Shown here piece after piece: positions 1 through 49,568 of a stretch of DNA of 49,568 nt. The DNA is from a virus (Duplodnaviria > Caudoviricetes). Position numbers and translations under genes: made by a program. The stretch is taken from IMG/VR virus record IMGVR_UViG_3300030330_001337, positions 1-49,568 of that record; one strand, written 5' to 3'. Numbering within the stretch: the stretch's first letter is position 1; the number at the start of each line of letters is the position of its first letter. The notes under the pieces are model-generated. The model was not told where the DNA came from, made no database searches, and worked only from the letters and a program-made list of their open reading frames with translations.

Positions 1-15
1 GATAAGATTATCCAT
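1..15 (-). CDS. 5' end of an early gene running off the window (MDNLI...)
   Basis: ATG at 15-13 is preceded by almost the same leader (TCAAACCAAAA..TACATC) as the gene at 109..501. Confidence 0.55.
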
Positions 16-48
16 GATGTAAAGATTTTTGGTTTGAAAAATGTTTTA

Positions 49-102
49 AGAGGATATATATACTACTCTCATAAATGAGAGGAGTAGTATATTATATCTT
101 CT
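49..102. other. Long imperfect intergenic hairpin (possible RNase III processing site)
   Basis: AGAGGATATATATACTACTCTCAT / ATGAGAGGAGTAGTATATTATATCTTCT inverted repeat between two co-oriented genes. Confidence 0.6.
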
Positions 103-108
103 AATAGT

Positions 109-501
109 CTAGAACGGCTGAACTTCTGAAGAAGTTTGAGGCGCACCCTGCATGAGAGCCTTGCAGTAGCGAACAGCGTCCTCAACTGAGTAGCCCATCG
201 AACGTAGTTCGCTGAACTCAGGTAGCGTGTTCACCTCTGCCACCGCTTCGGGTATGAAGTTCTCAGCCATCGCTGATTGCTTTTGCGCTTGTGCCTCGAG
301 TTTTTGGTTTCTCGAAAGCTTCGCTTTTGCCTTGCGCTTTGGCTTGCGCTTTGGCGCAGGTGCTACCTCTTCGAGGTTAGCGACAGCTTCTGCTAACTCC
401 GTAAGGAGTTTGATAGCGTGTGCCTTACGCGCCTTCGTTGGGTTAAACTTTGCTTGATTTACTGCCTTACGGCAGTCTTTGATGTTAATGTCTTTAGACA
501 T
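109..501 (-). CDS. Early hypothetical protein, Lys/Ala-rich, C-terminal ...EVQPF
   Basis: 130-aa ORF directly downstream of a consensus Bacteroidota promoter, A-rich leader. Confidence 0.8.
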   Translation of the reverse strand: MSKDINIKDCRKAVNQAKFNPTKARKAHAIKLLTELAEAVANLEEVAPAPKRKPKRKAKAKLSRNQKLEAQAQKQSAMAENFIPEAVAEVNTLPEFSELRSMGYSVEDAVRYCKALMQGAPQTSSEVQPF

Positions 502-547
502 GATGTATATGATTTTGGTTTGATGCCTTTCCGATTGAAAGACGATG

Positions 548-580
548 CAAATATAAGGGTATGAATTCTAAGTTTCCAAA
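548..580 (-). promoter_or_regulatory. Bacteroidota primary-sigma promoter (TTTG-N21-TATATTTG), probable strong early promoter
   Basis: Exact match to -33 TTTG / -7 TAnnTTTG consensus on minus strand; small 5' stem-loop at ~523-546. Confidence 0.8.
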
Positions 581-671
581 TCTTTTTTGAAAGTTTTTTG
601 TAATTCACTGGACATCAACAAGATACAAATGTAATTTAGAATCGTTCTAAATAAGTAATGAGGGTTGGTCA

Positions 672-1042
672 AGGTGTGTGTGCGTAATGTGTGGACGTGA
701 TGTGTGCGTTGTGCATCGTGTGAGCGTGATGCGAACGTGATGTGTGTGTGATGCCTGCATAGCGTGTGCATGGTGTGTGCATGTCGTGTGCCTGATGCGT
801 GTTGTGTGCCGTCATGTGTGATGCGTGAACCCGTATGTTGTGTGTGGTGAGGGGATTGTTCTAAGGTGTAAATCAACGACCTAAACTTCGCTACTTGCTG
901 TTATGATTCAAGACTGCTATGCTAAGTCGCTGGTTGTCAGTGCAAAAAAAGCTGAAAGTTGTACGCAAACGTGCGTGTATGCAAGGGGGCGTGTTGCGTG
1001 TATGCGTTTTGTGCGTCGTGTGTGTACGCTTATATGTATGTA
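672..1042. repeat. GT-rich alternating purine/pyrimidine degenerate repeat tracts (672-850 and 961-1042), non-coding
   Basis: Recurrent GTGTG/GCGTG/GTGATG units; ACGTGATGTGTG twice, TGATGCGTG twice, GCGTGTATGC twice; composition unlike the rest of the window. Confidence 0.8.
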
Positions 1043-1173
1043 TAATCCCCATGATCTCTATTTCTCGGCAATTTTTTGAGTTGAGAACCTAGGTTTGCCT
1101 AAACCTTATAAAATGCTCAAGCTGTTATATACCAACTACTTAACATATTTTACCTAAACGTTAACTTAAGCAC

Positions 1174-1204
1174 TTGACTTTTCAGATTTTCTGCTGTAAC
1201 TTCG
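1174..1204 (+). promoter_or_regulatory. Putative promoter TTG-N20-TAACTTCG
   Basis: One mismatch to TAnnTTTG with a correctly spaced TTG. Confidence 0.45.
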
Positions 1205-1329
1205 CCAAGCAGCTAAGCGTTTGTAGCTGACAAGTAGATACGCAGCTTGAGTAAGATAATGTGTGTTTACAACACAAAGCTGTTACGATTATTGCTGTAA
1301 AGGCGCAAAGACTATCCTTGATTTTTTAT

Positions 1330-1337
1330 TATATTTG
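1330..1337 (+). promoter_or_regulatory. -7 box TATATTTG
   Basis: Consensus box 4 nt before ATG at 1342. Confidence 0.65.
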
Positions 1338-1341
1338 CCAC

Positions 1342-1815
1342 ATGAAAGCGATCAAATACCAAAACGGAGGTAAAAACAAAAAGAAGAAAGAAGAGAACGG
1401 AGAAGTGATGTCTTTTGAGTACAAAGAAACTGCAAGAGAAAAGGCTGAGCGTAACTTAAGCGATGCAAAACTTGGTAGTCGCTTTGACTCTTCTGGAAAG
1501 AGAAAGAAAGGTGAAGCAAGAAAGCTTGCTAAAGAGATGCGTAAGTTTACTGGTCTTGACATAGATAAAATGGATAGACAAGACAGAAGAGCAACTAGAA
1601 AGTTTGAAAGAAAGTTTGGGGAGGGGCAAGAAGGTATAGATAAGTTTAAAGAAAAGCAGAGGAAAAAGAATAAAAGAAAGAGAAAATCCGCTGCTAGAAA
1701 GAAAGCAAGACAAACACGCAGGACTGCTAGAAAAAATCAAGAAAGAACTGCAGCAGCTGGAATAGGTTTCGGAGGCAATAAGTGCACTGAAGCTGGGTGC
1801 GGAGCATACAACTAG
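1342..1815 (+). CDS. Highly basic hypothetical protein with N-terminal MKAIKYQNGGK motif; possible virion core protein
   Basis: K/R-rich ORF; start moved to ATG 1342 after the promoter box; N-terminus shared with other small late proteins. Confidence 0.7.
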   Translation: MKAIKYQNGGKNKKKKEENGEVMSFEYKETAREKAERNLSDAKLGSRFDSSGKRKKGEARKLAKEMRKFTGLDIDKMDRQDRRATRKFERKFGEGQEGIDKFKEKQRKKNKRKRKSAARKKARQTRRTARKNQERTAAAGIGFGGNKCTEAGCGAYN

Positions 1816-1817
1816 AT

Positions 1818-2282
1818 ATGAAGCTGTCTAAGAATTTAACATTGGCTGAGTGCATAAAGAGCAGCTCAGCAAAAAGATTAGGGATAGATAATACCCCTCA
1901 TGAAGATTGGGTTGTTACAAATCTTAAAGAAATTGCAGAGAATATTTTTCAACCTTGTCGCGATCATTTCGGAGTTCCTATATATGTGTCGTCAGGGTAT
2001 CGTGGACCTGAGCTCAACCGTGCTATCGGAGGTAGTAAGCGCAGTCAACACATGGAAGGAAGAGCGCTCGACCTGGATGCTGATGTTTACGGAAGGATTA
2101 CTAATGCTGAGCTATTTGATTACATTCGTTATAATCTTGAATTTGATCAAATTATCTGGGAGTTTGGTACGGACGATAATCCTGATTGGGTTCACGTGTC
2201 TTATGTACATGACGGGGAAAACCGTAAGCGTTGTCTCAAAGCTACTCGTGAGGACGGGAAAACAACGTACTCGGTAATCTAA
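1818..2282 (+). CDS. Peptidase M15 family Zn peptidase, probable endolysin
   Basis: SSGYR...LNRAIGG..SQHMEGRALD and WVHVSY motifs. Confidence 0.9.
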   Translation: MKLSKNLTLAECIKSSSAKRLGIDNTPHEDWVVTNLKEIAENIFQPCRDHFGVPIYVSSGYRGPELNRAIGGSKRSQHMEGRALDLDADVYGRITNAELFDYIRYNLEFDQIIWEFGTDDNPDWVHVSYVHDGENRKRCLKATREDGKTTYSVI

Positions 2283-2701
2283 TCTTCTAACCTATTGTAG
2301 AAAGCTTGAATTAACATTCGGGCTTTCTGTGTTATCCCATATCTTACTCTGTAGTTAAACTTTGTCTCTTCTCTAAACATATGGTCCTCTGCTGTGGCAG
2401 ATGGAGTGAGTTTATCAAAGTGTTTGTACACATACCCTTCATTTAGAAGAGGCCACAAGATCCTGTTCTCAAAGTTCTTTTTATTAAAACCGTAATCTTC
2501 AACAGCATAGTTGATGGTCCAGAACTCTTTGTCGTATGACCAAAGAATAAATTCTAAGTGGCTAAAACTAATGTCTCTGTCTTTACAAAACTTAGTCCTT
2601 ACTTTACGTAAGTTCTTTAAATAGTTCTTATTAATATACCTACTGTGTAAAAAAGATACCTCTCTAAATAATCTTTTCTTTTTAACTTCTGACTTTGGCA
2701 T
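2279..2701 (-). CDS. Putative winged-helix (MarR-like) DNA-binding protein
   Basis: Helical N-part, LLNEGYV...RYGITQKARMLI wing/terminal helix pattern; own promoter box. Confidence 0.5.
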   Translation of the reverse strand: MPKSEVKKKRLFREVSFLHSRYINKNYLKNLRKVRTKFCKDRDISFSHLEFILWSYDKEFWTINYAVEDYGFNKKNFENRILWPLLNEGYVYKHFDKLTPSATAEDHMFREETKFNYRVRYGITQKARMLIQAFYNRLED

Positions 2702-2714
2702 GAAATAAATTTTG

Positions 2715-2731
2715 TATCTTCGTCAAAAATA
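2715..2731. promoter_or_regulatory. Face-to-face -7 boxes serving divergent genes: TATCTTCG (+, 2715-2722) and TATTTTTG (-, 2724-2731)
   Basis: Both lie in the 34-nt gap between divergent genes. Confidence 0.55.
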
Positions 2732-2735
2732 CATC

Positions 2736-3026
2736 ATGAACTATAAAGACACAGAATTTTTTTCTGAACTTTATTCAAAGCTCTTAGAGATAGAAGACTT
2801 TATCGATAGAGAGGGTTATACGGATAGGGTTATGTCTAGTATGGTTATTGGATTAATTGAAAACGAAAAAGGTAACGAACTAGAAGTTAAGTCCGTCTAC
2901 AGTTACAATTTAGTATCTCGTCAAGAGTTACAAGTGATGAAAGACATTATGGATAGAACTTATGTCGATGAACAAGATTCAGGCTTAGGAGGATTTCTAG
3001 GGGACCTTGGAATTGAACTGGAATAA
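2736..3026 (+). CDS. Acidic hypothetical protein
   Basis: ORF with A-rich leader; first gene of the packaging operon. Confidence 0.7.
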   Translation: MNYKDTEFFSELYSKLLEIEDFIDREGYTDRVMSSMVIGLIENEKGNELEVKSVYSYNLVSRQELQVMKDIMDRTYVDEQDSGLGGFLGDLGIELE

Positions 3027-3027
3027 A

Positions 3028-3264
3028 ATGGAAGGACTTATTAGAAAAATTGTGGTCGGCAAAGACCCTAAAGACGGCATGGCCTATTATATAGGTATGC
3101 GTGCAGGTAGCGGAAAGATAAGCGCTATAATAGAAGACGAAAGACATTTGCATAAACATGGTAAAACAAGATACCTTGTGTATGTAGAACAAAATGATGA
3201 GAACATGTTATGGAAAGCCATTGATGACATGTCTTGTTTACTTGAATTTGATTTAAACTTTTAA
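3028..3264 (+). CDS. Hypothetical protein
   Basis: Tightly packed operon ORF starting 1 nt after the upstream stop. Confidence 0.75.
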   Translation: MEGLIRKIVVGKDPKDGMAYYIGMRAGSGKISAIIEDERHLHKHGKTRYLVYVEQNDENMLWKAIDDMSCLLEFDLNF

Positions 3265-3267
3265 TTT

Positions 3268-3861
3268 ATGAGATCATTAAGATGCTTTATCGTCAAACTA
3301 GATAAGACGAGAAAGGATACGATTAAGATGAGTAATGGCATGGAGCTTTACTTAGACTCAAAGTATCAAGAATTTAAACACAGAATTACTGGAGGTGAGG
3401 TTGTTTCTACACCTTTAAAACACGAAACAGGTGTTTCTCCAGGTGACACTCTTTACTTTCATCACCATGTTGTAATACAAAAAGGACAAGAGCTGGGGCT
3501 TAAGCCCACTGACAATAGGTATGTTGTTCGTTATGATGATGAGCATATTTTAAATAATCAAGCTATTGCTTATAAGTCTAAAAAGACAGGGAAGATAAAA
3601 ACTCTTGGTGGATGGCTGTTGTTAGAACCTGTTACTGAAGATCAGAGTAATGATATGGTAGGAGATATAGAGGTGGTTAGATTGAAAGAAAACCCTGTTA
3701 AGAAGGCTAAGTTCATTGAACATAATGAACGTTCTGAATACTTAGATGTTAAACCTGGCGATATAGTTGGCTTTGAAAAAGGAAGCGACTATGAAATAGA
3801 GATAGATGATAAGATCTATTTTAGAATACGCCCTGATGATTTAATGTATGTCGAAGTTTAA
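3268..3861 (+). CDS. GroES/Cpn10-like co-chaperonin with two tandem domains
   Basis: Domain 1: FIVK...GEVVSTP...VSPGDTLYF; domain 2: KTLGGWLLLEP...VKPGDIVGF...EIEIDDKIYFRIRPDDL. Confidence 0.7.
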   Translation: MRSLRCFIVKLDKTRKDTIKMSNGMELYLDSKYQEFKHRITGGEVVSTPLKHETGVSPGDTLYFHHHVVIQKGQELGLKPTDNRYVVRYDDEHILNNQAIAYKSKKTGKIKTLGGWLLLEPVTEDQSNDMVGDIEVVRLKENPVKKAKFIEHNERSEYLDVKPGDIVGFEKGSDYEIEIDDKIYFRIRPDDLMYVEV

Positions 3862-4132
3862 AACTGTTGATGCATCTAAAAAACTCATGGAGAGTATGCA
3901 GATAGCAATCAATAACATGATAGAAGAAATAAAAAAGCCAGTAGATCCAGAAATAAATGGTAGTGCTAGAAAAGCTGAGCTTCAATCGATAAAACAAACT
4001 GCAATAGACTGTAAAGAGCTTATTATAGAAAGACAGAAGCTAGAGCAGATGGTGAAAGAACTAAAAGAAAATGGGAAGATCAAAGAAGAAAAAGACTACT
4101 CAGGAGGATTTGCAGAAAGATTCTCAAAGTAA
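3848..4132 (+). CDS. Putative terminase small subunit
   Basis: Small helical/coiled-coil protein just upstream of TerL; positional inference. Confidence 0.45.
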   Translation: MSKFKTVDASKKLMESMQIAINNMIEEIKKPVDPEINGSARKAELQSIKQTAIDCKELIIERQKLEQMVKELKENGKIKEEKDYSGGFAERFSK

Positions 4133-4218
4133 CTGGTGGAGCGATTGTAATATGACCATCACTCAAGATGAAATTGAAGCCTATCTTATGTGGATAGAAG
4201 GCAGAAAAGATAATACAG

Positions 4219-4404
4219 ATGAAAAAATTTGAATGCGAATGCTGTGATCACGAAGTAGAAGTAACTTCTGCTGTCATCAAGATGCATGAAGGTAAAGCTG
4301 TCTATGATATTAAGTGTCCATGTAATAAGTACATGAAACTTAGTAACCCTAAAAAAGGTTTCCCTAGTATAGGGGGTATGGATAAGTATGGAAGAAGTAA
4401 GTAA
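4219..4404 (+). CDS. Small zinc-ribbon protein (FmdB-like)
   Basis: FECECCDH ... KCPCNKYM Cys pairs; stop overlaps TerL start. Confidence 0.7.
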   Translation: MKKFECECCDHEVEVTSAVIKMHEGKAVYDIKCPCNKYMKLSNPKKGFPSIGGMDKYGRSK

Positions 4405-6527
4405 TGAATCTTGTAGAAATAGATGGATACGAAGATAAAGGGATTAAGATCGACCCTAACGGTACGCAAGGAGAGAGTATTGAACTCCATGGGTTACTCG
4501 TTGTGTTACCGAAAAAACCGAAGCGATCTAAAATTCTCTTCCATGAAAAGCCAAAGGATATGCAGATGTGGCAACGCATTCCTATGCCCAAAGAATTGCA
4601 AAATGTACGAACTATGGATGAGTGGTTCGAGAAGCCTCCCGAGTTTAGAAAGAAGTTTTCTAGCTACATCGAAGGGGAGTTTGAGCGCAGGCGTAACGGT
4701 GTTTGGTTTTACAATCATGGCACGCCTACGTACATTACAGGACGACACTATATGTTTTTACAATGGTCGAAAATTGATATCGGCTATCCATCATACCTTA
4801 CCTATCAAAATGAAATATTTCTTCACATGGCTGCGTGCGAAGCTGATCCCCGTTGTATCGGTCAGCTATATACTAAGTGTAGGCGTTCTGGCTATACTAA
4901 TATCTGTGCTTCTGTTCTTGTTGACGAGTCTACACAAGTTAAAGACAAGCTTTTGGGAATACAGTCAAAGACTGGTAAAGATGCTCAGGAGAATATCTTT
5001 ATGAAGAAAGTAGTACCGATATTCAAATCGTACCCTTTCTTTTTTAAACCGATACAAGACGGAACAACAAACCCAAGAATGGAGCTTGCTTTTCGTGAGC
5101 CATCAAAGCGTATCACAAAGAATAACAAAACATCTTTCAAAGGAGATGCGCTAAACACCATAGTCAACTGGAAGAACACAACAAACAATGCTTACGATGG
5201 TGAGAAGCTACATATGCTATACTTGGATGAGGCAGGTAAGTGGGAGAAGCCAGTAGATATAAGAGAAGCTTGGAGGATAGAAAGAACTTGTTTGATTGTT
5301 GGTAGAAGGATTGTAGGCAAAGGTCTTGTTGGTAGTACAGTAAACCCTATGGATAAGGGTGGTAAAGAATATAAAACGCTATGGGAGGATAGCGATCCAA
5401 ACGAAAGGAATGCTAACGGAAGAACAAAGACTGGACTTTATAGAATATTTATACCTGCATATGAAGCTCTAGAAGGTTTCTTTGATGTGTATGGTAACCC
5501 AATAATAGATAATCCTAGCGAACCTATAGAAGGATTAGATGGAGATCTTGTTGGATTAGGAAGTAAAACTTATTTAAAGAATGAAAGGGACAGCCTTAAA
5601 GCAGATGCATCAGAACTAAACGAAGTTGTTAGGCAGTTTCCGTTTACAGAGGAAGAAGCGTTTAGAGATAGCATAGACGGCAGCTTGTTTAATATAGGTA
5701 AGATTTATCAGCAGATTGATTTTAACAACAATCTATTTCCTACTCCAGTAGTGAGAGGTAATTTTATGTGGAAAGAAAAAGATAAAGAGGTTATATTCTC
5801 TCCAGATCCTAACGGTAGATTTAGAATGTCCTGGCAACCAAAGGATAGTAATAGAAATAAATTCATAGAAGAGTATGGTAAAAGAAAACCAGGGAATGCT
5901 CACATTGGTGTAGGGGGAGTCGATAGCTATGATCTAGATGCAACGGTTGACGGTAGAGGGTCTAAAGGAGCTATGCACTTATACAATAAGTTTAACATGG
6001 AGGGTCTAAGTAACTCATTTGTAATAGAATACGCTTCTCGTCCAGATCTAGCAAGTATATTTTATGAGGATGTTCTTATGTGTGCATTCTACTATGGATA
6101 CCCTCTTCTTGTGGAGAACAACAAATATGGTATCGTAAGATACTTTGAATCAAGAGGTTATGATGGTTATCTTATGGATAGGCCTAAACATCTTAGCTCT
6201 TCTACATCTAAAGTAAACGTAAAGACAAAAGGAATCCCATCAAACTCACAAGATGTTATACAGTCACATGCTCAAGCAATAGAAGCATACATTCATGATC
6301 ACGTTGGAGAAAACGCTCAAACAGGTGAGGTAGGGCATATGTATTTTAATAGAACTCTTGAGGATTGGATTGGCTATAAAATCAACGATAGAACCAAGTT
6401 TGACTTAACGATAAGCTCTGGTTTAGCTCTTCTTGCTGCACAAAAAGTAAAGAAAGAAAAGCCCAAAAAGAAACTTAATGAAACAAAGTTTTTTAGAAAA
6501 TACAAAGTAAAACAATGGCACTCTTAA
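4404..6527 (+). CDS. terL: Terminase large subunit
   Basis: KCRRSGYT Walker A variant, LYLDEAGK Walker B, GST coupling motif, GGVDSYD nuclease Asp, LVENNK, terminal FDLTISSG. Confidence 0.93.
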   Translation: MNLVEIDGYEDKGIKIDPNGTQGESIELHGLLVVLPKKPKRSKILFHEKPKDMQMWQRIPMPKELQNVRTMDEWFEKPPEFRKKFSSYIEGEFERRRNGVWFYNHGTPTYITGRHYMFLQWSKIDIGYPSYLTYQNEIFLHMAACEADPRCIGQLYTKCRRSGYTNICASVLVDESTQVKDKLLGIQSKTGKDAQENIFMKKVVPIFKSYPFFFKPIQDGTTNPRMELAFREPSKRITKNNKTSFKGDALNTIVNWKNTTNNAYDGEKLHMLYLDEAGKWEKPVDIREAWRIERTCLIVGRRIVGKGLVGSTVNPMDKGGKEYKTLWEDSDPNERNANGRTKTGLYRIFIPAYEALEGFFDVYGNPIIDNPSEPIEGLDGDLVGLGSKTYLKNERDSLKADASELNEVVRQFPFTEEEAFRDSIDGSLFNIGKIYQQIDFNNNLFPTPVVRGNFMWKEKDKEVIFSPDPNGRFRMSWQPKDSNRNKFIEEYGKRKPGNAHIGVGGVDSYDLDATVDGRGSKGAMHLYNKFNMEGLSNSFVIEYASRPDLASIFYEDVLMCAFYYGYPLLVENNKYGIVRYFESRGYDGYLMDRPKHLSSSTSKVNVKTKGIPSNSQDVIQSHAQAIEAYIHDHVGENAQTGEVGHMYFNRTLEDWIGYKINDRTKFDLTISSGLALLAAQKVKKEKPKKKLNETKFFRKYKVKQWHS

Positions 6528-6533
6528 TTTCAC

Positions 6534-6541
6534 TATATTTG
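6534..6541 (+). promoter_or_regulatory. -7 box TATATTTG before portal
   Basis: Consensus box 5 nt before ATG 6547. Confidence 0.65.
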
Positions 6542-6546
6542 CACTA

Positions 6547-9012
6547 ATGTACGGTAACACACAAAGTAATAAAAAAGGTGGTTTCCCAGATCCGCTTGCT
6601 CCTGAATCAGAAAAGGAAAGCAAGGATTATGGTTTAAGGTACGCTAAGGCTATTTACAATCAATGGTCTTCAGGAACACAGGGAAGCACGCTAATTAGAA
6701 AGCGAAAAGATACCTTTGTAAAGAACAGAGCATACGCTAGAGGTACGCAAGACACAAGTATCTATAGACAGCTTCTAACAAGTTTAGATCCAAATAATGG
6801 AGATGGAAGTTTTTTAAACTTAGACTTTACTCCTGTACCGATCTTACCTAAGTTTGTTAGAATCGTTGTAAACAAGATCTTATCTAGAGAACCCTATCCG
6901 AATCTAGAAGCTGTTGATCCTATCTCTTCTTCAGAAAAAGAAAGAGAAAAGAAAAAACAAGAAGCTCTTGTAAGTGCAAAGAAAGCTTTACAAAACATAA
7001 AAGATAAAACTGGAGTAGATGTTGCTGATGTAGAAAACATACCAGATACTTTAGAGGAAGCTGAGATCTTCATGGATACTCAGATCAAAACGTCTGCAGA
7101 GGTAGCTGCACAGATAGCTACGAATATGACGTTAAGTTGGAATGATTTCCACGACAAGGTTTACAGACGATGTGTTAATGACATTGTTACTTTAGGGATG
7201 GCTGTTGTAAAGAGAGAGAATGACCCTAACTATGGTATTGTAACAAACTATGTAGACCCTATAGATTTTATACATAATGATGTAAAAGATCCTGGATTTA
7301 GTGATCTTATCTATGCTGGTCATATTAGACGAATGCCAATACACGAGCTTCGTAGAATATCAGCTGGAGAACTATCAGAGGAGGATCTAGAAAGTATTGC
7401 TAAAAAAGCTCAGAAGAAGTATGGATATGATTCATCAGGAATGAGCGCACACTCTTATGATACTAGACATAACAGACCAACGTTTGCTTATGACAAGTAT
7501 GTAGTAGAGGTTCTAGACTTTGAGTTTATGGCTGTCGATAAAATGCTTTTTGAAGAAAAAGAAAGTAAGCACGGCAACATGGGCTTCTATCAAAAGAAAG
7601 AAGGGTATACGCCGCCAGAAAACTCAATGTCTGTTAGGGTAATGAGAGAGATGGATAACGCTACAGTTTATGGTGGCTGCTTTGTTATGGGGTGCGATAA
7701 GATATTTAACTATGGTAAGAAAACAAACTTACCTAAGAATCTTCATGATTTATCTCGTGTAAATCTTTCTTACTCAGCTGTTGCTACAAATATTGAAGAT
7801 ATGATTCCAAAGTCTATGGTTAATAGCTGTATAGGCTTCGCAGATCAACTTCAGCTTACTCACTTGAAAATACAACAAGCTGTTGCTAAGGCTAAACCAG
7901 ATGGAATCATTATTGACATAGAGGGTTTAGAAAACGTACAGTTAGGTAAAGGAGGTGAGCTTCAACCGTTAGAGCTGCACGATATATACGAGCAGACTGG
8001 TGTATTCTACTACAGAAGTAAAAATCCAGAAGGAGGTTTCCAAAACCCACCTATTAGAGAGATAGGCAACTCTGTAAGAAACATCAATGAGTTTATTGGA
8101 TTGTACAATCACTACCTACGTATGATTAGAGACGCAACTGGAATCAATGAAGTTATGGATGCTTCATCTCCAAAGGGCGATGCTCTTGTAGGTGTTAGAC
8201 AGCAAGCCATAGCTGCAGGTAATAACGCTATATACGACATGACATACTCTTCGATGGTTTTATTTAAGAAGGTGTGCTCAGATATAGTAAAGTGCCTACA
8301 GGTTTTACCAGAAGATTCATCTGTGTTTAGGGCTTATGCAAACGCTATAGGCGAAACAAACATGAAGGTTATTACTTCTTTCAAGGATCTATCTATGTAC
8401 AACTTTGGTGTACAGGTGGTTAAAGAGATGGAAGATGTTGAAAAACAGTATCTAGAACAAAACATTCAGATAGCTTTATCTCAAAAAGAATTAGATATAG
8501 AAGACGCTATGGCTATACGACAGCTCAAAGATGTCAATCAAGCAGAAAGACTTCTTGTTGTTCGTAGAAAAAAGAGAATCGCTAGAAACCAGCAGATGGT
8601 TCAACAAAATACTCAAATGCAAGGTCAAGTCCAAGCACAATCTGCTCAAGCTGCATCACAAGCTAGACAGCAAGAAATGCAAATGGAGGCTCAGATAGAT
8701 GCTCAAAAAATGCAGATGAAAGCTGAGTTAGAGATGCGTATGGAGATGGCTAAGCATGAAATGAGAAAAGAAATAGAACTAATTAGAGCTCAAGCTACTT
8801 TAGGATTTAAAACTGATGAACAAGAGTTTAAAGAAAAACTTGAAGTATTAAAAGAAGACAGAAAAGACACTAGAGTTAAAAAGCAAGCTGTAGAGCAAAG
8901 TAAACTTATTTCTCAAAGAAAAGGAGTAAGAGCAGAGCTTGATGAAGTTCAAGAGGAAGAGGCTTCACCAGAAAGTCGAATCGATGAAATAGTTAATAAT
9001 ATTATACAATAA
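6547..9012 (+). CDS. Portal protein
   Basis: 821 aa right after TerL; P22/crAss-like layout with long Q/E/M-rich C-terminal coiled-coil barrel. Confidence 0.88.
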   Translation: MYGNTQSNKKGGFPDPLAPESEKESKDYGLRYAKAIYNQWSSGTQGSTLIRKRKDTFVKNRAYARGTQDTSIYRQLLTSLDPNNGDGSFLNLDFTPVPILPKFVRIVVNKILSREPYPNLEAVDPISSSEKEREKKKQEALVSAKKALQNIKDKTGVDVADVENIPDTLEEAEIFMDTQIKTSAEVAAQIATNMTLSWNDFHDKVYRRCVNDIVTLGMAVVKRENDPNYGIVTNYVDPIDFIHNDVKDPGFSDLIYAGHIRRMPIHELRRISAGELSEEDLESIAKKAQKKYGYDSSGMSAHSYDTRHNRPTFAYDKYVVEVLDFEFMAVDKMLFEEKESKHGNMGFYQKKEGYTPPENSMSVRVMREMDNATVYGGCFVMGCDKIFNYGKKTNLPKNLHDLSRVNLSYSAVATNIEDMIPKSMVNSCIGFADQLQLTHLKIQQAVAKAKPDGIIIDIEGLENVQLGKGGELQPLELHDIYEQTGVFYYRSKNPEGGFQNPPIREIGNSVRNINEFIGLYNHYLRMIRDATGINEVMDASSPKGDALVGVRQQAIAAGNNAIYDMTYSSMVLFKKVCSDIVKCLQVLPEDSSVFRAYANAIGETNMKVITSFKDLSMYNFGVQVVKEMEDVEKQYLEQNIQIALSQKELDIEDAMAIRQLKDVNQAERLLVVRRKKRIARNQQMVQQNTQMQGQVQAQSAQAASQARQQEMQMEAQIDAQKMQMKAELEMRMEMAKHEMRKEIELIRAQATLGFKTDEQEFKEKLEVLKEDRKDTRVKKQAVEQSKLISQRKGVRAELDEVQEEEASPESRIDEIVNNIIQ

Positions 9013-9014
9013 CA

Positions 9015-9392
9015 ATGTCTACAACATATCCCACAGTAAACTTAAACACAGCAGGAAGGCTAGATATTATTTGCAGAAGAAATGATTCTTTTCAACTTGT
9101 TTTAGAATTTAACTCTACTATACCAACAAGTGGATGGAAGATGGATGTTGTAACAAAATCTGGAGGTACAGTTGTAATTCCAGACACTGAGTTTAGCTAT
9201 GTTGTTTCTGATGGTGTAGCAACAAACTCTAAACTTACAATATCTGCTCAAGCTGCAGAGATGGTTGCGGCTGCAGGTCTTTATGTTTATGATATTCAAA
9301 ACACTCACCCATCTAGTGATGTGGACGGAGCTGATCTAGTAAAGACTTATTTATTTGGAACATTTAAAGTAGTAGGAGACATTACAACATAA
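9015..9392 (+). CDS. Structural beta-sandwich fibre adaptor (BppU-N-like)
   Basis: LDIICRRNDSF...LTIS...GLYVYDIQ...YLFGTFKV pattern; precedes a fibre gene. Confidence 0.55.
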   Translation: MSTTYPTVNLNTAGRLDIICRRNDSFQLVLEFNSTIPTSGWKMDVVTKSGGTVVIPDTEFSYVVSDGVATNSKLTISAQAAEMVAAAGLYVYDIQNTHPSSDVDGADLVKTYLFGTFKVVGDITT

Positions 9393-9399
9393 GACTAAT

Positions 9400-10497
9400 A
9401 TGGCTATACAAGTTTTAAATTCATCAACAACAACGGTAGACGCTTCGTCTGCTACACCCATAGTAGTTAGTGTAACTAATGTAGGTCTAACTGGTCCTGC
9501 AGGAGCAGATGCTCAAACTTTAAGTGCTGGTACAGGTATTGATATAGTTGGTACAGACATTAGCGTTGATGTATCAGACTTCATGAGTAATGGTGTTGAC
9601 AACAGGGTTGTTACTGCTAGTGGTGCTGACACTATGAATGCTGAAGCTAATTTTACTTTTTCAAATGAAGAGGTTGTTATTGCTTCTACATCTTCCGCTA
9701 AACCAACTTTATCTTTAGCTAACCAAAACTCAGATGCTAATGGTCCAGGATTAATTTTTGCTAAACAACCATTTGGTAGTGCTGCGAATAACGATGTTGC
9801 TGGTACGATTCAGTATCAAGCATTTAATGATGCAAATCAATTAACAGCAATTACATCTATTAGTAGTCAGATAACTAATGTAGCTGACGGGTCTGAAGCA
9901 GGTAAGTATAATATTTTAGTTACAGCAAACGGATCAACAATCCAGCCAGGGTTACAACTTGAAGGTAGCAGTTCAGCAAACCAAGTAGATGTTACAATAG
10001 GAGCAGGTGCTTCTTCGGTGACTACTATATCAGGAAGTGCGTCAACTGGTCAGCTTACATCTACATCAATAGTTAATGCAATTAGCGGTAATACTGCTGG
10101 TGATTTTGGATCTGGTGCTGAAATATTAACAGGTATAAGTAATGACAGCGTAACTGCTGGGTCTATATATGTTTTAAAAAACGGTGTATGGACATTGATA
10201 GATGCTGATGCAGAGGTTACTTCTAGTCAATTAGTTGGTGTTGCAACAGCTGCTGCAGCAAGCTCAGATTCTTCAGCAGGTATGATTATAAAAGGTTGTG
10301 TAACATTAGCTTCTGCATATACAGCAGGAAGCGATAGTGAAGGAGCTCCAGTTTACGCATCAGCAACAGCTGGAGAGGCTACACTTACAGCTCCATCTTC
10401 TTCTGGTCAAATTGTTAGAATACTTGGATTCTCTCTTAATGTAAGCAATAAAAAAATGTTCCTTAACCCAGATAATACATTTAGATCAATATCTTAA
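9400..10497 (+). CDS. Fibre/decoration protein with short collagen motif and C-terminal capsid-cement-like domain
   Basis: S/T/A/G-rich; GLTGPAGAD; LSAGTGIDI repeat; LVGVA...VYAS.TAG..TLTAP...VRILG C-terminal pattern. Confidence 0.7.
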   Translation: MAIQVLNSSTTTVDASSATPIVVSVTNVGLTGPAGADAQTLSAGTGIDIVGTDISVDVSDFMSNGVDNRVVTASGADTMNAEANFTFSNEEVVIASTSSAKPTLSLANQNSDANGPGLIFAKQPFGSAANNDVAGTIQYQAFNDANQLTAITSISSQITNVADGSEAGKYNILVTANGSTIQPGLQLEGSSSANQVDVTIGAGASSVTTISGSASTGQLTSTSIVNAISGNTAGDFGSGAEILTGISNDSVTAGSIYVLKNGVWTLIDADAEVTSSQLVGVATAAAASSDSSAGMIIKGCVTLASAYTAGSDSEGAPVYASATAGEATLTAPSSSGQIVRILGFSLNVSNKKMFLNPDNTFRSIS

Positions 10498-10499
10498 TT

Positions 10500-10808
10500 A
10501 TGGCTAAAAAGAAAGATCCAAGATTAGCAAGAGCAGGAGTAAGCGGATACAACAAAGCTAAGCGTACTCCTAATCACCCTACAAAATCTCACGTAGTTGT
10601 AGCTAAAGTTGGAGACAAAGTAAAGCTTATCAGATTTGGCCAGCAAGGTAAAAGAGTCGGTAGTGTAAAAGGAACTGCAGGCAAACCCAAAAAAGGTGAA
10701 TCAGCAAGAATGAAAGCAAAGCGTAAATCTTTTAAAGCAAGACACGCTAAAAATATAAAAAGAGGTAAACTGTCTGCTGCGTGGTGGGCAAACAAAGTAA
10801 AGTGGTAA
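10500..10808 (+). CDS. Small basic conserved viral protein (DUF5754-like, from memory)
   Basis: KLIRFGQQG...KRKSFKARH...SAAWWANKVKW motif. Confidence 0.65.
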   Translation: MAKKKDPRLARAGVSGYNKAKRTPNHPTKSHVVVAKVGDKVKLIRFGQQGKRVGSVKGTAGKPKKGESARMKAKRKSFKARHAKNIKRGKLSAAWWANKVKW

Positions 10809-10814
10809 AATAAC

Positions 10815-10822
10815 TATCTTTG
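10815..10822 (+). promoter_or_regulatory. -7 box TATCTTTG
   Basis: Consensus box in intergenic gap followed by an A-rich leader. Confidence 0.6.
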
Positions 10823-10838
10823 TAAAAACATAAAAAAA

Positions 10839-11312
10839 ATGGCAAATTATTATTCTGTAACCGTTACACCGACAGTGCTCGCAGGTGCTGCTGATGAAAA
10901 CGATGTTATTTTTAATCCAACAGCAATACCTGGTGCTGTACCTACATTGGGTGGAGCAGCTAAACTTATAAACGTAAACGCAGTTTACTACGATGATTAT
11001 AGAGAAGGGTTTATAGATCTTTACTTCTTTGAAAAAGGAGATAACAATTTAGGTACTTTAGGTGCAGCTATTAGTATATCAGATGTCGATCTTAAAGCAA
11101 ACAAATTTTTAGGCTATCTACCAGTAACCCCTACCATAGTTGGAGATTTGATAGAATCTAGTGCAGTAACACATGACGCAAACGATATGGGAATTATACT
11201 TCAAGCTGCTAGCGGAAGCTCTGACATATTTGTAGCTGGAGTTTATAAAAGCAGAGCTGGACATACTTTTACAGCAGACGGTATAGACTTAACATTCTCA
11301 TTTGAATCTTAA
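10839..11312 (+). CDS. Putative virion structural (decoration) protein
   Basis: Acidic, beta-rich composition; located in head module. Confidence 0.6.
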   Translation: MANYYSVTVTPTVLAGAADENDVIFNPTAIPGAVPTLGGAAKLINVNAVYYDDYREGFIDLYFFEKGDNNLGTLGAAISISDVDLKANKFLGYLPVTPTIVGDLIESSAVTHDANDMGIILQAASGSSDIFVAGVYKSRAGHTFTADGIDLTFSFES

Positions 11313-11318
11313 TAACTA

Positions 11319-11795
11319 ATGGCTACCACAGTAACAAATGCATCTCTTACAGTAACCGTTACAGAGGCTATAACTCTTAACGGTCAGGATTACGGTGCTA
11401 CGAATAGTAAAGTAACAGCCTCAATAAATGAGATTGCAAAAGGCATTGTTACTGTCAATACTGATAAAAATGAAATACTAGGCTTTATAGCTTCTGGCGC
11501 TGCAAAAGGAAGTTTTATAGAAGCTAATGTTAGGTATATAAGAATAACAAACTTAGACGATACAAACTTTGTTGTATTGTTCTTTACAAACGAGAGTTCA
11601 GATGAGTTTGGTGTAAAGCTAGATGCTGGACAGTCGTTTATATTTAACGCAGATAATGTTGGGGGTGTTGTAGATACGTTTGATGCAAACAGCGGAGGTG
11701 CTGCTTCATCAGGACAGCTTGCTGATCTTACGGCAATATCTTCTCAAGCGGATACAGCGTCTGTAGATTTAGAATACTTTGTAGCTTGTGCATAA
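11319..11795 (+). CDS. Putative auxiliary capsid/decoration protein
   Basis: VRYIRITNLDDTNFV...VDLEYFVA jelly-roll-like strand pattern; T/S/A-rich. Confidence 0.65.
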   Translation: MATTVTNASLTVTVTEAITLNGQDYGATNSKVTASINEIAKGIVTVNTDKNEILGFIASGAAKGSFIEANVRYIRITNLDDTNFVVLFFTNESSDEFGVKLDAGQSFIFNADNVGGVVDTFDANSGGAASSGQLADLTAISSQADTASVDLEYFVACA

Positions 11796-11812
11796 AATAA
11801 AATTCGTAAAAA

Positions 11813-12016
11813 ATGAAAGTCGTAAAAAAATATCAAAAGGGAGGTAAGGCCCCAAAACTAACTATTTTAAATAAGTCTGTTATGGTGGACCCACCAAAGG
11901 GTTTTCACTGGATGGAGGAGCAGGGTAGATATTATCTAATGAAAGGTGACTACAAGCCACACCCAGGTGCATCAAAACAAGCTAAGTTTAAGCAGGCCAA
12001 CCATCCGAAAGGGTAA
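11813..12016 (+). CDS. Small basic protein with MKVVKKYQKGGK motif
   Basis: A-rich leader, TAATG coupling to next gene. Confidence 0.75.
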   Translation: MKVVKKYQKGGKAPKLTILNKSVMVDPPKGFHWMEEQGRYYLMKGDYKPHPGASKQAKFKQANHPKG

Positions 12017-12285
12017 TGGCTAAGTCGCCAGCACAACAAGCAGCGATAGCTATTGCTATGAAGAAGGCAGGCAAGAAACCTAAGTCTGCTAAAAAAGGAA
12101 TGAAGTTCAATCCTAAATATACTAGGGGTAGCTCTGATGTATCTAAACGTAAAAAACTTATGGCGCAAATAGCTGCTATATATAAAAAACACAGAGGTAC
12201 AAAAGATAAAAGAAAGAAAAAAGGATTTCCTCCTGCTGTAGCTGCAAGGCTAAAGTCGTTAATGAAGCAAAGAGATAAGATATGA
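12016..12285 (+). CDS. Small very basic protein
   Basis: Translationally coupled on both sides; QQAAIAIAMKKAGKKPK motif. Confidence 0.75.
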   Translation: MAKSPAQQAAIAIAMKKAGKKPKSAKKGMKFNPKYTRGSSDVSKRKKLMAQIAAIYKKHRGTKDKRKKKGFPPAVAARLKSLMKQRDKI

Positions 12286-12494
12286 AAGCTGTTAAAAAGT
12301 ATAAGAAAGGCGGTATGTCTGGTCTTGATGCTGCACAAAAAGAAGTATACCGTAGAGGTCTTGCTGCATATATGAGTTCTGGTAATAGACCAAAAGTGTC
12401 TCAGCATGCCTGGGCTATGGCTCGTGTAAAGAGTGAGTTTGGTAGAAAAGAAGCAGCGAAGATCAGAGCAGGCAAGGGCAAAAAGAAAAAGTAA
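12282..12494 (+). CDS. Small basic protein (DUF5824-like, from memory) with MKAVKKYKKGGM motif
   Basis: VYRRGLAAY...RP..SQHAWAMARV motif; ATGA overlap. Confidence 0.7.
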   Translation: MKAVKKYKKGGMSGLDAAQKEVYRRGLAAYMSSGNRPKVSQHAWAMARVKSEFGRKEAAKIRAGKGKKKK

Positions 12495-12502
12495 TTTATT
12501 TA

Positions 12503-12510
12503 TACATTTG
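12503..12510 (+). promoter_or_regulatory. -7 box TACATTTG for scaffold-capsid operon
   Basis: Consensus box in intergenic gap. Confidence 0.65.
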
Positions 12511-12525
12511 TAAAAAATTTAATTT

Positions 12526-13617
12526 ATGGAAAATCAAGAAGTTACACCAGAAGGTGCACCAGAAGGTGCGTCTTTTGAATTTATTAGCGATGATGTTGTA
12601 CAGCAGGCTCAACAAGCTCAACAAGCTGAACCAGTAGAACAGCCTCAAGAACAGCAAGTTGCTGATACCCAACAGGAGTCAACGGAACCTGTTGCAGAAA
12701 ATATTGAAAATAATGAATCAGAGGTTTCACAAGAAGCCCCTGAAGAAAGCTATACAGACGAAGAAATTGAAGGAGCTGTGTTTAGTTACTTAAGCGAAAG
12801 GCTAGGTACAGACATTAATAGTTTTGATGATTTTTCTTCTTTGCAACAAGAAAGCGAGCTTGATGAGCGAGTAGAAGCTATCTCACGATTTGTAAATGAA
12901 ACAGGTCGTGATCCTAAGGATTGGTTTACATACCAGCAACTAGACTCTTCCGAAATGGATGATCTTACTGCGGTTAAGTTTAAGATGTTATCTGACTACA
13001 ATAACCTAAATGCTGAGGAGCTAGATACGCTTATAACAAGCAAATACAAACTCGATCCAAATCTGCACACAGAAGAGGAGGTTAGACTTTCAAAGTTGCA
13101 GCTTAAGATTGATGCTAAAACTGCAAAGGATCAAATAGAAAATCTGCGTGAACAATACGCAGCACCTTTGAAGGAGGAGCAGCAAGATTATGAATCTCCT
13201 ATTACTGAAGATTGGGTACGTAATATGGCACAAGGACTTGATGAATTAAAAGGAATTGAGTTTGACTTGCCTAGTGGCGAAACGTTTACGTTTGGCTTGA
13301 CAGATCAATACAAAGTAGAGCTAGGGGAGAAAAATGTTCGCCTTGACGAATACTTTGATTCTTACGTGCGTAAGGATGGAAGTTGGGATTACGATAAGTT
13401 AAACATGCATCGTTCCGTTATAGACAACATAGACACGATTGTGCAATCAGTTTATAAACAAGGAATGGCGGATGGTCAACGAGGAATCGTTAACAAAGCA
13501 GCTAACGTAAGCACCAACAGTCCGAATCAAGGAGTCGCACAACCCGAATCAAGCCCACTGGCTGATCAGCTTAGAAATGCTCTAGGCCTCAACAGAGGGT
13601 TTGGATCAAACTCTTAA
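12526..13617 (+). CDS. Putative capsid scaffolding protein
   Basis: Very acidic, disordered N-terminus, helical; immediately upstream of MCP. Confidence 0.65.
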   Translation: MENQEVTPEGAPEGASFEFISDDVVQQAQQAQQAEPVEQPQEQQVADTQQESTEPVAENIENNESEVSQEAPEESYTDEEIEGAVFSYLSERLGTDINSFDDFSSLQQESELDERVEAISRFVNETGRDPKDWFTYQQLDSSEMDDLTAVKFKMLSDYNNLNAEELDTLITSKYKLDPNLHTEEEVRLSKLQLKIDAKTAKDQIENLREQYAAPLKEEQQDYESPITEDWVRNMAQGLDELKGIEFDLPSGETFTFGLTDQYKVELGEKNVRLDEYFDSYVRKDGSWDYDKLNMHRSVIDNIDTIVQSVYKQGMADGQRGIVNKAANVSTNSPNQGVAQPESSPLADQLRNALGLNRGFGSNS

Positions 13618-13647
13618 CTATTAAAACAATTTTAAAAACTTATTATT

Positions 13648-15039
13648 ATGGCATTTGCTAAAGCAAACGCAACGGCTACTAACGTAGGACCTAAAGATTT
13701 TGATGCTACACCAGGGAATTACACTTCTCTAGGATCATTACTTGTACCTACTAAGCCTGATGTGCGTGATTTATACATTCAAACATTCGGTGATCAAGGA
13801 ATCACAGGAATGTTAGACGTAACTGGTGCAAAGCGTTCAGCTGGTTCAGCTGACGAGGTACACTGGTACGAAGAAGGTCGTATGAACAGAAAGCTAGACC
13901 TTACGCTTTCTTCTGGTACGGCTACTATTAACTCAGTTGACGGAGTTGCTCCATCAGCTACAGGAAAAGGTGCTGAAGATTTCGTTCAGCTCAACGATGT
14001 TATCTTACTTTCAAACGATGAAAGAGTTATTGTTACTGGTTCTATCGGAACTGGAGATACTGACACTTTTGTTTGTAAGCAGATGACTGACGATGCTGCT
14101 AGTGACGGAAGTAACTTAACTGGTATTATTATCGGTAATGCTTACGCTCAAGGAACAGGTCAGCCAACGAAGCCATTCGAAATGGACCTAGTGTTACGTA
14201 AGAACCCTTACATCATTGCTAAGGAGACTTTCCACGTTAACGGTTCACAGGCTACTAACATCGGTTGGTTAAACGTAGACGGTCAGTACATGTGGTACTT
14301 AAAAGGTGAGATGGATGCTCGCAGAAAGTTCATGAATACTCGTGAGGCTATGCTAGTATTTGGTCAAACTAAGTCTTCATCTGGAGCTCCTGCTGCAGGT
14401 GGTGTTACTGTAAACGGTACTACTGTTACTGGTTCTGAAGGTTACTTCCAAGCTGTAGAAAACAGAGGTATTGTTTCTGCTACTGCTGCAGACCAAGACT
14501 TCAACACTTTAGCTGACCTTGATTCAATTCTTATTCAGTTAGATAAAGAAGGCGCACCAAAGGAGTACGCTATGTACATTGACAGACAAACTTCTTTGAA
14601 TGTTGATGACATGCTAGCTTCAGGTGTTGCTACACAAAACACAGCTGGTTTAGCTGGTCAGTTCGGTGCATTTAACAATGACGCTGATATGGCTGTACAG
14701 CTAGGATTCAAATCATTCACTCGTGGTGGTTACACTTTCCACAAGCATGATTGGAATCTTCTAAACGGAGAATATGCTGCTGGACACAGCACATACCAAG
14801 GAGCTCTTATTCCTCTTGCAAACGTAGTAGATCCTAAGAATGGTGGTTCTAACCCATCTCTTGAGATGAACTACAAGGCTGCTGGAAACTACAGCCGTGA
14901 GATGGAGCATTGGGTTGAAGGTGGTGGTGTACTAGGATACGCAACTAACGGTGATGACTTAGCTAAGTTCCACTACCGTTCTGAGTGTAACCTATGTGTA
15001 CGTGCTGCTAACCAACACGTTGTTCTTAAGGGTAACTAA
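13648..15039 (+). CDS. Major capsid protein
   Basis: 463 aa; VHWYEEGR E-loop-like segment, GNAYAQGT, G..Q...RG, LGFKSFTRGGYTFHKHDW; strongly biased codon use; followed by hairpin. Confidence 0.88.
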   Translation: MAFAKANATATNVGPKDFDATPGNYTSLGSLLVPTKPDVRDLYIQTFGDQGITGMLDVTGAKRSAGSADEVHWYEEGRMNRKLDLTLSSGTATINSVDGVAPSATGKGAEDFVQLNDVILLSNDERVIVTGSIGTGDTDTFVCKQMTDDAASDGSNLTGIIIGNAYAQGTGQPTKPFEMDLVLRKNPYIIAKETFHVNGSQATNIGWLNVDGQYMWYLKGEMDARRKFMNTREAMLVFGQTKSSSGAPAAGGVTVNGTTVTGSEGYFQAVENRGIVSATAADQDFNTLADLDSILIQLDKEGAPKEYAMYIDRQTSLNVDDMLASGVATQNTAGLAGQFGAFNNDADMAVQLGFKSFTRGGYTFHKHDWNLLNGEYAAGHSTYQGALIPLANVVDPKNGGSNPSLEMNYKAAGNYSREMEHWVEGGGVLGYATNGDDLAKFHYRSECNLCVRAANQHVVLKGN

Positions 15040-15053
15040 TTAACCTGAATGAT

Positions 15054-15080
15054 GAGAGTTGGGCTTAGGCCCTTCTCTCT
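15054..15080 (+). terminator. Stem-loop after MCP (weak terminator or stabiliser)
   Basis: GAGAGTTGGGC-TTAG-GCCCTTCTCTC. Confidence 0.6.
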
Positions 15081-15100
15081 GACTTCACAACAATAAAGAT

Positions 15101-15433
15101 ATGGCACAAAAACATGTATTTCCTTTATTTTTAGATGCAGCAGCACAGCTTGTTGTCAGTGCTGGAGCTTTACCTGTTACAACCAGCCTTGTAAGAGTAA
15201 GCCCTGCTGCTGGAGACGTTTCTTACACAGTTCCTGATGGGACAATTCCAGGCCAGATGTTAGTGATTATAAATGAGGCTTCAGGTAACGATGCAAACAT
15301 TACCTTCACTACTCCACTGGTGGGAGCTGCGGATGTCGTAGCTCTAGACAATACCAGAGAGCAAGTTACAGCTATGTGGAATGGTTCGGCTTGGGTTATT
15401 CTTGGCGGACTAGCACCTACTACTGTATCATAG
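15101..15433 (+). CDS. Putative capsid decoration/head-fibre protein
   Basis: TVPDGTIPGQMLVIIN...WNGSAWVI motif typical of fibre/decoration domains; follows MCP. Confidence 0.65.
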   Translation: MAQKHVFPLFLDAAAQLVVSAGALPVTTSLVRVSPAAGDVSYTVPDGTIPGQMLVIINEASGNDANITFTTPLVGAADVVALDNTREQVTAMWNGSAWVILGGLAPTTVS

Positions 15434-15453
15434 ATACAATTCTGTAAATAATT

Positions 15454-15482
15454 GAGTTTGGGCTTCGGCCCTTACTCTCTTA
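15454..15482 (+). terminator. Stem-loop paralogous to the post-MCP hairpin
   Basis: GAGTTTGGGC-TTCG-GCCCTTACTC with cUUCGg tetraloop. Confidence 0.65.
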
Positions 15483-15512
15483 TAATTTCTAATTTTAATT
15501 AATATTATTTAA

Positions 15513-16325
15513 ATGACTAAAAAAACTATAACCAAGCCTAAGACTAATGGGACGTTAGCACAGGCATCAGCTCCTAAAGTAGAGAGCAAGAAAACTATTT
15601 TTAAACTAAAAGAACAGCCTGTACTTAAAACAAAAGAGTATGAGCTGCTTAGGCCAGGAGGTATAATCTTTATGATGAAAGCAGGTCCTGTATCTGTTTA
15701 TGATGAGGAGACAAACTCAATAAGATCTATTAGATACATACCTCAAGAGAATAGTATTTGGGTAAATGAGCAATCAGCTAAGCCCACAAAAGAACCTATC
15801 TTATTTAACTCAGGTAGATTGTTTGTAAGAAAAGATCAACCAAACCTACAGAGGTTTTTAGATATGCATCCATCAAACGAAGCTAACGGAGGTAATGTAT
15901 TCCGTCACGTTAATCTTCAAGAAAATGCAAAGAAAGATCTTCAGTCAGAGTTTGAGATTGTTGATGCTTTAAATCTTCTTAGAACAAAGCCGCTAGATGA
16001 GTTACTGGCTGTGGCTACTGCTTTAGGTATTAACACAGATAACCCTGCTGACGAAATCAAGCATGATCTTATGGTGAAGGCTAAGAAAAACCCTAGAGGT
16101 TTTGTAGAAGCTTTTGATAATCCAGCTATAGAAACTAAAGCTAAGATTCGTAAAGCTATGAATATGAGTATCATAAAGCACGAAAAAGGTCACGTAAAGT
16201 GGACAGATACAAACAAGCATATACTTGCTGTCGCAGAAGGTAAAGATGCTGTTGATGTGTTTACTAGATACTGCATGACAGAAAACGGATCTGTCGTTTT
16301 AGATGAGATTGTAAGACAGCTATAA
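15513..16325 (+). CDS. Conserved morphogenesis-module protein of unknown function
   Basis: 270-aa ORF between capsid and tail ring genes. Confidence 0.7.
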   Translation: MTKKTITKPKTNGTLAQASAPKVESKKTIFKLKEQPVLKTKEYELLRPGGIIFMMKAGPVSVYDEETNSIRSIRYIPQENSIWVNEQSAKPTKEPILFNSGRLFVRKDQPNLQRFLDMHPSNEANGGNVFRHVNLQENAKKDLQSEFEIVDALNLLRTKPLDELLAVATALGINTDNPADEIKHDLMVKAKKNPRGFVEAFDNPAIETKAKIRKAMNMSIIKHEKGHVKWTDTNKHILAVAEGKDAVDVFTRYCMTENGSVVLDEIVRQL

Positions 16326-16344
16326 TCTTCATACATAATGCAAG

Positions 16345-16377
16345 AAAGGCCTCCCACTGTGGAGGCTTTTTCTTTTT
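16345..16377 (+). terminator. Rho-independent terminator
   Basis: AAAGGCCTCC-CACTGT-GGAGGCTTTT followed by T-rich tract. Confidence 0.85.
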
Positions 16378-16378
16378 G

Positions 16379-16386
16379 TATATTTG
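16379..16386 (+). promoter_or_regulatory. -7 box TATATTTG for tail operon
   Basis: Consensus box 4 nt before ATG 16391. Confidence 0.65.
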
Positions 16387-16390
16387 TATC

Positions 16391-17140
16391 ATGCCAACAA
16401 GTGTAAACGTAGTATATAACACTCTTAAAGATTTAGTCAACAAGGATCAACAAGGATTTGTCACTGTAGATGAATTTAATCGTTTTTCTAATGTAGCTCA
16501 GATTAGAATCTACAATAGACTTTTTGACACGCTAAAGAGTGGTAGTCGTCTCGCTAGAACATCATTTGCTCAAGGCAGAGACAAATCGAAATACAAGCAG
16601 ATAGAAGAAGACTTGGCTGTATTTGCTAAATCTACTAATGTAACCAAAGCTTCTGATGTGTTTGCTAGACCAACAGACTTTTCTAGACTAATCAGTATAT
16701 CGACAGCTGGAGACATGCTTTTGGGTGTAAATACTAGAACTATAGTAGAGCTATGCTACGATGAAGAAAAGATAGAGAGAATACTTTCTAGCACCTTAAA
16801 TGCACCAACAGAGTCATTCCCTGTGGCTTTAATTAGCGGTGATATAGAAGTATTCCCTGAGTCTATACAAGAGGTAAAAATGAGGTATTACAAAATACCT
16901 GAAAGCTTTACTACGGCTGGTGCAAGATCTTCAGATCCACCTACCTTTGGAGTTGTAACAGGTAGCACTACAGACCAATATAGCGCTACAAACAGCAGAG
17001 ACTTTGAGCTTCCAGAGCATTACACTATGGAGTTGGTTGTAGAAATAGCTGAGTTAATAGGTGTCAATCTAAGAGATAAAGATGTTTATGATTACTCAAC
17101 AGCTGAGAGAGTAGAAAGAAACAGTGAACACTCATTCTAA
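16391..17140 (+). CDS. Tail ring/head-tail adaptor protein
   Basis: LVNKDQQGFVTVDEFN..SNVAQ N-terminal helices and YYKIP...FELPEHY..ELV pattern of crAss-like ring proteins. Confidence 0.7.
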   Translation: MPTSVNVVYNTLKDLVNKDQQGFVTVDEFNRFSNVAQIRIYNRLFDTLKSGSRLARTSFAQGRDKSKYKQIEEDLAVFAKSTNVTKASDVFARPTDFSRLISISTAGDMLLGVNTRTIVELCYDEEKIERILSSTLNAPTESFPVALISGDIEVFPESIQEVKMRYYKIPESFTTAGARSSDPPTFGVVTGSTTDQYSATNSRDFELPEHYTMELVVEIAELIGVNLRDKDVYDYSTAERVERNSEHSF

Positions 17141-17955
17141 TGGCAAGAAATTATATACCACTACAACAAATTATAGGTGACTTCTTAATCAGCATGGATG
17201 GAAGTGATTGGGCTTCTCACGTTAGTGATGCTGCTTTACGAAACATAGGGTTACGTGGAATACGAGAGTTAGGCTTTGACACATTAAAAGTAATTAGATC
17301 ATTAAAGGTTACTGTAGATAGCGCTACAAATACAGCAGTTTTACCAGACGATTTTGTAGACTGGAGTAAAGTTGGTGTAGTAGGGAATGATGGACTGGTG
17401 TACGTTCTTGGTGAAAACAAGAACATAAACTATTCTCAGAAGTATTCAGAAGTTTCTGGAAGCACATACGACTCAGACGGTGACGGTTTATTAGATAGAG
17501 AAGATGATAAGTCAGGTAGTTTAGGTGCAGTAGGAGCTGTAGATGATGGGTTTGGAAGTTACATATTTAGAAACTATGTATACGGAAACAATGAAGGACA
17601 GCTTTACGGTTTAGGGGGCGGAAGATACCAAGGTGAATTTAGAATAAACCTAGATCAAAACAGGATAGAACTAAAAACAAATAGATCTCCAGGAGAGATA
17701 GTTGTAGAGTATGTTGCTGATGAGGCAAGGTCTACAAATCCTCAAGTCCATGCTTATGCTCAAGAAGCTTTGATGTCTTACATGTACTACAAGATTATAG
17801 AAAGAAAATCTACTGTACCTGGCAACGAAAAGCTAAGAGCTCGTTCTGAATACTATAATGAGAGAAGAAAGGCAAATGCACGTATGAAGTCATTTACTAA
17901 AGAAGAAGCTCTTAAAACTATTAGAAAGAACTATAAGCAAGCACCTAAAGGATGA
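17140..17955 (+). CDS. Tail tubular/ring protein
   Basis: AVLPDDFVDWSKVG, IVVEYVAD, EALMSYMYYKII motifs; between adaptor and stabiliser. Confidence 0.7.
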   Translation: MARNYIPLQQIIGDFLISMDGSDWASHVSDAALRNIGLRGIRELGFDTLKVIRSLKVTVDSATNTAVLPDDFVDWSKVGVVGNDGLVYVLGENKNINYSQKYSEVSGSTYDSDGDGLLDREDDKSGSLGAVGAVDDGFGSYIFRNYVYGNNEGQLYGLGGGRYQGEFRINLDQNRIELKTNRSPGEIVVEYVADEARSTNPQVHAYAQEALMSYMYYKIIERKSTVPGNEKLRARSEYYNERRKANARMKSFTKEEALKTIRKNYKQAPKG

Positions 17956-20900
17956 TAGAAAAAAATATTCCACAGAAGTTTGTTTCTGACAAAGATGAGC
18001 GCCTGCTAAAGGTAGGCGATATGATAGAAGCTCAGAACATTACTGTCACACAAAGAGGTGAGGGTACTGAGTCTGTTATCAAAACTTTTAAGGGCGTAGA
18101 TTCGGCTACTACAGATGCAGGATCGATTATCGTTAGCTCTGCTTCTACGGTTATTGGAAAAGTTGAAGACCCTCAGAGAGATTTTATTTATTTTTTTATT
18201 GCTGGAAATTCAGGAGATGATAACGATAAAATAGTTCAATATAATCCGTCTACAAATAAATATAAATTAGTACACGGTAGTAGCTTTTTAGCTTTTGATC
18301 ATACGGGGTTTGTAAAAGCAGATGTGTTAAATAAAGACTTTGAAAGAAATGGTGGCTTACAAACGATTATATATTTTACTGACAACGTAAACCCTCCAAG
18401 AAAAATAAACGTAGATAGGGCTATAGCTGGAGACTATGACGGTCTAAGTACATCTGAGTTGGAAATAGCTCTTGGATCTATGAGGGCAGCTCCAACAATT
18501 CCACCAACATTTAGATTTGACACTGATACAACTATATCTAACAATAATTTTAGAAAAGAAATATTTCAGTTTGCTACTCAGATTGTTTATCAAGATGGAG
18601 AAGTTTCAGCTTTATCCCCTTATTCTAAAATAGCGGTTTCTCAAGCAGCTGTATTTGGAGCATTAGAAGAGGGAACGATGGGTGGCTCATCAAACGTTCA
18701 GAATCTTTGTCTTATAACTCACAATATATCTTTAGATCATCCTGATTTAAAAAAAGTAAGAATTCTTGCAAGGAGCGGTAATAACGGAAACTTCTTTATT
18801 GTAGATGAGTTTGATCCAAACTCTAACTTAAGAAGAGATTTATATTCTAACAACGTTGAAGTTTATAACAAGGATACGACTGAATATAAATTCTATAATG
18901 ATATACTTGGAACTCTAGTAAGCAGCGTAGAGGCTAATAAGTTATTTGATGCTGTTCCATTTAAAGCAGAGGGGCAGTCTATTACTGGAAGTAGATTAAT
19001 GTATTCTAACTATCAAGAGGGTAGAGCTAATGTTACATTAAATCCTAGCCATTATTCTATTACACCAAAATATAACTCTTCTGCATCTGGACTTGTTAAT
19101 TTTGCTGAAAATTCTGATGCAACAAATATGTTCGCTACTAGCAGCATGAACATAACTTTTGATTTAGACCCTGCTGCTAATATTTCTGCAGGTACAGTCT
19201 TTCCAGCTGGAACACAAGTAAACATATCTTTTCCCTTTAAGCCTCAATTTACTTTAACAGATACAGGCGGAGATAGCGTTATTAAGTTTGATAGTATAAT
19301 TGATACAACAGAGGACAATGTTCAATTTCTTGCAGACACAGTTGTTTTTCCAGCTCCTACGGATACAACAAAGAAAGTTACTCTTAATGTGATTACTCCT
19401 GAAGAATTTAGTGGGACAACTCAGCTAGCTAATTTTGTTCAGAGTCAATTAGATGATATTGATGAATTCTTTTTGGATTATGTCATTGTAAATCAACAAT
19501 TTGTAAACCCTAATGGAGTTAATCTAGGCGCTGATTTTATTGCTGATATGACAATAAGGGTATTCTGGAAGTTTGGAGAAACATCCACTTCAAGTAACGA
19601 TCAAATTGTGTTTGAACCTAGAATAGAGAGTATGAAGCTTGTAGCAATAGCAGGTGGAACTTCTTTCGGTGGAGGAAATCATATAACAGCCACTCTTGGT
19701 ACTAGTTCATTGAGTAATATTAACAGTTCATTCACAAATCCATTTAATGGAGGCGATCCTTACTTAAATAACGGATTAATTATCGATAACAATATTGGTA
19801 ATCAGCAAAACGAGCACACCTTTGCTTCTATAACAAACACGATAGGTACATCTGATCTAACATCAATAATATCTTCAAACTCTGCTACTTTAAGCTTTAA
19901 GCACACGGAATCACACGTATTTGGTATTGTGTTTTTTGATAAGTTTGGTAGGTCTGGATTCGTGAATGAACTAGGTAGTGTTTATGTAAAAGCACCTCAT
20001 GAAAGAAGCACTCCAGATTTAGGTCCTGTTTCTATGGAGTTCGATCTTAGTAACACTAACTTAAATTCTTCTATACCGACTTGGGCAGATAGTTATCAAA
20101 TAGTTTATGCAGGATCTTCCGCTGTTGATACATTTCAGTACACTGTAGGAGGTGCTTATGCTAGGAGGCTGACATCTGAAACTAGTAGTATACACGACTT
20201 AGACACAAGTACACACAACATATTTGTGTCTTTAAAAACTTTAGACAATTACAAAAGAGATAAAGAAGTTGTTAGAGATTATTCTTTTACTAAAGGAGAC
20301 AAACTTAGAATTTTAACAAGGAGAGCAACTAACAATTCAGGTGATGAATTCCCTTCTTCAAGTCAAGGAGATGTAATAGAATTTGATGTTCTTGGCGTAA
20401 AGACAGTTACAGATGCTGATGATGATTTTCTTCAAAAATTACATGCTTCACCTGGATCTGGAGAATCAAACCCTCTTTCAGGAACGTTTCTAGTTATAAG
20501 CTCTCCTCAAGTAGAATCAACAGCCAACCAAACCACTTCAAGCAACATTAATAAGTATGAAGGTTTTGATTGGTATTCTATAACAAATACAGATTATAAT
20601 GGAAGCGTAAGTTCTCCAAATAAAAATCATTGGAATAAAGCTGTAGCTGTAGAAATCGTCACACCAAGACCATCGACTGCTGAAAAAGTATACTATGAGA
20701 TTGGAGAGAGAAGAAGGTTAGGATCCTATAGGGCTGGAACTGTTAGTAACTTTGGACCTGCTTTTACAGTGAGAAGTGGAGACGTTTATATTAGACCTAC
20801 AACCGTTATAATACCTAAATATGATAGCGCATGGATTGACTTGACAGAAGGAGCAACTGCTGTAGAAGATCCTGAAACTTGGGTGAGTGATTTTAGATAC

Positions 20901-22295
20901 TTAGAGAGTCATAATGCTTCAGATATATTTGAATCTGAATCTTGGGATAAAGGTAGGGTTCATACTGTGTTTAGGGATGCTGCAACTGTAACAAGATATA
21001 ACAGCATTACGTTTAGCGATGCCTATGCAGATGATACTGGTGTTTTAAACCTATCGTCTTTTAATCCAGGTTTAGCTAATTTCTTTGATTTACCTTCTGA
21101 GCATGGTGCTTGTAGATACATAGGAAACAAGAGCGACAGTTTGGCTGCGGTGCAAGAGCAAAGGCTGTCTTTAGTTACTGTCAACAAAGATATTATTGAA
21201 ACAGGATCTCAATCTGGATTGATATCTTTATCTACTAGCGTGCTAGGTAACGCTTCTCAATACGGAGCAGATTATGGGACGCAAAATCCTGAGTCTGTTT
21301 TAATAAGAGATGGTGTTGTTTATTTTGTCGATAAGAGTAGGAGAGCAATAGTACGAGCTACTCAACAGGGTATGGAGATTATATCTAATACTGATATAAA
21401 ATCTTTTATTGAAGACCAATTCTCACTATGGCCTGGAAATAGAATTGTTAGTGGATATGATCCAGAGGATAATGTTTATTACATGACTTTAGAGCCATCG
21501 GGTTCTTATGCAGGTCTTACAGTAGGTTACAATATGGGTAAGTTTTGGCAAGGTCAATATACGTTCTTCCCTTCTTGTTATGCAGCCATAAATGACAGCT
21601 TCATCATATGCGACTATGTAAATAATTTACCAAACTCTAGTGAAGATTTTATTATACACTCGTTTTCATCTCAAAACTCTAACTTATTCCCAGGCAGTTC
21701 TACTAGAGCAGAATCTAAGTTAACAGTTGTTTCTAATTCCAACCCCTCTATGGTGAAGCAGTATAACTCTTTATCGATAGAATCAGATTCTGCATGGACA
21801 ACAACTTTAGAATCTAGCACAGGTCAAACTACAGGCAACCTTGTGTTCTCAGAAAAAGAAGATGCCTTCTATGCAGATATTAGTGGGGACACTAGCTCAA
21901 ATAGTTTAAAGCATTTAATCGGATTGGGTGAGGTATCATCTGTTAGTGGAAGTACTGTAACGTTGTCATCATCCTTAAAAGGAGTAAGTATACCTACAGG
22001 GTATAGTGTTTTTATAAATGATGGTACAAGTAGTGTTGTTGATATTAGCAGAACTGTAGTATCTTTTGATAGGGTGACAAGAGAATTAACTTTGTCTGCA
22101 GACGTTTCATTACTTGTAGATTCATCTAATCTAATATTTATATCAGCTAATCAACAATTAACTGGTGATAACATAAGAGGACACTTCTGTAAGGTTAAAT
22201 GCTCTAAAACTCCAACAGGAACAAGCAGAGAAGAGTTATACGCTGTGAACATGAATTTTGTGCCGTCAAAAGCAAATCATTCATCTTCATCTTAA
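17952..22295 (+). CDS. Tail stabilisation/nozzle protein (P22 gp10-like) with large insertions
   Basis: DKDERLLKVGDMIEAQNI N-terminus, YFTDNVNPPRKINVDR, YGTQNPESV, VYFVDKSRRAIVR, SGYDP beta-propeller motifs. Confidence 0.8.
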   Translation: MIEKNIPQKFVSDKDERLLKVGDMIEAQNITVTQRGEGTESVIKTFKGVDSATTDAGSIIVSSASTVIGKVEDPQRDFIYFFIAGNSGDDNDKIVQYNPSTNKYKLVHGSSFLAFDHTGFVKADVLNKDFERNGGLQTIIYFTDNVNPPRKINVDRAIAGDYDGLSTSELEIALGSMRAAPTIPPTFRFDTDTTISNNNFRKEIFQFATQIVYQDGEVSALSPYSKIAVSQAAVFGALEEGTMGGSSNVQNLCLITHNISLDHPDLKKVRILARSGNNGNFFIVDEFDPNSNLRRDLYSNNVEVYNKDTTEYKFYNDILGTLVSSVEANKLFDAVPFKAEGQSITGSRLMYSNYQEGRANVTLNPSHYSITPKYNSSASGLVNFAENSDATNMFATSSMNITFDLDPAANISAGTVFPAGTQVNISFPFKPQFTLTDTGGDSVIKFDSIIDTTEDNVQFLADTVVFPAPTDTTKKVTLNVITPEEFSGTTQLANFVQSQLDDIDEFFLDYVIVNQQFVNPNGVNLGADFIADMTIRVFWKFGETSTSSNDQIVFEPRIESMKLVAIAGGTSFGGGNHITATLGTSSLSNINSSFTNPFNGGDPYLNNGLIIDNNIGNQQNEHTFASITNTIGTSDLTSIISSNSATLSFKHTESHVFGIVFFDKFGRSGFVNELGSVYVKAPHERSTPDLGPVSMEFDLSNTNLNSSIPTWADSYQIVYAGSSAVDTFQYTVGGAYARRLTSETSSIHDLDTSTHNIFVSLKTLDNYKRDKEVVRDYSFTKGDKLRILTRRATNNSGDEFPSSSQGDVIEFDVLGVKTVTDADDDFLQKLHASPGSGESNPLSGTFLVISSPQVESTANQTTSSNINKYEGFDWYSITNTDYNGSVSSPNKNHWNKAVAVEIVTPRPSTAEKVYYEIGERRRLGSYRAGTVSNFGPAFTVRSGDVYIRPTTVIIPKYDSAWIDLTEGATAVEDPETWVSDFRYLESHNASDIFESESWDKGRVHTVFRDAATVTRYNSITFSDAYADDTGVLNLSSFNPGLANFFDLPSEHGACRYIGNKSDSLAAVQEQRLSLVTVNKDIIETGSQSGLISLSTSVLGNASQYGADYGTQNPESVLIRDGVVYFVDKSRRAIVRATQQGMEIISNTDIKSFIEDQFSLWPGNRIVSGYDPEDNVYYMTLEPSGSYAGLTVGYNMGKFWQGQYTFFPSCYAAINDSFIICDYVNNLPNSSEDFIIHSFSSQNSNLFPGSSTRAESKLTVVSNSNPSMVKQYNSLSIESDSAWTTTLESSTGQTTGNLVFSEKEDAFYADISGDTSSNSLKHLIGLGEVSSVSGSTVTLSSSLKGVSIPTGYSVFINDGTSSVVDISRTVVSFDRVTRELTLSADVSLLVDSSNLIFISANQQLTGDNIRGHFCKVKCSKTPTGTSREELYAVNMNFVPSKANHSSSS

Positions 22296-22311
22296 TAACC
22301 TGTAAAATTAG

Positions 22312-22319
22312 TATATTTG
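22312..22319 (+). promoter_or_regulatory. -7 box TATATTTG for ejection-protein genes
   Basis: Consensus box in intergenic gap. Confidence 0.6.
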
Positions 22320-22343
22320 TACATCATTTAAAAAAGTGAATCA

Positions 22344-23219
22344 ATGGATCCTCTAACAATTTTAGGTCTTATAAAAGCTGGAACTTCACTAATTGGTGGA
22401 TTGACTTCAGGTAGCGCTGCAAGAGATCAGGCTGAAGCAGATAGAGAAAGAGCAAATCAAGCTATAGCTCAAGCTACTGGTATAGTTAGTGCAGCGCAGC
22501 AAGAGCGTGAAAACTTTGGATTAAGCGAAAGCTTTAGAGATCTAAAAGCTATGGTAAATCAAGATCCTATGGCAGATTTAGCCAGAAGGTCAGCACAACA
22601 AACTCAAGCAAACGAGCTAGCTGCTTTACAAGGTGGGGGATCTAGAGCTTTGCTAGGAGGTCTTGGGGCTTCATCTCAGAGGGCTCAAACGGCTTTTGAT
22701 CAAATAGCTGCTGATTCTTTTGAAAGAAGAAAGTCTGCACTTGAAACTATAGGTACAGCTGAAGAAAGAGTTGCAACTCAAAGATTTTTAGATGCTAGAA
22801 AAGAATTAGATTTTGGTAGAGGTTTAGAGGCTCAAGGACTTCAAGCGCTATTCGGGGCCGAGGATGCGGAGAGACAGGCCGATCTTCAAAAGAGACAAGG
22901 CATAATACAAGCCATTGGAGGTGGGCTTAGTGCTCTGGTTTTAGGTGGTGACAAGGCAGCTGGTATTTCTCCTGATTTGCTTCAGCTTGTCATGAAAGAA
23001 GGAGGTAAGCTTAGAGGTGTAACTCCAGGTGAGTTTTCTCACGAAGACAACCCTATAGACATAATGCAGGATGGTGAAAAGATAGGGGAGATGACTGGTG
23101 GAGAAGCTATTGTATCTCCTGAAGATTGGGGTGAGCTAACACAGAGAGCAGGAAGCGGAAACACAGGCTTGCACAAATATCTAAGACAATTAATTGAAAA
23201 AATAGAAAGCAATGGCTAA
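22344..23219 (+). CDS. Internal virion/ejection protein
   Basis: MDPLTILGLI..G..LIGGL N-terminus, A/Q-rich helices, C-terminal GEFSH..NPI...EMTGGEAIV domain. Confidence 0.7.
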   Translation: MDPLTILGLIKAGTSLIGGLTSGSAARDQAEADRERANQAIAQATGIVSAAQQERENFGLSESFRDLKAMVNQDPMADLARRSAQQTQANELAALQGGGSRALLGGLGASSQRAQTAFDQIAADSFERRKSALETIGTAEERVATQRFLDARKELDFGRGLEAQGLQALFGAEDAERQADLQKRQGIIQAIGGGLSALVLGGDKAAGISPDLLQLVMKEGGKLRGVTPGEFSHEDNPIDIMQDGEKIGEMTGGEAIVSPEDWGELTQRAGSGNTGLHKYLRQLIEKIESNG

Positions 23220-24693
23220 TGGTCCTACTGTTAACAGATTCGAAAAAAGAACAAACCCTGTCCTTACAGATTTTTTAAAAAAACAACAAGAGGGTTTTGA
23301 AAGTGCTAATCAAGCTATTATAGGCATTGGTAAAGCTATAGGTACAGTCAAGGGGAGAAAGTCAGCAGCACAACAGCTTGTAGAGGATGCAGACTTTACT
23401 GAAGATACTGGATCAACAAGTATATTTGGTGCTGACGCAGAAGAATTAAGGAAGAATATAAGTGGAGAAGGTGATAATCCATACAACTTTGCTAAAACTT
23501 CAGATCAACTAAGATTTGCTGAGGATATAAAGAAGTTCAATGAAGATATCAGTGAAGCAGAAGGTCTTTATAATACTATAAACGAAAGAGTAGAACTTTT
23601 AGATAATTCTTATCAGTATAACAAAAGCGTAGGGTTTGACGTAAAAAGAGCTCCTACAGAAAAAGTAGCTGGGATGGGTGAGGTTTACGATGCTAGAGCT
23701 ACTCCTGAGAGTTATGAAAGAGCTACAAGTGATTTACGTAAATTAAGAAACACTAAGTTTAGAAAAACAGCAGATGGTAAATACGTTAGTGAAGAAATAG
23801 ATCGATTTACGATGCAGCCACTTTATTCTTTTGACAGTAAAGAAGATTATTATAAAGCAATGACTGAATCTGTAAGCCCTCAGTACGAAGCTGTTCCTGT
23901 TCCTACTGGAATGCAGGTTGTTACTGAACAGAAGTTTGATTCAGAGTATACAGAAAAAGAAGGTGCATTTAGCGCTATGACAACGTGGGTTTCTAACCAC
24001 CAGCAAGATGCAGCTAGAAGATTTAATCAAAAGAATAGAGAAGAAAACAATACTAACAGAGAGGATGTAGCTTTAGACGGAGCAGGTAGAGCAGCGCTTG
24101 CTATTGAACTAGGTATACCTGAAGAATCTATTCCTGAAAACTTTACATTATCTCAGAAAGAATATTTAATGGAGATGACGAATGATTGGATGGATAGGCA
24201 ACAGAAAAAAACTCCAACAAAGAAACCTCTAACTCCAGAAGAAAAAACAGCACAGCTTTTCGACACTACATTCGAAGATTCATTTACAGTTACAAGCGCA
24301 GTTGATGTTTCAGCAAACTTTGACAATCCAGGTATTGCTTTTGGAGATATAGGAAACGTAAAGACTCCAGTTTCAGCTAGCTACGAAGTACCGTTACCGA
24401 CAGGTCAAACAGCATTTAATATAAGCACAGCAGGTTTTTCTAATGAAGCTCCTGTAGATACTAATGGCAAAAGAGTAGCAGCATTAGGGCTTCAAGGATT
24501 TAAAATGGTGCGAGGGGAAGGTTTTGTAATGCTAACTACTCAAGGAGATATTCCTATTGGTCCAGACCAGTTTGATGGACCAATGCTAACAAGCGTGAAA
24601 CAACAGTTTGATCAAAGATATGGAGAGGGAAGTTTTGAGAGAATGTTTGATGAAATAAGCGAAAGAGCATATGACGACTCTTTAATAAATTAA
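23212..24693 (+). CDS. Putative internal virion/ejection protein
   Basis: 493-aa acidic helical protein between the small and giant ejection genes. Confidence 0.6.
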   Translation: MANGPTVNRFEKRTNPVLTDFLKKQQEGFESANQAIIGIGKAIGTVKGRKSAAQQLVEDADFTEDTGSTSIFGADAEELRKNISGEGDNPYNFAKTSDQLRFAEDIKKFNEDISEAEGLYNTINERVELLDNSYQYNKSVGFDVKRAPTEKVAGMGEVYDARATPESYERATSDLRKLRNTKFRKTADGKYVSEEIDRFTMQPLYSFDSKEDYYKAMTESVSPQYEAVPVPTGMQVVTEQKFDSEYTEKEGAFSAMTTWVSNHQQDAARRFNQKNREENNTNREDVALDGAGRAALAIELGIPEESIPENFTLSQKEYLMEMTNDWMDRQQKKTPTKKPLTPEEKTAQLFDTTFEDSFTVTSAVDVSANFDNPGIAFGDIGNVKTPVSASYEVPLPTGQTAFNISTAGFSNEAPVDTNGKRVAALGLQGFKMVRGEGFVMLTTQGDIPIGPDQFDGPMLTSVKQQFDQRYGEGSFERMFDEISERAYDDSLIN

Positions 24694-24701
24694 TATATTT
24701 G
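24694..24701 (+). promoter_or_regulatory. -7 box TATATTTG before giant gene
   Basis: Consensus box 4 nt before ATG 24706. Confidence 0.65.
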
Positions 24702-24705
24702 CAAC

Positions 24706-27700
24706 ATGAATGATAAGGCGATAGAATATATATTGCAGCAATATGAGCTAGGTAAAGATTCAGATAAAATATATGCTGATCTTGTTTTTAACCCTATGTT
24801 TAAATTAGAGAAAAATGTTGCTAAAAAATTAATTGAAGAGACTTTAAAAAAAAAAGATCCTGGTATAGAAGCTACATTCCAAGAGCGGAATCCTTTTGTA
24901 ATAACTCCTTCAGTAGATATTCAATCTCCATCGGAAACATTCGATTCTCAATTACCAGAAGAAAAGCCTGAAGAAGGGGAAACTGACATCCCTATAATTT
25001 CTGACTTAGCTGACTTTACAGAAGGTATACCTGTTTTAGGTGGTCTTTTTGATTTTGCAGAGGACTTTTCGAGAGCTTTTAGTAGTGGGGTTACACAAGG
25101 AACTGCAGGCGTTGACGCATTAGAAGCTGCTTTTGGAAAAGCAGAAGATGACGATCTTCAAGAGATTGTAGATGCAATGATCGCTCAAGATCAAATTGGA
25201 CTGTCAGATGAGGCTATTGCTTTGCAAAAACAGATAGATGAACTGTATGCAAATGGAGGGAGTAGCTTTGATGCTTTTTTATTAAGAGGTTCAAGTTTTG
25301 ATAATTTTAGCGCAAGTCTTGAAATCCTAGGGAACAGCTTAGGATTAATGCTTGGTGCAACTGTAGATGACTATGGTAAAAATACACTTGGGGCATTAGG
25401 TGTTGGTGCTACAACCAGTGCTGCAATAGCAGCTCCTGTGGGCGCTGTAGCGGCATTAAATCCTGCAGGTGCAGTTACAGGGTCAACAGCTTTTGGAGGA
25501 ACATTTCTTGCTACTTTACCAAAAACAACTATGGGCGCTTTCTCTGGTATTATAGATGCAGAGGCTACAATAATGGAGATAGCTAGAGAAGAGCTTATGT
25601 CTGCAAACAAAGAAATCAATGTAGAAAACTTAAGAGCTGTATTTGAAGATCCTGAGATAAGATCTAGAATGCAAAGTAAAGCTGCTGCTAGAGGTATTAC
25701 AATAGGTCTTATTGATGGTTTAACGATGGCAGGTACTGGTAAGGCTGTTTCAGGATTAGCAAAAGCAGGGGTATCTACTTCAAAAAGATTTGCAGTTGCT
25801 ACAACAGGAGAAATGCTAGGTGGATCAGTAGGTGAAGCTACCGCTCAGCTTGTTACAGAAGGTGAGTTGAATTGGGATGAAGTTTTAATGGAAGGTGTTG
25901 CTGAAGGTCCTATGAGTTTGGTTACTTATGCTGCTACTAAACAATCACAGTATAGATTAAACGGACAGCTTGTTAGCTTAGAAGAGTTTAACAACTATCT
26001 AAATAGCGGAGAAAGACTGCAGAGCTTTGAGGTTACTGGTGATGCAGAAGTAAAAGATAGGGCTAATAAAATAAAGAAAGCTCAAAAAACAAGTGTAGAT
26101 GAGGTAGAACAGATGCTTCAAGAAGAAGCTGCAAAAAGAGGTATAAAACTTTTTGGTCCATCTTTAACGAGAGCTGTTGGTCATGCATTTAAAAAAGTAC
26201 AAGACGCAAAGAATTCTAATAACAAGACAGACATAAACAAAGCAATTTCTTCTGCAGTAGATTTTGTTCAGCAGAGAAACAAAAAAGATATTTATGATCT
26301 TAATGCTTCAGAAGAAAGTTCAGGTTCTAGAGGTAGAACTATGGGTAGTTCAAAGTATGATAGTCAAGGTTCTGCTGCTGACAAACTTTTAAAAAGAGCT
26401 GCTCAAATTAGAGAAGAAGCTAAGCAAAAAAATCCTTCTGAAAGAAAATCTTTACTACAAGTAGCTGAGTCTTTAGAGGTTCAAGCTGAAGAAATTATAT
26501 CAGAAAGATCTGAAGTATATAGAATACTTTCTGTAATTAACCCTCAGCTAGCAGATAAAATACAACAATTAGATCTTCAAGCTAGAAACATAGAAGACAG
26601 GTTAAAAAAAGCTGATATCTCTCCAGAGCTTAGAGAAAGCTTAGAGCAAACATTAAAAGATGTTGTAGGAGAAAGAGTTGAGCTAGAGGCTTCAATTGAT
26701 ATATCTTCTGAGGTAGATGCAAATGAAGTTACAGCAGATTATTCTCAAGAAATACAGACAAGAAATGATAATATAGAATCAGAGATAAGTGATCTTCAAG
26801 GCACTATAGAAACCCTTCAAGAAGAGCTGTCTACTGAAAACGCAGATCCTGATGCATTGGATGCGGCTAATGCTAGAATGGAAGACTTGCTAGAAGAAAG
26901 AGCTGAACTTCAAGACGCTTTATCTGAATATAATGCAGCAAAAGAAAATTTATCTAATCTATCTGAAGATCTTGGTAGAGAAGGTTCTGTTGATTCTATA
27001 AATGCTATTGATAAAGCAAATGAAAGATTAGCAGAAGCTAAGCAAGCAATAGCTGATATACTTGGTATAGATACGACAACAATAGAAGAAGTACAGGCTG
27101 ATTTGAATGAAACCGCAGAAGCTGTTGAAGGGACTACGGAAGCAGAAACTACGGAAACAGAAACTACTTCAGAAAAAATAAATGAAGCAGATCAGTCTAA
27201 TATAGATACCTCAGATATTGAAGAAGAAAATACTAAAACTGAAGTCATAGGTAAAGTGCCTGATGAGTTTGGAGGAGGTGATATTAAAAGAACTTCTACT
27301 ACGACAGTTCCTGAAGCAGCACAAAAAACCCCTAGATCTAAGAATAACAATCCAGCGTGGAGAGAGGGAATGGCTGATGGGCAAATAACAGCTTCCCAAG
27401 CTAGAGCTCTAAACAACTTGCAAAAGCTTCTAGATAAGTTAGGTATAGAAATATACATATACTCAACTCCTGAAGCTGCTGCTAAATACAAAGACGGAGA
27501 TTGGGGTGGTCTTTATAGTGGTGGAGCAGTTCATATAAATCTAAGCCAGATAAATGAATCTCAAAAGCTAGAGTCAGAAAGTGGATTTAGAAGAACAAAG
27601 AGCTTTGAAGAAACTCTGCAAGAAGAAGTAATGCATGGAATTATAGGTCCTATATTTTCTGGTGCATTTAAAAACAATCCTAAGGCTACCGTTAAGTATA

Positions 27701-30700
27701 GAAGTCAGCTAAACAAAATATTAAATAAAAATAAAGACTTAAAAGATAGGGTTGAAGCTAAGGAGAAAACATACAGAGATGCAGGGAAGTCTGAGGATGT
27801 AATATTTGAAGAAACTATTATAGAAGTTTTGTCTGCAATAGCAGGTGGAACTGAGGCTGTTAATACTGGAACTCTAGATCAAATTAGAGTTTTAATAAAC
27901 AATATTCTAAAAACAGCTGGTATATCTTACAGAATACAGAGCACTAATGATCTAATAAATTTTGCAAACAAATTTAAAGATGCTCAAGAAGGTAAGAATG
28001 TAAATCTTGAATCAGAGATTAACGCTGCTCAGTCTGAAAGAGCTAAAGCTGGTCAACGTGGTGCTGCGGATATAGATGCAAGTAAGGATAGAACTTCTTC
28101 TATGATATCGCCTGCTAAGATCCCTACAAATGAAGATGGGACTGTAACTGTAAAAATATTTAAAGAAGGTTATAGAAGGCTTGATGATGGATTTAGAAAA
28201 GCTATAGGAGCTTTCCCAGAGGATAGAACGTTTAATGATCAATGGCATTTTATAAACTGGTGGAGAAGAGTAGCGAAAAACAACAGCGACTATGTTTCTT
28301 TTTATACAAAAGATGACACTCCTATTGATGTTGAAAGAATAAACAGATACAGATCTAGCGAAAGAGAAAGTTTAGCTTTAACACCTGCAGAATCAGACAT
28401 TAAAGAGATAAACAGGATGGTTAGTGCCGCTCAATCTCAAGGCATTTTAGATCCTATTGTAGCAAAAAGAATAAGACAGAAGATAAGATCAAAATCTAAT
28501 AAGTTTAGGTACTTTAATGAAAGAGGGTTAACTGCTGAAAAAGAACAATATTCTAAAAATCAAAAACCTGTTGTAGCTGAATTTAAAACTTTTGTAGAAG
28601 GTATCATAGATAAAAATGCTAAAGACAGGAATATAGATTTTAACTTTAGAGGAGATGATGATGTTAGAAATTCAATATTATTGTCTAGAGAAATATTGAA
28701 TACAGATGCTAATAGCAGAATAAACTACGGAAAGGTTGGTGACTTATTAGGAAAAATTACAGGTATTAAACCTAAAACAAGAGTTCAGACTTATGATTTT
28801 TTAAGAGGTGAATTAGAAAAAAGGTTTACAAATACAAATGATGCTGTTGCCCACTATAGCAGTTTATTGGGTGGTATTATTGCAGACCCTCAATTAAGGT
28901 CTGACATGTTTGGTGAAGAGAATCCTATTGAGTTTTTTACCAATTACCAAAAAGAAGCTGAGTCTCTTATAGATAAGCTTTTGGCTGATGGTGATATTAC
29001 TGGAGACAGAGTGGATAACCTTGCTAAGCTTAATTACTTTATTGCTTTACTATCTGCTAAAAATCAATCTTCTACAAATATTAATGCTGCGGTAACATTA
29101 TTAAAAGACTCAGAGAAGTTTAAAATAAATGATCCTCTTGGTATATCAAAAGACTTTATAAGAAAAGTTAGAACTGGAAAGATAGAAGGTGTAAGCAATT
29201 TAGCTAGACATGCTATAGCTAGGGGTTTAGAAAAACTTATAGCTGTAGTTAATAATGATGTAGCTAGTATTGAAGGAATGCCTTCTACAATAGTTGACAA
29301 TTTAAAACAAGGTTCTTCATTCATAAAAGACGGAGCCGTTGACTGGATGGGATTAACAGAATTCTTATTGTCTCCTTATGAAGGTAGCAGAGTAAAAATA
29401 CAAGGGGATGTGGTTTCTCAGCAGATATTTGGTCCAAAGATTGGAGCTTGGCTTTTAAACATGAACCAAGGTTTATTCCCTCAAATGTCAGTAGATGGCA
29501 AAAGATTATCTGATGTAATTACTATTGATACACATGTTTTAAATACATCTGCTTTAGTATTGGGAGGCTATGTAGATGCTGGTGCTGCTGCTGGATATCA
29601 TGCGCAAAAAATAAATAGATTAAAGCAAGAATATGACGCTCCTCAAAACGAATTACTAACTGAAGTTCAGTTTGATAAAATTGAAAGAGCTAGAGCTGCC
29701 CTGTCGACTCCAGAAGAGGCTAGGAGTAAAAGACAAAATACGCTTATAAATGATGCTGGTAGAATTATAAGAGAACAAGTTCTATGGTGTCAAAAAACAA
29801 TAGAGTTTTTACAGGTCGAAGGAAGAGATAAAGAGGCTAGAAGAATAGAAAGGGCTTTGGATAATATTATAAATCCTGTTGTTTCTGAATCTATGCGTCT
29901 AAAGAGAGAGTCTAGAAAAGTAGTTGAATCTATTAGACAATCTCTTAACGATACATTTGGAACTGAACTCACAAACTCTCAAGTAGGTCAGCTTATGTTT
30001 GCTGATAGACAAGCGTTTAGCTTTAAATTATTTAATGATGACGGAACTGTTAACACTAACAGCTTAGATTATAAAACTTATGCTAACTCATTAAAGGGAT
30101 TGTCTAGCATTGATCAAAGACCATCAGCATCAAACGATAACATGTCAGCTTCATACATGATATCTCCTTTAGAGAAAATGCAAAAGGCAGATGAGTCTCC
30201 TTTGTATAGAGCAAGAACAGCTTCAGAAGTATTGCTGATGAAGAACGGAAGGCGAATCAATAATAGAGAAGTTAATGAAGCGCTAAGAAGTGATGCTGTT
30301 TCAAGAAGAATATTAGAAAAAAATAACTTTGTAAAAAACGATCAAAAGGTAGGTGTTAGACTAAATCTTAATGTTCTTAAAAACACTGGAGTTCCAGTTC
30401 AAACAGTTCATGATAAAACAGCGACAGGAGAAGCTCTTTTGTATGCTCCATCTGTTGTGCTTAAAAATGTTAAGTTAAATGTAAATCAAAACGCTAGAAA
30501 CAAAATAGTTACATTCCAAGAAAATAAGTTTCCAATGGCTAGTGTTGACGGAAGCTTTGTAACTACAAACCTAGACGAACAGAATTACAATGGAGTAAAA
30601 GCTTTCTTTAATCCATTTAAGCACAATGTTTTTGTAGATGCGTCTGGTAGACCAATCAAGTCTGCTAGCGAAGCAACTGTTGTGGGTAATAATGTTTACC

Positions 30701-33639
30701 TAAGAGGTGATATTGAGTACTACTCTTTTGACGATCCTATCTTAGATAAAGGAAGGGTAGAGTCTGCTGAGCAAAATGCTAAAAGAATAAAAAGAGGACC
30801 TAAGTATAACAAAGGACTCAAGAGGTTTGTTATGTGGTCAAAGAGTCAAGGTGTTGAGTTTGTAAATAACTTAGAAGCTGAAGCGGCATATGACAATATG
30901 CCAATAACTTCTTTAGTAGCTCTCAATGAAAGCGAAGTGGTTAATAACATGGAAGAGGCTCAAGACAGAGCTTCTATGATGTTGAAACTCAGAGCTACTG
31001 CTGGTAGAGGTGCAAGAACATATACTGCTGTTAGGGATCAGATTATAAATAATCCTTCTAACTATTTTACACCACAAAAGTTAGAAGAGATAAAAGATAA
31101 GCTTACAAACAAAAGCGATCAAGATCTTGTTGAAATGATGAGTGGTGAAGGCTTAAGTAATTTACAAAATAGGAATGATGACATAGGTGTTTTAGCTGTT
31201 TCTGAGCTTATAAACAGAGCTGTTGCAGCAGGAAACATGGATGCAATACCTGGTCTTATAAATCAAGCTTCTCAAATTGGTACTACTGTGGGTAGAATCA
31301 TGAGGCACTTAAGAGAGTTAAAATCATCTACACCAGTTTCTATCGTACAAACAATAGTGAAGGCCGTTGAGGCAAATGGCAATAGGCTATCTGCAGATCA
31401 AATGACTAGACTAGAGGGTATATCTGGAGAGTTATTTAGACTGCAGGCTGAGCATGAATCTCTAACTAAAAGAGCTATTGCTGGAGAAAACGTAGATGCT
31501 GAACTAAATGCTAAAACAAAAGAGCTAAAATTAGTAGAGAGAAGCCTTGATACTTTTGCAAACGCAGTTATTGAAAGAGGATGGGGGCAGATAGGAACTA
31601 TGCTTATACAGGGTAACTTGCTTACTCCAATGTCTCAAATAACAAACGTTGGTGCTAACCTTGTTAATGCTATAGGTAAAGTTGGTGTAGACATAATTGC
31701 TTTGCCTACAGAAAAACTAATTAATGCATTTGGAATAGAATCTCCTATGAAGAGAAACTACTCTATTAATGCTTACATGTATGGGATTAGAAAGTTTGGA
31801 ACTGGATTTGTAGAAGCTTTAGATTCTATTGTTACTGGTCAAGAGTCAGATGTTACTGAGTGGAGAATACATAGAGGATTTGCTCCGTTTAGATCTTTGA
31901 TGTCTGCTATGGGTAAAGGAGATTTACCTTTAGGTCCTGACGGTAAAGCATCATTAAGTCAAAGAATAAAACTTGGTGTTCAAGGTACGCTAGGTATACC
32001 TGCAGAGACTATGTTTAGGTTCTTATCTCTTGGTGATACTCCTTTTAGAAGGTATGTAGAAGGCATGGAGCTTTACAGGGCTGGATTGAATATGGGTCTA
32101 GAAGGTGATGCTCTCATTGACTTTATGAAGCATCCTAACAAAAAAGCTTTAGATGCTGCGCAAAGAGAGGGTAGAAAGCTTACATTCCAGGAGCAAACAA
32201 CGTTGTCAAATGTAGCTGAAAATGTAACTAAGACTTTTGAAGACATTATGGCTTCTGCATTGACATGGCTTCCAGGTGTAGACGGAAAAGCTTTTGCTAA
32301 GTTTATGATAAGATCTAACTTACCTTACCTAAGAACACCAGCTAACATATTGATGGAAACCTTAACATATGTGTCTCCTTATGTAGCTATACCTAGAATC
32401 ATGAAAAAGCTTCAAGAAGGAAATGCAAGGGAAGCTGCAGAAAACTTTGGTAAGCTTACACTAGGAACAATGGCTGCTCAAACTGCAACAATATTAGTAA
32501 AGGAAGGATTAATTTCAGGTAACATAGAGTGGGATGAAGATGAAGAAAAAAATATCGCATACGATCAGTTCCCTCCTAACAGTATTAATGTAAGCGGTCT
32601 TCAAAGATGGTTGAAAGGAGAAGATACTTCTCATCAAAGTGATGACTACTTTATATCTTATAATAAACTAGGAGTTTTAGGCGCTATTATTGGCGCTACA
32701 GCAAAGTCGTCTAATAAAGAAGATTTGAAGTCTAGAGATTACTCTGAAACTTCTTTTGCATTACATGCAGTTCAAGATGCATTTGGTGTAGGGGCTTTCT
32801 CTTCTATGTCATACATGATGGATCAAAGCTTTATGCAGGGAATGAATACATTGATAAATGTTATTTCTTCAGCAGATGCTAGCGACTTTGAAAGAAATTT
32901 TGAAAACTGGTCTAGAACTACATTCCAAGCTGTATCAGCAACAGCCCTACCTAATACTCTGTCAGCGTTATACAGAGGTAATAGAGAGTTTTTGCCTGAC
33001 ACACGAACAACAAAAGATGCTTCTTTAACAGATAGGATCTTACAGAGAATGAACTACACAATTAAGGAAAGAACTTTTGGTTTATCAGGTGTTCCTGTTA
33101 GAATAAACTGGAAGGGAGAGCCTATTAGGCAAACGCCAAGAGGAACCACAGGTATGGTTTACAATCTGTTTGATATTACAAAATCTAGACAAGGTGAAGA
33201 TGATCCAGTATCAAACGAAATATACAGGTTGTATGAACAAACATACCAACTTACTAAAGCTGTTGGTACTCCAGGGTATGCAGAAAAAAGAAAACTAAAT
33301 GTACCTAATGTAGGTTCTAAAGAAATAAGAATGTTAAACAGAATGGGATTAAATTATAGCTGGATGAATGATCAAGAATTCATGGCGGAAAGATTATATC
33401 TCAATACAGATCAAATGAACAGACTTATGGCTGCTTCTGGAAAAGAGAGATATGCAGAGCTTGAAATGCTAATGAGTACACCTAAGTATCAATCTATGAC
33501 TGATCAGCAAAAGATAGAAGCTTTAGATGAAATAAATGAAAATTATAATAGTGCAATAGAGATAAAGGGTGGCAAGTTTAAAAACCACACTCTCGTTTTA
33601 TTCGAAATTATGCAAGAAATATATCAAAATGAAAGATAA
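24706..33639 (+). CDS. Giant (2977 aa) internal virion/polyvalent protein
   Basis: G/A-rich hydrophobic segment, long coiled coil, degenerate zincin (QEEVMH), LS...N...A / GPK / TIDTH domain, amphipathic C-terminal region; position typical of a large ejection protein. Confidence 0.8.
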   Translation: MNDKAIEYILQQYELGKDSDKIYADLVFNPMFKLEKNVAKKLIEETLKKKDPGIEATFQERNPFVITPSVDIQSPSETFDSQLPEEKPEEGETDIPIISDLADFTEGIPVLGGLFDFAEDFSRAFSSGVTQGTAGVDALEAAFGKAEDDDLQEIVDAMIAQDQIGLSDEAIALQKQIDELYANGGSSFDAFLLRGSSFDNFSASLEILGNSLGLMLGATVDDYGKNTLGALGVGATTSAAIAAPVGAVAALNPAGAVTGSTAFGGTFLATLPKTTMGAFSGIIDAEATIMEIAREELMSANKEINVENLRAVFEDPEIRSRMQSKAAARGITIGLIDGLTMAGTGKAVSGLAKAGVSTSKRFAVATTGEMLGGSVGEATAQLVTEGELNWDEVLMEGVAEGPMSLVTYAATKQSQYRLNGQLVSLEEFNNYLNSGERLQSFEVTGDAEVKDRANKIKKAQKTSVDEVEQMLQEEAAKRGIKLFGPSLTRAVGHAFKKVQDAKNSNNKTDINKAISSAVDFVQQRNKKDIYDLNASEESSGSRGRTMGSSKYDSQGSAADKLLKRAAQIREEAKQKNPSERKSLLQVAESLEVQAEEIISERSEVYRILSVINPQLADKIQQLDLQARNIEDRLKKADISPELRESLEQTLKDVVGERVELEASIDISSEVDANEVTADYSQEIQTRNDNIESEISDLQGTIETLQEELSTENADPDALDAANARMEDLLEERAELQDALSEYNAAKENLSNLSEDLGREGSVDSINAIDKANERLAEAKQAIADILGIDTTTIEEVQADLNETAEAVEGTTEAETTETETTSEKINEADQSNIDTSDIEEENTKTEVIGKVPDEFGGGDIKRTSTTTVPEAAQKTPRSKNNNPAWREGMADGQITASQARALNNLQKLLDKLGIEIYIYSTPEAAAKYKDGDWGGLYSGGAVHINLSQINESQKLESESGFRRTKSFEETLQEEVMHGIIGPIFSGAFKNNPKATVKYRSQLNKILNKNKDLKDRVEAKEKTYRDAGKSEDVIFEETIIEVLSAIAGGTEAVNTGTLDQIRVLINNILKTAGISYRIQSTNDLINFANKFKDAQEGKNVNLESEINAAQSERAKAGQRGAADIDASKDRTSSMISPAKIPTNEDGTVTVKIFKEGYRRLDDGFRKAIGAFPEDRTFNDQWHFINWWRRVAKNNSDYVSFYTKDDTPIDVERINRYRSSERESLALTPAESDIKEINRMVSAAQSQGILDPIVAKRIRQKIRSKSNKFRYFNERGLTAEKEQYSKNQKPVVAEFKTFVEGIIDKNAKDRNIDFNFRGDDDVRNSILLSREILNTDANSRINYGKVGDLLGKITGIKPKTRVQTYDFLRGELEKRFTNTNDAVAHYSSLLGGIIADPQLRSDMFGEENPIEFFTNYQKEAESLIDKLLADGDITGDRVDNLAKLNYFIALLSAKNQSSTNINAAVTLLKDSEKFKINDPLGISKDFIRKVRTGKIEGVSNLARHAIARGLEKLIAVVNNDVASIEGMPSTIVDNLKQGSSFIKDGAVDWMGLTEFLLSPYEGSRVKIQGDVVSQQIFGPKIGAWLLNMNQGLFPQMSVDGKRLSDVITIDTHVLNTSALVLGGYVDAGAAAGYHAQKINRLKQEYDAPQNELLTEVQFDKIERARAALSTPEEARSKRQNTLINDAGRIIREQVLWCQKTIEFLQVEGRDKEARRIERALDNIINPVVSESMRLKRESRKVVESIRQSLNDTFGTELTNSQVGQLMFADRQAFSFKLFNDDGTVNTNSLDYKTYANSLKGLSSIDQRPSASNDNMSASYMISPLEKMQKADESPLYRARTASEVLLMKNGRRINNREVNEALRSDAVSRRILEKNNFVKNDQKVGVRLNLNVLKNTGVPVQTVHDKTATGEALLYAPSVVLKNVKLNVNQNARNKIVTFQENKFPMASVDGSFVTTNLDEQNYNGVKAFFNPFKHNVFVDASGRPIKSASEATVVGNNVYLRGDIEYYSFDDPILDKGRVESAEQNAKRIKRGPKYNKGLKRFVMWSKSQGVEFVNNLEAEAAYDNMPITSLVALNESEVVNNMEEAQDRASMMLKLRATAGRGARTYTAVRDQIINNPSNYFTPQKLEEIKDKLTNKSDQDLVEMMSGEGLSNLQNRNDDIGVLAVSELINRAVAAGNMDAIPGLINQASQIGTTVGRIMRHLRELKSSTPVSIVQTIVKAVEANGNRLSADQMTRLEGISGELFRLQAEHESLTKRAIAGENVDAELNAKTKELKLVERSLDTFANAVIERGWGQIGTMLIQGNLLTPMSQITNVGANLVNAIGKVGVDIIALPTEKLINAFGIESPMKRNYSINAYMYGIRKFGTGFVEALDSIVTGQESDVTEWRIHRGFAPFRSLMSAMGKGDLPLGPDGKASLSQRIKLGVQGTLGIPAETMFRFLSLGDTPFRRYVEGMELYRAGLNMGLEGDALIDFMKHPNKKALDAAQREGRKLTFQEQTTLSNVAENVTKTFEDIMASALTWLPGVDGKAFAKFMIRSNLPYLRTPANILMETLTYVSPYVAIPRIMKKLQEGNAREAAENFGKLTLGTMAAQTATILVKEGLISGNIEWDEDEEKNIAYDQFPPNSINVSGLQRWLKGEDTSHQSDDYFISYNKLGVLGAIIGATAKSSNKEDLKSRDYSETSFALHAVQDAFGVGAFSSMSYMMDQSFMQGMNTLINVISSADASDFERNFENWSRTTFQAVSATALPNTLSALYRGNREFLPDTRTTKDASLTDRILQRMNYTIKERTFGLSGVPVRINWKGEPIRQTPRGTTGMVYNLFDITKSRQGEDDPVSNEIYRLYEQTYQLTKAVGTPGYAEKRKLNVPNVGSKEIRMLNRMGLNYSWMNDQEFMAERLYLNTDQMNRLMAASGKERYAELEMLMSTPKYQSMTDQQKIEALDEINENYNSAIEIKGGKFKNHTLVLFEIMQEIYQNER

Positions 33640-34063
33640 AAAAATAAAAGACACAAAGCTAGGTAGCTGGCTAAAAAGCAAAGCTCCTAAAGTATTAGAT
33701 GTAGTTGGAGATCTACTACCAGATAGCGGTGGTTTAGGTGTAGTTAAGAATTTAATTGCAAACGATCCTGACGTAGATACAGATGACGGAATGGCTGCTG
33801 TTGATGCAGAGATTAAGTTTCAAGAAAACGTCACAGAGCGCTGGAAAGCAGACATGGGCAGTGACGTTAAATTAGCTAAGCTTATACGTCCTATAACTCT
33901 TATTTCTTTGATGGGAATGTTTATGGTTACTATGATGATTGACAGCATGGACAACGTTGCTTTTAATGTAAAAGACTCTTATGTATCTTTGCTTGAATTA
34001 TTAATGCTCACAGCGTTTGGTGCATACTTCGCTGGTAGAACTATAGAAAAGAGATCTAAATAA
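33629..34063 (+). CDS. Putative holin (3TM/GTA-holin-like)
   Basis: VTERWKADMGSD..LAKLIRP followed by two hydrophobic helices and GAYFAGRTIEK. Confidence 0.7.
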   Translation: MKDKKIKDTKLGSWLKSKAPKVLDVVGDLLPDSGGLGVVKNLIANDPDVDTDDGMAAVDAEIKFQENVTERWKADMGSDVKLAKLIRPITLISLMGMFMVTMMIDSMDNVAFNVKDSYVSLLELLMLTAFGAYFAGRTIEKRSK

Positions 34064-36282
34064 TGTTCCGTAAACTACTGATTATTATAGCTTTAATTGC
34101 ATTTGCTTCAAGCAATGCTTTAGCGCAGGGTAGTTGGTTGGATGTTCAGGTTCAAACAGACGAATATGCTGGAGAAACATCTTGGGAGATACTTAACGAA
34201 GACTCTGAGGTTGTTGCAGTAAGCCCTCCGTACCAAAATAATACTCTTCAAAACCACATGGTATTTCTACCGTCTGGTGATTACGAGTTCGTAATAATGG
34301 ACGCTTTTGGAGACGGCATATGTTGTCAGTTTGGAGAGGGTTGGTACAGGATAAGCAATAACTGCGGTCTGGATACGGCTAACTATGAGTTTGCTACAGC
34401 TACAGACACTATACCATTTACGCTTAACCCATGTATACCGCCTCTACCTGGATGTACTAATCCTGTGGCAAACAATTACAACCCTTGGGCTAATATTGAC
34501 AACGGAAGCTGCAATGTATTTGAGTGCGACTCTACAGAAACATTAGTGTCCATGGATCTTACGTTAGATACGTGGCCTGGAGAGACTGGATTTACATTAG
34601 TTGATTTAGCAACTGGTCAGTTTTATGATCAGGTAATACCTGGTGAGTTTGACTTTGGCGATCAGTTAGTTACGTACACATATAACTTTTGCGTTAGTCT
34701 AGGGTTCGAGTTAATACTAGTGGATGAGTTTGGTGATGGATTGAACGGGTATGCTTCAGGCGGTCAGGACGGGGCTTGTGTTATCACAGCATGCGACAGC
34801 GTGTTGTGGGAGTTAGAAGATCTTGCATTTACTACGTTTGATGATGGAAACACAATGTATTCTGGACCTATATTCCCAGATCTATGCCCTCCAGATCCTG
34901 ATGTTTATGGATGTATGGATGATGATTACGTAGATTATAATCCAGAGGCAACAGTTCAAGACACTTGTGAGACGCTACACACTTGGGGGTGTACAAATCC
35001 AGAAGCGTTAAACTACGACAGCACTGCAACCATAGCAGATCTATCAAGCCCATGTACTATACGTATAGTGTTGGAGGACGATGCAGGAGACGGATGGGGT
35101 AACTCTAAAATAGGAATGGTTCATGGTGATCAACAATGGTTGTTTACTGTAGGTCCTGGACAGTTTTCTCAGTCTTGGGATATAGTTTTAGACTCTGATG
35201 AAGAGGCCGATATATATTACTTCCAGGCTGGCAATCAACAGCAGTCATCTCAGGAACTTGCCTTTCAAACTTTACACAACTCTGTGTATGTTCTTAATGA
35301 AGCTGGAGATACTCTGATGTCTGAAGGTAGCAATCCATTTATAAATAATGGTCAAGGAGCTCTGCAGCCGTTTACAGGTCCAAACTGGACTGTGTATCAT
35401 TTTACTCCATACTGCGGAGACAGCTGCATACCTTATATATATGGGTGTACCGATGAGACTGCTTGTAACTACAACTCTGAAGCTAACACAAATTCTGAAT
35501 GCAACTATCCAGTTCAGTATTACGATTGCGATAACGCTTGCGTAAATGATAATGATAGTGATGGGGTGTGTGACGAGCTTGAAGTTGTAGGGTGTCAAGA
35601 TCCTACTGCGTTTAACTACAATGCACTAGCTACAGATGCAGGCGACTGCGTGCCAGTTATTTTTGGATGCACTGACCCTACGCAGTTTAATTACAATCCA
35701 GAGGCTAATACAGAAAACGGAGGTTGTATACCTTATGTATACGGATGTATGGACCCTTACGCATTTAATTACAACCCTGATGCTAATACAGAGTTAGAAG
35801 ATTCTTGTATCGAAGTGTTAGAAGACTGCATGGATCCAGATGCATTTAACTATAACGACTTAGCTAACACACCTAACGAAGAGGTTTGTTTATATGATGC
35901 AGGATGCATTACTGGTCCTGGAGAACCTTACTGGTTAAACGATGGGTGTTATGCATGGATTATAGATATAGATCCGTACTGCTGTGACGTTGCATGGGAC
36001 GAGACATGTGTGGATTTATACTCATATTGCGAACAGGGTTGGCCGCAAGGTGTTGTGGAAAATATTAGGGATATATCTGTATATCCTAGTCCTGCTCAAG
36101 ATGTCTTGAATATCAACGCTCCTTCTAAAGCGATTACAAGCGTATATAACGCACTTGGAGAAATTATAGTGTTAGACACTACAGAGAAAATTATAGACCT
36201 TTCACAGCTCTCTAATGGAGTTTACAAGGTTGTAATAAAATATAATGGAATAACTATCAACAAAAAAATTATTAAACTATGA
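34063..36282 (+). CDS. T9SS type-A sorting domain protein with signal peptide and Cys/Asp-rich repeats
   Basis: MFRKLLIIIALIAFASSNALA-Q signal peptide; three DxxGDG domains; eight GCxDxxAxNYNxxAxx..C repeats; CTD VYPSPAQDVLNI...IDLSQLSNGVY.V.I......KKIIKL. Confidence 0.9.
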   Translation: MFRKLLIIIALIAFASSNALAQGSWLDVQVQTDEYAGETSWEILNEDSEVVAVSPPYQNNTLQNHMVFLPSGDYEFVIMDAFGDGICCQFGEGWYRISNNCGLDTANYEFATATDTIPFTLNPCIPPLPGCTNPVANNYNPWANIDNGSCNVFECDSTETLVSMDLTLDTWPGETGFTLVDLATGQFYDQVIPGEFDFGDQLVTYTYNFCVSLGFELILVDEFGDGLNGYASGGQDGACVITACDSVLWELEDLAFTTFDDGNTMYSGPIFPDLCPPDPDVYGCMDDDYVDYNPEATVQDTCETLHTWGCTNPEALNYDSTATIADLSSPCTIRIVLEDDAGDGWGNSKIGMVHGDQQWLFTVGPGQFSQSWDIVLDSDEEADIYYFQAGNQQQSSQELAFQTLHNSVYVLNEAGDTLMSEGSNPFINNGQGALQPFTGPNWTVYHFTPYCGDSCIPYIYGCTDETACNYNSEANTNSECNYPVQYYDCDNACVNDNDSDGVCDELEVVGCQDPTAFNYNALATDAGDCVPVIFGCTDPTQFNYNPEANTENGGCIPYVYGCMDPYAFNYNPDANTELEDSCIEVLEDCMDPDAFNYNDLANTPNEEVCLYDAGCITGPGEPYWLNDGCYAWIIDIDPYCCDVAWDETCVDLYSYCEQGWPQGVVENIRDISVYPSPAQDVLNINAPSKAITSVYNALGEIIVLDTTEKIIDLSQLSNGVYKVVIKYNGITINKKIIKL

Positions 36283-36467
36283 AAGTAAACTGGATTAACA
36301 GCTGGAACTCTTATAACAAGAAGGAGAAGTATGAGCTAAACTTTAGACTAGGCACAGTCGATGTGCTTCAGATTCATGTATGCCCTTGTCCTGCGTGCAA
36401 TAAGAAAAAGAAGAAGCCTTGTCCAAGGTTTAGATTCATGATACTTAACTTCGGATTCGAATTCTAA
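36279..36467 (+). CDS. Small protein with CPCPAC..C cluster
   Basis: ATGA and TAATG coupling to both neighbours. Confidence 0.7.
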   Translation: MKVNWINSWNSYNKKEKYELNFRLGTVDVLQIHVCPCPACNKKKKKPCPRFRFMILNFGFEF

Positions 36468-37540
36468 TGACTGAAAAAAAAGATTTAACTGTATTCATCT
36501 ATGCGCTGATCATGATTGTTGCCTTTATATTAGGCAGCAATTTTGAAGCGAAAGGACAGTCGTTAAAAAAAGTTTTTAGAGGGGCGACTTTTTACACAGC
36601 CTTTAGTGGAGGTAACTCAGTGTCAGATAATAACATTTACTCTGTAACAAATGGCTTGCAAACAGATGTTGTTGAAACACCTTTTGATTATTCTATAGCT
36701 GCTGGAGTCAGAAAGATTGCACGTTTTGGATATGAAAACAGAGCGAATGTTTTTTATGACGGCACAGAAAAATCTTATGGAGATGCTGCAACTGTAGGTA
36801 GGATAAATGGTTTTGAGTTTTTATTTGAAGCAGACTGGAGAAGACAACAAGGTAAAAAATTTCTTGAGCAAGATTATTTTTTGAGATATGTTGCAAAAAA
36901 CTGGATTGCTAAAGCAGAATATCTTCAAGATGGTTTTGCGGATGTGGAATACTTTGAAGCTTCTCAGAGATTTAGAGTGAACTTAAATAAGAAGCTAAGC
37001 TTTAACATAGGTATAGCTCAAAGAATATCAGAGCCTTACGGTTACAACCCTTTAGATCAATGGATGCTGTCCAATGGTAACATACATTACACAAGTCTAG
37101 CTATTGAAGAGGGATATACAATTGATGTAGAACAAGGGGAATACTTTGCTCCAGATGGAACTCTTGTTGCAAACAGCGCTGATGTTTGGGAACAGATAAT
37201 AATCCCAGAGATAATAAGCGAATATGTTTCTAGTAAAAGAAGTCAACTTCCCAATCAGTGGAACTACTCTTTGGTTTTAGGTTACGATTACTATCACTTT
37301 ACAAAAGACTTCTGGGTACATAGCTGGGCTACCATAATGCCTTACCACTTAAATACAGAAGGTGAATATTCTTACTTTGAAACGACTTCAGGGGACCAAT
37401 GGATTGATTACGGATCTGGCCTTATCTTTGGGTGTAGATTCAACAAAAGTCTTGGTGTATTCTTAGAGGGTAAATACAATAAGTATTGGAATCGAGAATG
37501 GCATGACTTCTCTGTAGGAATTAATTATGTAATATTTTAA
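36467..37540 (+). CDS. Putative outer-membrane beta-barrel protein
   Basis: N-terminal signal peptide ending EAKG-Q, amphipathic aromatic-rich strands, LGVFLEGKY...FSVGINYVIF C-terminal beta-signal. Confidence 0.75.
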   Translation: MTEKKDLTVFIYALIMIVAFILGSNFEAKGQSLKKVFRGATFYTAFSGGNSVSDNNIYSVTNGLQTDVVETPFDYSIAAGVRKIARFGYENRANVFYDGTEKSYGDAATVGRINGFEFLFEADWRRQQGKKFLEQDYFLRYVAKNWIAKAEYLQDGFADVEYFEASQRFRVNLNKKLSFNIGIAQRISEPYGYNPLDQWMLSNGNIHYTSLAIEEGYTIDVEQGEYFAPDGTLVANSADVWEQIIIPEIISEYVSSKRSQLPNQWNYSLVLGYDYYHFTKDFWVHSWATIMPYHLNTEGEYSYFETTSGDQWIDYGSGLIFGCRFNKSLGVFLEGKYNKYWNREWHDFSVGINYVIF

Positions 37541-37542
37541 AC

Positions 37543-38058
37543 ATGTATCACAAAAAGAAAAAAATGAACATGCCAGGTGGAGGCATGATGAGGCCTAAAA
37601 TGATGATGCCAGGAGGAGGAAAGATGAAGCGTATGATGGAAGAAGGAGGAAAGATGGATTACAAAGTAGCTAAGAGCTTAATGAATCCTATGATGCAAGA
37701 AGGCGGTATGACTAAGGATGAAAAGAAAGAAGGAAGAGAGCAAAGAAGGAGAAAGAATAAAGCAATCAGGGAAGATGAAAGGTTCCAGAGAAGAGCTGCT
37801 AGAGATCGTAAAGCTTTTACTTTTGGGACAAAAAGAAAAGGTGTAGAAGCACTTTTAGAAAATCTTGCTAACCCAGAAAAAGCTTATGAAAAGCAGCAAA
37901 TAAGAAAGCAGTTAGGAAGAATGGTTGCTCTTGGACTTATAGGAGGGCTAACTCCTAACATAGCTAGGCAAATAAGACAAAGAGGTAAGTTTGTTCCTCA
38001 GAATGAAACGTCAAGTTTGTTAGAAAGAATTTTACCAGGACTATTTACAGAAGATTAA
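37543..38058 (+). CDS. Basic Met/Gly-repeat protein with four MxxGG motifs
   Basis: MPGGGMM, MPGGGKM, MEEGGKM, MQEGGMT. Confidence 0.7.
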   Translation: MYHKKKKMNMPGGGMMRPKMMMPGGGKMKRMMEEGGKMDYKVAKSLMNPMMQEGGMTKDEKKEGREQRRRKNKAIREDERFQRRAARDRKAFTFGTKRKGVEALLENLANPEKAYEKQQIRKQLGRMVALGLIGGLTPNIARQIRQRGKFVPQNETSSLLERILPGLFTED

Positions 38059-38060
38059 TT

Positions 38061-38516
38061 ATGAAAGCTAAAAAATTTCCAGATTTAACTGGTGACGATA
38101 AGACAACAATGGCAGACATCTTAAAAGGACGAGGTGTTTTTGCTAAAGGAGGAATGATGCGTAGCTATGAGCAAGGCGGAAGCGCACCTATGACTCCAGT
38201 TGATGGACAAGTTTTACAAGATGAATCAGGTCGTGAATATGTTTTATTCAGTAAAGGTGAAGGCATGGCTCCTGTAAAAGTTTACTCTGATGACTACGGA
38301 TGGAACGAAGTAGATGGAGTTTTAGAAAGAGGTATTCAGTTTATTAGAACTGACATAACATACCCTGTTATTCCTGATGAAGAGTTTGGAGGTCTTAAGT
38401 TAGATGCTGTTAGATATGATGCTCAGATGAGCGATAGATCTGGAGGCATGTCAGACGACATGATGATGGAGGAAGAGGAAGAACAGCCTCAAATGGGAAT
38501 GCGACCTATACGATAA
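38061..38516 (+). CDS. Hypothetical protein with EF-hand/dockerin-like loop and xxGG motifs
   Basis: FPDLTGDDKTTMADILKGRG, FAKGGM, YEQGGS. Confidence 0.7.
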   Translation: MKAKKFPDLTGDDKTTMADILKGRGVFAKGGMMRSYEQGGSAPMTPVDGQVLQDESGREYVLFSKGEGMAPVKVYSDDYGWNEVDGVLERGIQFIRTDITYPVIPDEEFGGLKLDAVRYDAQMSDRSGGMSDDMMMEEEEEQPQMGMRPIR

Positions 38517-38520
38517 TGAC

Positions 38521-38805
38521 ATGGCTAGGCAAATAGGAGAAGATACTAAAGTAACGCTAGACCTAAAAACAATAGGTATGGGAGTGGCAGGTTTAGCAGC
38601 TCTCATTGGAATGTGGTTTGCTCTTCAAGCAGATATAGCTTTAGCTATGGAGCTACCAGAACCAGCAGATCCAGAAATTACACGCATGGAATTTGACATG
38701 AAAGATCAGCTTGTGCGTCAAACAATTATGACTACGCAGGAAGATGTATCAGAGTTGAAAGAAGATTTAGACCGTATTGAAGAAAAAATAGATAAGCTAC
38801 AGTGA
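38521..38805 (+). CDS. Single-pass membrane protein with C-terminal coiled coil
   Basis: IGMGVAGLAALIGMWFAL TM helix, PEPADP linker, heptad VSELKEDLDRIEEKIDKL. Confidence 0.75.
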   Translation: MARQIGEDTKVTLDLKTIGMGVAGLAALIGMWFALQADIALAMELPEPADPEITRMEFDMKDQLVRQTIMTTQEDVSELKEDLDRIEEKIDKLQ

Positions 38806-39140
38806 AGAATTTAATCTACATATGTTTATTTGCAGTTACATCTCTTGGTATGGGTATACCAGACTCTGGTATATGTGTCGTAGAGTTTAACGCAGGTTTT
38901 AATTCAGCGAATAGTGTAGAATGGATTGATGATTTAAGTGATTGTAAAAACAAACGCATAGATATTGCTGCTGAACCAGACATGCAGCGTGAACATAAAA
39001 TTGTTGTTGTACCAACAGTTATTGTATTTAATGATGGGGAGGAAGTAGAAAGATTCCAAGCAAATATAATGATGCAACTAGAGGCAACTCAAGATGAAGT
39101 GCAGGAGTCGGTTGATGAAATAATGATGAGCTGGTTCTAA
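38802..39140 (+). CDS. Exported thioredoxin-fold protein lacking CxxC
   Basis: GTG start, signal-like N-terminus, VVEFNAGFNSAN replaces VVDFxAxWCGPC, IVVVPTVIVFNDGEEVERF retained. Confidence 0.75.
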   Translation: MKNLIYICLFAVTSLGMGIPDSGICVVEFNAGFNSANSVEWIDDLSDCKNKRIDIAAEPDMQREHKIVVVPTVIVFNDGEEVERFQANIMMQLEATQDEVQESVDEIMMSWF

Positions 39141-39424
39141 TGCGAGCTAAAAAAGACCCAAAGGTAGGCACAGGAAAGAAACCTAAAGGTTCTGGAAGAA
39201 GGCTGTACACAGATGAAAATCCTAAAGATACAGTCGGTATAAAGTTTGCTACACCTAAAGACGCAAGAGCTACAGTAGCCAAGGTAAAAAAAATAAGTAA
39301 ACCGTTTGCTAGAAAGATACAGATACTCACTGTAGGTGAACAAAGAGCAAAGGTGATGGGGAAAAAAGAAGTAGTTAGTATCTTTAGAAAGGGTAAGGAA
39401 GATTTAAGAAAGTCAAGAAAATAA
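39140..39424 (+). CDS. Small basic conserved phage protein
   Basis: RLYTDENPKDTV.IKFAT...KIQILTVGEQRAK; TAATG coupling. Confidence 0.75.
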   Translation: MRAKKDPKVGTGKKPKGSGRRLYTDENPKDTVGIKFATPKDARATVAKVKKISKPFARKIQILTVGEQRAKVMGKKEVVSIFRKGKEDLRKSRK

Positions 39425-39448
39425 AAAGGGAGCCGTAGCTCCCCTCTT
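39423..39448. terminator. Terminator between the convergent genome arms (U-tract on minus strand)
   Basis: AAAAAGGGAGC-CGTA-GCTCCCCTCTT. Confidence 0.85.
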
Positions 39449-39450
39449 AC

Positions 39451-41343
39451 TTACCTAACTGGACAAGCTCCAGTGTCACAATCGGAAATATCTATATCAT
39501 ACATGTTCAGCTGATTAAGAGACATAATTGGTGTTGTTCCTTTCTTCATCTTCATGTAATCTTCTTTTGTTATTTCTTCCATTGGTGCTTGATCAAACCC
39601 ATGTTCGTTGTGCAGTAAGAAGCTGACACTCTTTACGTTAACGTAGTTTACATCAAGCCAAGCTTTAATATCATCAAGCTCTTCCTTTCTGTAGTAGATA
39701 GTTACAGATACTGAATTGTCAGACCATTCACTTTGAAGTCTTTTAATTACTTCTAACTGATCTATAGCACTCATGTCATTTGCAAACGTTGTGTTGCTTG
39801 GAAATGAACAAGGGAAGCTTACAACAACTGTTGAGTGATCTTCTGTTCCGTCAAAGTTTCTTACATACTCTACGTGATACCCGTTGTTCCTGCATACTCC
39901 GACCAGCTCGCTATCTGCAGCCATTCTGATTCTTCGTATGTAGTGCTCTGAGTACCCTGGATGTGCTCCTGGTGTAACGCCAGCAAGTAAACTAAGCGTT
40001 CCAGATGGCTTAACTGTAGTAAGCTTAATAGATGTAGGGAATCCACATATTTTTGAATATTCTTTGTCATATGATCTTAAATAAGTGTAACATTCAGGCA
40101 ACCATGATTTCTGCTCTTCAGTAGCTTGAAGATAACCAGTAACTCCTATACCCATTCTCATGTTCTTGTGAACAATATCTTCAGTCTCCTTTACTTCACA
40201 TTTGATAGCCAAGCTATGCTTGTTGATTCTGTAAAGCAAAGAGGCTACTTCTTTTAGCTCCTTTAAAGATTTAATATTAGGCAGATATATTTCAGCTAGA
40301 CAGCACGTTTCAAAAGGTTCTAAGCTTTGTTCAGCACAAGGATTGTAACCCATTACATTGTAGTCAGGGTACATTTCTTCTCCTGTCCTACCCATACGTC
40401 TAGATGCAGGTAGATTAATTAAACCATATGGCTCTCCGTTTCCTTTATAACCCTCCCAAAACTCTTCTGGAAGCTTAGATATATCGTCACATGCAACAGA
40501 ATTATTTGACATCGCTCTCCAGTTTGGTATACCTCCTAGATCCCAACGCTTAGCTCGCAAGTAGTCCATGTCATCATGATCTCCTATTGCTATTTGAGCT
40601 GACCTTCTTACGTTACCTGCGACAACAATCTTACCTATGATGTTCATGACATCTAAGCAGTCAATAGGGCGCAAGCGCTGCCCTGATCTTTCATTTAAGA
40701 TCCTATTGATTTCTTGCATACCCCATATTAAGTCTTTAGGTCCTGATGCTGTCCCTCCAAACCCTTTGATAGGAGATCCTGCTGGCCTTACTAAAGATGT
40801 GTCGTATGTGAATCCTTTTCCTGTTTCAAAGCTAGCCTCCAGCACACGCTTCAAAAGATCAGTCCATCCTTCACGAGAATCAGGAACAATAAAGTCAGCT
40901 CCATTGTCCTCAACGTGTTGAACTTTTACTTTTCTTTTTACTTTAGGAAGCTGATAGACATGCTCTCTTTGAATATTATAGCCAACTCCAGACCCAAGCA
41001 TAAGCATTTCAAACGCCCAAGTAAAAGGTCTAATTGGATGATCAATAACTGTGAAAGCACAATTCTGTAAAGAAGGTAATCCTAACTTGTCTACAGTTTT
41101 TGTTCCCAGCTGCCACAGGAATCTACCAGCAACAGTTCCCTTCAAATTCATCATCATATTCTTTATGTCTTTTTGATCATGTTTATTGAAGTCACATTTA
41201 AGCTGTTTATTGCACGCTTCGATTACACGATCAACAGTTTCTTCCCACTCTTCTGTTCTGTTTTTTAGGGGACGAGAATAGGTACGCTTATATGTGGCGT
41301 ACCCTACCTCTCCCCAGGGAATTTTCTCTGGGTTATATGTCAT
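39451..41343 (-). CDS. nrdJ: Class II adenosylcobalamin-dependent ribonucleotide reductase (monomeric RTPR type)
   Basis: TYKRTYSR, AGRFLW, NCAF, GNVRRSA, NPCAEQ, TTVKPSGTLSLL, C-terminal CDTGACPVR; no beta-subunit gene nearby. Confidence 0.93.
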   Translation of the reverse strand: MTYNPEKIPWGEVGYATYKRTYSRPLKNRTEEWEETVDRVIEACNKQLKCDFNKHDQKDIKNMMMNLKGTVAGRFLWQLGTKTVDKLGLPSLQNCAFTVIDHPIRPFTWAFEMLMLGSGVGYNIQREHVYQLPKVKRKVKVQHVEDNGADFIVPDSREGWTDLLKRVLEASFETGKGFTYDTSLVRPAGSPIKGFGGTASGPKDLIWGMQEINRILNERSGQRLRPIDCLDVMNIIGKIVVAGNVRRSAQIAIGDHDDMDYLRAKRWDLGGIPNWRAMSNNSVACDDISKLPEEFWEGYKGNGEPYGLINLPASRRMGRTGEEMYPDYNVMGYNPCAEQSLEPFETCCLAEIYLPNIKSLKELKEVASLLYRINKHSLAIKCEVKETEDIVHKNMRMGIGVTGYLQATEEQKSWLPECYTYLRSYDKEYSKICGFPTSIKLTTVKPSGTLSLLAGVTPGAHPGYSEHYIRRIRMAADSELVGVCRNNGYHVEYVRNFDGTEDHSTVVVSFPCSFPSNTTFANDMSAIDQLEVIKRLQSEWSDNSVSVTIYYRKEELDDIKAWLDVNYVNVKSVSFLLHNEHGFDQAPMEEITKEDYMKMKKGTTPIMSLNQLNMYDIDISDCDTGACPVR

Positions 41344-41374
41344 TTTAAAAAGTTTTTTAAGTAAAAAAGGACGA

Positions 41375-41382
41375 CTAAGATA
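41375..41382 (-). promoter_or_regulatory. Possible -7 box TATCTTAG for nrdJ
   Basis: One mismatch to consensus, in intergenic gap. Confidence 0.35.
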
Positions 41383-41383
41383 G

Positions 41384-41881
41384 TCAATAATCTGTGTCGT
41401 ATTCCCACACTCTGTAAGAATCTAACTTCTTGATATCCTTTAGTTTAAGGATAGTTATCTGATCTTGTCGATCCTTTCGAGTGTATTTTTTGCGATAAGC
41501 ATCTTTCTTATTGTGAACGATCTCATCTGCCACGTAGTCTTCGCAAAAGCTAGCAAGCTCTTTTCTATCTACAATAGAGAACCCACCTTCTTCTGGCATA
41601 TCAAAAGCAATAATGCTTGCACCTCCATACATCCAGCCTTTATTGCCTCTAACATTTTTAAATTCGCACCATATTTCGTCAGGCAAATTGTTTCCTTTTA
41701 CATCAACACCCCACTTACCATCAACCTCAAGAGCCAACCAGTAGTCTATGTGTTCATGAATGTCTTCTGTATGGGTAGATTTTGTAACTACCAAACCCTT
41801 CTTCCTAGCAGCTCTTACAAATCTAACCTCAGCGACTCTTCCTGTAGCCCCTGAGTAGAATCGTCTAGCTTTCGATATCAT
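41384..41881 (-). CDS. PD-(D/E)xK restriction-like nuclease
   Basis: GRVAE...HIDYW...GVDVKG catalytic pattern. Confidence 0.7.
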   Translation of the reverse strand: MISKARRFYSGATGRVAEVRFVRAARKKGLVVTKSTHTEDIHEHIDYWLALEVDGKWGVDVKGNNLPDEIWCEFKNVRGNKGWMYGGASIIAFDMPEEGGFSIVDRKELASFCEDYVADEIVHNKKDAYRKKYTRKDRQDQITILKLKDIKKLDSYRVWEYDTDY

Positions 41882-42086
41882 AGTTCTCTTCGTAGTATTG
41901 ATACGCAGCCTCTTTAACGAAGTCAAACTCTAAGTTTAACTTTTGTCTAAATGATGCTAGTTTTTTTGTTATCTCTCCTGGGTGTTCTATTGGATCACCT
42001 TTATCATCGAAGAGATTTTCGTAGAAGTCTGTAAGAAGTCTATGCGCTCTCGTTGTTGCGATTGCGTAACTTCTTCCAAGTTGCAT
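41865..42086 (-). CDS. Hypothetical protein
   Basis: Fills the gap between two nuclease genes, ATG 1 nt after upstream stop. Confidence 0.65.
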   Translation of the reverse strand: MQLGRSYAIATTRAHRLLTDFYENLFDDKGDPIEHPGEITKKLASFRQKLNLEFDFVKEAAYQYYEENYDIES

Positions 42087-42087
42087 T

Positions 42088-42546
42088 TTAGTTAGCTTCT
42101 TCATTATGTTTTATTATATTGATGGCTTCTTGAATTTGAGTTTTGTTTCTGCAAATAAATAACTTAGGTAGAGGGCTACCAATGTCAGAGAGATATCTTA
42201 AGAACAGCTTCCATCTCATTGGAAAGTCGTGATGAGAGTGTATAAAACCCTTAGTCTCGATTATCCAACTACCATCTTTGGCTACAAAATCAGGAGTGTA
42301 TTTGATAGGTAATACAACTTTATTTGTCTTGTCGACTAAGCCTTTAGACTTGGGAGTCATCTTCCAATAAACTCCTTCGTATCTAAACTTATCCATCAAC
42401 ACATACTCCTGTTCTTCGTAGGCAAAAGGTAGGCCCGATTCAGCTAAAAGATTAGCGCAAGTCTTCTCCAAACTGCTTTTGTATTTACCCAAAGCCTTTT
42501 GCTTAGAAGTCTTCGTCTTAGCCGTTCCTTTCTTTCTTCGCTTCAC
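42088..42546 (-). CDS. T7 endonuclease I-like Holliday junction resolvase
   Basis: YKSSLE...FAYE...YTPDF...IIETKG. Confidence 0.85.
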   Translation of the reverse strand: MKRRKKGTAKTKTSKQKALGKYKSSLEKTCANLLAESGLPFAYEEQEYVLMDKFRYEGVYWKMTPKSKGLVDKTNKVVLPIKYTPDFVAKDGSWIIETKGFIHSHHDFPMRWKLFLRYLSDIGSPLPKLFICRNKTQIQEAINIIKHNEEAN

Positions 42547-42562
42547 ACGGTGAAGTTACAGC

Positions 42563-44368
42563 TTAATTTTCTAAAAACCTAGTATTAGCGGATAAATTAA
42601 ATTGTTTATAGTTATTAAACTCTTTATCAATGGTTTGGAAAAGCTCCTTACCAGTATTAGAAACCCTGAAGGCTGTGTGAGATGTGTTCATAGTGAATGT
42701 AATTGGATCATCTATCGGTGTAGGCTGACCTCCAGTCTCAGTTTCTCTAACCTTTCTAACGTGAAGCTCTGTAGTTTTCTTGACGTTATGATCAGGAGCT
42801 TGCACCTTTCTGTGAATAGTTAAGAAGCAATCAGCACGATTAACAAACTTACCTCCACCTTCTGTGTCCTCTGCAAAAGGAGCAACAGGTAATCCATCAT
42901 CACCTTTACGCCTTTGTGCTTCAGTAACAGCATGCATGTTTAACCAGACAGCTACATTGTTGGTTGTTGAGAAAGTTAAGAAGTGCGATGCAGCTTCATA
43001 ATGATAGTCGTGTGGACTAGCGTTACCACTCAAGTCTAACTTTAAGCTGTTGTATGGGTCTACAAATACAGCATCGTAATCCTCTTGTCTTATAATCTTC
43101 TCAAGAAATACTATGATGTCGGAATAAGAATACACTTGGTTGTTACTTATGACTGTGAAGTGATCGTTAACCCACTTGTATGCTTCTTTCCTTTGAGCAT
43201 AAGATAGATCTCCTATCCTTCTATTTACAGCGAACTGCATAAGTGTCATCTTTAACGATGCTGTCCTATTCTCTGATGAGTAAACTACCCACTTCCATCC
43301 GTGCCTTACTGCTGAGTTTACCATCATGTAAAGCGCCATAGTAGTTTTACCTACGTTAGAATGTCCGTTTATGATTACAAATTCACGCTTGTATCTGAAG
43401 TATTCATCAAGATTCTTATCTCCTGTCTCTAGTCCAACAGGTATCTTACCATTTGCATAGTCATCTATCCATCTAAAATCTTCATCGTCAGAAGAGATAA
43501 AAGACATATCTCCATCATTGATTAGAAGCTCTCTTTTGGCATCCTGTTCGTTGCCAATTACTTCTTTAATAGGATCTTTCTTTCCTACTTCAATGGCTTG
43601 TCTGATTGTAGATCTAGCAGCTTCTTCACTCTCTACATCACGTTTACATATCTCTCTAAACAAAACTCTAACAGCCTCCTCTTCTTCTATGCGACCAGCA
43701 GCTATGTATCCTCCTGCTAATCTAGCAGCTTTGAGTAACATGTTATGCTTGTCACCATCATCAGCCTGCCTAATCATTCTAGCAGCTAGATTTAGTTTCA
43801 TGTAATCTGTAAACTCACCTTTCCTAGCTTCTTGTACTTGCTCTGCTCGTTCAGTAGCAAAAGCTCCAAACTTTTTAGAGTCTGGGTTTATTATAATGTC
43901 TGCATCGTAAGACTCAAAGCAAGCTCTAGATTCGTTTATACCTGATTCATCAACCTCTAGATCATATTGCTTAGAAAAGTACGTGCATAAGGCTCTAAAG
44001 TGATCCCTGTGTCTTTCAGGGTTTGTAATCTTTACCAGCGCCTTAAGACCATCCCCAGATGGAGAAACCCATGTGCTATATACATAAGAGTCTGTCGCAA
44101 GAACTTGCTTCGATGACGACACATCAATGTGATCGAAGTCCAAAACAATAAATCCGCTGTGTTCAAACAAAGCTTCATCATTCCTTTCTGTAAACTCACC
44201 GCTGAAGCAAACGACAGGTAGTTTCTTTTTAGATTCTTTATCTCCATCTCTAATCTTATCTATTATGTCTTTTGATTTACCGTCTTTAATTCTGTTTAGG
44301 GTAGCCATCATGCTCACATGGTGTGGGCTCTGCTTGTCGTAAACGGTCTTGAAGAATGTTACTTTCAT
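42563..44368 (-). CDS. Primase-helicase: BT4734/VirE-N-like primase domain fused to an SF4 (DnaB/Twinkle-like) helicase
   Basis: KKKLPVVCFSGEF...HSGFIVLDFDH...WVSPSGDGLKALV; GHSNVGKT Walker A; VFVDPYN Walker B; VRKVR Arg finger. Confidence 0.88.
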   Translation of the reverse strand: MKVTFFKTVYDKQSPHHVSMMATLNRIKDGKSKDIIDKIRDGDKESKKKLPVVCFSGEFTERNDEALFEHSGFIVLDFDHIDVSSSKQVLATDSYVYSTWVSPSGDGLKALVKITNPERHRDHFRALCTYFSKQYDLEVDESGINESRACFESYDADIIINPDSKKFGAFATERAEQVQEARKGEFTDYMKLNLAARMIRQADDGDKHNMLLKAARLAGGYIAAGRIEEEEAVRVLFREICKRDVESEEAARSTIRQAIEVGKKDPIKEVIGNEQDAKRELLINDGDMSFISSDDEDFRWIDDYANGKIPVGLETGDKNLDEYFRYKREFVIINGHSNVGKTTMALYMMVNSAVRHGWKWVVYSSENRTASLKMTLMQFAVNRRIGDLSYAQRKEAYKWVNDHFTVISNNQVYSYSDIIVFLEKIIRQEDYDAVFVDPYNSLKLDLSGNASPHDYHYEAASHFLTFSTTNNVAVWLNMHAVTEAQRRKGDDGLPVAPFAEDTEGGGKFVNRADCFLTIHRKVQAPDHNVKKTTELHVRKVRETETGGQPTPIDDPITFTMNTSHTAFRVSNTGKELFQTIDKEFNNYKQFNLSANTRFLEN

Positions 44369-44567
44369 TGTATTCGTATTGTAATATTAATTCTAAATAA
44401 TGAATGGCTTTCAGGATATCCATGACTCCATTCTTTTTTCGATGTCTGCACACATACTTAATTACATTACCTTCTATGTAGGGTATTTTGTTTTTTACAC
44501 AAAACTCTACTGGCTGTATAGGCATGTCGTAGTGCTCTCCACCTTCTTGTCTATCTGATGGTTTCAT
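44286..44567 (-). CDS. DUF3310 family protein
   Basis: QEGGEHY...IQPVEF...GNVIKYVCR...KNG..DILKAIHYLE. Confidence 0.85.
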   Translation of the reverse strand: MKPSDRQEGGEHYDMPIQPVEFCVKNKIPYIEGNVIKYVCRHRKKNGVMDILKAIHYLELILQYEYNESNILQDRLRQAEPTPCEHDGYPKQN

Positions 44568-44848
44568 AATGCGTTTCTATTTACTTTACCTAATTTTATT
44601 TCATTGTACATCTTACGAACTATGACTTGCTTGTTACCCTTAAAGTTTTTAGCATAGACTTCTCTATACACTCTTTCAAGATCAACAGGGTTACTCATTA
44701 TTTGAGAAGGAGTTCTTGATCTAGTAACAATATTTATTGTCTTCTTATGTTTCTGTTTACCTTTTTTGTACTCAACATCTATTGTGTAGTGGTAGACATG
44801 TGGGAGATCGTCATATTCCATTTTCTTTTTATTCTCTTTGAAATCCAT
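44564..44848 (-). CDS. Hypothetical basic protein (start may be 44821)
   Basis: ATGA overlap with the DUF3310 gene. Confidence 0.65.
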   Translation of the reverse strand: MDFKENKKKMEYDDLPHVYHYTIDVEYKKGKQKHKKTINIVTRSRTPSQIMSNPVDLERVYREVYAKNFKGNKQVIVRKMYNEIKLGKVNRNAL

Positions 44849-45090
44849 TTCATATCGACTAATGAACCCATACTGCTCAAGCAGTCTTCTCTCGAAAGTA
44901 AAACTGCGTTGTCTCCAGATTTATTAGGGATGTACATGATAAGGAATTGTTCGTTAAACTCTGGTACTTTTAATGAGAAGTTATTGTCATGTTTTTGCCA
45001 TGACACATAAAATGTAATCTCATTATCTCCTTTACTTCCGCAGAAAGAGAAGGGACCAAGGAACTTTATGTTCCTCAGCCCCCACTCCAT
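44779..45090 (-). CDS. Hypothetical protein (uncertain)
   Basis: Only long frame filling the gap, but its 5' end overlaps a terminator-like hairpin. Confidence 0.4.
   Translation of the reverse strand: MEWGLRNIKFLGPFSFCGSKGDNEITFYVSWQKHDNNFSLKVPEFNEQFLIMYIPNKSGDNAVLLSREDCLSSMGSLVDMKWISKRIKRKWNMTISHMSTTTQ
45043..45083 (-). terminator. Terminator-like hairpin after SSB
   Basis: GGGGCTGAGGAAC-ATAAA-GTTCCTTGGTCCC then TTCTCTTT on minus strand. Confidence 0.65.
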
Positions 45091-45112
45091 AGCGGCATAC
45101 AAACCTAACGGT

Positions 45113-45421
45113 TTAGAAGGGTAGGTCTGCAGTCTCTGCTTCTGCATTCGCAGCTTGTTTTTGAGCTCGCTTTTCCTTAGCAGCTTCGCTGTTTGGGTTA
45201 AACACTCTCGCACAAGCTTTGCCGTTCTTACTCATGAATAGAGTAATGTAAGCATTACCTCCACGACCTTCAGCATCACGAGTAGTAATGTACTGCTCAA
45301 GGATGTCCTTGATTTCGTGATCCTTCAGACGAAGGTTCCAAGAGATAAGCTCTTGATTGTCATTAAACTTTGGCTGGTCTGCCCAACCTACTAGCACTGA
45401 GTCATATTTTTGTTCACTCAT
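45113..45421 (-). CDS. Putative single-stranded DNA-binding protein
   Basis: Small beta-rich protein ending AETADLPF; follows SSAP and exonuclease. Confidence 0.7.
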   Translation of the reverse strand: MSEQKYDSVLVGWADQPKFNDNQELISWNLRLKDHEIKDILEQYITTRDAEGRGGNAYITLFMSKNGKACARVFNPNSEAAKEKRAQKQAANAEAETADLPF

Positions 45422-45525
45422 GGTATTAAATAATTTAAAATAAATGTAAATGTGATGATACAACAAACATATAGAAGGGTCATCACGGTCCCGACTATAA
45501 GATTTTTAAACTTCGAATTCTGCAT
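45418..45525 (-). CDS. 35-aa single-TM microprotein not in the ORF track
   Basis: MQNSKFKNLIVGTVMTLLYVCCIITFTFILNYLIP; fills the gap exactly, ATGA-coupled to SSB. Confidence 0.5.
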   Translation of the reverse strand: MQNSKFKNLIVGTVMTLLYVCCIITFTFILNYLIP

Positions 45526-46267
45526 AATTAAGTTGAGTTGGTGCGCCTTCGGTCAACCATTCCTTGATATTACCTACCGCCTCATTAAACTTCATCTCAC
45601 CAGTGAAGAGGGTCTTATCTGAACACTTAACCAATGCTGGGTAGTATGGGTAGGTTTTCTCTTGGACAACCCAATAGTAGTCCTTGATTCCAAACACCTC
45701 TGTGTATATGTAAGCCTGGATGTCATAGCACCAGCTGTTTACATCGTAACGGAACTTGCTCACGCTACGAGAAGACTTGCTGTCTGTTATAAACCCATCC
45801 CCTAAGCAGTCAAGGAATCCTCTGACAGGCACGCCATCAATTTCTTCATTGAATTCTACTTGGTATTTTCCAGACAGATAGCTGCTGAGCAAACCGCAAG
45901 CTTCAAGCCTGTCAATCATCTCAACCGCTTTTGTCCAGTCTTCTTTGGTGACGAGAGTTTTTCCTTGATTTTCTTCTGAGATCTTGGCTTTCCACTCTCT
46001 GTAACGTTTAGTATTTCTAGGATACTTACCACCAATATCGGAGACAATATCGCTATCATCCAAATTATAAAACTTGTCATCAACTTTATTTGGTTCAAAC
46101 AACATCATGTCGTAAAGACTACCAAATGTCAAGGCATCTGATTGTTTCTTTAACTGTCCCCTCATGTACATCTCCCAGAGACGCATGTCTCCAAGAGCGT
46201 ACTTGATAGAGGAGTAAGAAAGGTGTCCTTTACCTACTGATTCTGTTAGTTGTTCTCTAAGTGTCAT
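45506..46267 (-). CDS. RecE/exonuclease VIII-like PD-(D/E)xK exonuclease
   Basis: HLSYSSIK, FGSLYD, RGFLDCL...ITDSKS, YDIQAYIY. Confidence 0.85.
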   Translation of the reverse strand: MTLREQLTESVGKGHLSYSSIKYALGDMRLWEMYMRGQLKKQSDALTFGSLYDMMLFEPNKVDDKFYNLDDSDIVSDIGGKYPRNTKRYREWKAKISEENQGKTLVTKEDWTKAVEMIDRLEACGLLSSYLSGKYQVEFNEEIDGVPVRGFLDCLGDGFITDSKSSRSVSKFRYDVNSWCYDIQAYIYTEVFGIKDYYWVVQEKTYPYYPALVKCSDKTLFTGEMKFNEAVGNIKEWLTEGAPTQLNYAEFEV

Positions 46268-46788
46268 CTAACAAACTTATTAAGTCCAGCTACTTGCTTT
46301 TCTGTAAGCTTATCTGAATACTTCGATGTGATTTGCTCAAAAGCTTTCTTCTTGTCTGTAGCAGACTTGATGTAAGCTACAGCCTTGTCCATGATGTTAT
46401 CTACAGATGTATTAGTAGATGATTCTGAAGACTGCTTAGCAATAGCATCATTCACTTCATTCGCTGACGCAATAGAAGTGTCGATACCAATACCCATCAT
46501 TGCAAGAGCTCTACCTACAGCAGATGTTTCGCAGTTCTCTGCATAGCTAGTCTTGTTGATATGACTAGCAGACTTCTCTTCATGAGCATGGCCAGTAGCA
46601 ATAACACGTTGACTCGGATCAGCAATAATGCATTTACAAATACACATCTCAGAATCTATATGTGTAAACTCTGTTGAGATAGTCCAGTTCTTATACTCAT
46701 CTTCCTGGCGGAAGAACTTAATACGCTCGTTTACTTCTACGTACTGTTTGCCACGTATGTTTGTGGTCTTGAATTTGTAATTATTCAT
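46264..46788 (-). CDS. Single-strand annealing protein (Rad52/Sak-like)
   Basis: YVEVNERI...ATGHAHE...ENCETSAVGRALAMMGIG; adjacent to exonuclease. Confidence 0.75.
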   Translation of the reverse strand: MNNYKFKTTNIRGKQYVEVNERIKFFRQEDEYKNWTISTEFTHIDSEMCICKCIIADPSQRVIATGHAHEEKSASHINKTSYAENCETSAVGRALAMMGIGIDTSIASANEVNDAIAKQSSESSTNTSVDNIMDKAVAYIKSATDKKKAFEQITSKYSDKLTEKQVAGLNKFVR

Positions 46789-46974
46789 TTAATTTAGATT
46801 TTTAAGATAAGTTTCGTATGTAATGCAGTCGTCTCTAAATACTGCTGCGTGAGAAGGAATCCAACCATATTCTCCATCCTTATAAAGGTCTTTAGTCCTC
46901 ATGATTTTACCCTCCCTCCATAGTTGGTGAAGGCTTCTTTCGGCTTCTTCCAATTCGTTTTCATTTATATTCAT
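46789..46974 (-). CDS. Hypothetical protein
   Basis: Abuts both neighbours. Confidence 0.65.
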   Translation of the reverse strand: MNINENELEEAERSLHQLWREGKIMRTKDLYKDGEYGWIPSHAAVFRDDCITYETYLKNLN

Positions 46975-47405
46975 ATTAATTTAGATTTAATTGTTTGCTT
47001 TTCTTCTAATAATTCTTTAATCTGTTTGTTTAAAATATTGACTTTGACATCAATAATCTTAATCCTATTTTGTCTTTCGTGTAGTACAACCTCTCCGTTC
47101 ATTACATCACAAAGGCTTTTAGCTTCTTTAAACTTCTGACTATAGCCATTCCAGAAAGTCATGTTTGACTCATGGTTTTTTCTGTAATACAACGTGGTGG
47201 TTCTATCTACTCCTATTGTTTCAGCAACTACAGTTGGGGGCAACGACTCCAATAACGCACAGGCTAGAGCCATTTTAGTTTGCACTACCTCTGCTTTTCT
47301 ACCTGGTAGTGGTTCGCAGCCAAGATTTCTATAGTATGCTTTCTTCACTTCTTTGGCGCATTCAAATGCGATGCGGTGCTTCAAAGGTATGTTATTGTTA
47401 TCCAT
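46971..47405 (-). CDS. DnaA domain IV-like HTH protein with C-terminal coiled coil
   Basis: GRKAEVVQTKMA...VAETIGVDRTTTLYY resembles R...V..R......IG..F.RDHTTV.Y. Confidence 0.65.
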   Translation of the reverse strand: MDNNNIPLKHRIAFECAKEVKKAYYRNLGCEPLPGRKAEVVQTKMALACALLESLPPTVVAETIGVDRTTTLYYRKNHESNMTFWNGYSQKFKEAKSLCDVMNGEVVLHERQNRIKIIDVKVNILNKQIKELLEEKQTIKSKLI

Positions 47406-47409
47406 ATTG

Positions 47410-47417
47410 CAAATTTA
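47410..47417 (-). promoter_or_regulatory. -7 box TAAATTTG
   Basis: Consensus box 4 nt before ATG 47405. Confidence 0.55.
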
Positions 47418-47744
47418 TTTTGACTTTTCTTTTATTTCTTCATGAATCTCTACATATCTCTGCATAGTTTGCATTACTTTCTTCATGCTGTCAGCCACAT
47501 ACCACAGCTTTTCTTCTGTGGTAAAGAAGTGTTCTGACTGCATCATGTTTGGGATAATCTCATTACAAGAGTCATCTGAATGATCCAGGAATGATTGTAG
47601 CATTTCGCTGGTAGGTTTTTTTACCCATTCCAAAACATCTAATTCTATGATGTCTTCACTTGCAAAGAGAATAGCAACAGCCTCAGGCTTTGTCCTCGCT
47701 TTAAAGTGTTTGTTGATATACTTAATTGCAGCCTCGTTTGTCAT
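47415..47744 (-). CDS. Hypothetical protein
   Basis: TAATG coupling at 47744. Confidence 0.65.
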   Translation of the reverse strand: MTNEAAIKYINKHFKARTKPEAVAILFASEDIIELDVLEWVKKPTSEMLQSFLDHSDDSCNEIIPNMMQSEHFFTTEEKLWYVADSMKKVMQTMQRYVEIHEEIKEKSK

Positions 47745-47956
47745 TAGAATCCAAAGTTTTTGCACAAATCGTACACGTTTGACATTTTGGCTACTAGCTT
47801 ATGGTTAGAGATTGTTCTATCTCTATCTTTCCTAGCAGTTTCGTATTCTTTCACGAAGAGCTTGATAAGATGCATTGCATCGACATGCTTGGGTGTTAAC
47901 TGCATTGTTTTCGGAAACATAAATTCTGTTGTTTTACTCATGTTATTTTTTTTCAT
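47744..47956 (-). CDS. Hypothetical protein
   Basis: Packed operon ORF. Confidence 0.6.
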   Translation of the reverse strand: MKKNNMSKTTEFMFPKTMQLTPKHVDAMHLIKLFVKEYETARKDRDRTISNHKLVAKMSNVYDLCKNFGF

Positions 47957-48386
47957 ACGTTATTAATCCCCACAAGACGCTAATCTTTTTAGCACCTGTT
48001 TGTGGTGTTACTTTTCTTTTTGGAACTTCATTTCTTACTTCAGGGGTTGGTGTGTTCTGCACTTCTATTTTTTCTAATTCTTTTATAGCTTTTTCAACAG
48101 AGCTAGATAATCTAAACCTATTTTCATCTACAGTTATAACAAATTTCTCAAAGTTTTTTGCATACACACCTGAATTACTTTCAGGATCTTGGAATTTACT
48201 TTTGCCTGCCTGAATTCTTAGCATCATGTGTTTTAATGCTCCCATACTTCTACCTAAAGTTTCAGATATAGCTTGCATTGTTCTTTCAGAGTAACCTGAT
48301 GGCGCTCCTACTTCCATTAGATAAATCGCATCTTGTGCTGTCCACTTCTTGTTCGCGAACTCTTTTTTAGTTTTTAAATTTGACAT
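47943..48386 (-). CDS. Hypothetical protein, possible N-terminal HTH
   Basis: KWTAQD...ISETLGRSMGALKHMM pattern; A-rich leader. Confidence 0.7.
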   Translation of the reverse strand: MSNLKTKKEFANKKWTAQDAIYLMEVGAPSGYSERTMQAISETLGRSMGALKHMMLRIQAGKSKFQDPESNSGVYAKNFEKFVITVDENRFRLSSSVEKAIKELEKIEVQNTPTPEVRNEVPKRKVTPQTGAKKISVLWGLITYEKK

Positions 48387-48410
48387 TGTTTATTTGTTAA
48401 TTAAATTTAG

Positions 48411-48505
48411 TGTGAGCAAGAGGAATCGAACCTCAATGCATAACCAATAAAAGCAGTCAATCGGGTAGGGGCATCACACCCTAGCGGATCTTGCCAGACG
48501 CTCAC
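48411..48505 (-). ncRNA. tRNA-like element (non-canonical)
   Basis: Acceptor stem GTGAGCG/TGCTCAC+A, T-arm GAGG-TTCGATT-CCTC; aberrant D/anticodon region; no encoded CCA. Confidence 0.6.
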
Positions 48506-48538
48506 TGCATGGAAAACACCCATGCAAAAGGTATGTCG

Positions 48539-48721
48539 TTACATACCAATCAATATTTCTAACGCTTTATCCATAGCATAGGTGCGTTGTTGTGTCATTG
48601 TACCGCATGTTTGTGGTGTCGGTAATAGAATATTTGTTGATTCTATTTTGTAAAATTCTTCATGTCTTTGTATAGCATTAGCTATCTGTCTTTGGTGGTA
48701 TAGTCTTTCTTGTGTAGTCAT
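48539..48721 (-). CDS. Hypothetical protein
   Basis: Small ORF with A-rich leader in minus-strand array. Confidence 0.6.
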   Translation of the reverse strand: MTTQERLYHQRQIANAIQRHEEFYKIESTNILLPTPQTCGTMTQQRTYAMDKALEILIGM

Positions 48722-48753
48722 GGTGTGTTATTTTGCTTTCATATATCCAACGC

Positions 48754-48990
48754 TTAATCCTCGACTGACGTTCCTGTTTCGGTGTCATCATAGGCATTAT
48801 CCTTCGGAGCTTTACTATGTTCTGCTCTATGTAATTCATTTAGTTGTGATTTTAATTGCTCTGCTATTTGAATCCATCCAACGAGTTGTCTTAACAATGT
48901 TGTTTTTGTGTTTGATTTTAGTGCAGATTTAATCTGTTCTTGTGTCCAACCTGCTAGTGGGTTTAATTCTTGTTCGTTACTCATATTCAT
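48754..48990 (-). CDS. Hypothetical protein
   Basis: Small ORF in minus-strand array. Confidence 0.6.
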   Translation of the reverse strand: MNMSNEQELNPLAGWTQEQIKSALKSNTKTTLLRQLVGWIQIAEQLKSQLNELHRAEHSKAPKDNAYDDTETGTSVED

Positions 48991-49165
48991 CTGCTTTTAT
49001 ACCCCATAACATATCACGTGGCATTTCATCGAATACCACCATGCTATCTTTTTCATTGGGTGCATTTTGTACTAGCGTCTGTGCTTGTTCTCTTGTTAGT
49101 GAGTGGAATAGGATATCCTTTTTGAAGTTATCTCTATACACTCGGTATACTGCGTAATTTTTCAT
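48977..49165 (-). CDS. Hypothetical protein
   Basis: Small ORF with A-rich leader. Confidence 0.65.
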   Translation of the reverse strand: MKNYAVYRVYRDNFKKDILFHSLTREQAQTLVQNAPNEKDSMVVFDEMPRDMLWGIKADEYE

Positions 49166-49290
49166 TTTATTTTGTTTTTAATTTCAATTATAGAGACAAT
49201 ATCCCAAGTAGAATTTACCCAACCTTGCCATCCTTGATTTACTTCTGCATTAAATACTAAGCAGAGAGCGATAATTGATAGTAATTTCAT
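49162..49290 (-). CDS. 42-aa peptide with hydrophobic N-terminus (not in ORF track)
   Basis: MKLLSIIALCLVFNAEVNQGWQGWVNSTWDIVSIIEIKNKIK; ATGA overlaps at both ends. Confidence 0.55.
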   Translation of the reverse strand: MKLLSIIALCLVFNAEVNQGWQGWVNSTWDIVSIIEIKNKIK

Positions 49291-49445
49291 GGTAATTTCA
49301 TTTGTTTGTTTGCCACATGTAAAACCTCGTCATCGTGAATCATGATTTCTTGGTCGTTTACTATGACGTATAGGTTCATGTCCGCAATGAATGTGTTAAT
49401 ACCTCTAGACCTATACCACTTGTTCGCTTGTTCTAGTTCTATCAT
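49287..49445 (-). CDS. 52-aa hypothetical protein (not in ORF track)
   Basis: MIELEQANKWYRSRGINTF...; ATGA overlap with downstream gene. Confidence 0.55.
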   Translation of the reverse strand: MIELEQANKWYRSRGINTFIADMNLYVIVNDQEIMIHDDEVLHVANKQMKLP

Positions 49446-49566
49446 CGTTGTATTGTTTTATAAATTCTACTACTGCTTGGTATCTTACCTCTATGTCATT
49501 ACTACTCAAGCCATCGTCAAAGTATCCTACCTTACCTACATTATCACTGAGGTAATCTTCAATCTT
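49411..49566 (-). CDS. 3' end of a gene entering from the right edge
   Basis: Open frame KIEDYLSDNVGKVGYFDDG... to TAG at 49411. Confidence 0.5.
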   Translation of the reverse strand, partial: KIEDYLSDNVGKVGYFDDGLSSNDIEVRYQAVVEFIKQYNDDRTRTSEQVV

Positions 49567-49568
49567 CT

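Follow-up and report, generated by a model that had tools for sequence, protein, structure and literature searches.

The closest described counterparts of the locus studied here come from two bacteria and a phage. In Thermus thermophilus dnaX, the source of tau and gamma, the long product is read in the genomic frame and slippage on a homopolymer of nine or more bases yields a shorter product with the same N-terminus; bacterial RNA polymerase slips efficiently on nine A or T residues (PMC5009743). In Citrobacter rodentium tssM1, slippage on an A11 run gives two length variants of a component of an envelope-spanning machine, and both forms and their ratio matter (PMC4256274). Phage lambda makes gpG and gpGT from one morphogenesis gene, the two sharing their N-terminal part in a ratio fixed by recoding (PMC5009743).

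The locus described here resembles all three and departs from each. As in dnaX, the long form lies in the genomic frame and slippage would give a shorter product with the same N-terminus; however, both shifted frames of dnaX stop almost at once (PMC5009743), whereas the -1 frame of the present gene codes for a conserved tail predicted to fold, and the site lies 50 codons into a 2977-codon viral gene. Like tssM1, the gene would give two length variants by slippage on poly-A, but in tssM1 slippage restores the full-length form near the 3' part of the gene (PMC4256274), while here it would make a short form, with a tail of its own, near the 5' end. The likeness to lambda is that of one phage morphogenesis gene with two products, a common N-terminal part and a ratio set by recoding. 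The lambda site, however, is a ribosomal heptamer near the 3' end that gives a longer shifted product, a siphovirus tail chaperone (PMC5009743), while here a run of 9-11 A would give a shorter shifted product from a podovirus cargo gene. No published account of this slip site was found in a search of open-access main texts; closed-access work, the original proteomics on Cellulophaga included, may bear on the matter.

The window, by which we mean the whole 49,568-base stretch analysed, a single contig, comes from a flavobacterial podovirus with kin in the Pachyviridae, Pervagoviridae and Elemovirus, and the sequencing runs listed as containing its sequence are marine metagenomes, with no RNA run among them. 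The nearest capsids and portals are those of Flavobacterium elemo phages, Cellulophaga phi38:1 and Calle, and phi13:2 and phi18:3 (23-31% identity); by these capsid and portal matches, to Elemovirus, Pervagoviridae and Pachyviridae, the Crassvirales are not its closest cultured kin. By PHROG and Pfam, its genes run from terminase and portal through capsid, ring proteins and muzzle to two genes of intermediate size, a gene for 2977 aa and holin. The giant gene (24706..33639, + strand; an open reading frame call) is the last of the portal-capsid-ring-muzzle block, and from this position, compared with the crAss001 structure paper (PMC10172136), its product is a probable virion cargo or ejection protein. 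Its syntenic counterpart in phi18:3 carries a structural annotation from MS/MS. The sole Pfam domain in the giant protein is PF25735 (residues 1879-1998); it has no match among PDB sequences and no polymerase family in Pfam or PHROG, in a window that is possibly not the whole genome. The protein is mosaic, with coverage of 30-75% in most homologue matches, and a DLDGDG motif region in the N-terminal third, found in many homologues by alignment consensus, is absent from the window protein.

Elsewhere in the window, a 193-aa ATG open reading frame (4423-5004, +) overlaps the first part of terL (4404-6527) in the +1 frame and could encode the real small terminase subunit or be a case of overprinting; within terL the +1 frame is open for at least 40 codons at 25% of codon positions, far above other genes. 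Directly after the holin, a 739-aa gene (34063-36282, +) has at its C-terminal end a sorting domain for type IX secretion (PF18962, E 8e-9), and its product may, by this prediction, be exported via the host T9SS.

Codons 47-51 of the giant gene read TTA AAA AAA AAA GAT (LKKKD) in frame and contain an A10 run (24846-24855, +), a candidate slip site within KKK and the only homopolymer run of at least nine bases in the window. Lying inside a coding region, it has the length of at least nine A or T residues taken to define a slippage site. The 47 codons up to the run (24706..24846, +) encode a domain that, from the alignment, would be common to the long and short products; it is a predicted three-helix bundle, with helices 3-14, 19-27 and 36-51 in a model of the related protein P0122. 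Neither a search with the N-terminal 60 aa against longer proteins nor a look for a second copy of the domain at every locus examined gave a match. Behind the run, a hidden -1 frame of 38 codons and a TGA (24855..24971, +) would supply the basic tail, of net charge +7, of the predicted short product, with a 12-codon beta-hairpin core (24918..24953, +) laid out as aromatic-x-hydrophobic-x-hydrophobic-G turn followed by a hydrophobic/aromatic strand.

The initial annotation had described an A10 run with a -1 frame open for 40 codons past the heptamer to the TGA at 24969-24971, a product of 88 aa, and a +1 frame that closes almost at once. Each of these points was confirmed, the +1 frame ending at a TAG (24866..24868, +) three codons past the run and giving, should the run lose one A, a product of 53 aa. 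The T_TTA_AAA heptamer (24843..24849, +) that it took as the signal exists here and is incidental, conserved in just 2 of 36 clusters of related genes; the feature kept is a run of 9-11 A in any phase. Its remark on rare codons holds in part. CGG occurs once in the gene, at the site, as does one of the five TCG codons, but CGG is uninformative family-wide (3 of 1117 codons in the overlap region). TCG is raised about elevenfold in that region (58 of 1117 codons versus 442 of 96,359).

Taken without relatives, the window sequence is only suggestive. One A10 in its 13 large open reading frames is at chance level (P 0.42, synonymous resampling) and in-frame XXXYYYZ heptamers are frequent (45 in 10,267 codons of the window, 18 of them in the giant gene), so significance must come from relatives. 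A -1 stretch of at least 40 codons begins at 0.5% of codon positions (local P 0.01 given the amino acids), and four of 387 -1 segments in the giant gene are that long, the site's own among them.

Relatives were collected as proteins and as DNA. The matches listed include 120 protein homologues, 109 of them of at least 2900 aa, and KKK stands at residues 39-95 in 82 of these 109 full-length homologues, against 63 of 5514 equal windows elsewhere. In a 50-sequence alignment the K49 column is nearly invariant while the rest of the N-terminal region is highly variable, and the first domains in front of the KKK differ visibly from lineage to lineage. Two scans gave 107 DNA loci, 108 with the window. 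After removal of 15 with an open 5' end, 17 duplicates, 12 without a matching open reading frame of at least 900 aa and 5 below 1500 aa, 59 giant genes were kept, among which the window is L057. In 48 of the 59, a run of at least nine A lies within the opening 120 codons, and the remaining 167,828 codons hold none; the run is kept against synonymous change irrespective of codon phase. The run is A10 in 37 genes, A9 in 7 and A11 in 4. The 48 run-bearing genes collapse into 36 clusters, which are mutually related and therefore not independent samples; among them the run begins in all three codon phases and is preceded by T in 22, C in 11 and G in 3.

The run is distributed over the whole tree (FastTree, midpoint-rooted, C-terminal 900 aa, 48 rows). 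Eleven of the 59 genes are without it, with losses at no fewer than four places including the window's sister lineage, in which L011 encodes its lysines as AAG AAG and has a -1 frame that ends after 5 codons. Since the run is missing from these 11 genes, the short form would be either unnecessary or substituted in them. In 16 run-less open reading frames, a look near the start for a run out of frame gave none. In the record IMGVR_UViG_3300030406_001594 (14430-14441, between the end of L003 and the start of L002) a 10-base gap falls within an A-run and the next piece begins about 30 bases on, which is assembly trouble at the site.

The frame behind the run is conserved as well. The -1 frame is open for 14-52 codons in the 36 clusters (median 34.5), while a null from synonymous resampling has a median of 9.6 and never exceeds 19. 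It reaches at least 14 codons in all 36 clusters versus 37% in the null, and at least 28 codons in 27 versus 9.5%. The +1 frame has a median of 31 yet fits its own null at both lengths (27 of 36 versus 71%; 18 of 36 versus 42%), and a selected +1 product was rejected on that ground. The initial annotation had held that orthologues breaking the run with AAG or stopping early in the -1 frame would speak against dual coding; instead, 48 of the 59 orthologues have the run with AAA codons and no -1 stop falls before 14 codons in the 36 clusters. Of the serine codons in the overlap only 19 of 215 (8.8%) are AGY, versus 1974 of 6689 (30%) elsewhere (P 6e-13), a depletion expected if TC supplies Phe, Ile or Val to the -1 frame. 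Two further statistics, the expectation of all-AAA lysines in 2.8 of 36 clusters and the absence of T-ending codons (0 of 259), were discarded as circular because the genes and regions had been picked by the run and by the open frame. A length compensation between N-terminal part and tail was likewise unsupported (rho -0.24, P 0.16).

The -1 tails share a 12-residue motif of an aromatic residue, alternating hydrophobics, a Gly turn, a basic residue and a hydrophobic/aromatic strand, alignable across clusters whose protein bodies share as little as 24% identity. It scores above shuffles of the same tail in 23 of 36 leave-one-out tests, in which the training sites were placed using the full model, a slight leak. 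The other 13 tails fail, some of them appearing helical or Trp-rich. The tails of L039, L040, L087, L094 and L111, rich in Trp and Arg, match the hairpin motif poorly and are perhaps a second, helical type. When held out of the model, the window tail reaches 10.5 bits (P 0.024 against synonymous resampling with the 0-frame protein unchanged; P 0.022 against shuffles) and exceeds all 66 windows of the protein body. All 11 run-less genes are without the motif in the -1 frame (scores of at most 3.1). The run, its position, the open -1 frame and the motif are thus conserved together and lost together.

Pairwise comparison is less clear. Over 11 pairs, identity is 57% in the -1 frame (152 of 267), 63% in the 0 frame (178 of 283) and 52% in the +1 frame (138 of 266), so that in these comparisons identity is no higher for the -1 peptide than for the 0 frame. 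The ratio of position-2 to position-3 substitutions in the same pairs gives P 0.051 against upstream and 0.54 against downstream sequence, and codon-position tests in 8 close pairs give P 0.004 and 0.64. The 0 and -1 frames both look constrained. Where the initial annotation had proposed looking for a conserved run and a conserved -1 peptide in orthologues, the run, the open frame and the shared motif were found, while the pairwise tests gave weak results.

Across the family the predicted short products are 68-124 aa long (median 86), with tails that are basic (median +6) and aromatic (19%). When 152 candidate proteins of 33-105 aa were searched with the N-terminal alignment, five matched. P0122 (91 aa) and P0124 (80 aa) are the -1 products predicted for L081 and L036, read directly from contigs carrying a shifted run, and P0123, P0126 and P0127 are +1 forms (53-54 aa) of one close relative. 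P0053, a giant protein with an out-of-frame start, reads as a run-length variant. Each of these six is on one contig, and the single-contig short forms may be miscalls, rare mutants or RNA-derived, and so are not proof of expression. An exact-pattern scan of viral contigs for run-length variants gave one match, an A10.

An AlphaFold model of P0122, made from an alignment assembled from separate domain and tail rows, has three helices and three strands (60-67, 70-77 and 80-87), with mean pLDDT 83.9 and pTM 0.48. A Pfam search of the short forms gave no match at cut-off; in the ESM Atlas the best value was 0.79 and the tail had no match; and Foldseek of the model against PDB and BFVD gave none at E 0.001. 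The best VIA-align match (Z 6.4) covers the helical part only, a common arrangement, in a comparison that barely probed the tail.

Given the above, slippage on the run very probably gives the predicted short -1 product, a reading drawn from comparison of sequences. In the mechanism we propose, the A10 would be a conserved slip site at which RNA polymerase inserts one A too many into some of the transcripts. One added A would move reading into the -1 frame, and a single start codon would yield both the 2977-aa protein and an 88-aa protein made of the shared N-terminal helical domain and a basic, aromatic beta-hairpin tail. Two sets of RNA contigs (X21 and X23) had no contig over the site and so speak neither for nor against slippage. 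That RNA polymerase makes both products by slipping is, in our judgement, a reasonably well-founded best explanation; if slippage does occur, its being transcriptional and not ribosomal is fairly likely.

The ribosome could make the same two products by tandem -1 slippage on A_AAA_AAA or by sliding over consecutive AAA codons, to which we give perhaps a quarter of our belief. That heptamer is in phase in all 36 clusters and selection is seen on the -1 frame only. Moreover, -1 ribosomal shifts are common in phage structural genes, as in lambda G/GT (PMC5009743), and sliding has been seen to truncate products at three lysines, robustly at A11 (PMC4363877). However, seven bases suffice for a heptamer, yet all 48 runs are 9-11 long. 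The efficient bacterial form of the slippery heptamer, A_AAA_AAG, is present in just 3 of 36 clusters. Of the 48 runs, 44 are A9 or A10, on which there is little sliding in an E. coli cell-free system (PMC4363877). No stimulator is conserved. A Shine-Dalgarno-like element is found in 4 of 36, and the 3' flank shows no conserved stem-loop (family mean z -0.53). Flanks folding at z below -2 (6 of 36 on the 3' side, 7 of 36 on the 5' side) are in modest excess, to which the window does not contribute, its 3' flank having z 0.14 and its 5' flank being unfolded, so that the stem-loop test shows no stimulator there. The length of 9-11 in any phase, the few A_AAA_AAG and the want of a conserved stimulator together favour RNA-polymerase slippage.

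It is improbable that the run merely lowers output of the giant protein by leak or pause, or that KKK is a protein motif, with the -1 peptide a by-product of a Ser/Glu/Asp/Pro linker. The code itself turns a Ser/Glu/Asp linker into Phe, Ile, Val, Arg and Gly in the -1 frame, identity is no lower in the 0 frame than in the -1 frame, and tail length ranges over 14-52 codons. A protein motif would tolerate AAG, however, and these genes use AAA for only 12-68% of their lysines. An attenuator gains nothing by avoiding -1 stops, yet all 36 clusters avoid them and the +1 frame does not, and the motif beats nulls that preserve the 0-frame protein while AGY codons are depleted. The initial annotation had proposed dual coding by ribosomal or transcriptional slippage or by phase variation; the conservation of the run and the -1 frame supports dual coding, the polymerase is the favoured agent, and phase variation, in which genomes with A9 or A11 would turn the giant gene off, is the least likely and in our view highly improbable. 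The single-contig proteins of +1 length (P0123, P0126, P0127) and -1 length (P0122, P0124) and an out-of-frame A9 in four Pachyviridae records would fit it. Two cluster members, though, have their full-length form on 25 and 16 contigs, and the run-spanning contigs of five DNA runs (X12, X15, X17, X2 and X7) have no indel, although contigs drop rare variants. Homopolymer miscalls would account for the singletons, and no selection for a conserved -1 peptide would follow from switching off a probable core virion protein.

A like layout is seen in cultured phages. Syntenic giants follow the muzzle in the same gene order in phi38:1 (gp101), Calle_1, elemoF (gp18), Gundel_1 (gp074) and phi13:2, phi18:3, phi19:3 and phi46:3; unlike the family analysed above, they have no detected homology to the window protein, and tblastn with the last 977 aa of the window giant gave no match to them. 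An A10 stands behind a short first domain and before an aromatic, basic open -1 frame in elemoF gp18 (44 codons), Gundel_1 gp074 (30) and phi38:1 gp101 (24). Calle_1 has the same layout, its run read by eye, and the uncultured MW202828 has an A11 with a -1 frame open for 25 codons. The run at the site is the only one of at least nine in the stretches (22-33 kb each) of elemoF, MW202828, phi38:1, phi13:2 and phi46:3; Gundel_1 has several further such runs. Motif scores in the cultured phages are modest, at 9-14 bits (shuffle P 0.04 for elemoF, 0.21 for phi38:1). In phi13:2 (L115:18119-18394), phi46:3 (L117:18119-18439), phi18:3 (L118) and phi19:3 (L119), the four Pachyviridae records, the site has an A9 and the first domain is a separate small open reading frame, out of frame with the giant, while the homologous start of Gundel_1 has an in-frame A10. 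The A9 is either a homopolymer under-call shared by the four records or a real state that needs slippage. The first 600 nt of five cargo-region genes each in crAss001 and phi14:2 hold no A9. None of the cultured syntenic giant genes carries a frameshift annotation, and the available text of PMC7077304 mentions no frameshift.

What the short form does is a matter for tentative proposals. The shared N-terminal domain might load both products into the particle, the short form serving as a small cargo or adaptor with an amphipathic cationic hairpin and being made in a proportion that the length of the run sets, a role we regard as possible but doubtful. During assembly or ejection, the hairpin would then engage either a membrane or, in the portal-tail machine, a beta-edge. 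More speculative still is that the whole flavobacterial podovirus lineage hides, in its giant cargo gene, an unannotated small virion protein made by RNA-polymerase slippage, its hairpin a membrane-engaging ejection piece, and that the phi13:2-like A9 giants also depend on slippage, one added A giving the giant and two the hairpin form.

The slip site would explain why the annotation of four Pachyviridae genomes is oddly split, and it calls for caution, as assemblers and gene callers break at the run. As the cultured phi38:1, elemoF and Gundel_1 share the layout, the proposal is testable in existing phage-host systems, and an RNA-seq data set of SOLiD short reads, SRP066570, exists for phi38:1 (PMC5335546). 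If the proposal is true, widespread aquatic Bacteroidota phages, several cultured models among them, would gain an overlooked gene product, and the site would represent deeply conserved, productive poly-A slippage and true dual coding in a virion gene of a dsDNA phage.

Follow-up and report, generated by a model that had tools for sequence, protein, structure and literature searches.

Holin T of phage T4 combines a single membrane helix with a domain in the periplasm, and the antiholin RI carries a cleavable signal peptide (PMC11413866, PMC8385771). The lambda Rz/Rz1 pair belongs to the spanins, for which a survey (PMC6139136) gives a periplasmic Cys in ~96% of two-component systems and counts 91 of 677 phages without a spanin. 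At the cell surface, Cryophages encode T9SS cargos, type A CTD proteins that differ between near-identical phages and have enzyme or PA14 domains; the part of that paper available describes no barrel, membrane or thioredoxin partner and has 0 matches for thioredoxin (PMC7468147). Phage beta-barrels, some 12-stranded and with envelope-gene neighbours, include Lom, a cyanophage OMP and huge-phage OMPs; the survey that treats them covers phages >200 kb with transport neighbours, and its main text has 0 matches for T9SS or thioredoxin (bioRxiv 10.64898/2026.10.24.761521).

The locus reported here shares a variable type A CTD protein with the Cryophages and a predicted beta-barrel with the latter group, and adds a predicted inner-membrane protein and an exported thioredoxin-fold protein. 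As a preliminary description of this DNA had supposed, our literature search found no described module of this composition, and the four-gene combination is a candidate for a new phage system.

The gene run and its four-gene core

The window, by which we mean the whole stretch of 49,568 nucleotides analysed, contains the following features in and around the run.

33629..34063, + strand: holin, a module neighbour (phrog_3427, E 7.4e-21) that the module follows often, not always
34063..36282, + strand: C, a 739-aa protein predicted to be a T9SS cargo (scores over the cut-offs of PF18962 and TIGR04183)
36279..36467, + strand: 62-aa basic beta-rich Cys microprotein, loosely linked, Cys loop dispensable
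36467..37540, + strand: B, predicted 12-strand outer-membrane beta-barrel (model pLDDT 82.3, pTM 0.74)
37543..38058, + strand: basic filler ORF, 171 aa, outside the module (only in L001/L002 and duplicates, among 116 loci)
38061..38516, + strand: filler ORF, 151 aa, outside the module (full length only in L001/L002 and duplicates)
38521..38805, + strand: M, predicted single-helix inner-membrane coiled-coil protein (helix 17-35 by hydropathy)
38802..39140, + strand: X, predicted exported thioredoxin-fold protein, CxxC-less (profile match to PDB thioredoxins)
39140..39424, + strand: basic 94-aa ORF, last of the + strand run, outside the module
39419..39452, no strand assigned: hairpin, likely terminator, where the late and replication arms converge

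All genes lie on the + strand, with stops and starts that overlap or nearly touch. The hairpin is terminator-like on either strand, and the count of such sites in the region is that of chance, as were the matches in a promoter scan. RNA was represented by two short contigs covering only 38175-38465, within the second filler ORF. Neither filler ORF has a hydrophobic segment, and L002 has a longer allele of the first. The preliminary description had listed the holin, cargo, Cys, barrel, TM/coiled-coil and thioredoxin-fold genes, all of which were recovered at their positions and strand, and had overlooked the two filler ORFs between barrel and M. Its report of neither integrase nor repressor holds for the 47 ORFs scanned, in a viral record that is 81% complete.

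A chimeric or recent host insertion was rejected, because the gene order is the same in the near-identical phages L001 and L002 and two overlapping contig pieces from runs X4 and X7 (possibly the window's source), each with 0-1 differences, together span the stretch; the cargo's GC of 42% also equals that of the capsid region.

Among 147 barrel loci with long flanks, M was nearby in 142, X in 143 and the cargo in 137. The claim of a multi-gene unit is upheld: the unit co-occurs across unrelated phage lineages, and its core is four genes, C, B, M and X. In 40 near-complete genomes picked by capsid, M and X were present in the identical 25, B was found in 23 of these and in 0 of the other 15, and B without M and X was not seen in phages. 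M immediately precedes X in 222 of 244 loci. Gene orders are not all circular permutations of one another, since the BCMX order (65/203) is not one.

The unit is hierarchical, in that M and X may occur without barrel and cargo. Two genomes with M and X only (G039 and G042) have the order holin-M-X, and three others (G025, G029 and G036) lack X but carry, at most one gene behind the holin, a gene that weakly resembles M (34-38 bits). Where B and C are split from M and X, X lies elsewhere in the genome in all five loci. The genes initially listed are one unit as regards the four-gene core and not as equal members, M and X being separable and the Cys ORF loose. The latter was rejected as a core component: only 45 of the 147 barrel loci have one nearby, it has no signal peptide, and 49-aa forms occur without the Cys loop. 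The cargo was undetected near 10 of the 147 loci, and the two of these that were inspected (L307 and L312) have a lipoprotein in its place.

Searches for the barrel family gave 547 viral stretches, 3,687 protein clusters and, by estimate, 5,100 stretches in metagenomes, its carriers being phages of ~29 kb to ~170 kb; none was found in cultured phage records. A distant homolog stands alone in one Flavobacteriales chromosome, which contradicts a phage-only barrel and indicates that barrels of this family do not always depend on M and X being present. On a capsid tree of 21 genomes, the set must have been gained or lost at least 5 times, in a pattern that is not clustered (326 of 500 shuffles were as low), which fits a dispensable modifier.

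Predicted products from the surface to the inner membrane

By signal peptide and sorting domain, C is a predicted T9SS type A cargo (36.1 bits for PF18962, whose cut-off is 27, and 32.9 for TIGR04183, whose cut-off is 23) that would leave the cell via the host T9SS. Its architecture comprises a signal peptide, three beta-rich domains, Gly-Cys repeats, a helical Cys-rich domain and the type A CTD, with 37 Cys and a net charge of -103 (model pLDDT 74, pTM 0.28). The N-terminal Sec signal peptide corresponds to a hydrophobic segment at 5-23, by hydropathy only, and Q22 is invariant in 25 rows. The CTD and the terL relatives point to a Bacteroidota host. The outer part of C is exchanged in a 98%-identical phage, with 34123-35658 replaced in L002, as expected for a recognition protein; across loci, cargos have swapped sorting signals and added domains such as MAM. 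In the ESM Atlas, the barrel and residues 22-460 of the cargo matched unnamed viral clusters only.

B is predicted to insert into the outer membrane, its model combining the signal peptide, closed amphipathic barrel and terminal beta-signal of such proteins. We counted 12 strands on this model, with an inserted subdomain at 189-263 and a C-terminal Y-V-I-F; the terminal residue is Phe in 69 of 110 rows. No sequence match was found in Pfam, PHROG, NCBIfam or PDB. Fold matches were nearly all membrane barrels and none was close, the best being the 12-strand channels NanC and KdgM by Foldseek (E 3e-5, TM 0.32) and TamA by VIA (Z 11.2, rmsd 3.4, 186 aligned). Kinship to the PorV/SprF-type T9SS shuttles gained no sequence match, and no shuttle was conspicuous in the fold lists; the T9SS chain 6h3i_F, which we take to be PorV, ranks below unrelated barrels (Z 7.3, rmsd 6.5, 202 aligned).

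M is predicted to cross the inner membrane once, with a membrane helix at 17-35, a short helix, a Pro linker and a coiled-coil-like helix. Its periplasmic part has ~59 residues, and it lacks Cys, as do the last 70 residues in all of 110 rows. In one clade, that of L307, an N-terminal extension of M weakly resembles the c-di-GMP-binding MshEN domain (5htl, E 0.093), a lead only towards a c-di-GMP link. X, predicted to be exported and periplasmic, matches 62 PDB thioredoxin sequences by profile (best E 1.8e-07). A redox role was rejected, as the CxxC active site is replaced by a conserved N-A-x-(W/F)-N and any CxxC occurs in only 1 of 110 rows; P71-T72 and the terminal Phe are conserved, P71, at the cis-Pro position, in 110 of 110 rows.

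The TM/coiled-coil protein and the exported CxxC-less thioredoxin fold of the preliminary description thus stand as predictions, supported by the one segment and the 62 matches, and predicted products were indeed found for all four layers it named, from inner membrane through periplasm and outer membrane to surface. A complex prediction for barrel, two M and X scored 0.16 and 0.04 against a mark of 0.32 and weighs neither way. When coevolution was scored by mutual information in paired alignments of 174-282 rows, the top pairs drew repeatedly on a few columns, as would be expected from shared descent.

A possible role in lysis control, and its rivals

T4 lysis inhibition by T and RI is dispensable for growth, and the repeated gains and losses of the module would fit a similar dispensability here. 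By analogy, regulation of lysis by M and X may resemble that system: both would combine a single-pass inner-membrane protein with an exported periplasmic one, tied to lysis genes (PMC11413866, PMC8385771). Unlike T and RI, M is a short coiled coil, X has a thioredoxin fold, and an outer-membrane barrel and surface cargo are added; neither M nor X had a family match to T or RI in Pfam, PHROGs or NCBIfam, or among the PDB matches.

Of the 147 barrel loci, 71 have a holin within 3 kb. As raw counts, 24 loci have a holin or endolysin within the module itself, and 88 have one either there or at most two ORFs away; in the remaining 59, neither was detected within two ORFs. The complete genome G002 (28,965 bp) has the order B, C, holin-like, M, X, endolysin, holin, and three module-less sisters carry another lysis cassette at the corresponding place. 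Many loci lie amid head genes, away from lysis genes. Against a tie to lysis, the holin is 25-30 kb distant in G030 and G038, and the endolysin of the window 32 kb distant. Module phages carry one or two further holin-like genes besides. A late promoter alone could account for the module's place by lysis genes.

Our preferred reading, tentative and at less than even confidence, is an accessory late four-protein envelope relay that tunes lysis timing; the loci with no detected cargo and the lone chromosomal barrel speak against it. M would either be of holin type or regulate a holin, and X would control it from the periplasm, in a topology like that of T and RI; B and C may supply an outside input, for example attack by other phages or cell contact, that would delay or trigger lysis. 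The specific version, in which lytic marine phages use a variable T9SS-exported sensor that docks on the barrel and signals via the dead thioredoxin to the coiled coil, setting the moment of lysis by conditions outside the cell, is unlikely in that full detail.

A surface role with no part in lysis is possible, on the unlikely side: cargo and barrel would mask or decoy receptors or alter adhesion, and M and X would keep DNA from entering or reinforce the envelope. The variable cargo, the accessory distribution and the many loci remote from lysis genes would suit it, and precedents are found in the Cryophage T9SS cargo (PMC7468147) and in lambda Lom blocking LamB (as cited in bioRxiv 10.64898/2026.10.24.761521). 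However, it leaves unexplained both M, or M and X, alone right behind a holin and the presence of lysis genes within some modules. Lytic phages usually have their exclusion genes among the early ones, and the module lies in the late arm.

It is doubtful that the module substitutes for a spanin, with M as i-spanin and X bridging to the barrel in a complex that, once the endolysin has acted, would fuse or rupture the outer membrane. Like lambda Rz/Rz1 (PMC6139136), the module often sits in the lysis cassette, in the fixed order M then X, and M has an i-spanin-like layout of membrane helix, short helix, linker and long helix; 17 of 20 near-complete small phages carry the module, embedded in the lysis cassette. 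No lipobox ORF was found in any frame of the window, the complete G002 or G003, and the scan did detect its control lipoprotein. Compared with the same source, however, the o-spanin lipobox and periplasmic Cys are missing, M is Cys-less with a shorter periplasmic part, presence is patchy, and barrel and cargo are extra. The lysis cassettes of the module-less sisters likewise lack a lipobox ORF, so there is no complementarity, and the non-spanin route to outer-membrane disruption that had been suggested is weakened. A looser lipobox scan gave small lipoprotein-like ORFs, many probably shadow frames, in both module-plus and module-minus podophages, again without complementarity. Moreover, M and X occur without an outer-membrane partner, the barrel is missing from 14 of 20 near-complete podovirus-like relatives and from cultured relatives, and fusion does not need a variable 700-aa surface protein. 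Nutrient uptake, also raised earlier, is very improbable: the barrel would be a substrate-specific porin, the cargo would capture substrate, and M and X would serve import. The NanC and KdgM matches and the conserved inward-facing charged residues of the barrel favour it, but the barrel's fold matches are generic, the common neighbours included no family of transporters or binding proteins, and a late, lysis-linked position suits uptake poorly.

M-like alone, M with X, M and X with B, and all four together form a natural series to compare. If the outer membrane were broken by the module, this would answer how spanin-less phages escape. If lysis control is true, the module would represent a new, environment-responsive way to time the death of marine Bacteroidota cells, which are likely abundant, and would bear on carbon release in blooms.

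Composition of the module in the window

The linear virus record that makes up the window is 81% complete. Its + strand encodes the terminase, the portal, and capsid-like and giant virion proteins, its − strand a class II ribonucleotide reductase and a primase-helicase. In agreement with the preliminary description, the 47 ORFs of this partial record yielded neither an integrase nor a repressor. The terminase shares 40% identity with those of cultured Flavobacterium phages, its 106 matches also include Cellulophaga phages, and the metagenome runs containing the window are mostly labelled marine metagenome. We infer that the host belongs to the Bacteroidota. The run that had been proposed as an envelope module comprises:

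33629..34063, +, holin
34063..36282, +, C, predicted type IX secretion (T9SS) cargo
36279..36467, +, Cys microprotein (62 aa)
36467..37540, +, B, predicted outer-membrane barrel
38521..38805, +, M, predicted single-helix inner-membrane coiled coil
38802..39140, +, X, predicted exported CxxC-less thioredoxin fold

All six genes lie where they had been placed, but the original list omitted two ORFs of 171 and 151 aa between B and M. These are fillers, full length only in the near-identical phages L001 and L002; in L002 a further basic ORF separates M from X. Small Lys-rich ORFs (10500-10808, 11813-12494, 37543-38058 and 39140-39424 in the window) are freely inserted within and around the module across relatives. 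Upstream, a giant 2,977-aa protein with one PF25735 domain (24706-33639) has a stop that overlaps the start of the holin.

Locations of the module proteins are predicted from hydropathy and structural models. C scores above both curated cut-offs for a T9SS type A C-terminal sorting domain (CTD), and its model (pLDDT 74, pTM 0.28) contains three beta-rich domains that each carry D-x-x-G-D-G; after these come Gly-Cys repeats, a Cys-rich helical domain and finally the CTD. B is modelled as a barrel of 12 strands by our count, with an inserted subdomain (pLDDT 82). It has no family match and no PDB sequence match; its fold resembles membrane barrels in a generic way only (NanC, E 3e-5, TM 0.32), the best VIA comparison was to TamA (Z 11.2), and BFVD contains a single, unnamed viral relative. 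An acidic Asp/Asn-Gly insertion, which may bind calcium, occurs in the inserted subdomain of the barrel of a cargo-less clade (L102:6541-7632) and in several distant barrels, and is absent from window B. X carries N-A-x-(W/F)-N in place of the active site.

Conserved linkage and a changing cargo

Members of three barrel clades and one divergent M served as queries for fetching loci; since each query gives at most its best 80, the loci are neither random nor independent. Flanks of at least 4.5 kb each were available for 147 of 261 barrel loci. Within 5 kb of the barrel, these had M in 142 cases, X in 143 and a cargo in 137, in support of the proposed multi-gene unit. The Cys microprotein, originally counted as part of the system, was this close in only 45 and is not a core part of it. 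Grouping barrels at 70% identity (n=26) gave 26 clusters with M, 26 with X, 23 with cargo and 6 with the Cys protein. One of five misses (L169) was an ORF-calling error; in the other four and in L273, X was elsewhere in the same genome (5/5). M immediately preceded X in 222 of 244 loci.

Gene orders where C, B, M and X are all present (203 loci)
CBMX, 76/203
BCMX, 65/203
BMXC, 43/203
MXCB, 19/203

Variants include a second cargo gene in tandem (L053, L055), a second barrel (L174), a second M-like gene (L143, L144) and a barrel split over two ORFs (L246). At L307:8099-8776 and L312:9891-10634, M is fused C-terminally to an extra N-terminal domain and Pro/Gln linker; the domain has no Pfam match, and over residues 1-53 its similarity to the c-di-GMP-binding MshEN domains of MshE and PilF is weak (E 0.09-1.5).

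The cargo slot is maintained while its contents change. It holds a long protein with a CTD of 75 or ~45 aa, in a second clade a Cys-rich protein of 150-310 aa whose end resembles a short CTD, and in a third a lipoprotein with similar repeats; none was detected in the L122-135 clade. The same short CTD occurs on a Flavobacteriales genome's own protein, and the lipoprotein form (L307, L312) suggests that the host there lacks the same T9SS route. L002 and the window have ~98% identical flanks, and in the L002 cargo the bases corresponding to 34123-35658 are replaced while the signal peptide and C-terminal part are retained, a pattern of a recognition surface. The cargo at L197:7229-10171 has an N-terminal MAM domain (PF00629, E 4e-20), which points to adhesion-type domains.

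Distribution and cellular homologs

Relatives were picked by capsid protein, whole records were searched, and tallies were made on records at least 90% complete (20 window-like, 20 small). B is present in 6/20 window-like and 17/20 small phages (26-31 kb), while M and X occupy an identical set of 25/40 genomes that includes all 23 B-positive ones. A capsid tree for 21 window-like genomes implies at least five gains or losses of the full set, which shows no clustering on it. The module is an accessory, nested unit: M+X first, then B. Behind the holin, the two M+X-only genomes have M and then X, three others a weak M-like gene, and further genomes a small membrane coiled-coil or secreted HExxH protein; the slot seems to be a hotspot for exported proteins. 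Secreted HExxH metalloprotease-like proteins lie close behind the holin in the module-less phages G011 (L556:16699-17940, −) and G044 (L576:18540-19682, +), and a similar gene is in pieces in G019. In the three small module-less phages examined, the same flanking genes enclose a different lysis cassette.

B had no match among cultured phage records. Scanning 185,579 species genomes with a pattern gave four contigs: two read as phage, one syntenic with viral loci and one short contig bearing the module. One of these contigs belongs to an order of which 401 genomes were searched with profiles; B turned up in two of them, on that contig and as a distant chromosomal homolog among housekeeping genes (L642:9379-10593, Flavobacteriales genome G139). 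Its neighbours are presumably prs, rplY, pth and yjjG; M, X and cargo had no match on that contig. M was found in 4/401 genomes; in three of these its stretch was too short for classification.

Lysis and possible function

In raw counts, a holin or endolysin lies inside the module in 24/147 loci, and inside or at most two ORFs away in 88/147. The complete G002 (28,965 bp) has B, C, a holin-like gene, M, X, endolysin and holin. The 59 loci with neither gene nearby and the many modules after the portal gene argue against an obligate lysis link. Mutually related 50-55-aa His/Pro-rich lipoprotein-like ORFs, near 41178 in G044 (L578; immediately upstream of the M15 endolysin) and near 6361 in G028 (L564), are possibly unrecognised o-spanin-like genes.

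Spanins are covered in PMC6139136, and flavobacterial phages with and without annotated spanins in PMC8776804. That the module substitutes for spanins is rather doubtful: its position would be accounted for, but its patchiness, barrel-less M+X and the cargo would not, and the lack of a lipobox ORF in the window, G002 and G003 is equally found in the lysis cassettes of module-less sisters. Layered exclusion or surface remodelling accounts for the cargo and is somewhat more plausible, yet does not explain why M or the M+X pair can stand by itself behind the holin; an uptake module is unlikely. We tentatively favour a regulatory relay: it best fits how the genes nest behind the holin, that the module is dispensable and that its outer part varies. 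M would be a holin-type protein or holin regulator and X its periplasmic controller, with B and C extending the pair outward; every step beyond gene content and linkage rests on prediction or inference. Lysis inhibition by T4 holin T and antiholin RI is described in PMC11413866 and PMC8385771.

Phage-encoded T9SS cargo (PMC7468147) and phage outer-membrane barrels (bioRxiv 10.64898/2026.10.24.761521) are already known, and literature searches covering Creative Commons papers and bioRxiv turned up no account of the four-gene set. The four genes form a real, widespread and undescribed envelope module, its layers assigned by predicted location.
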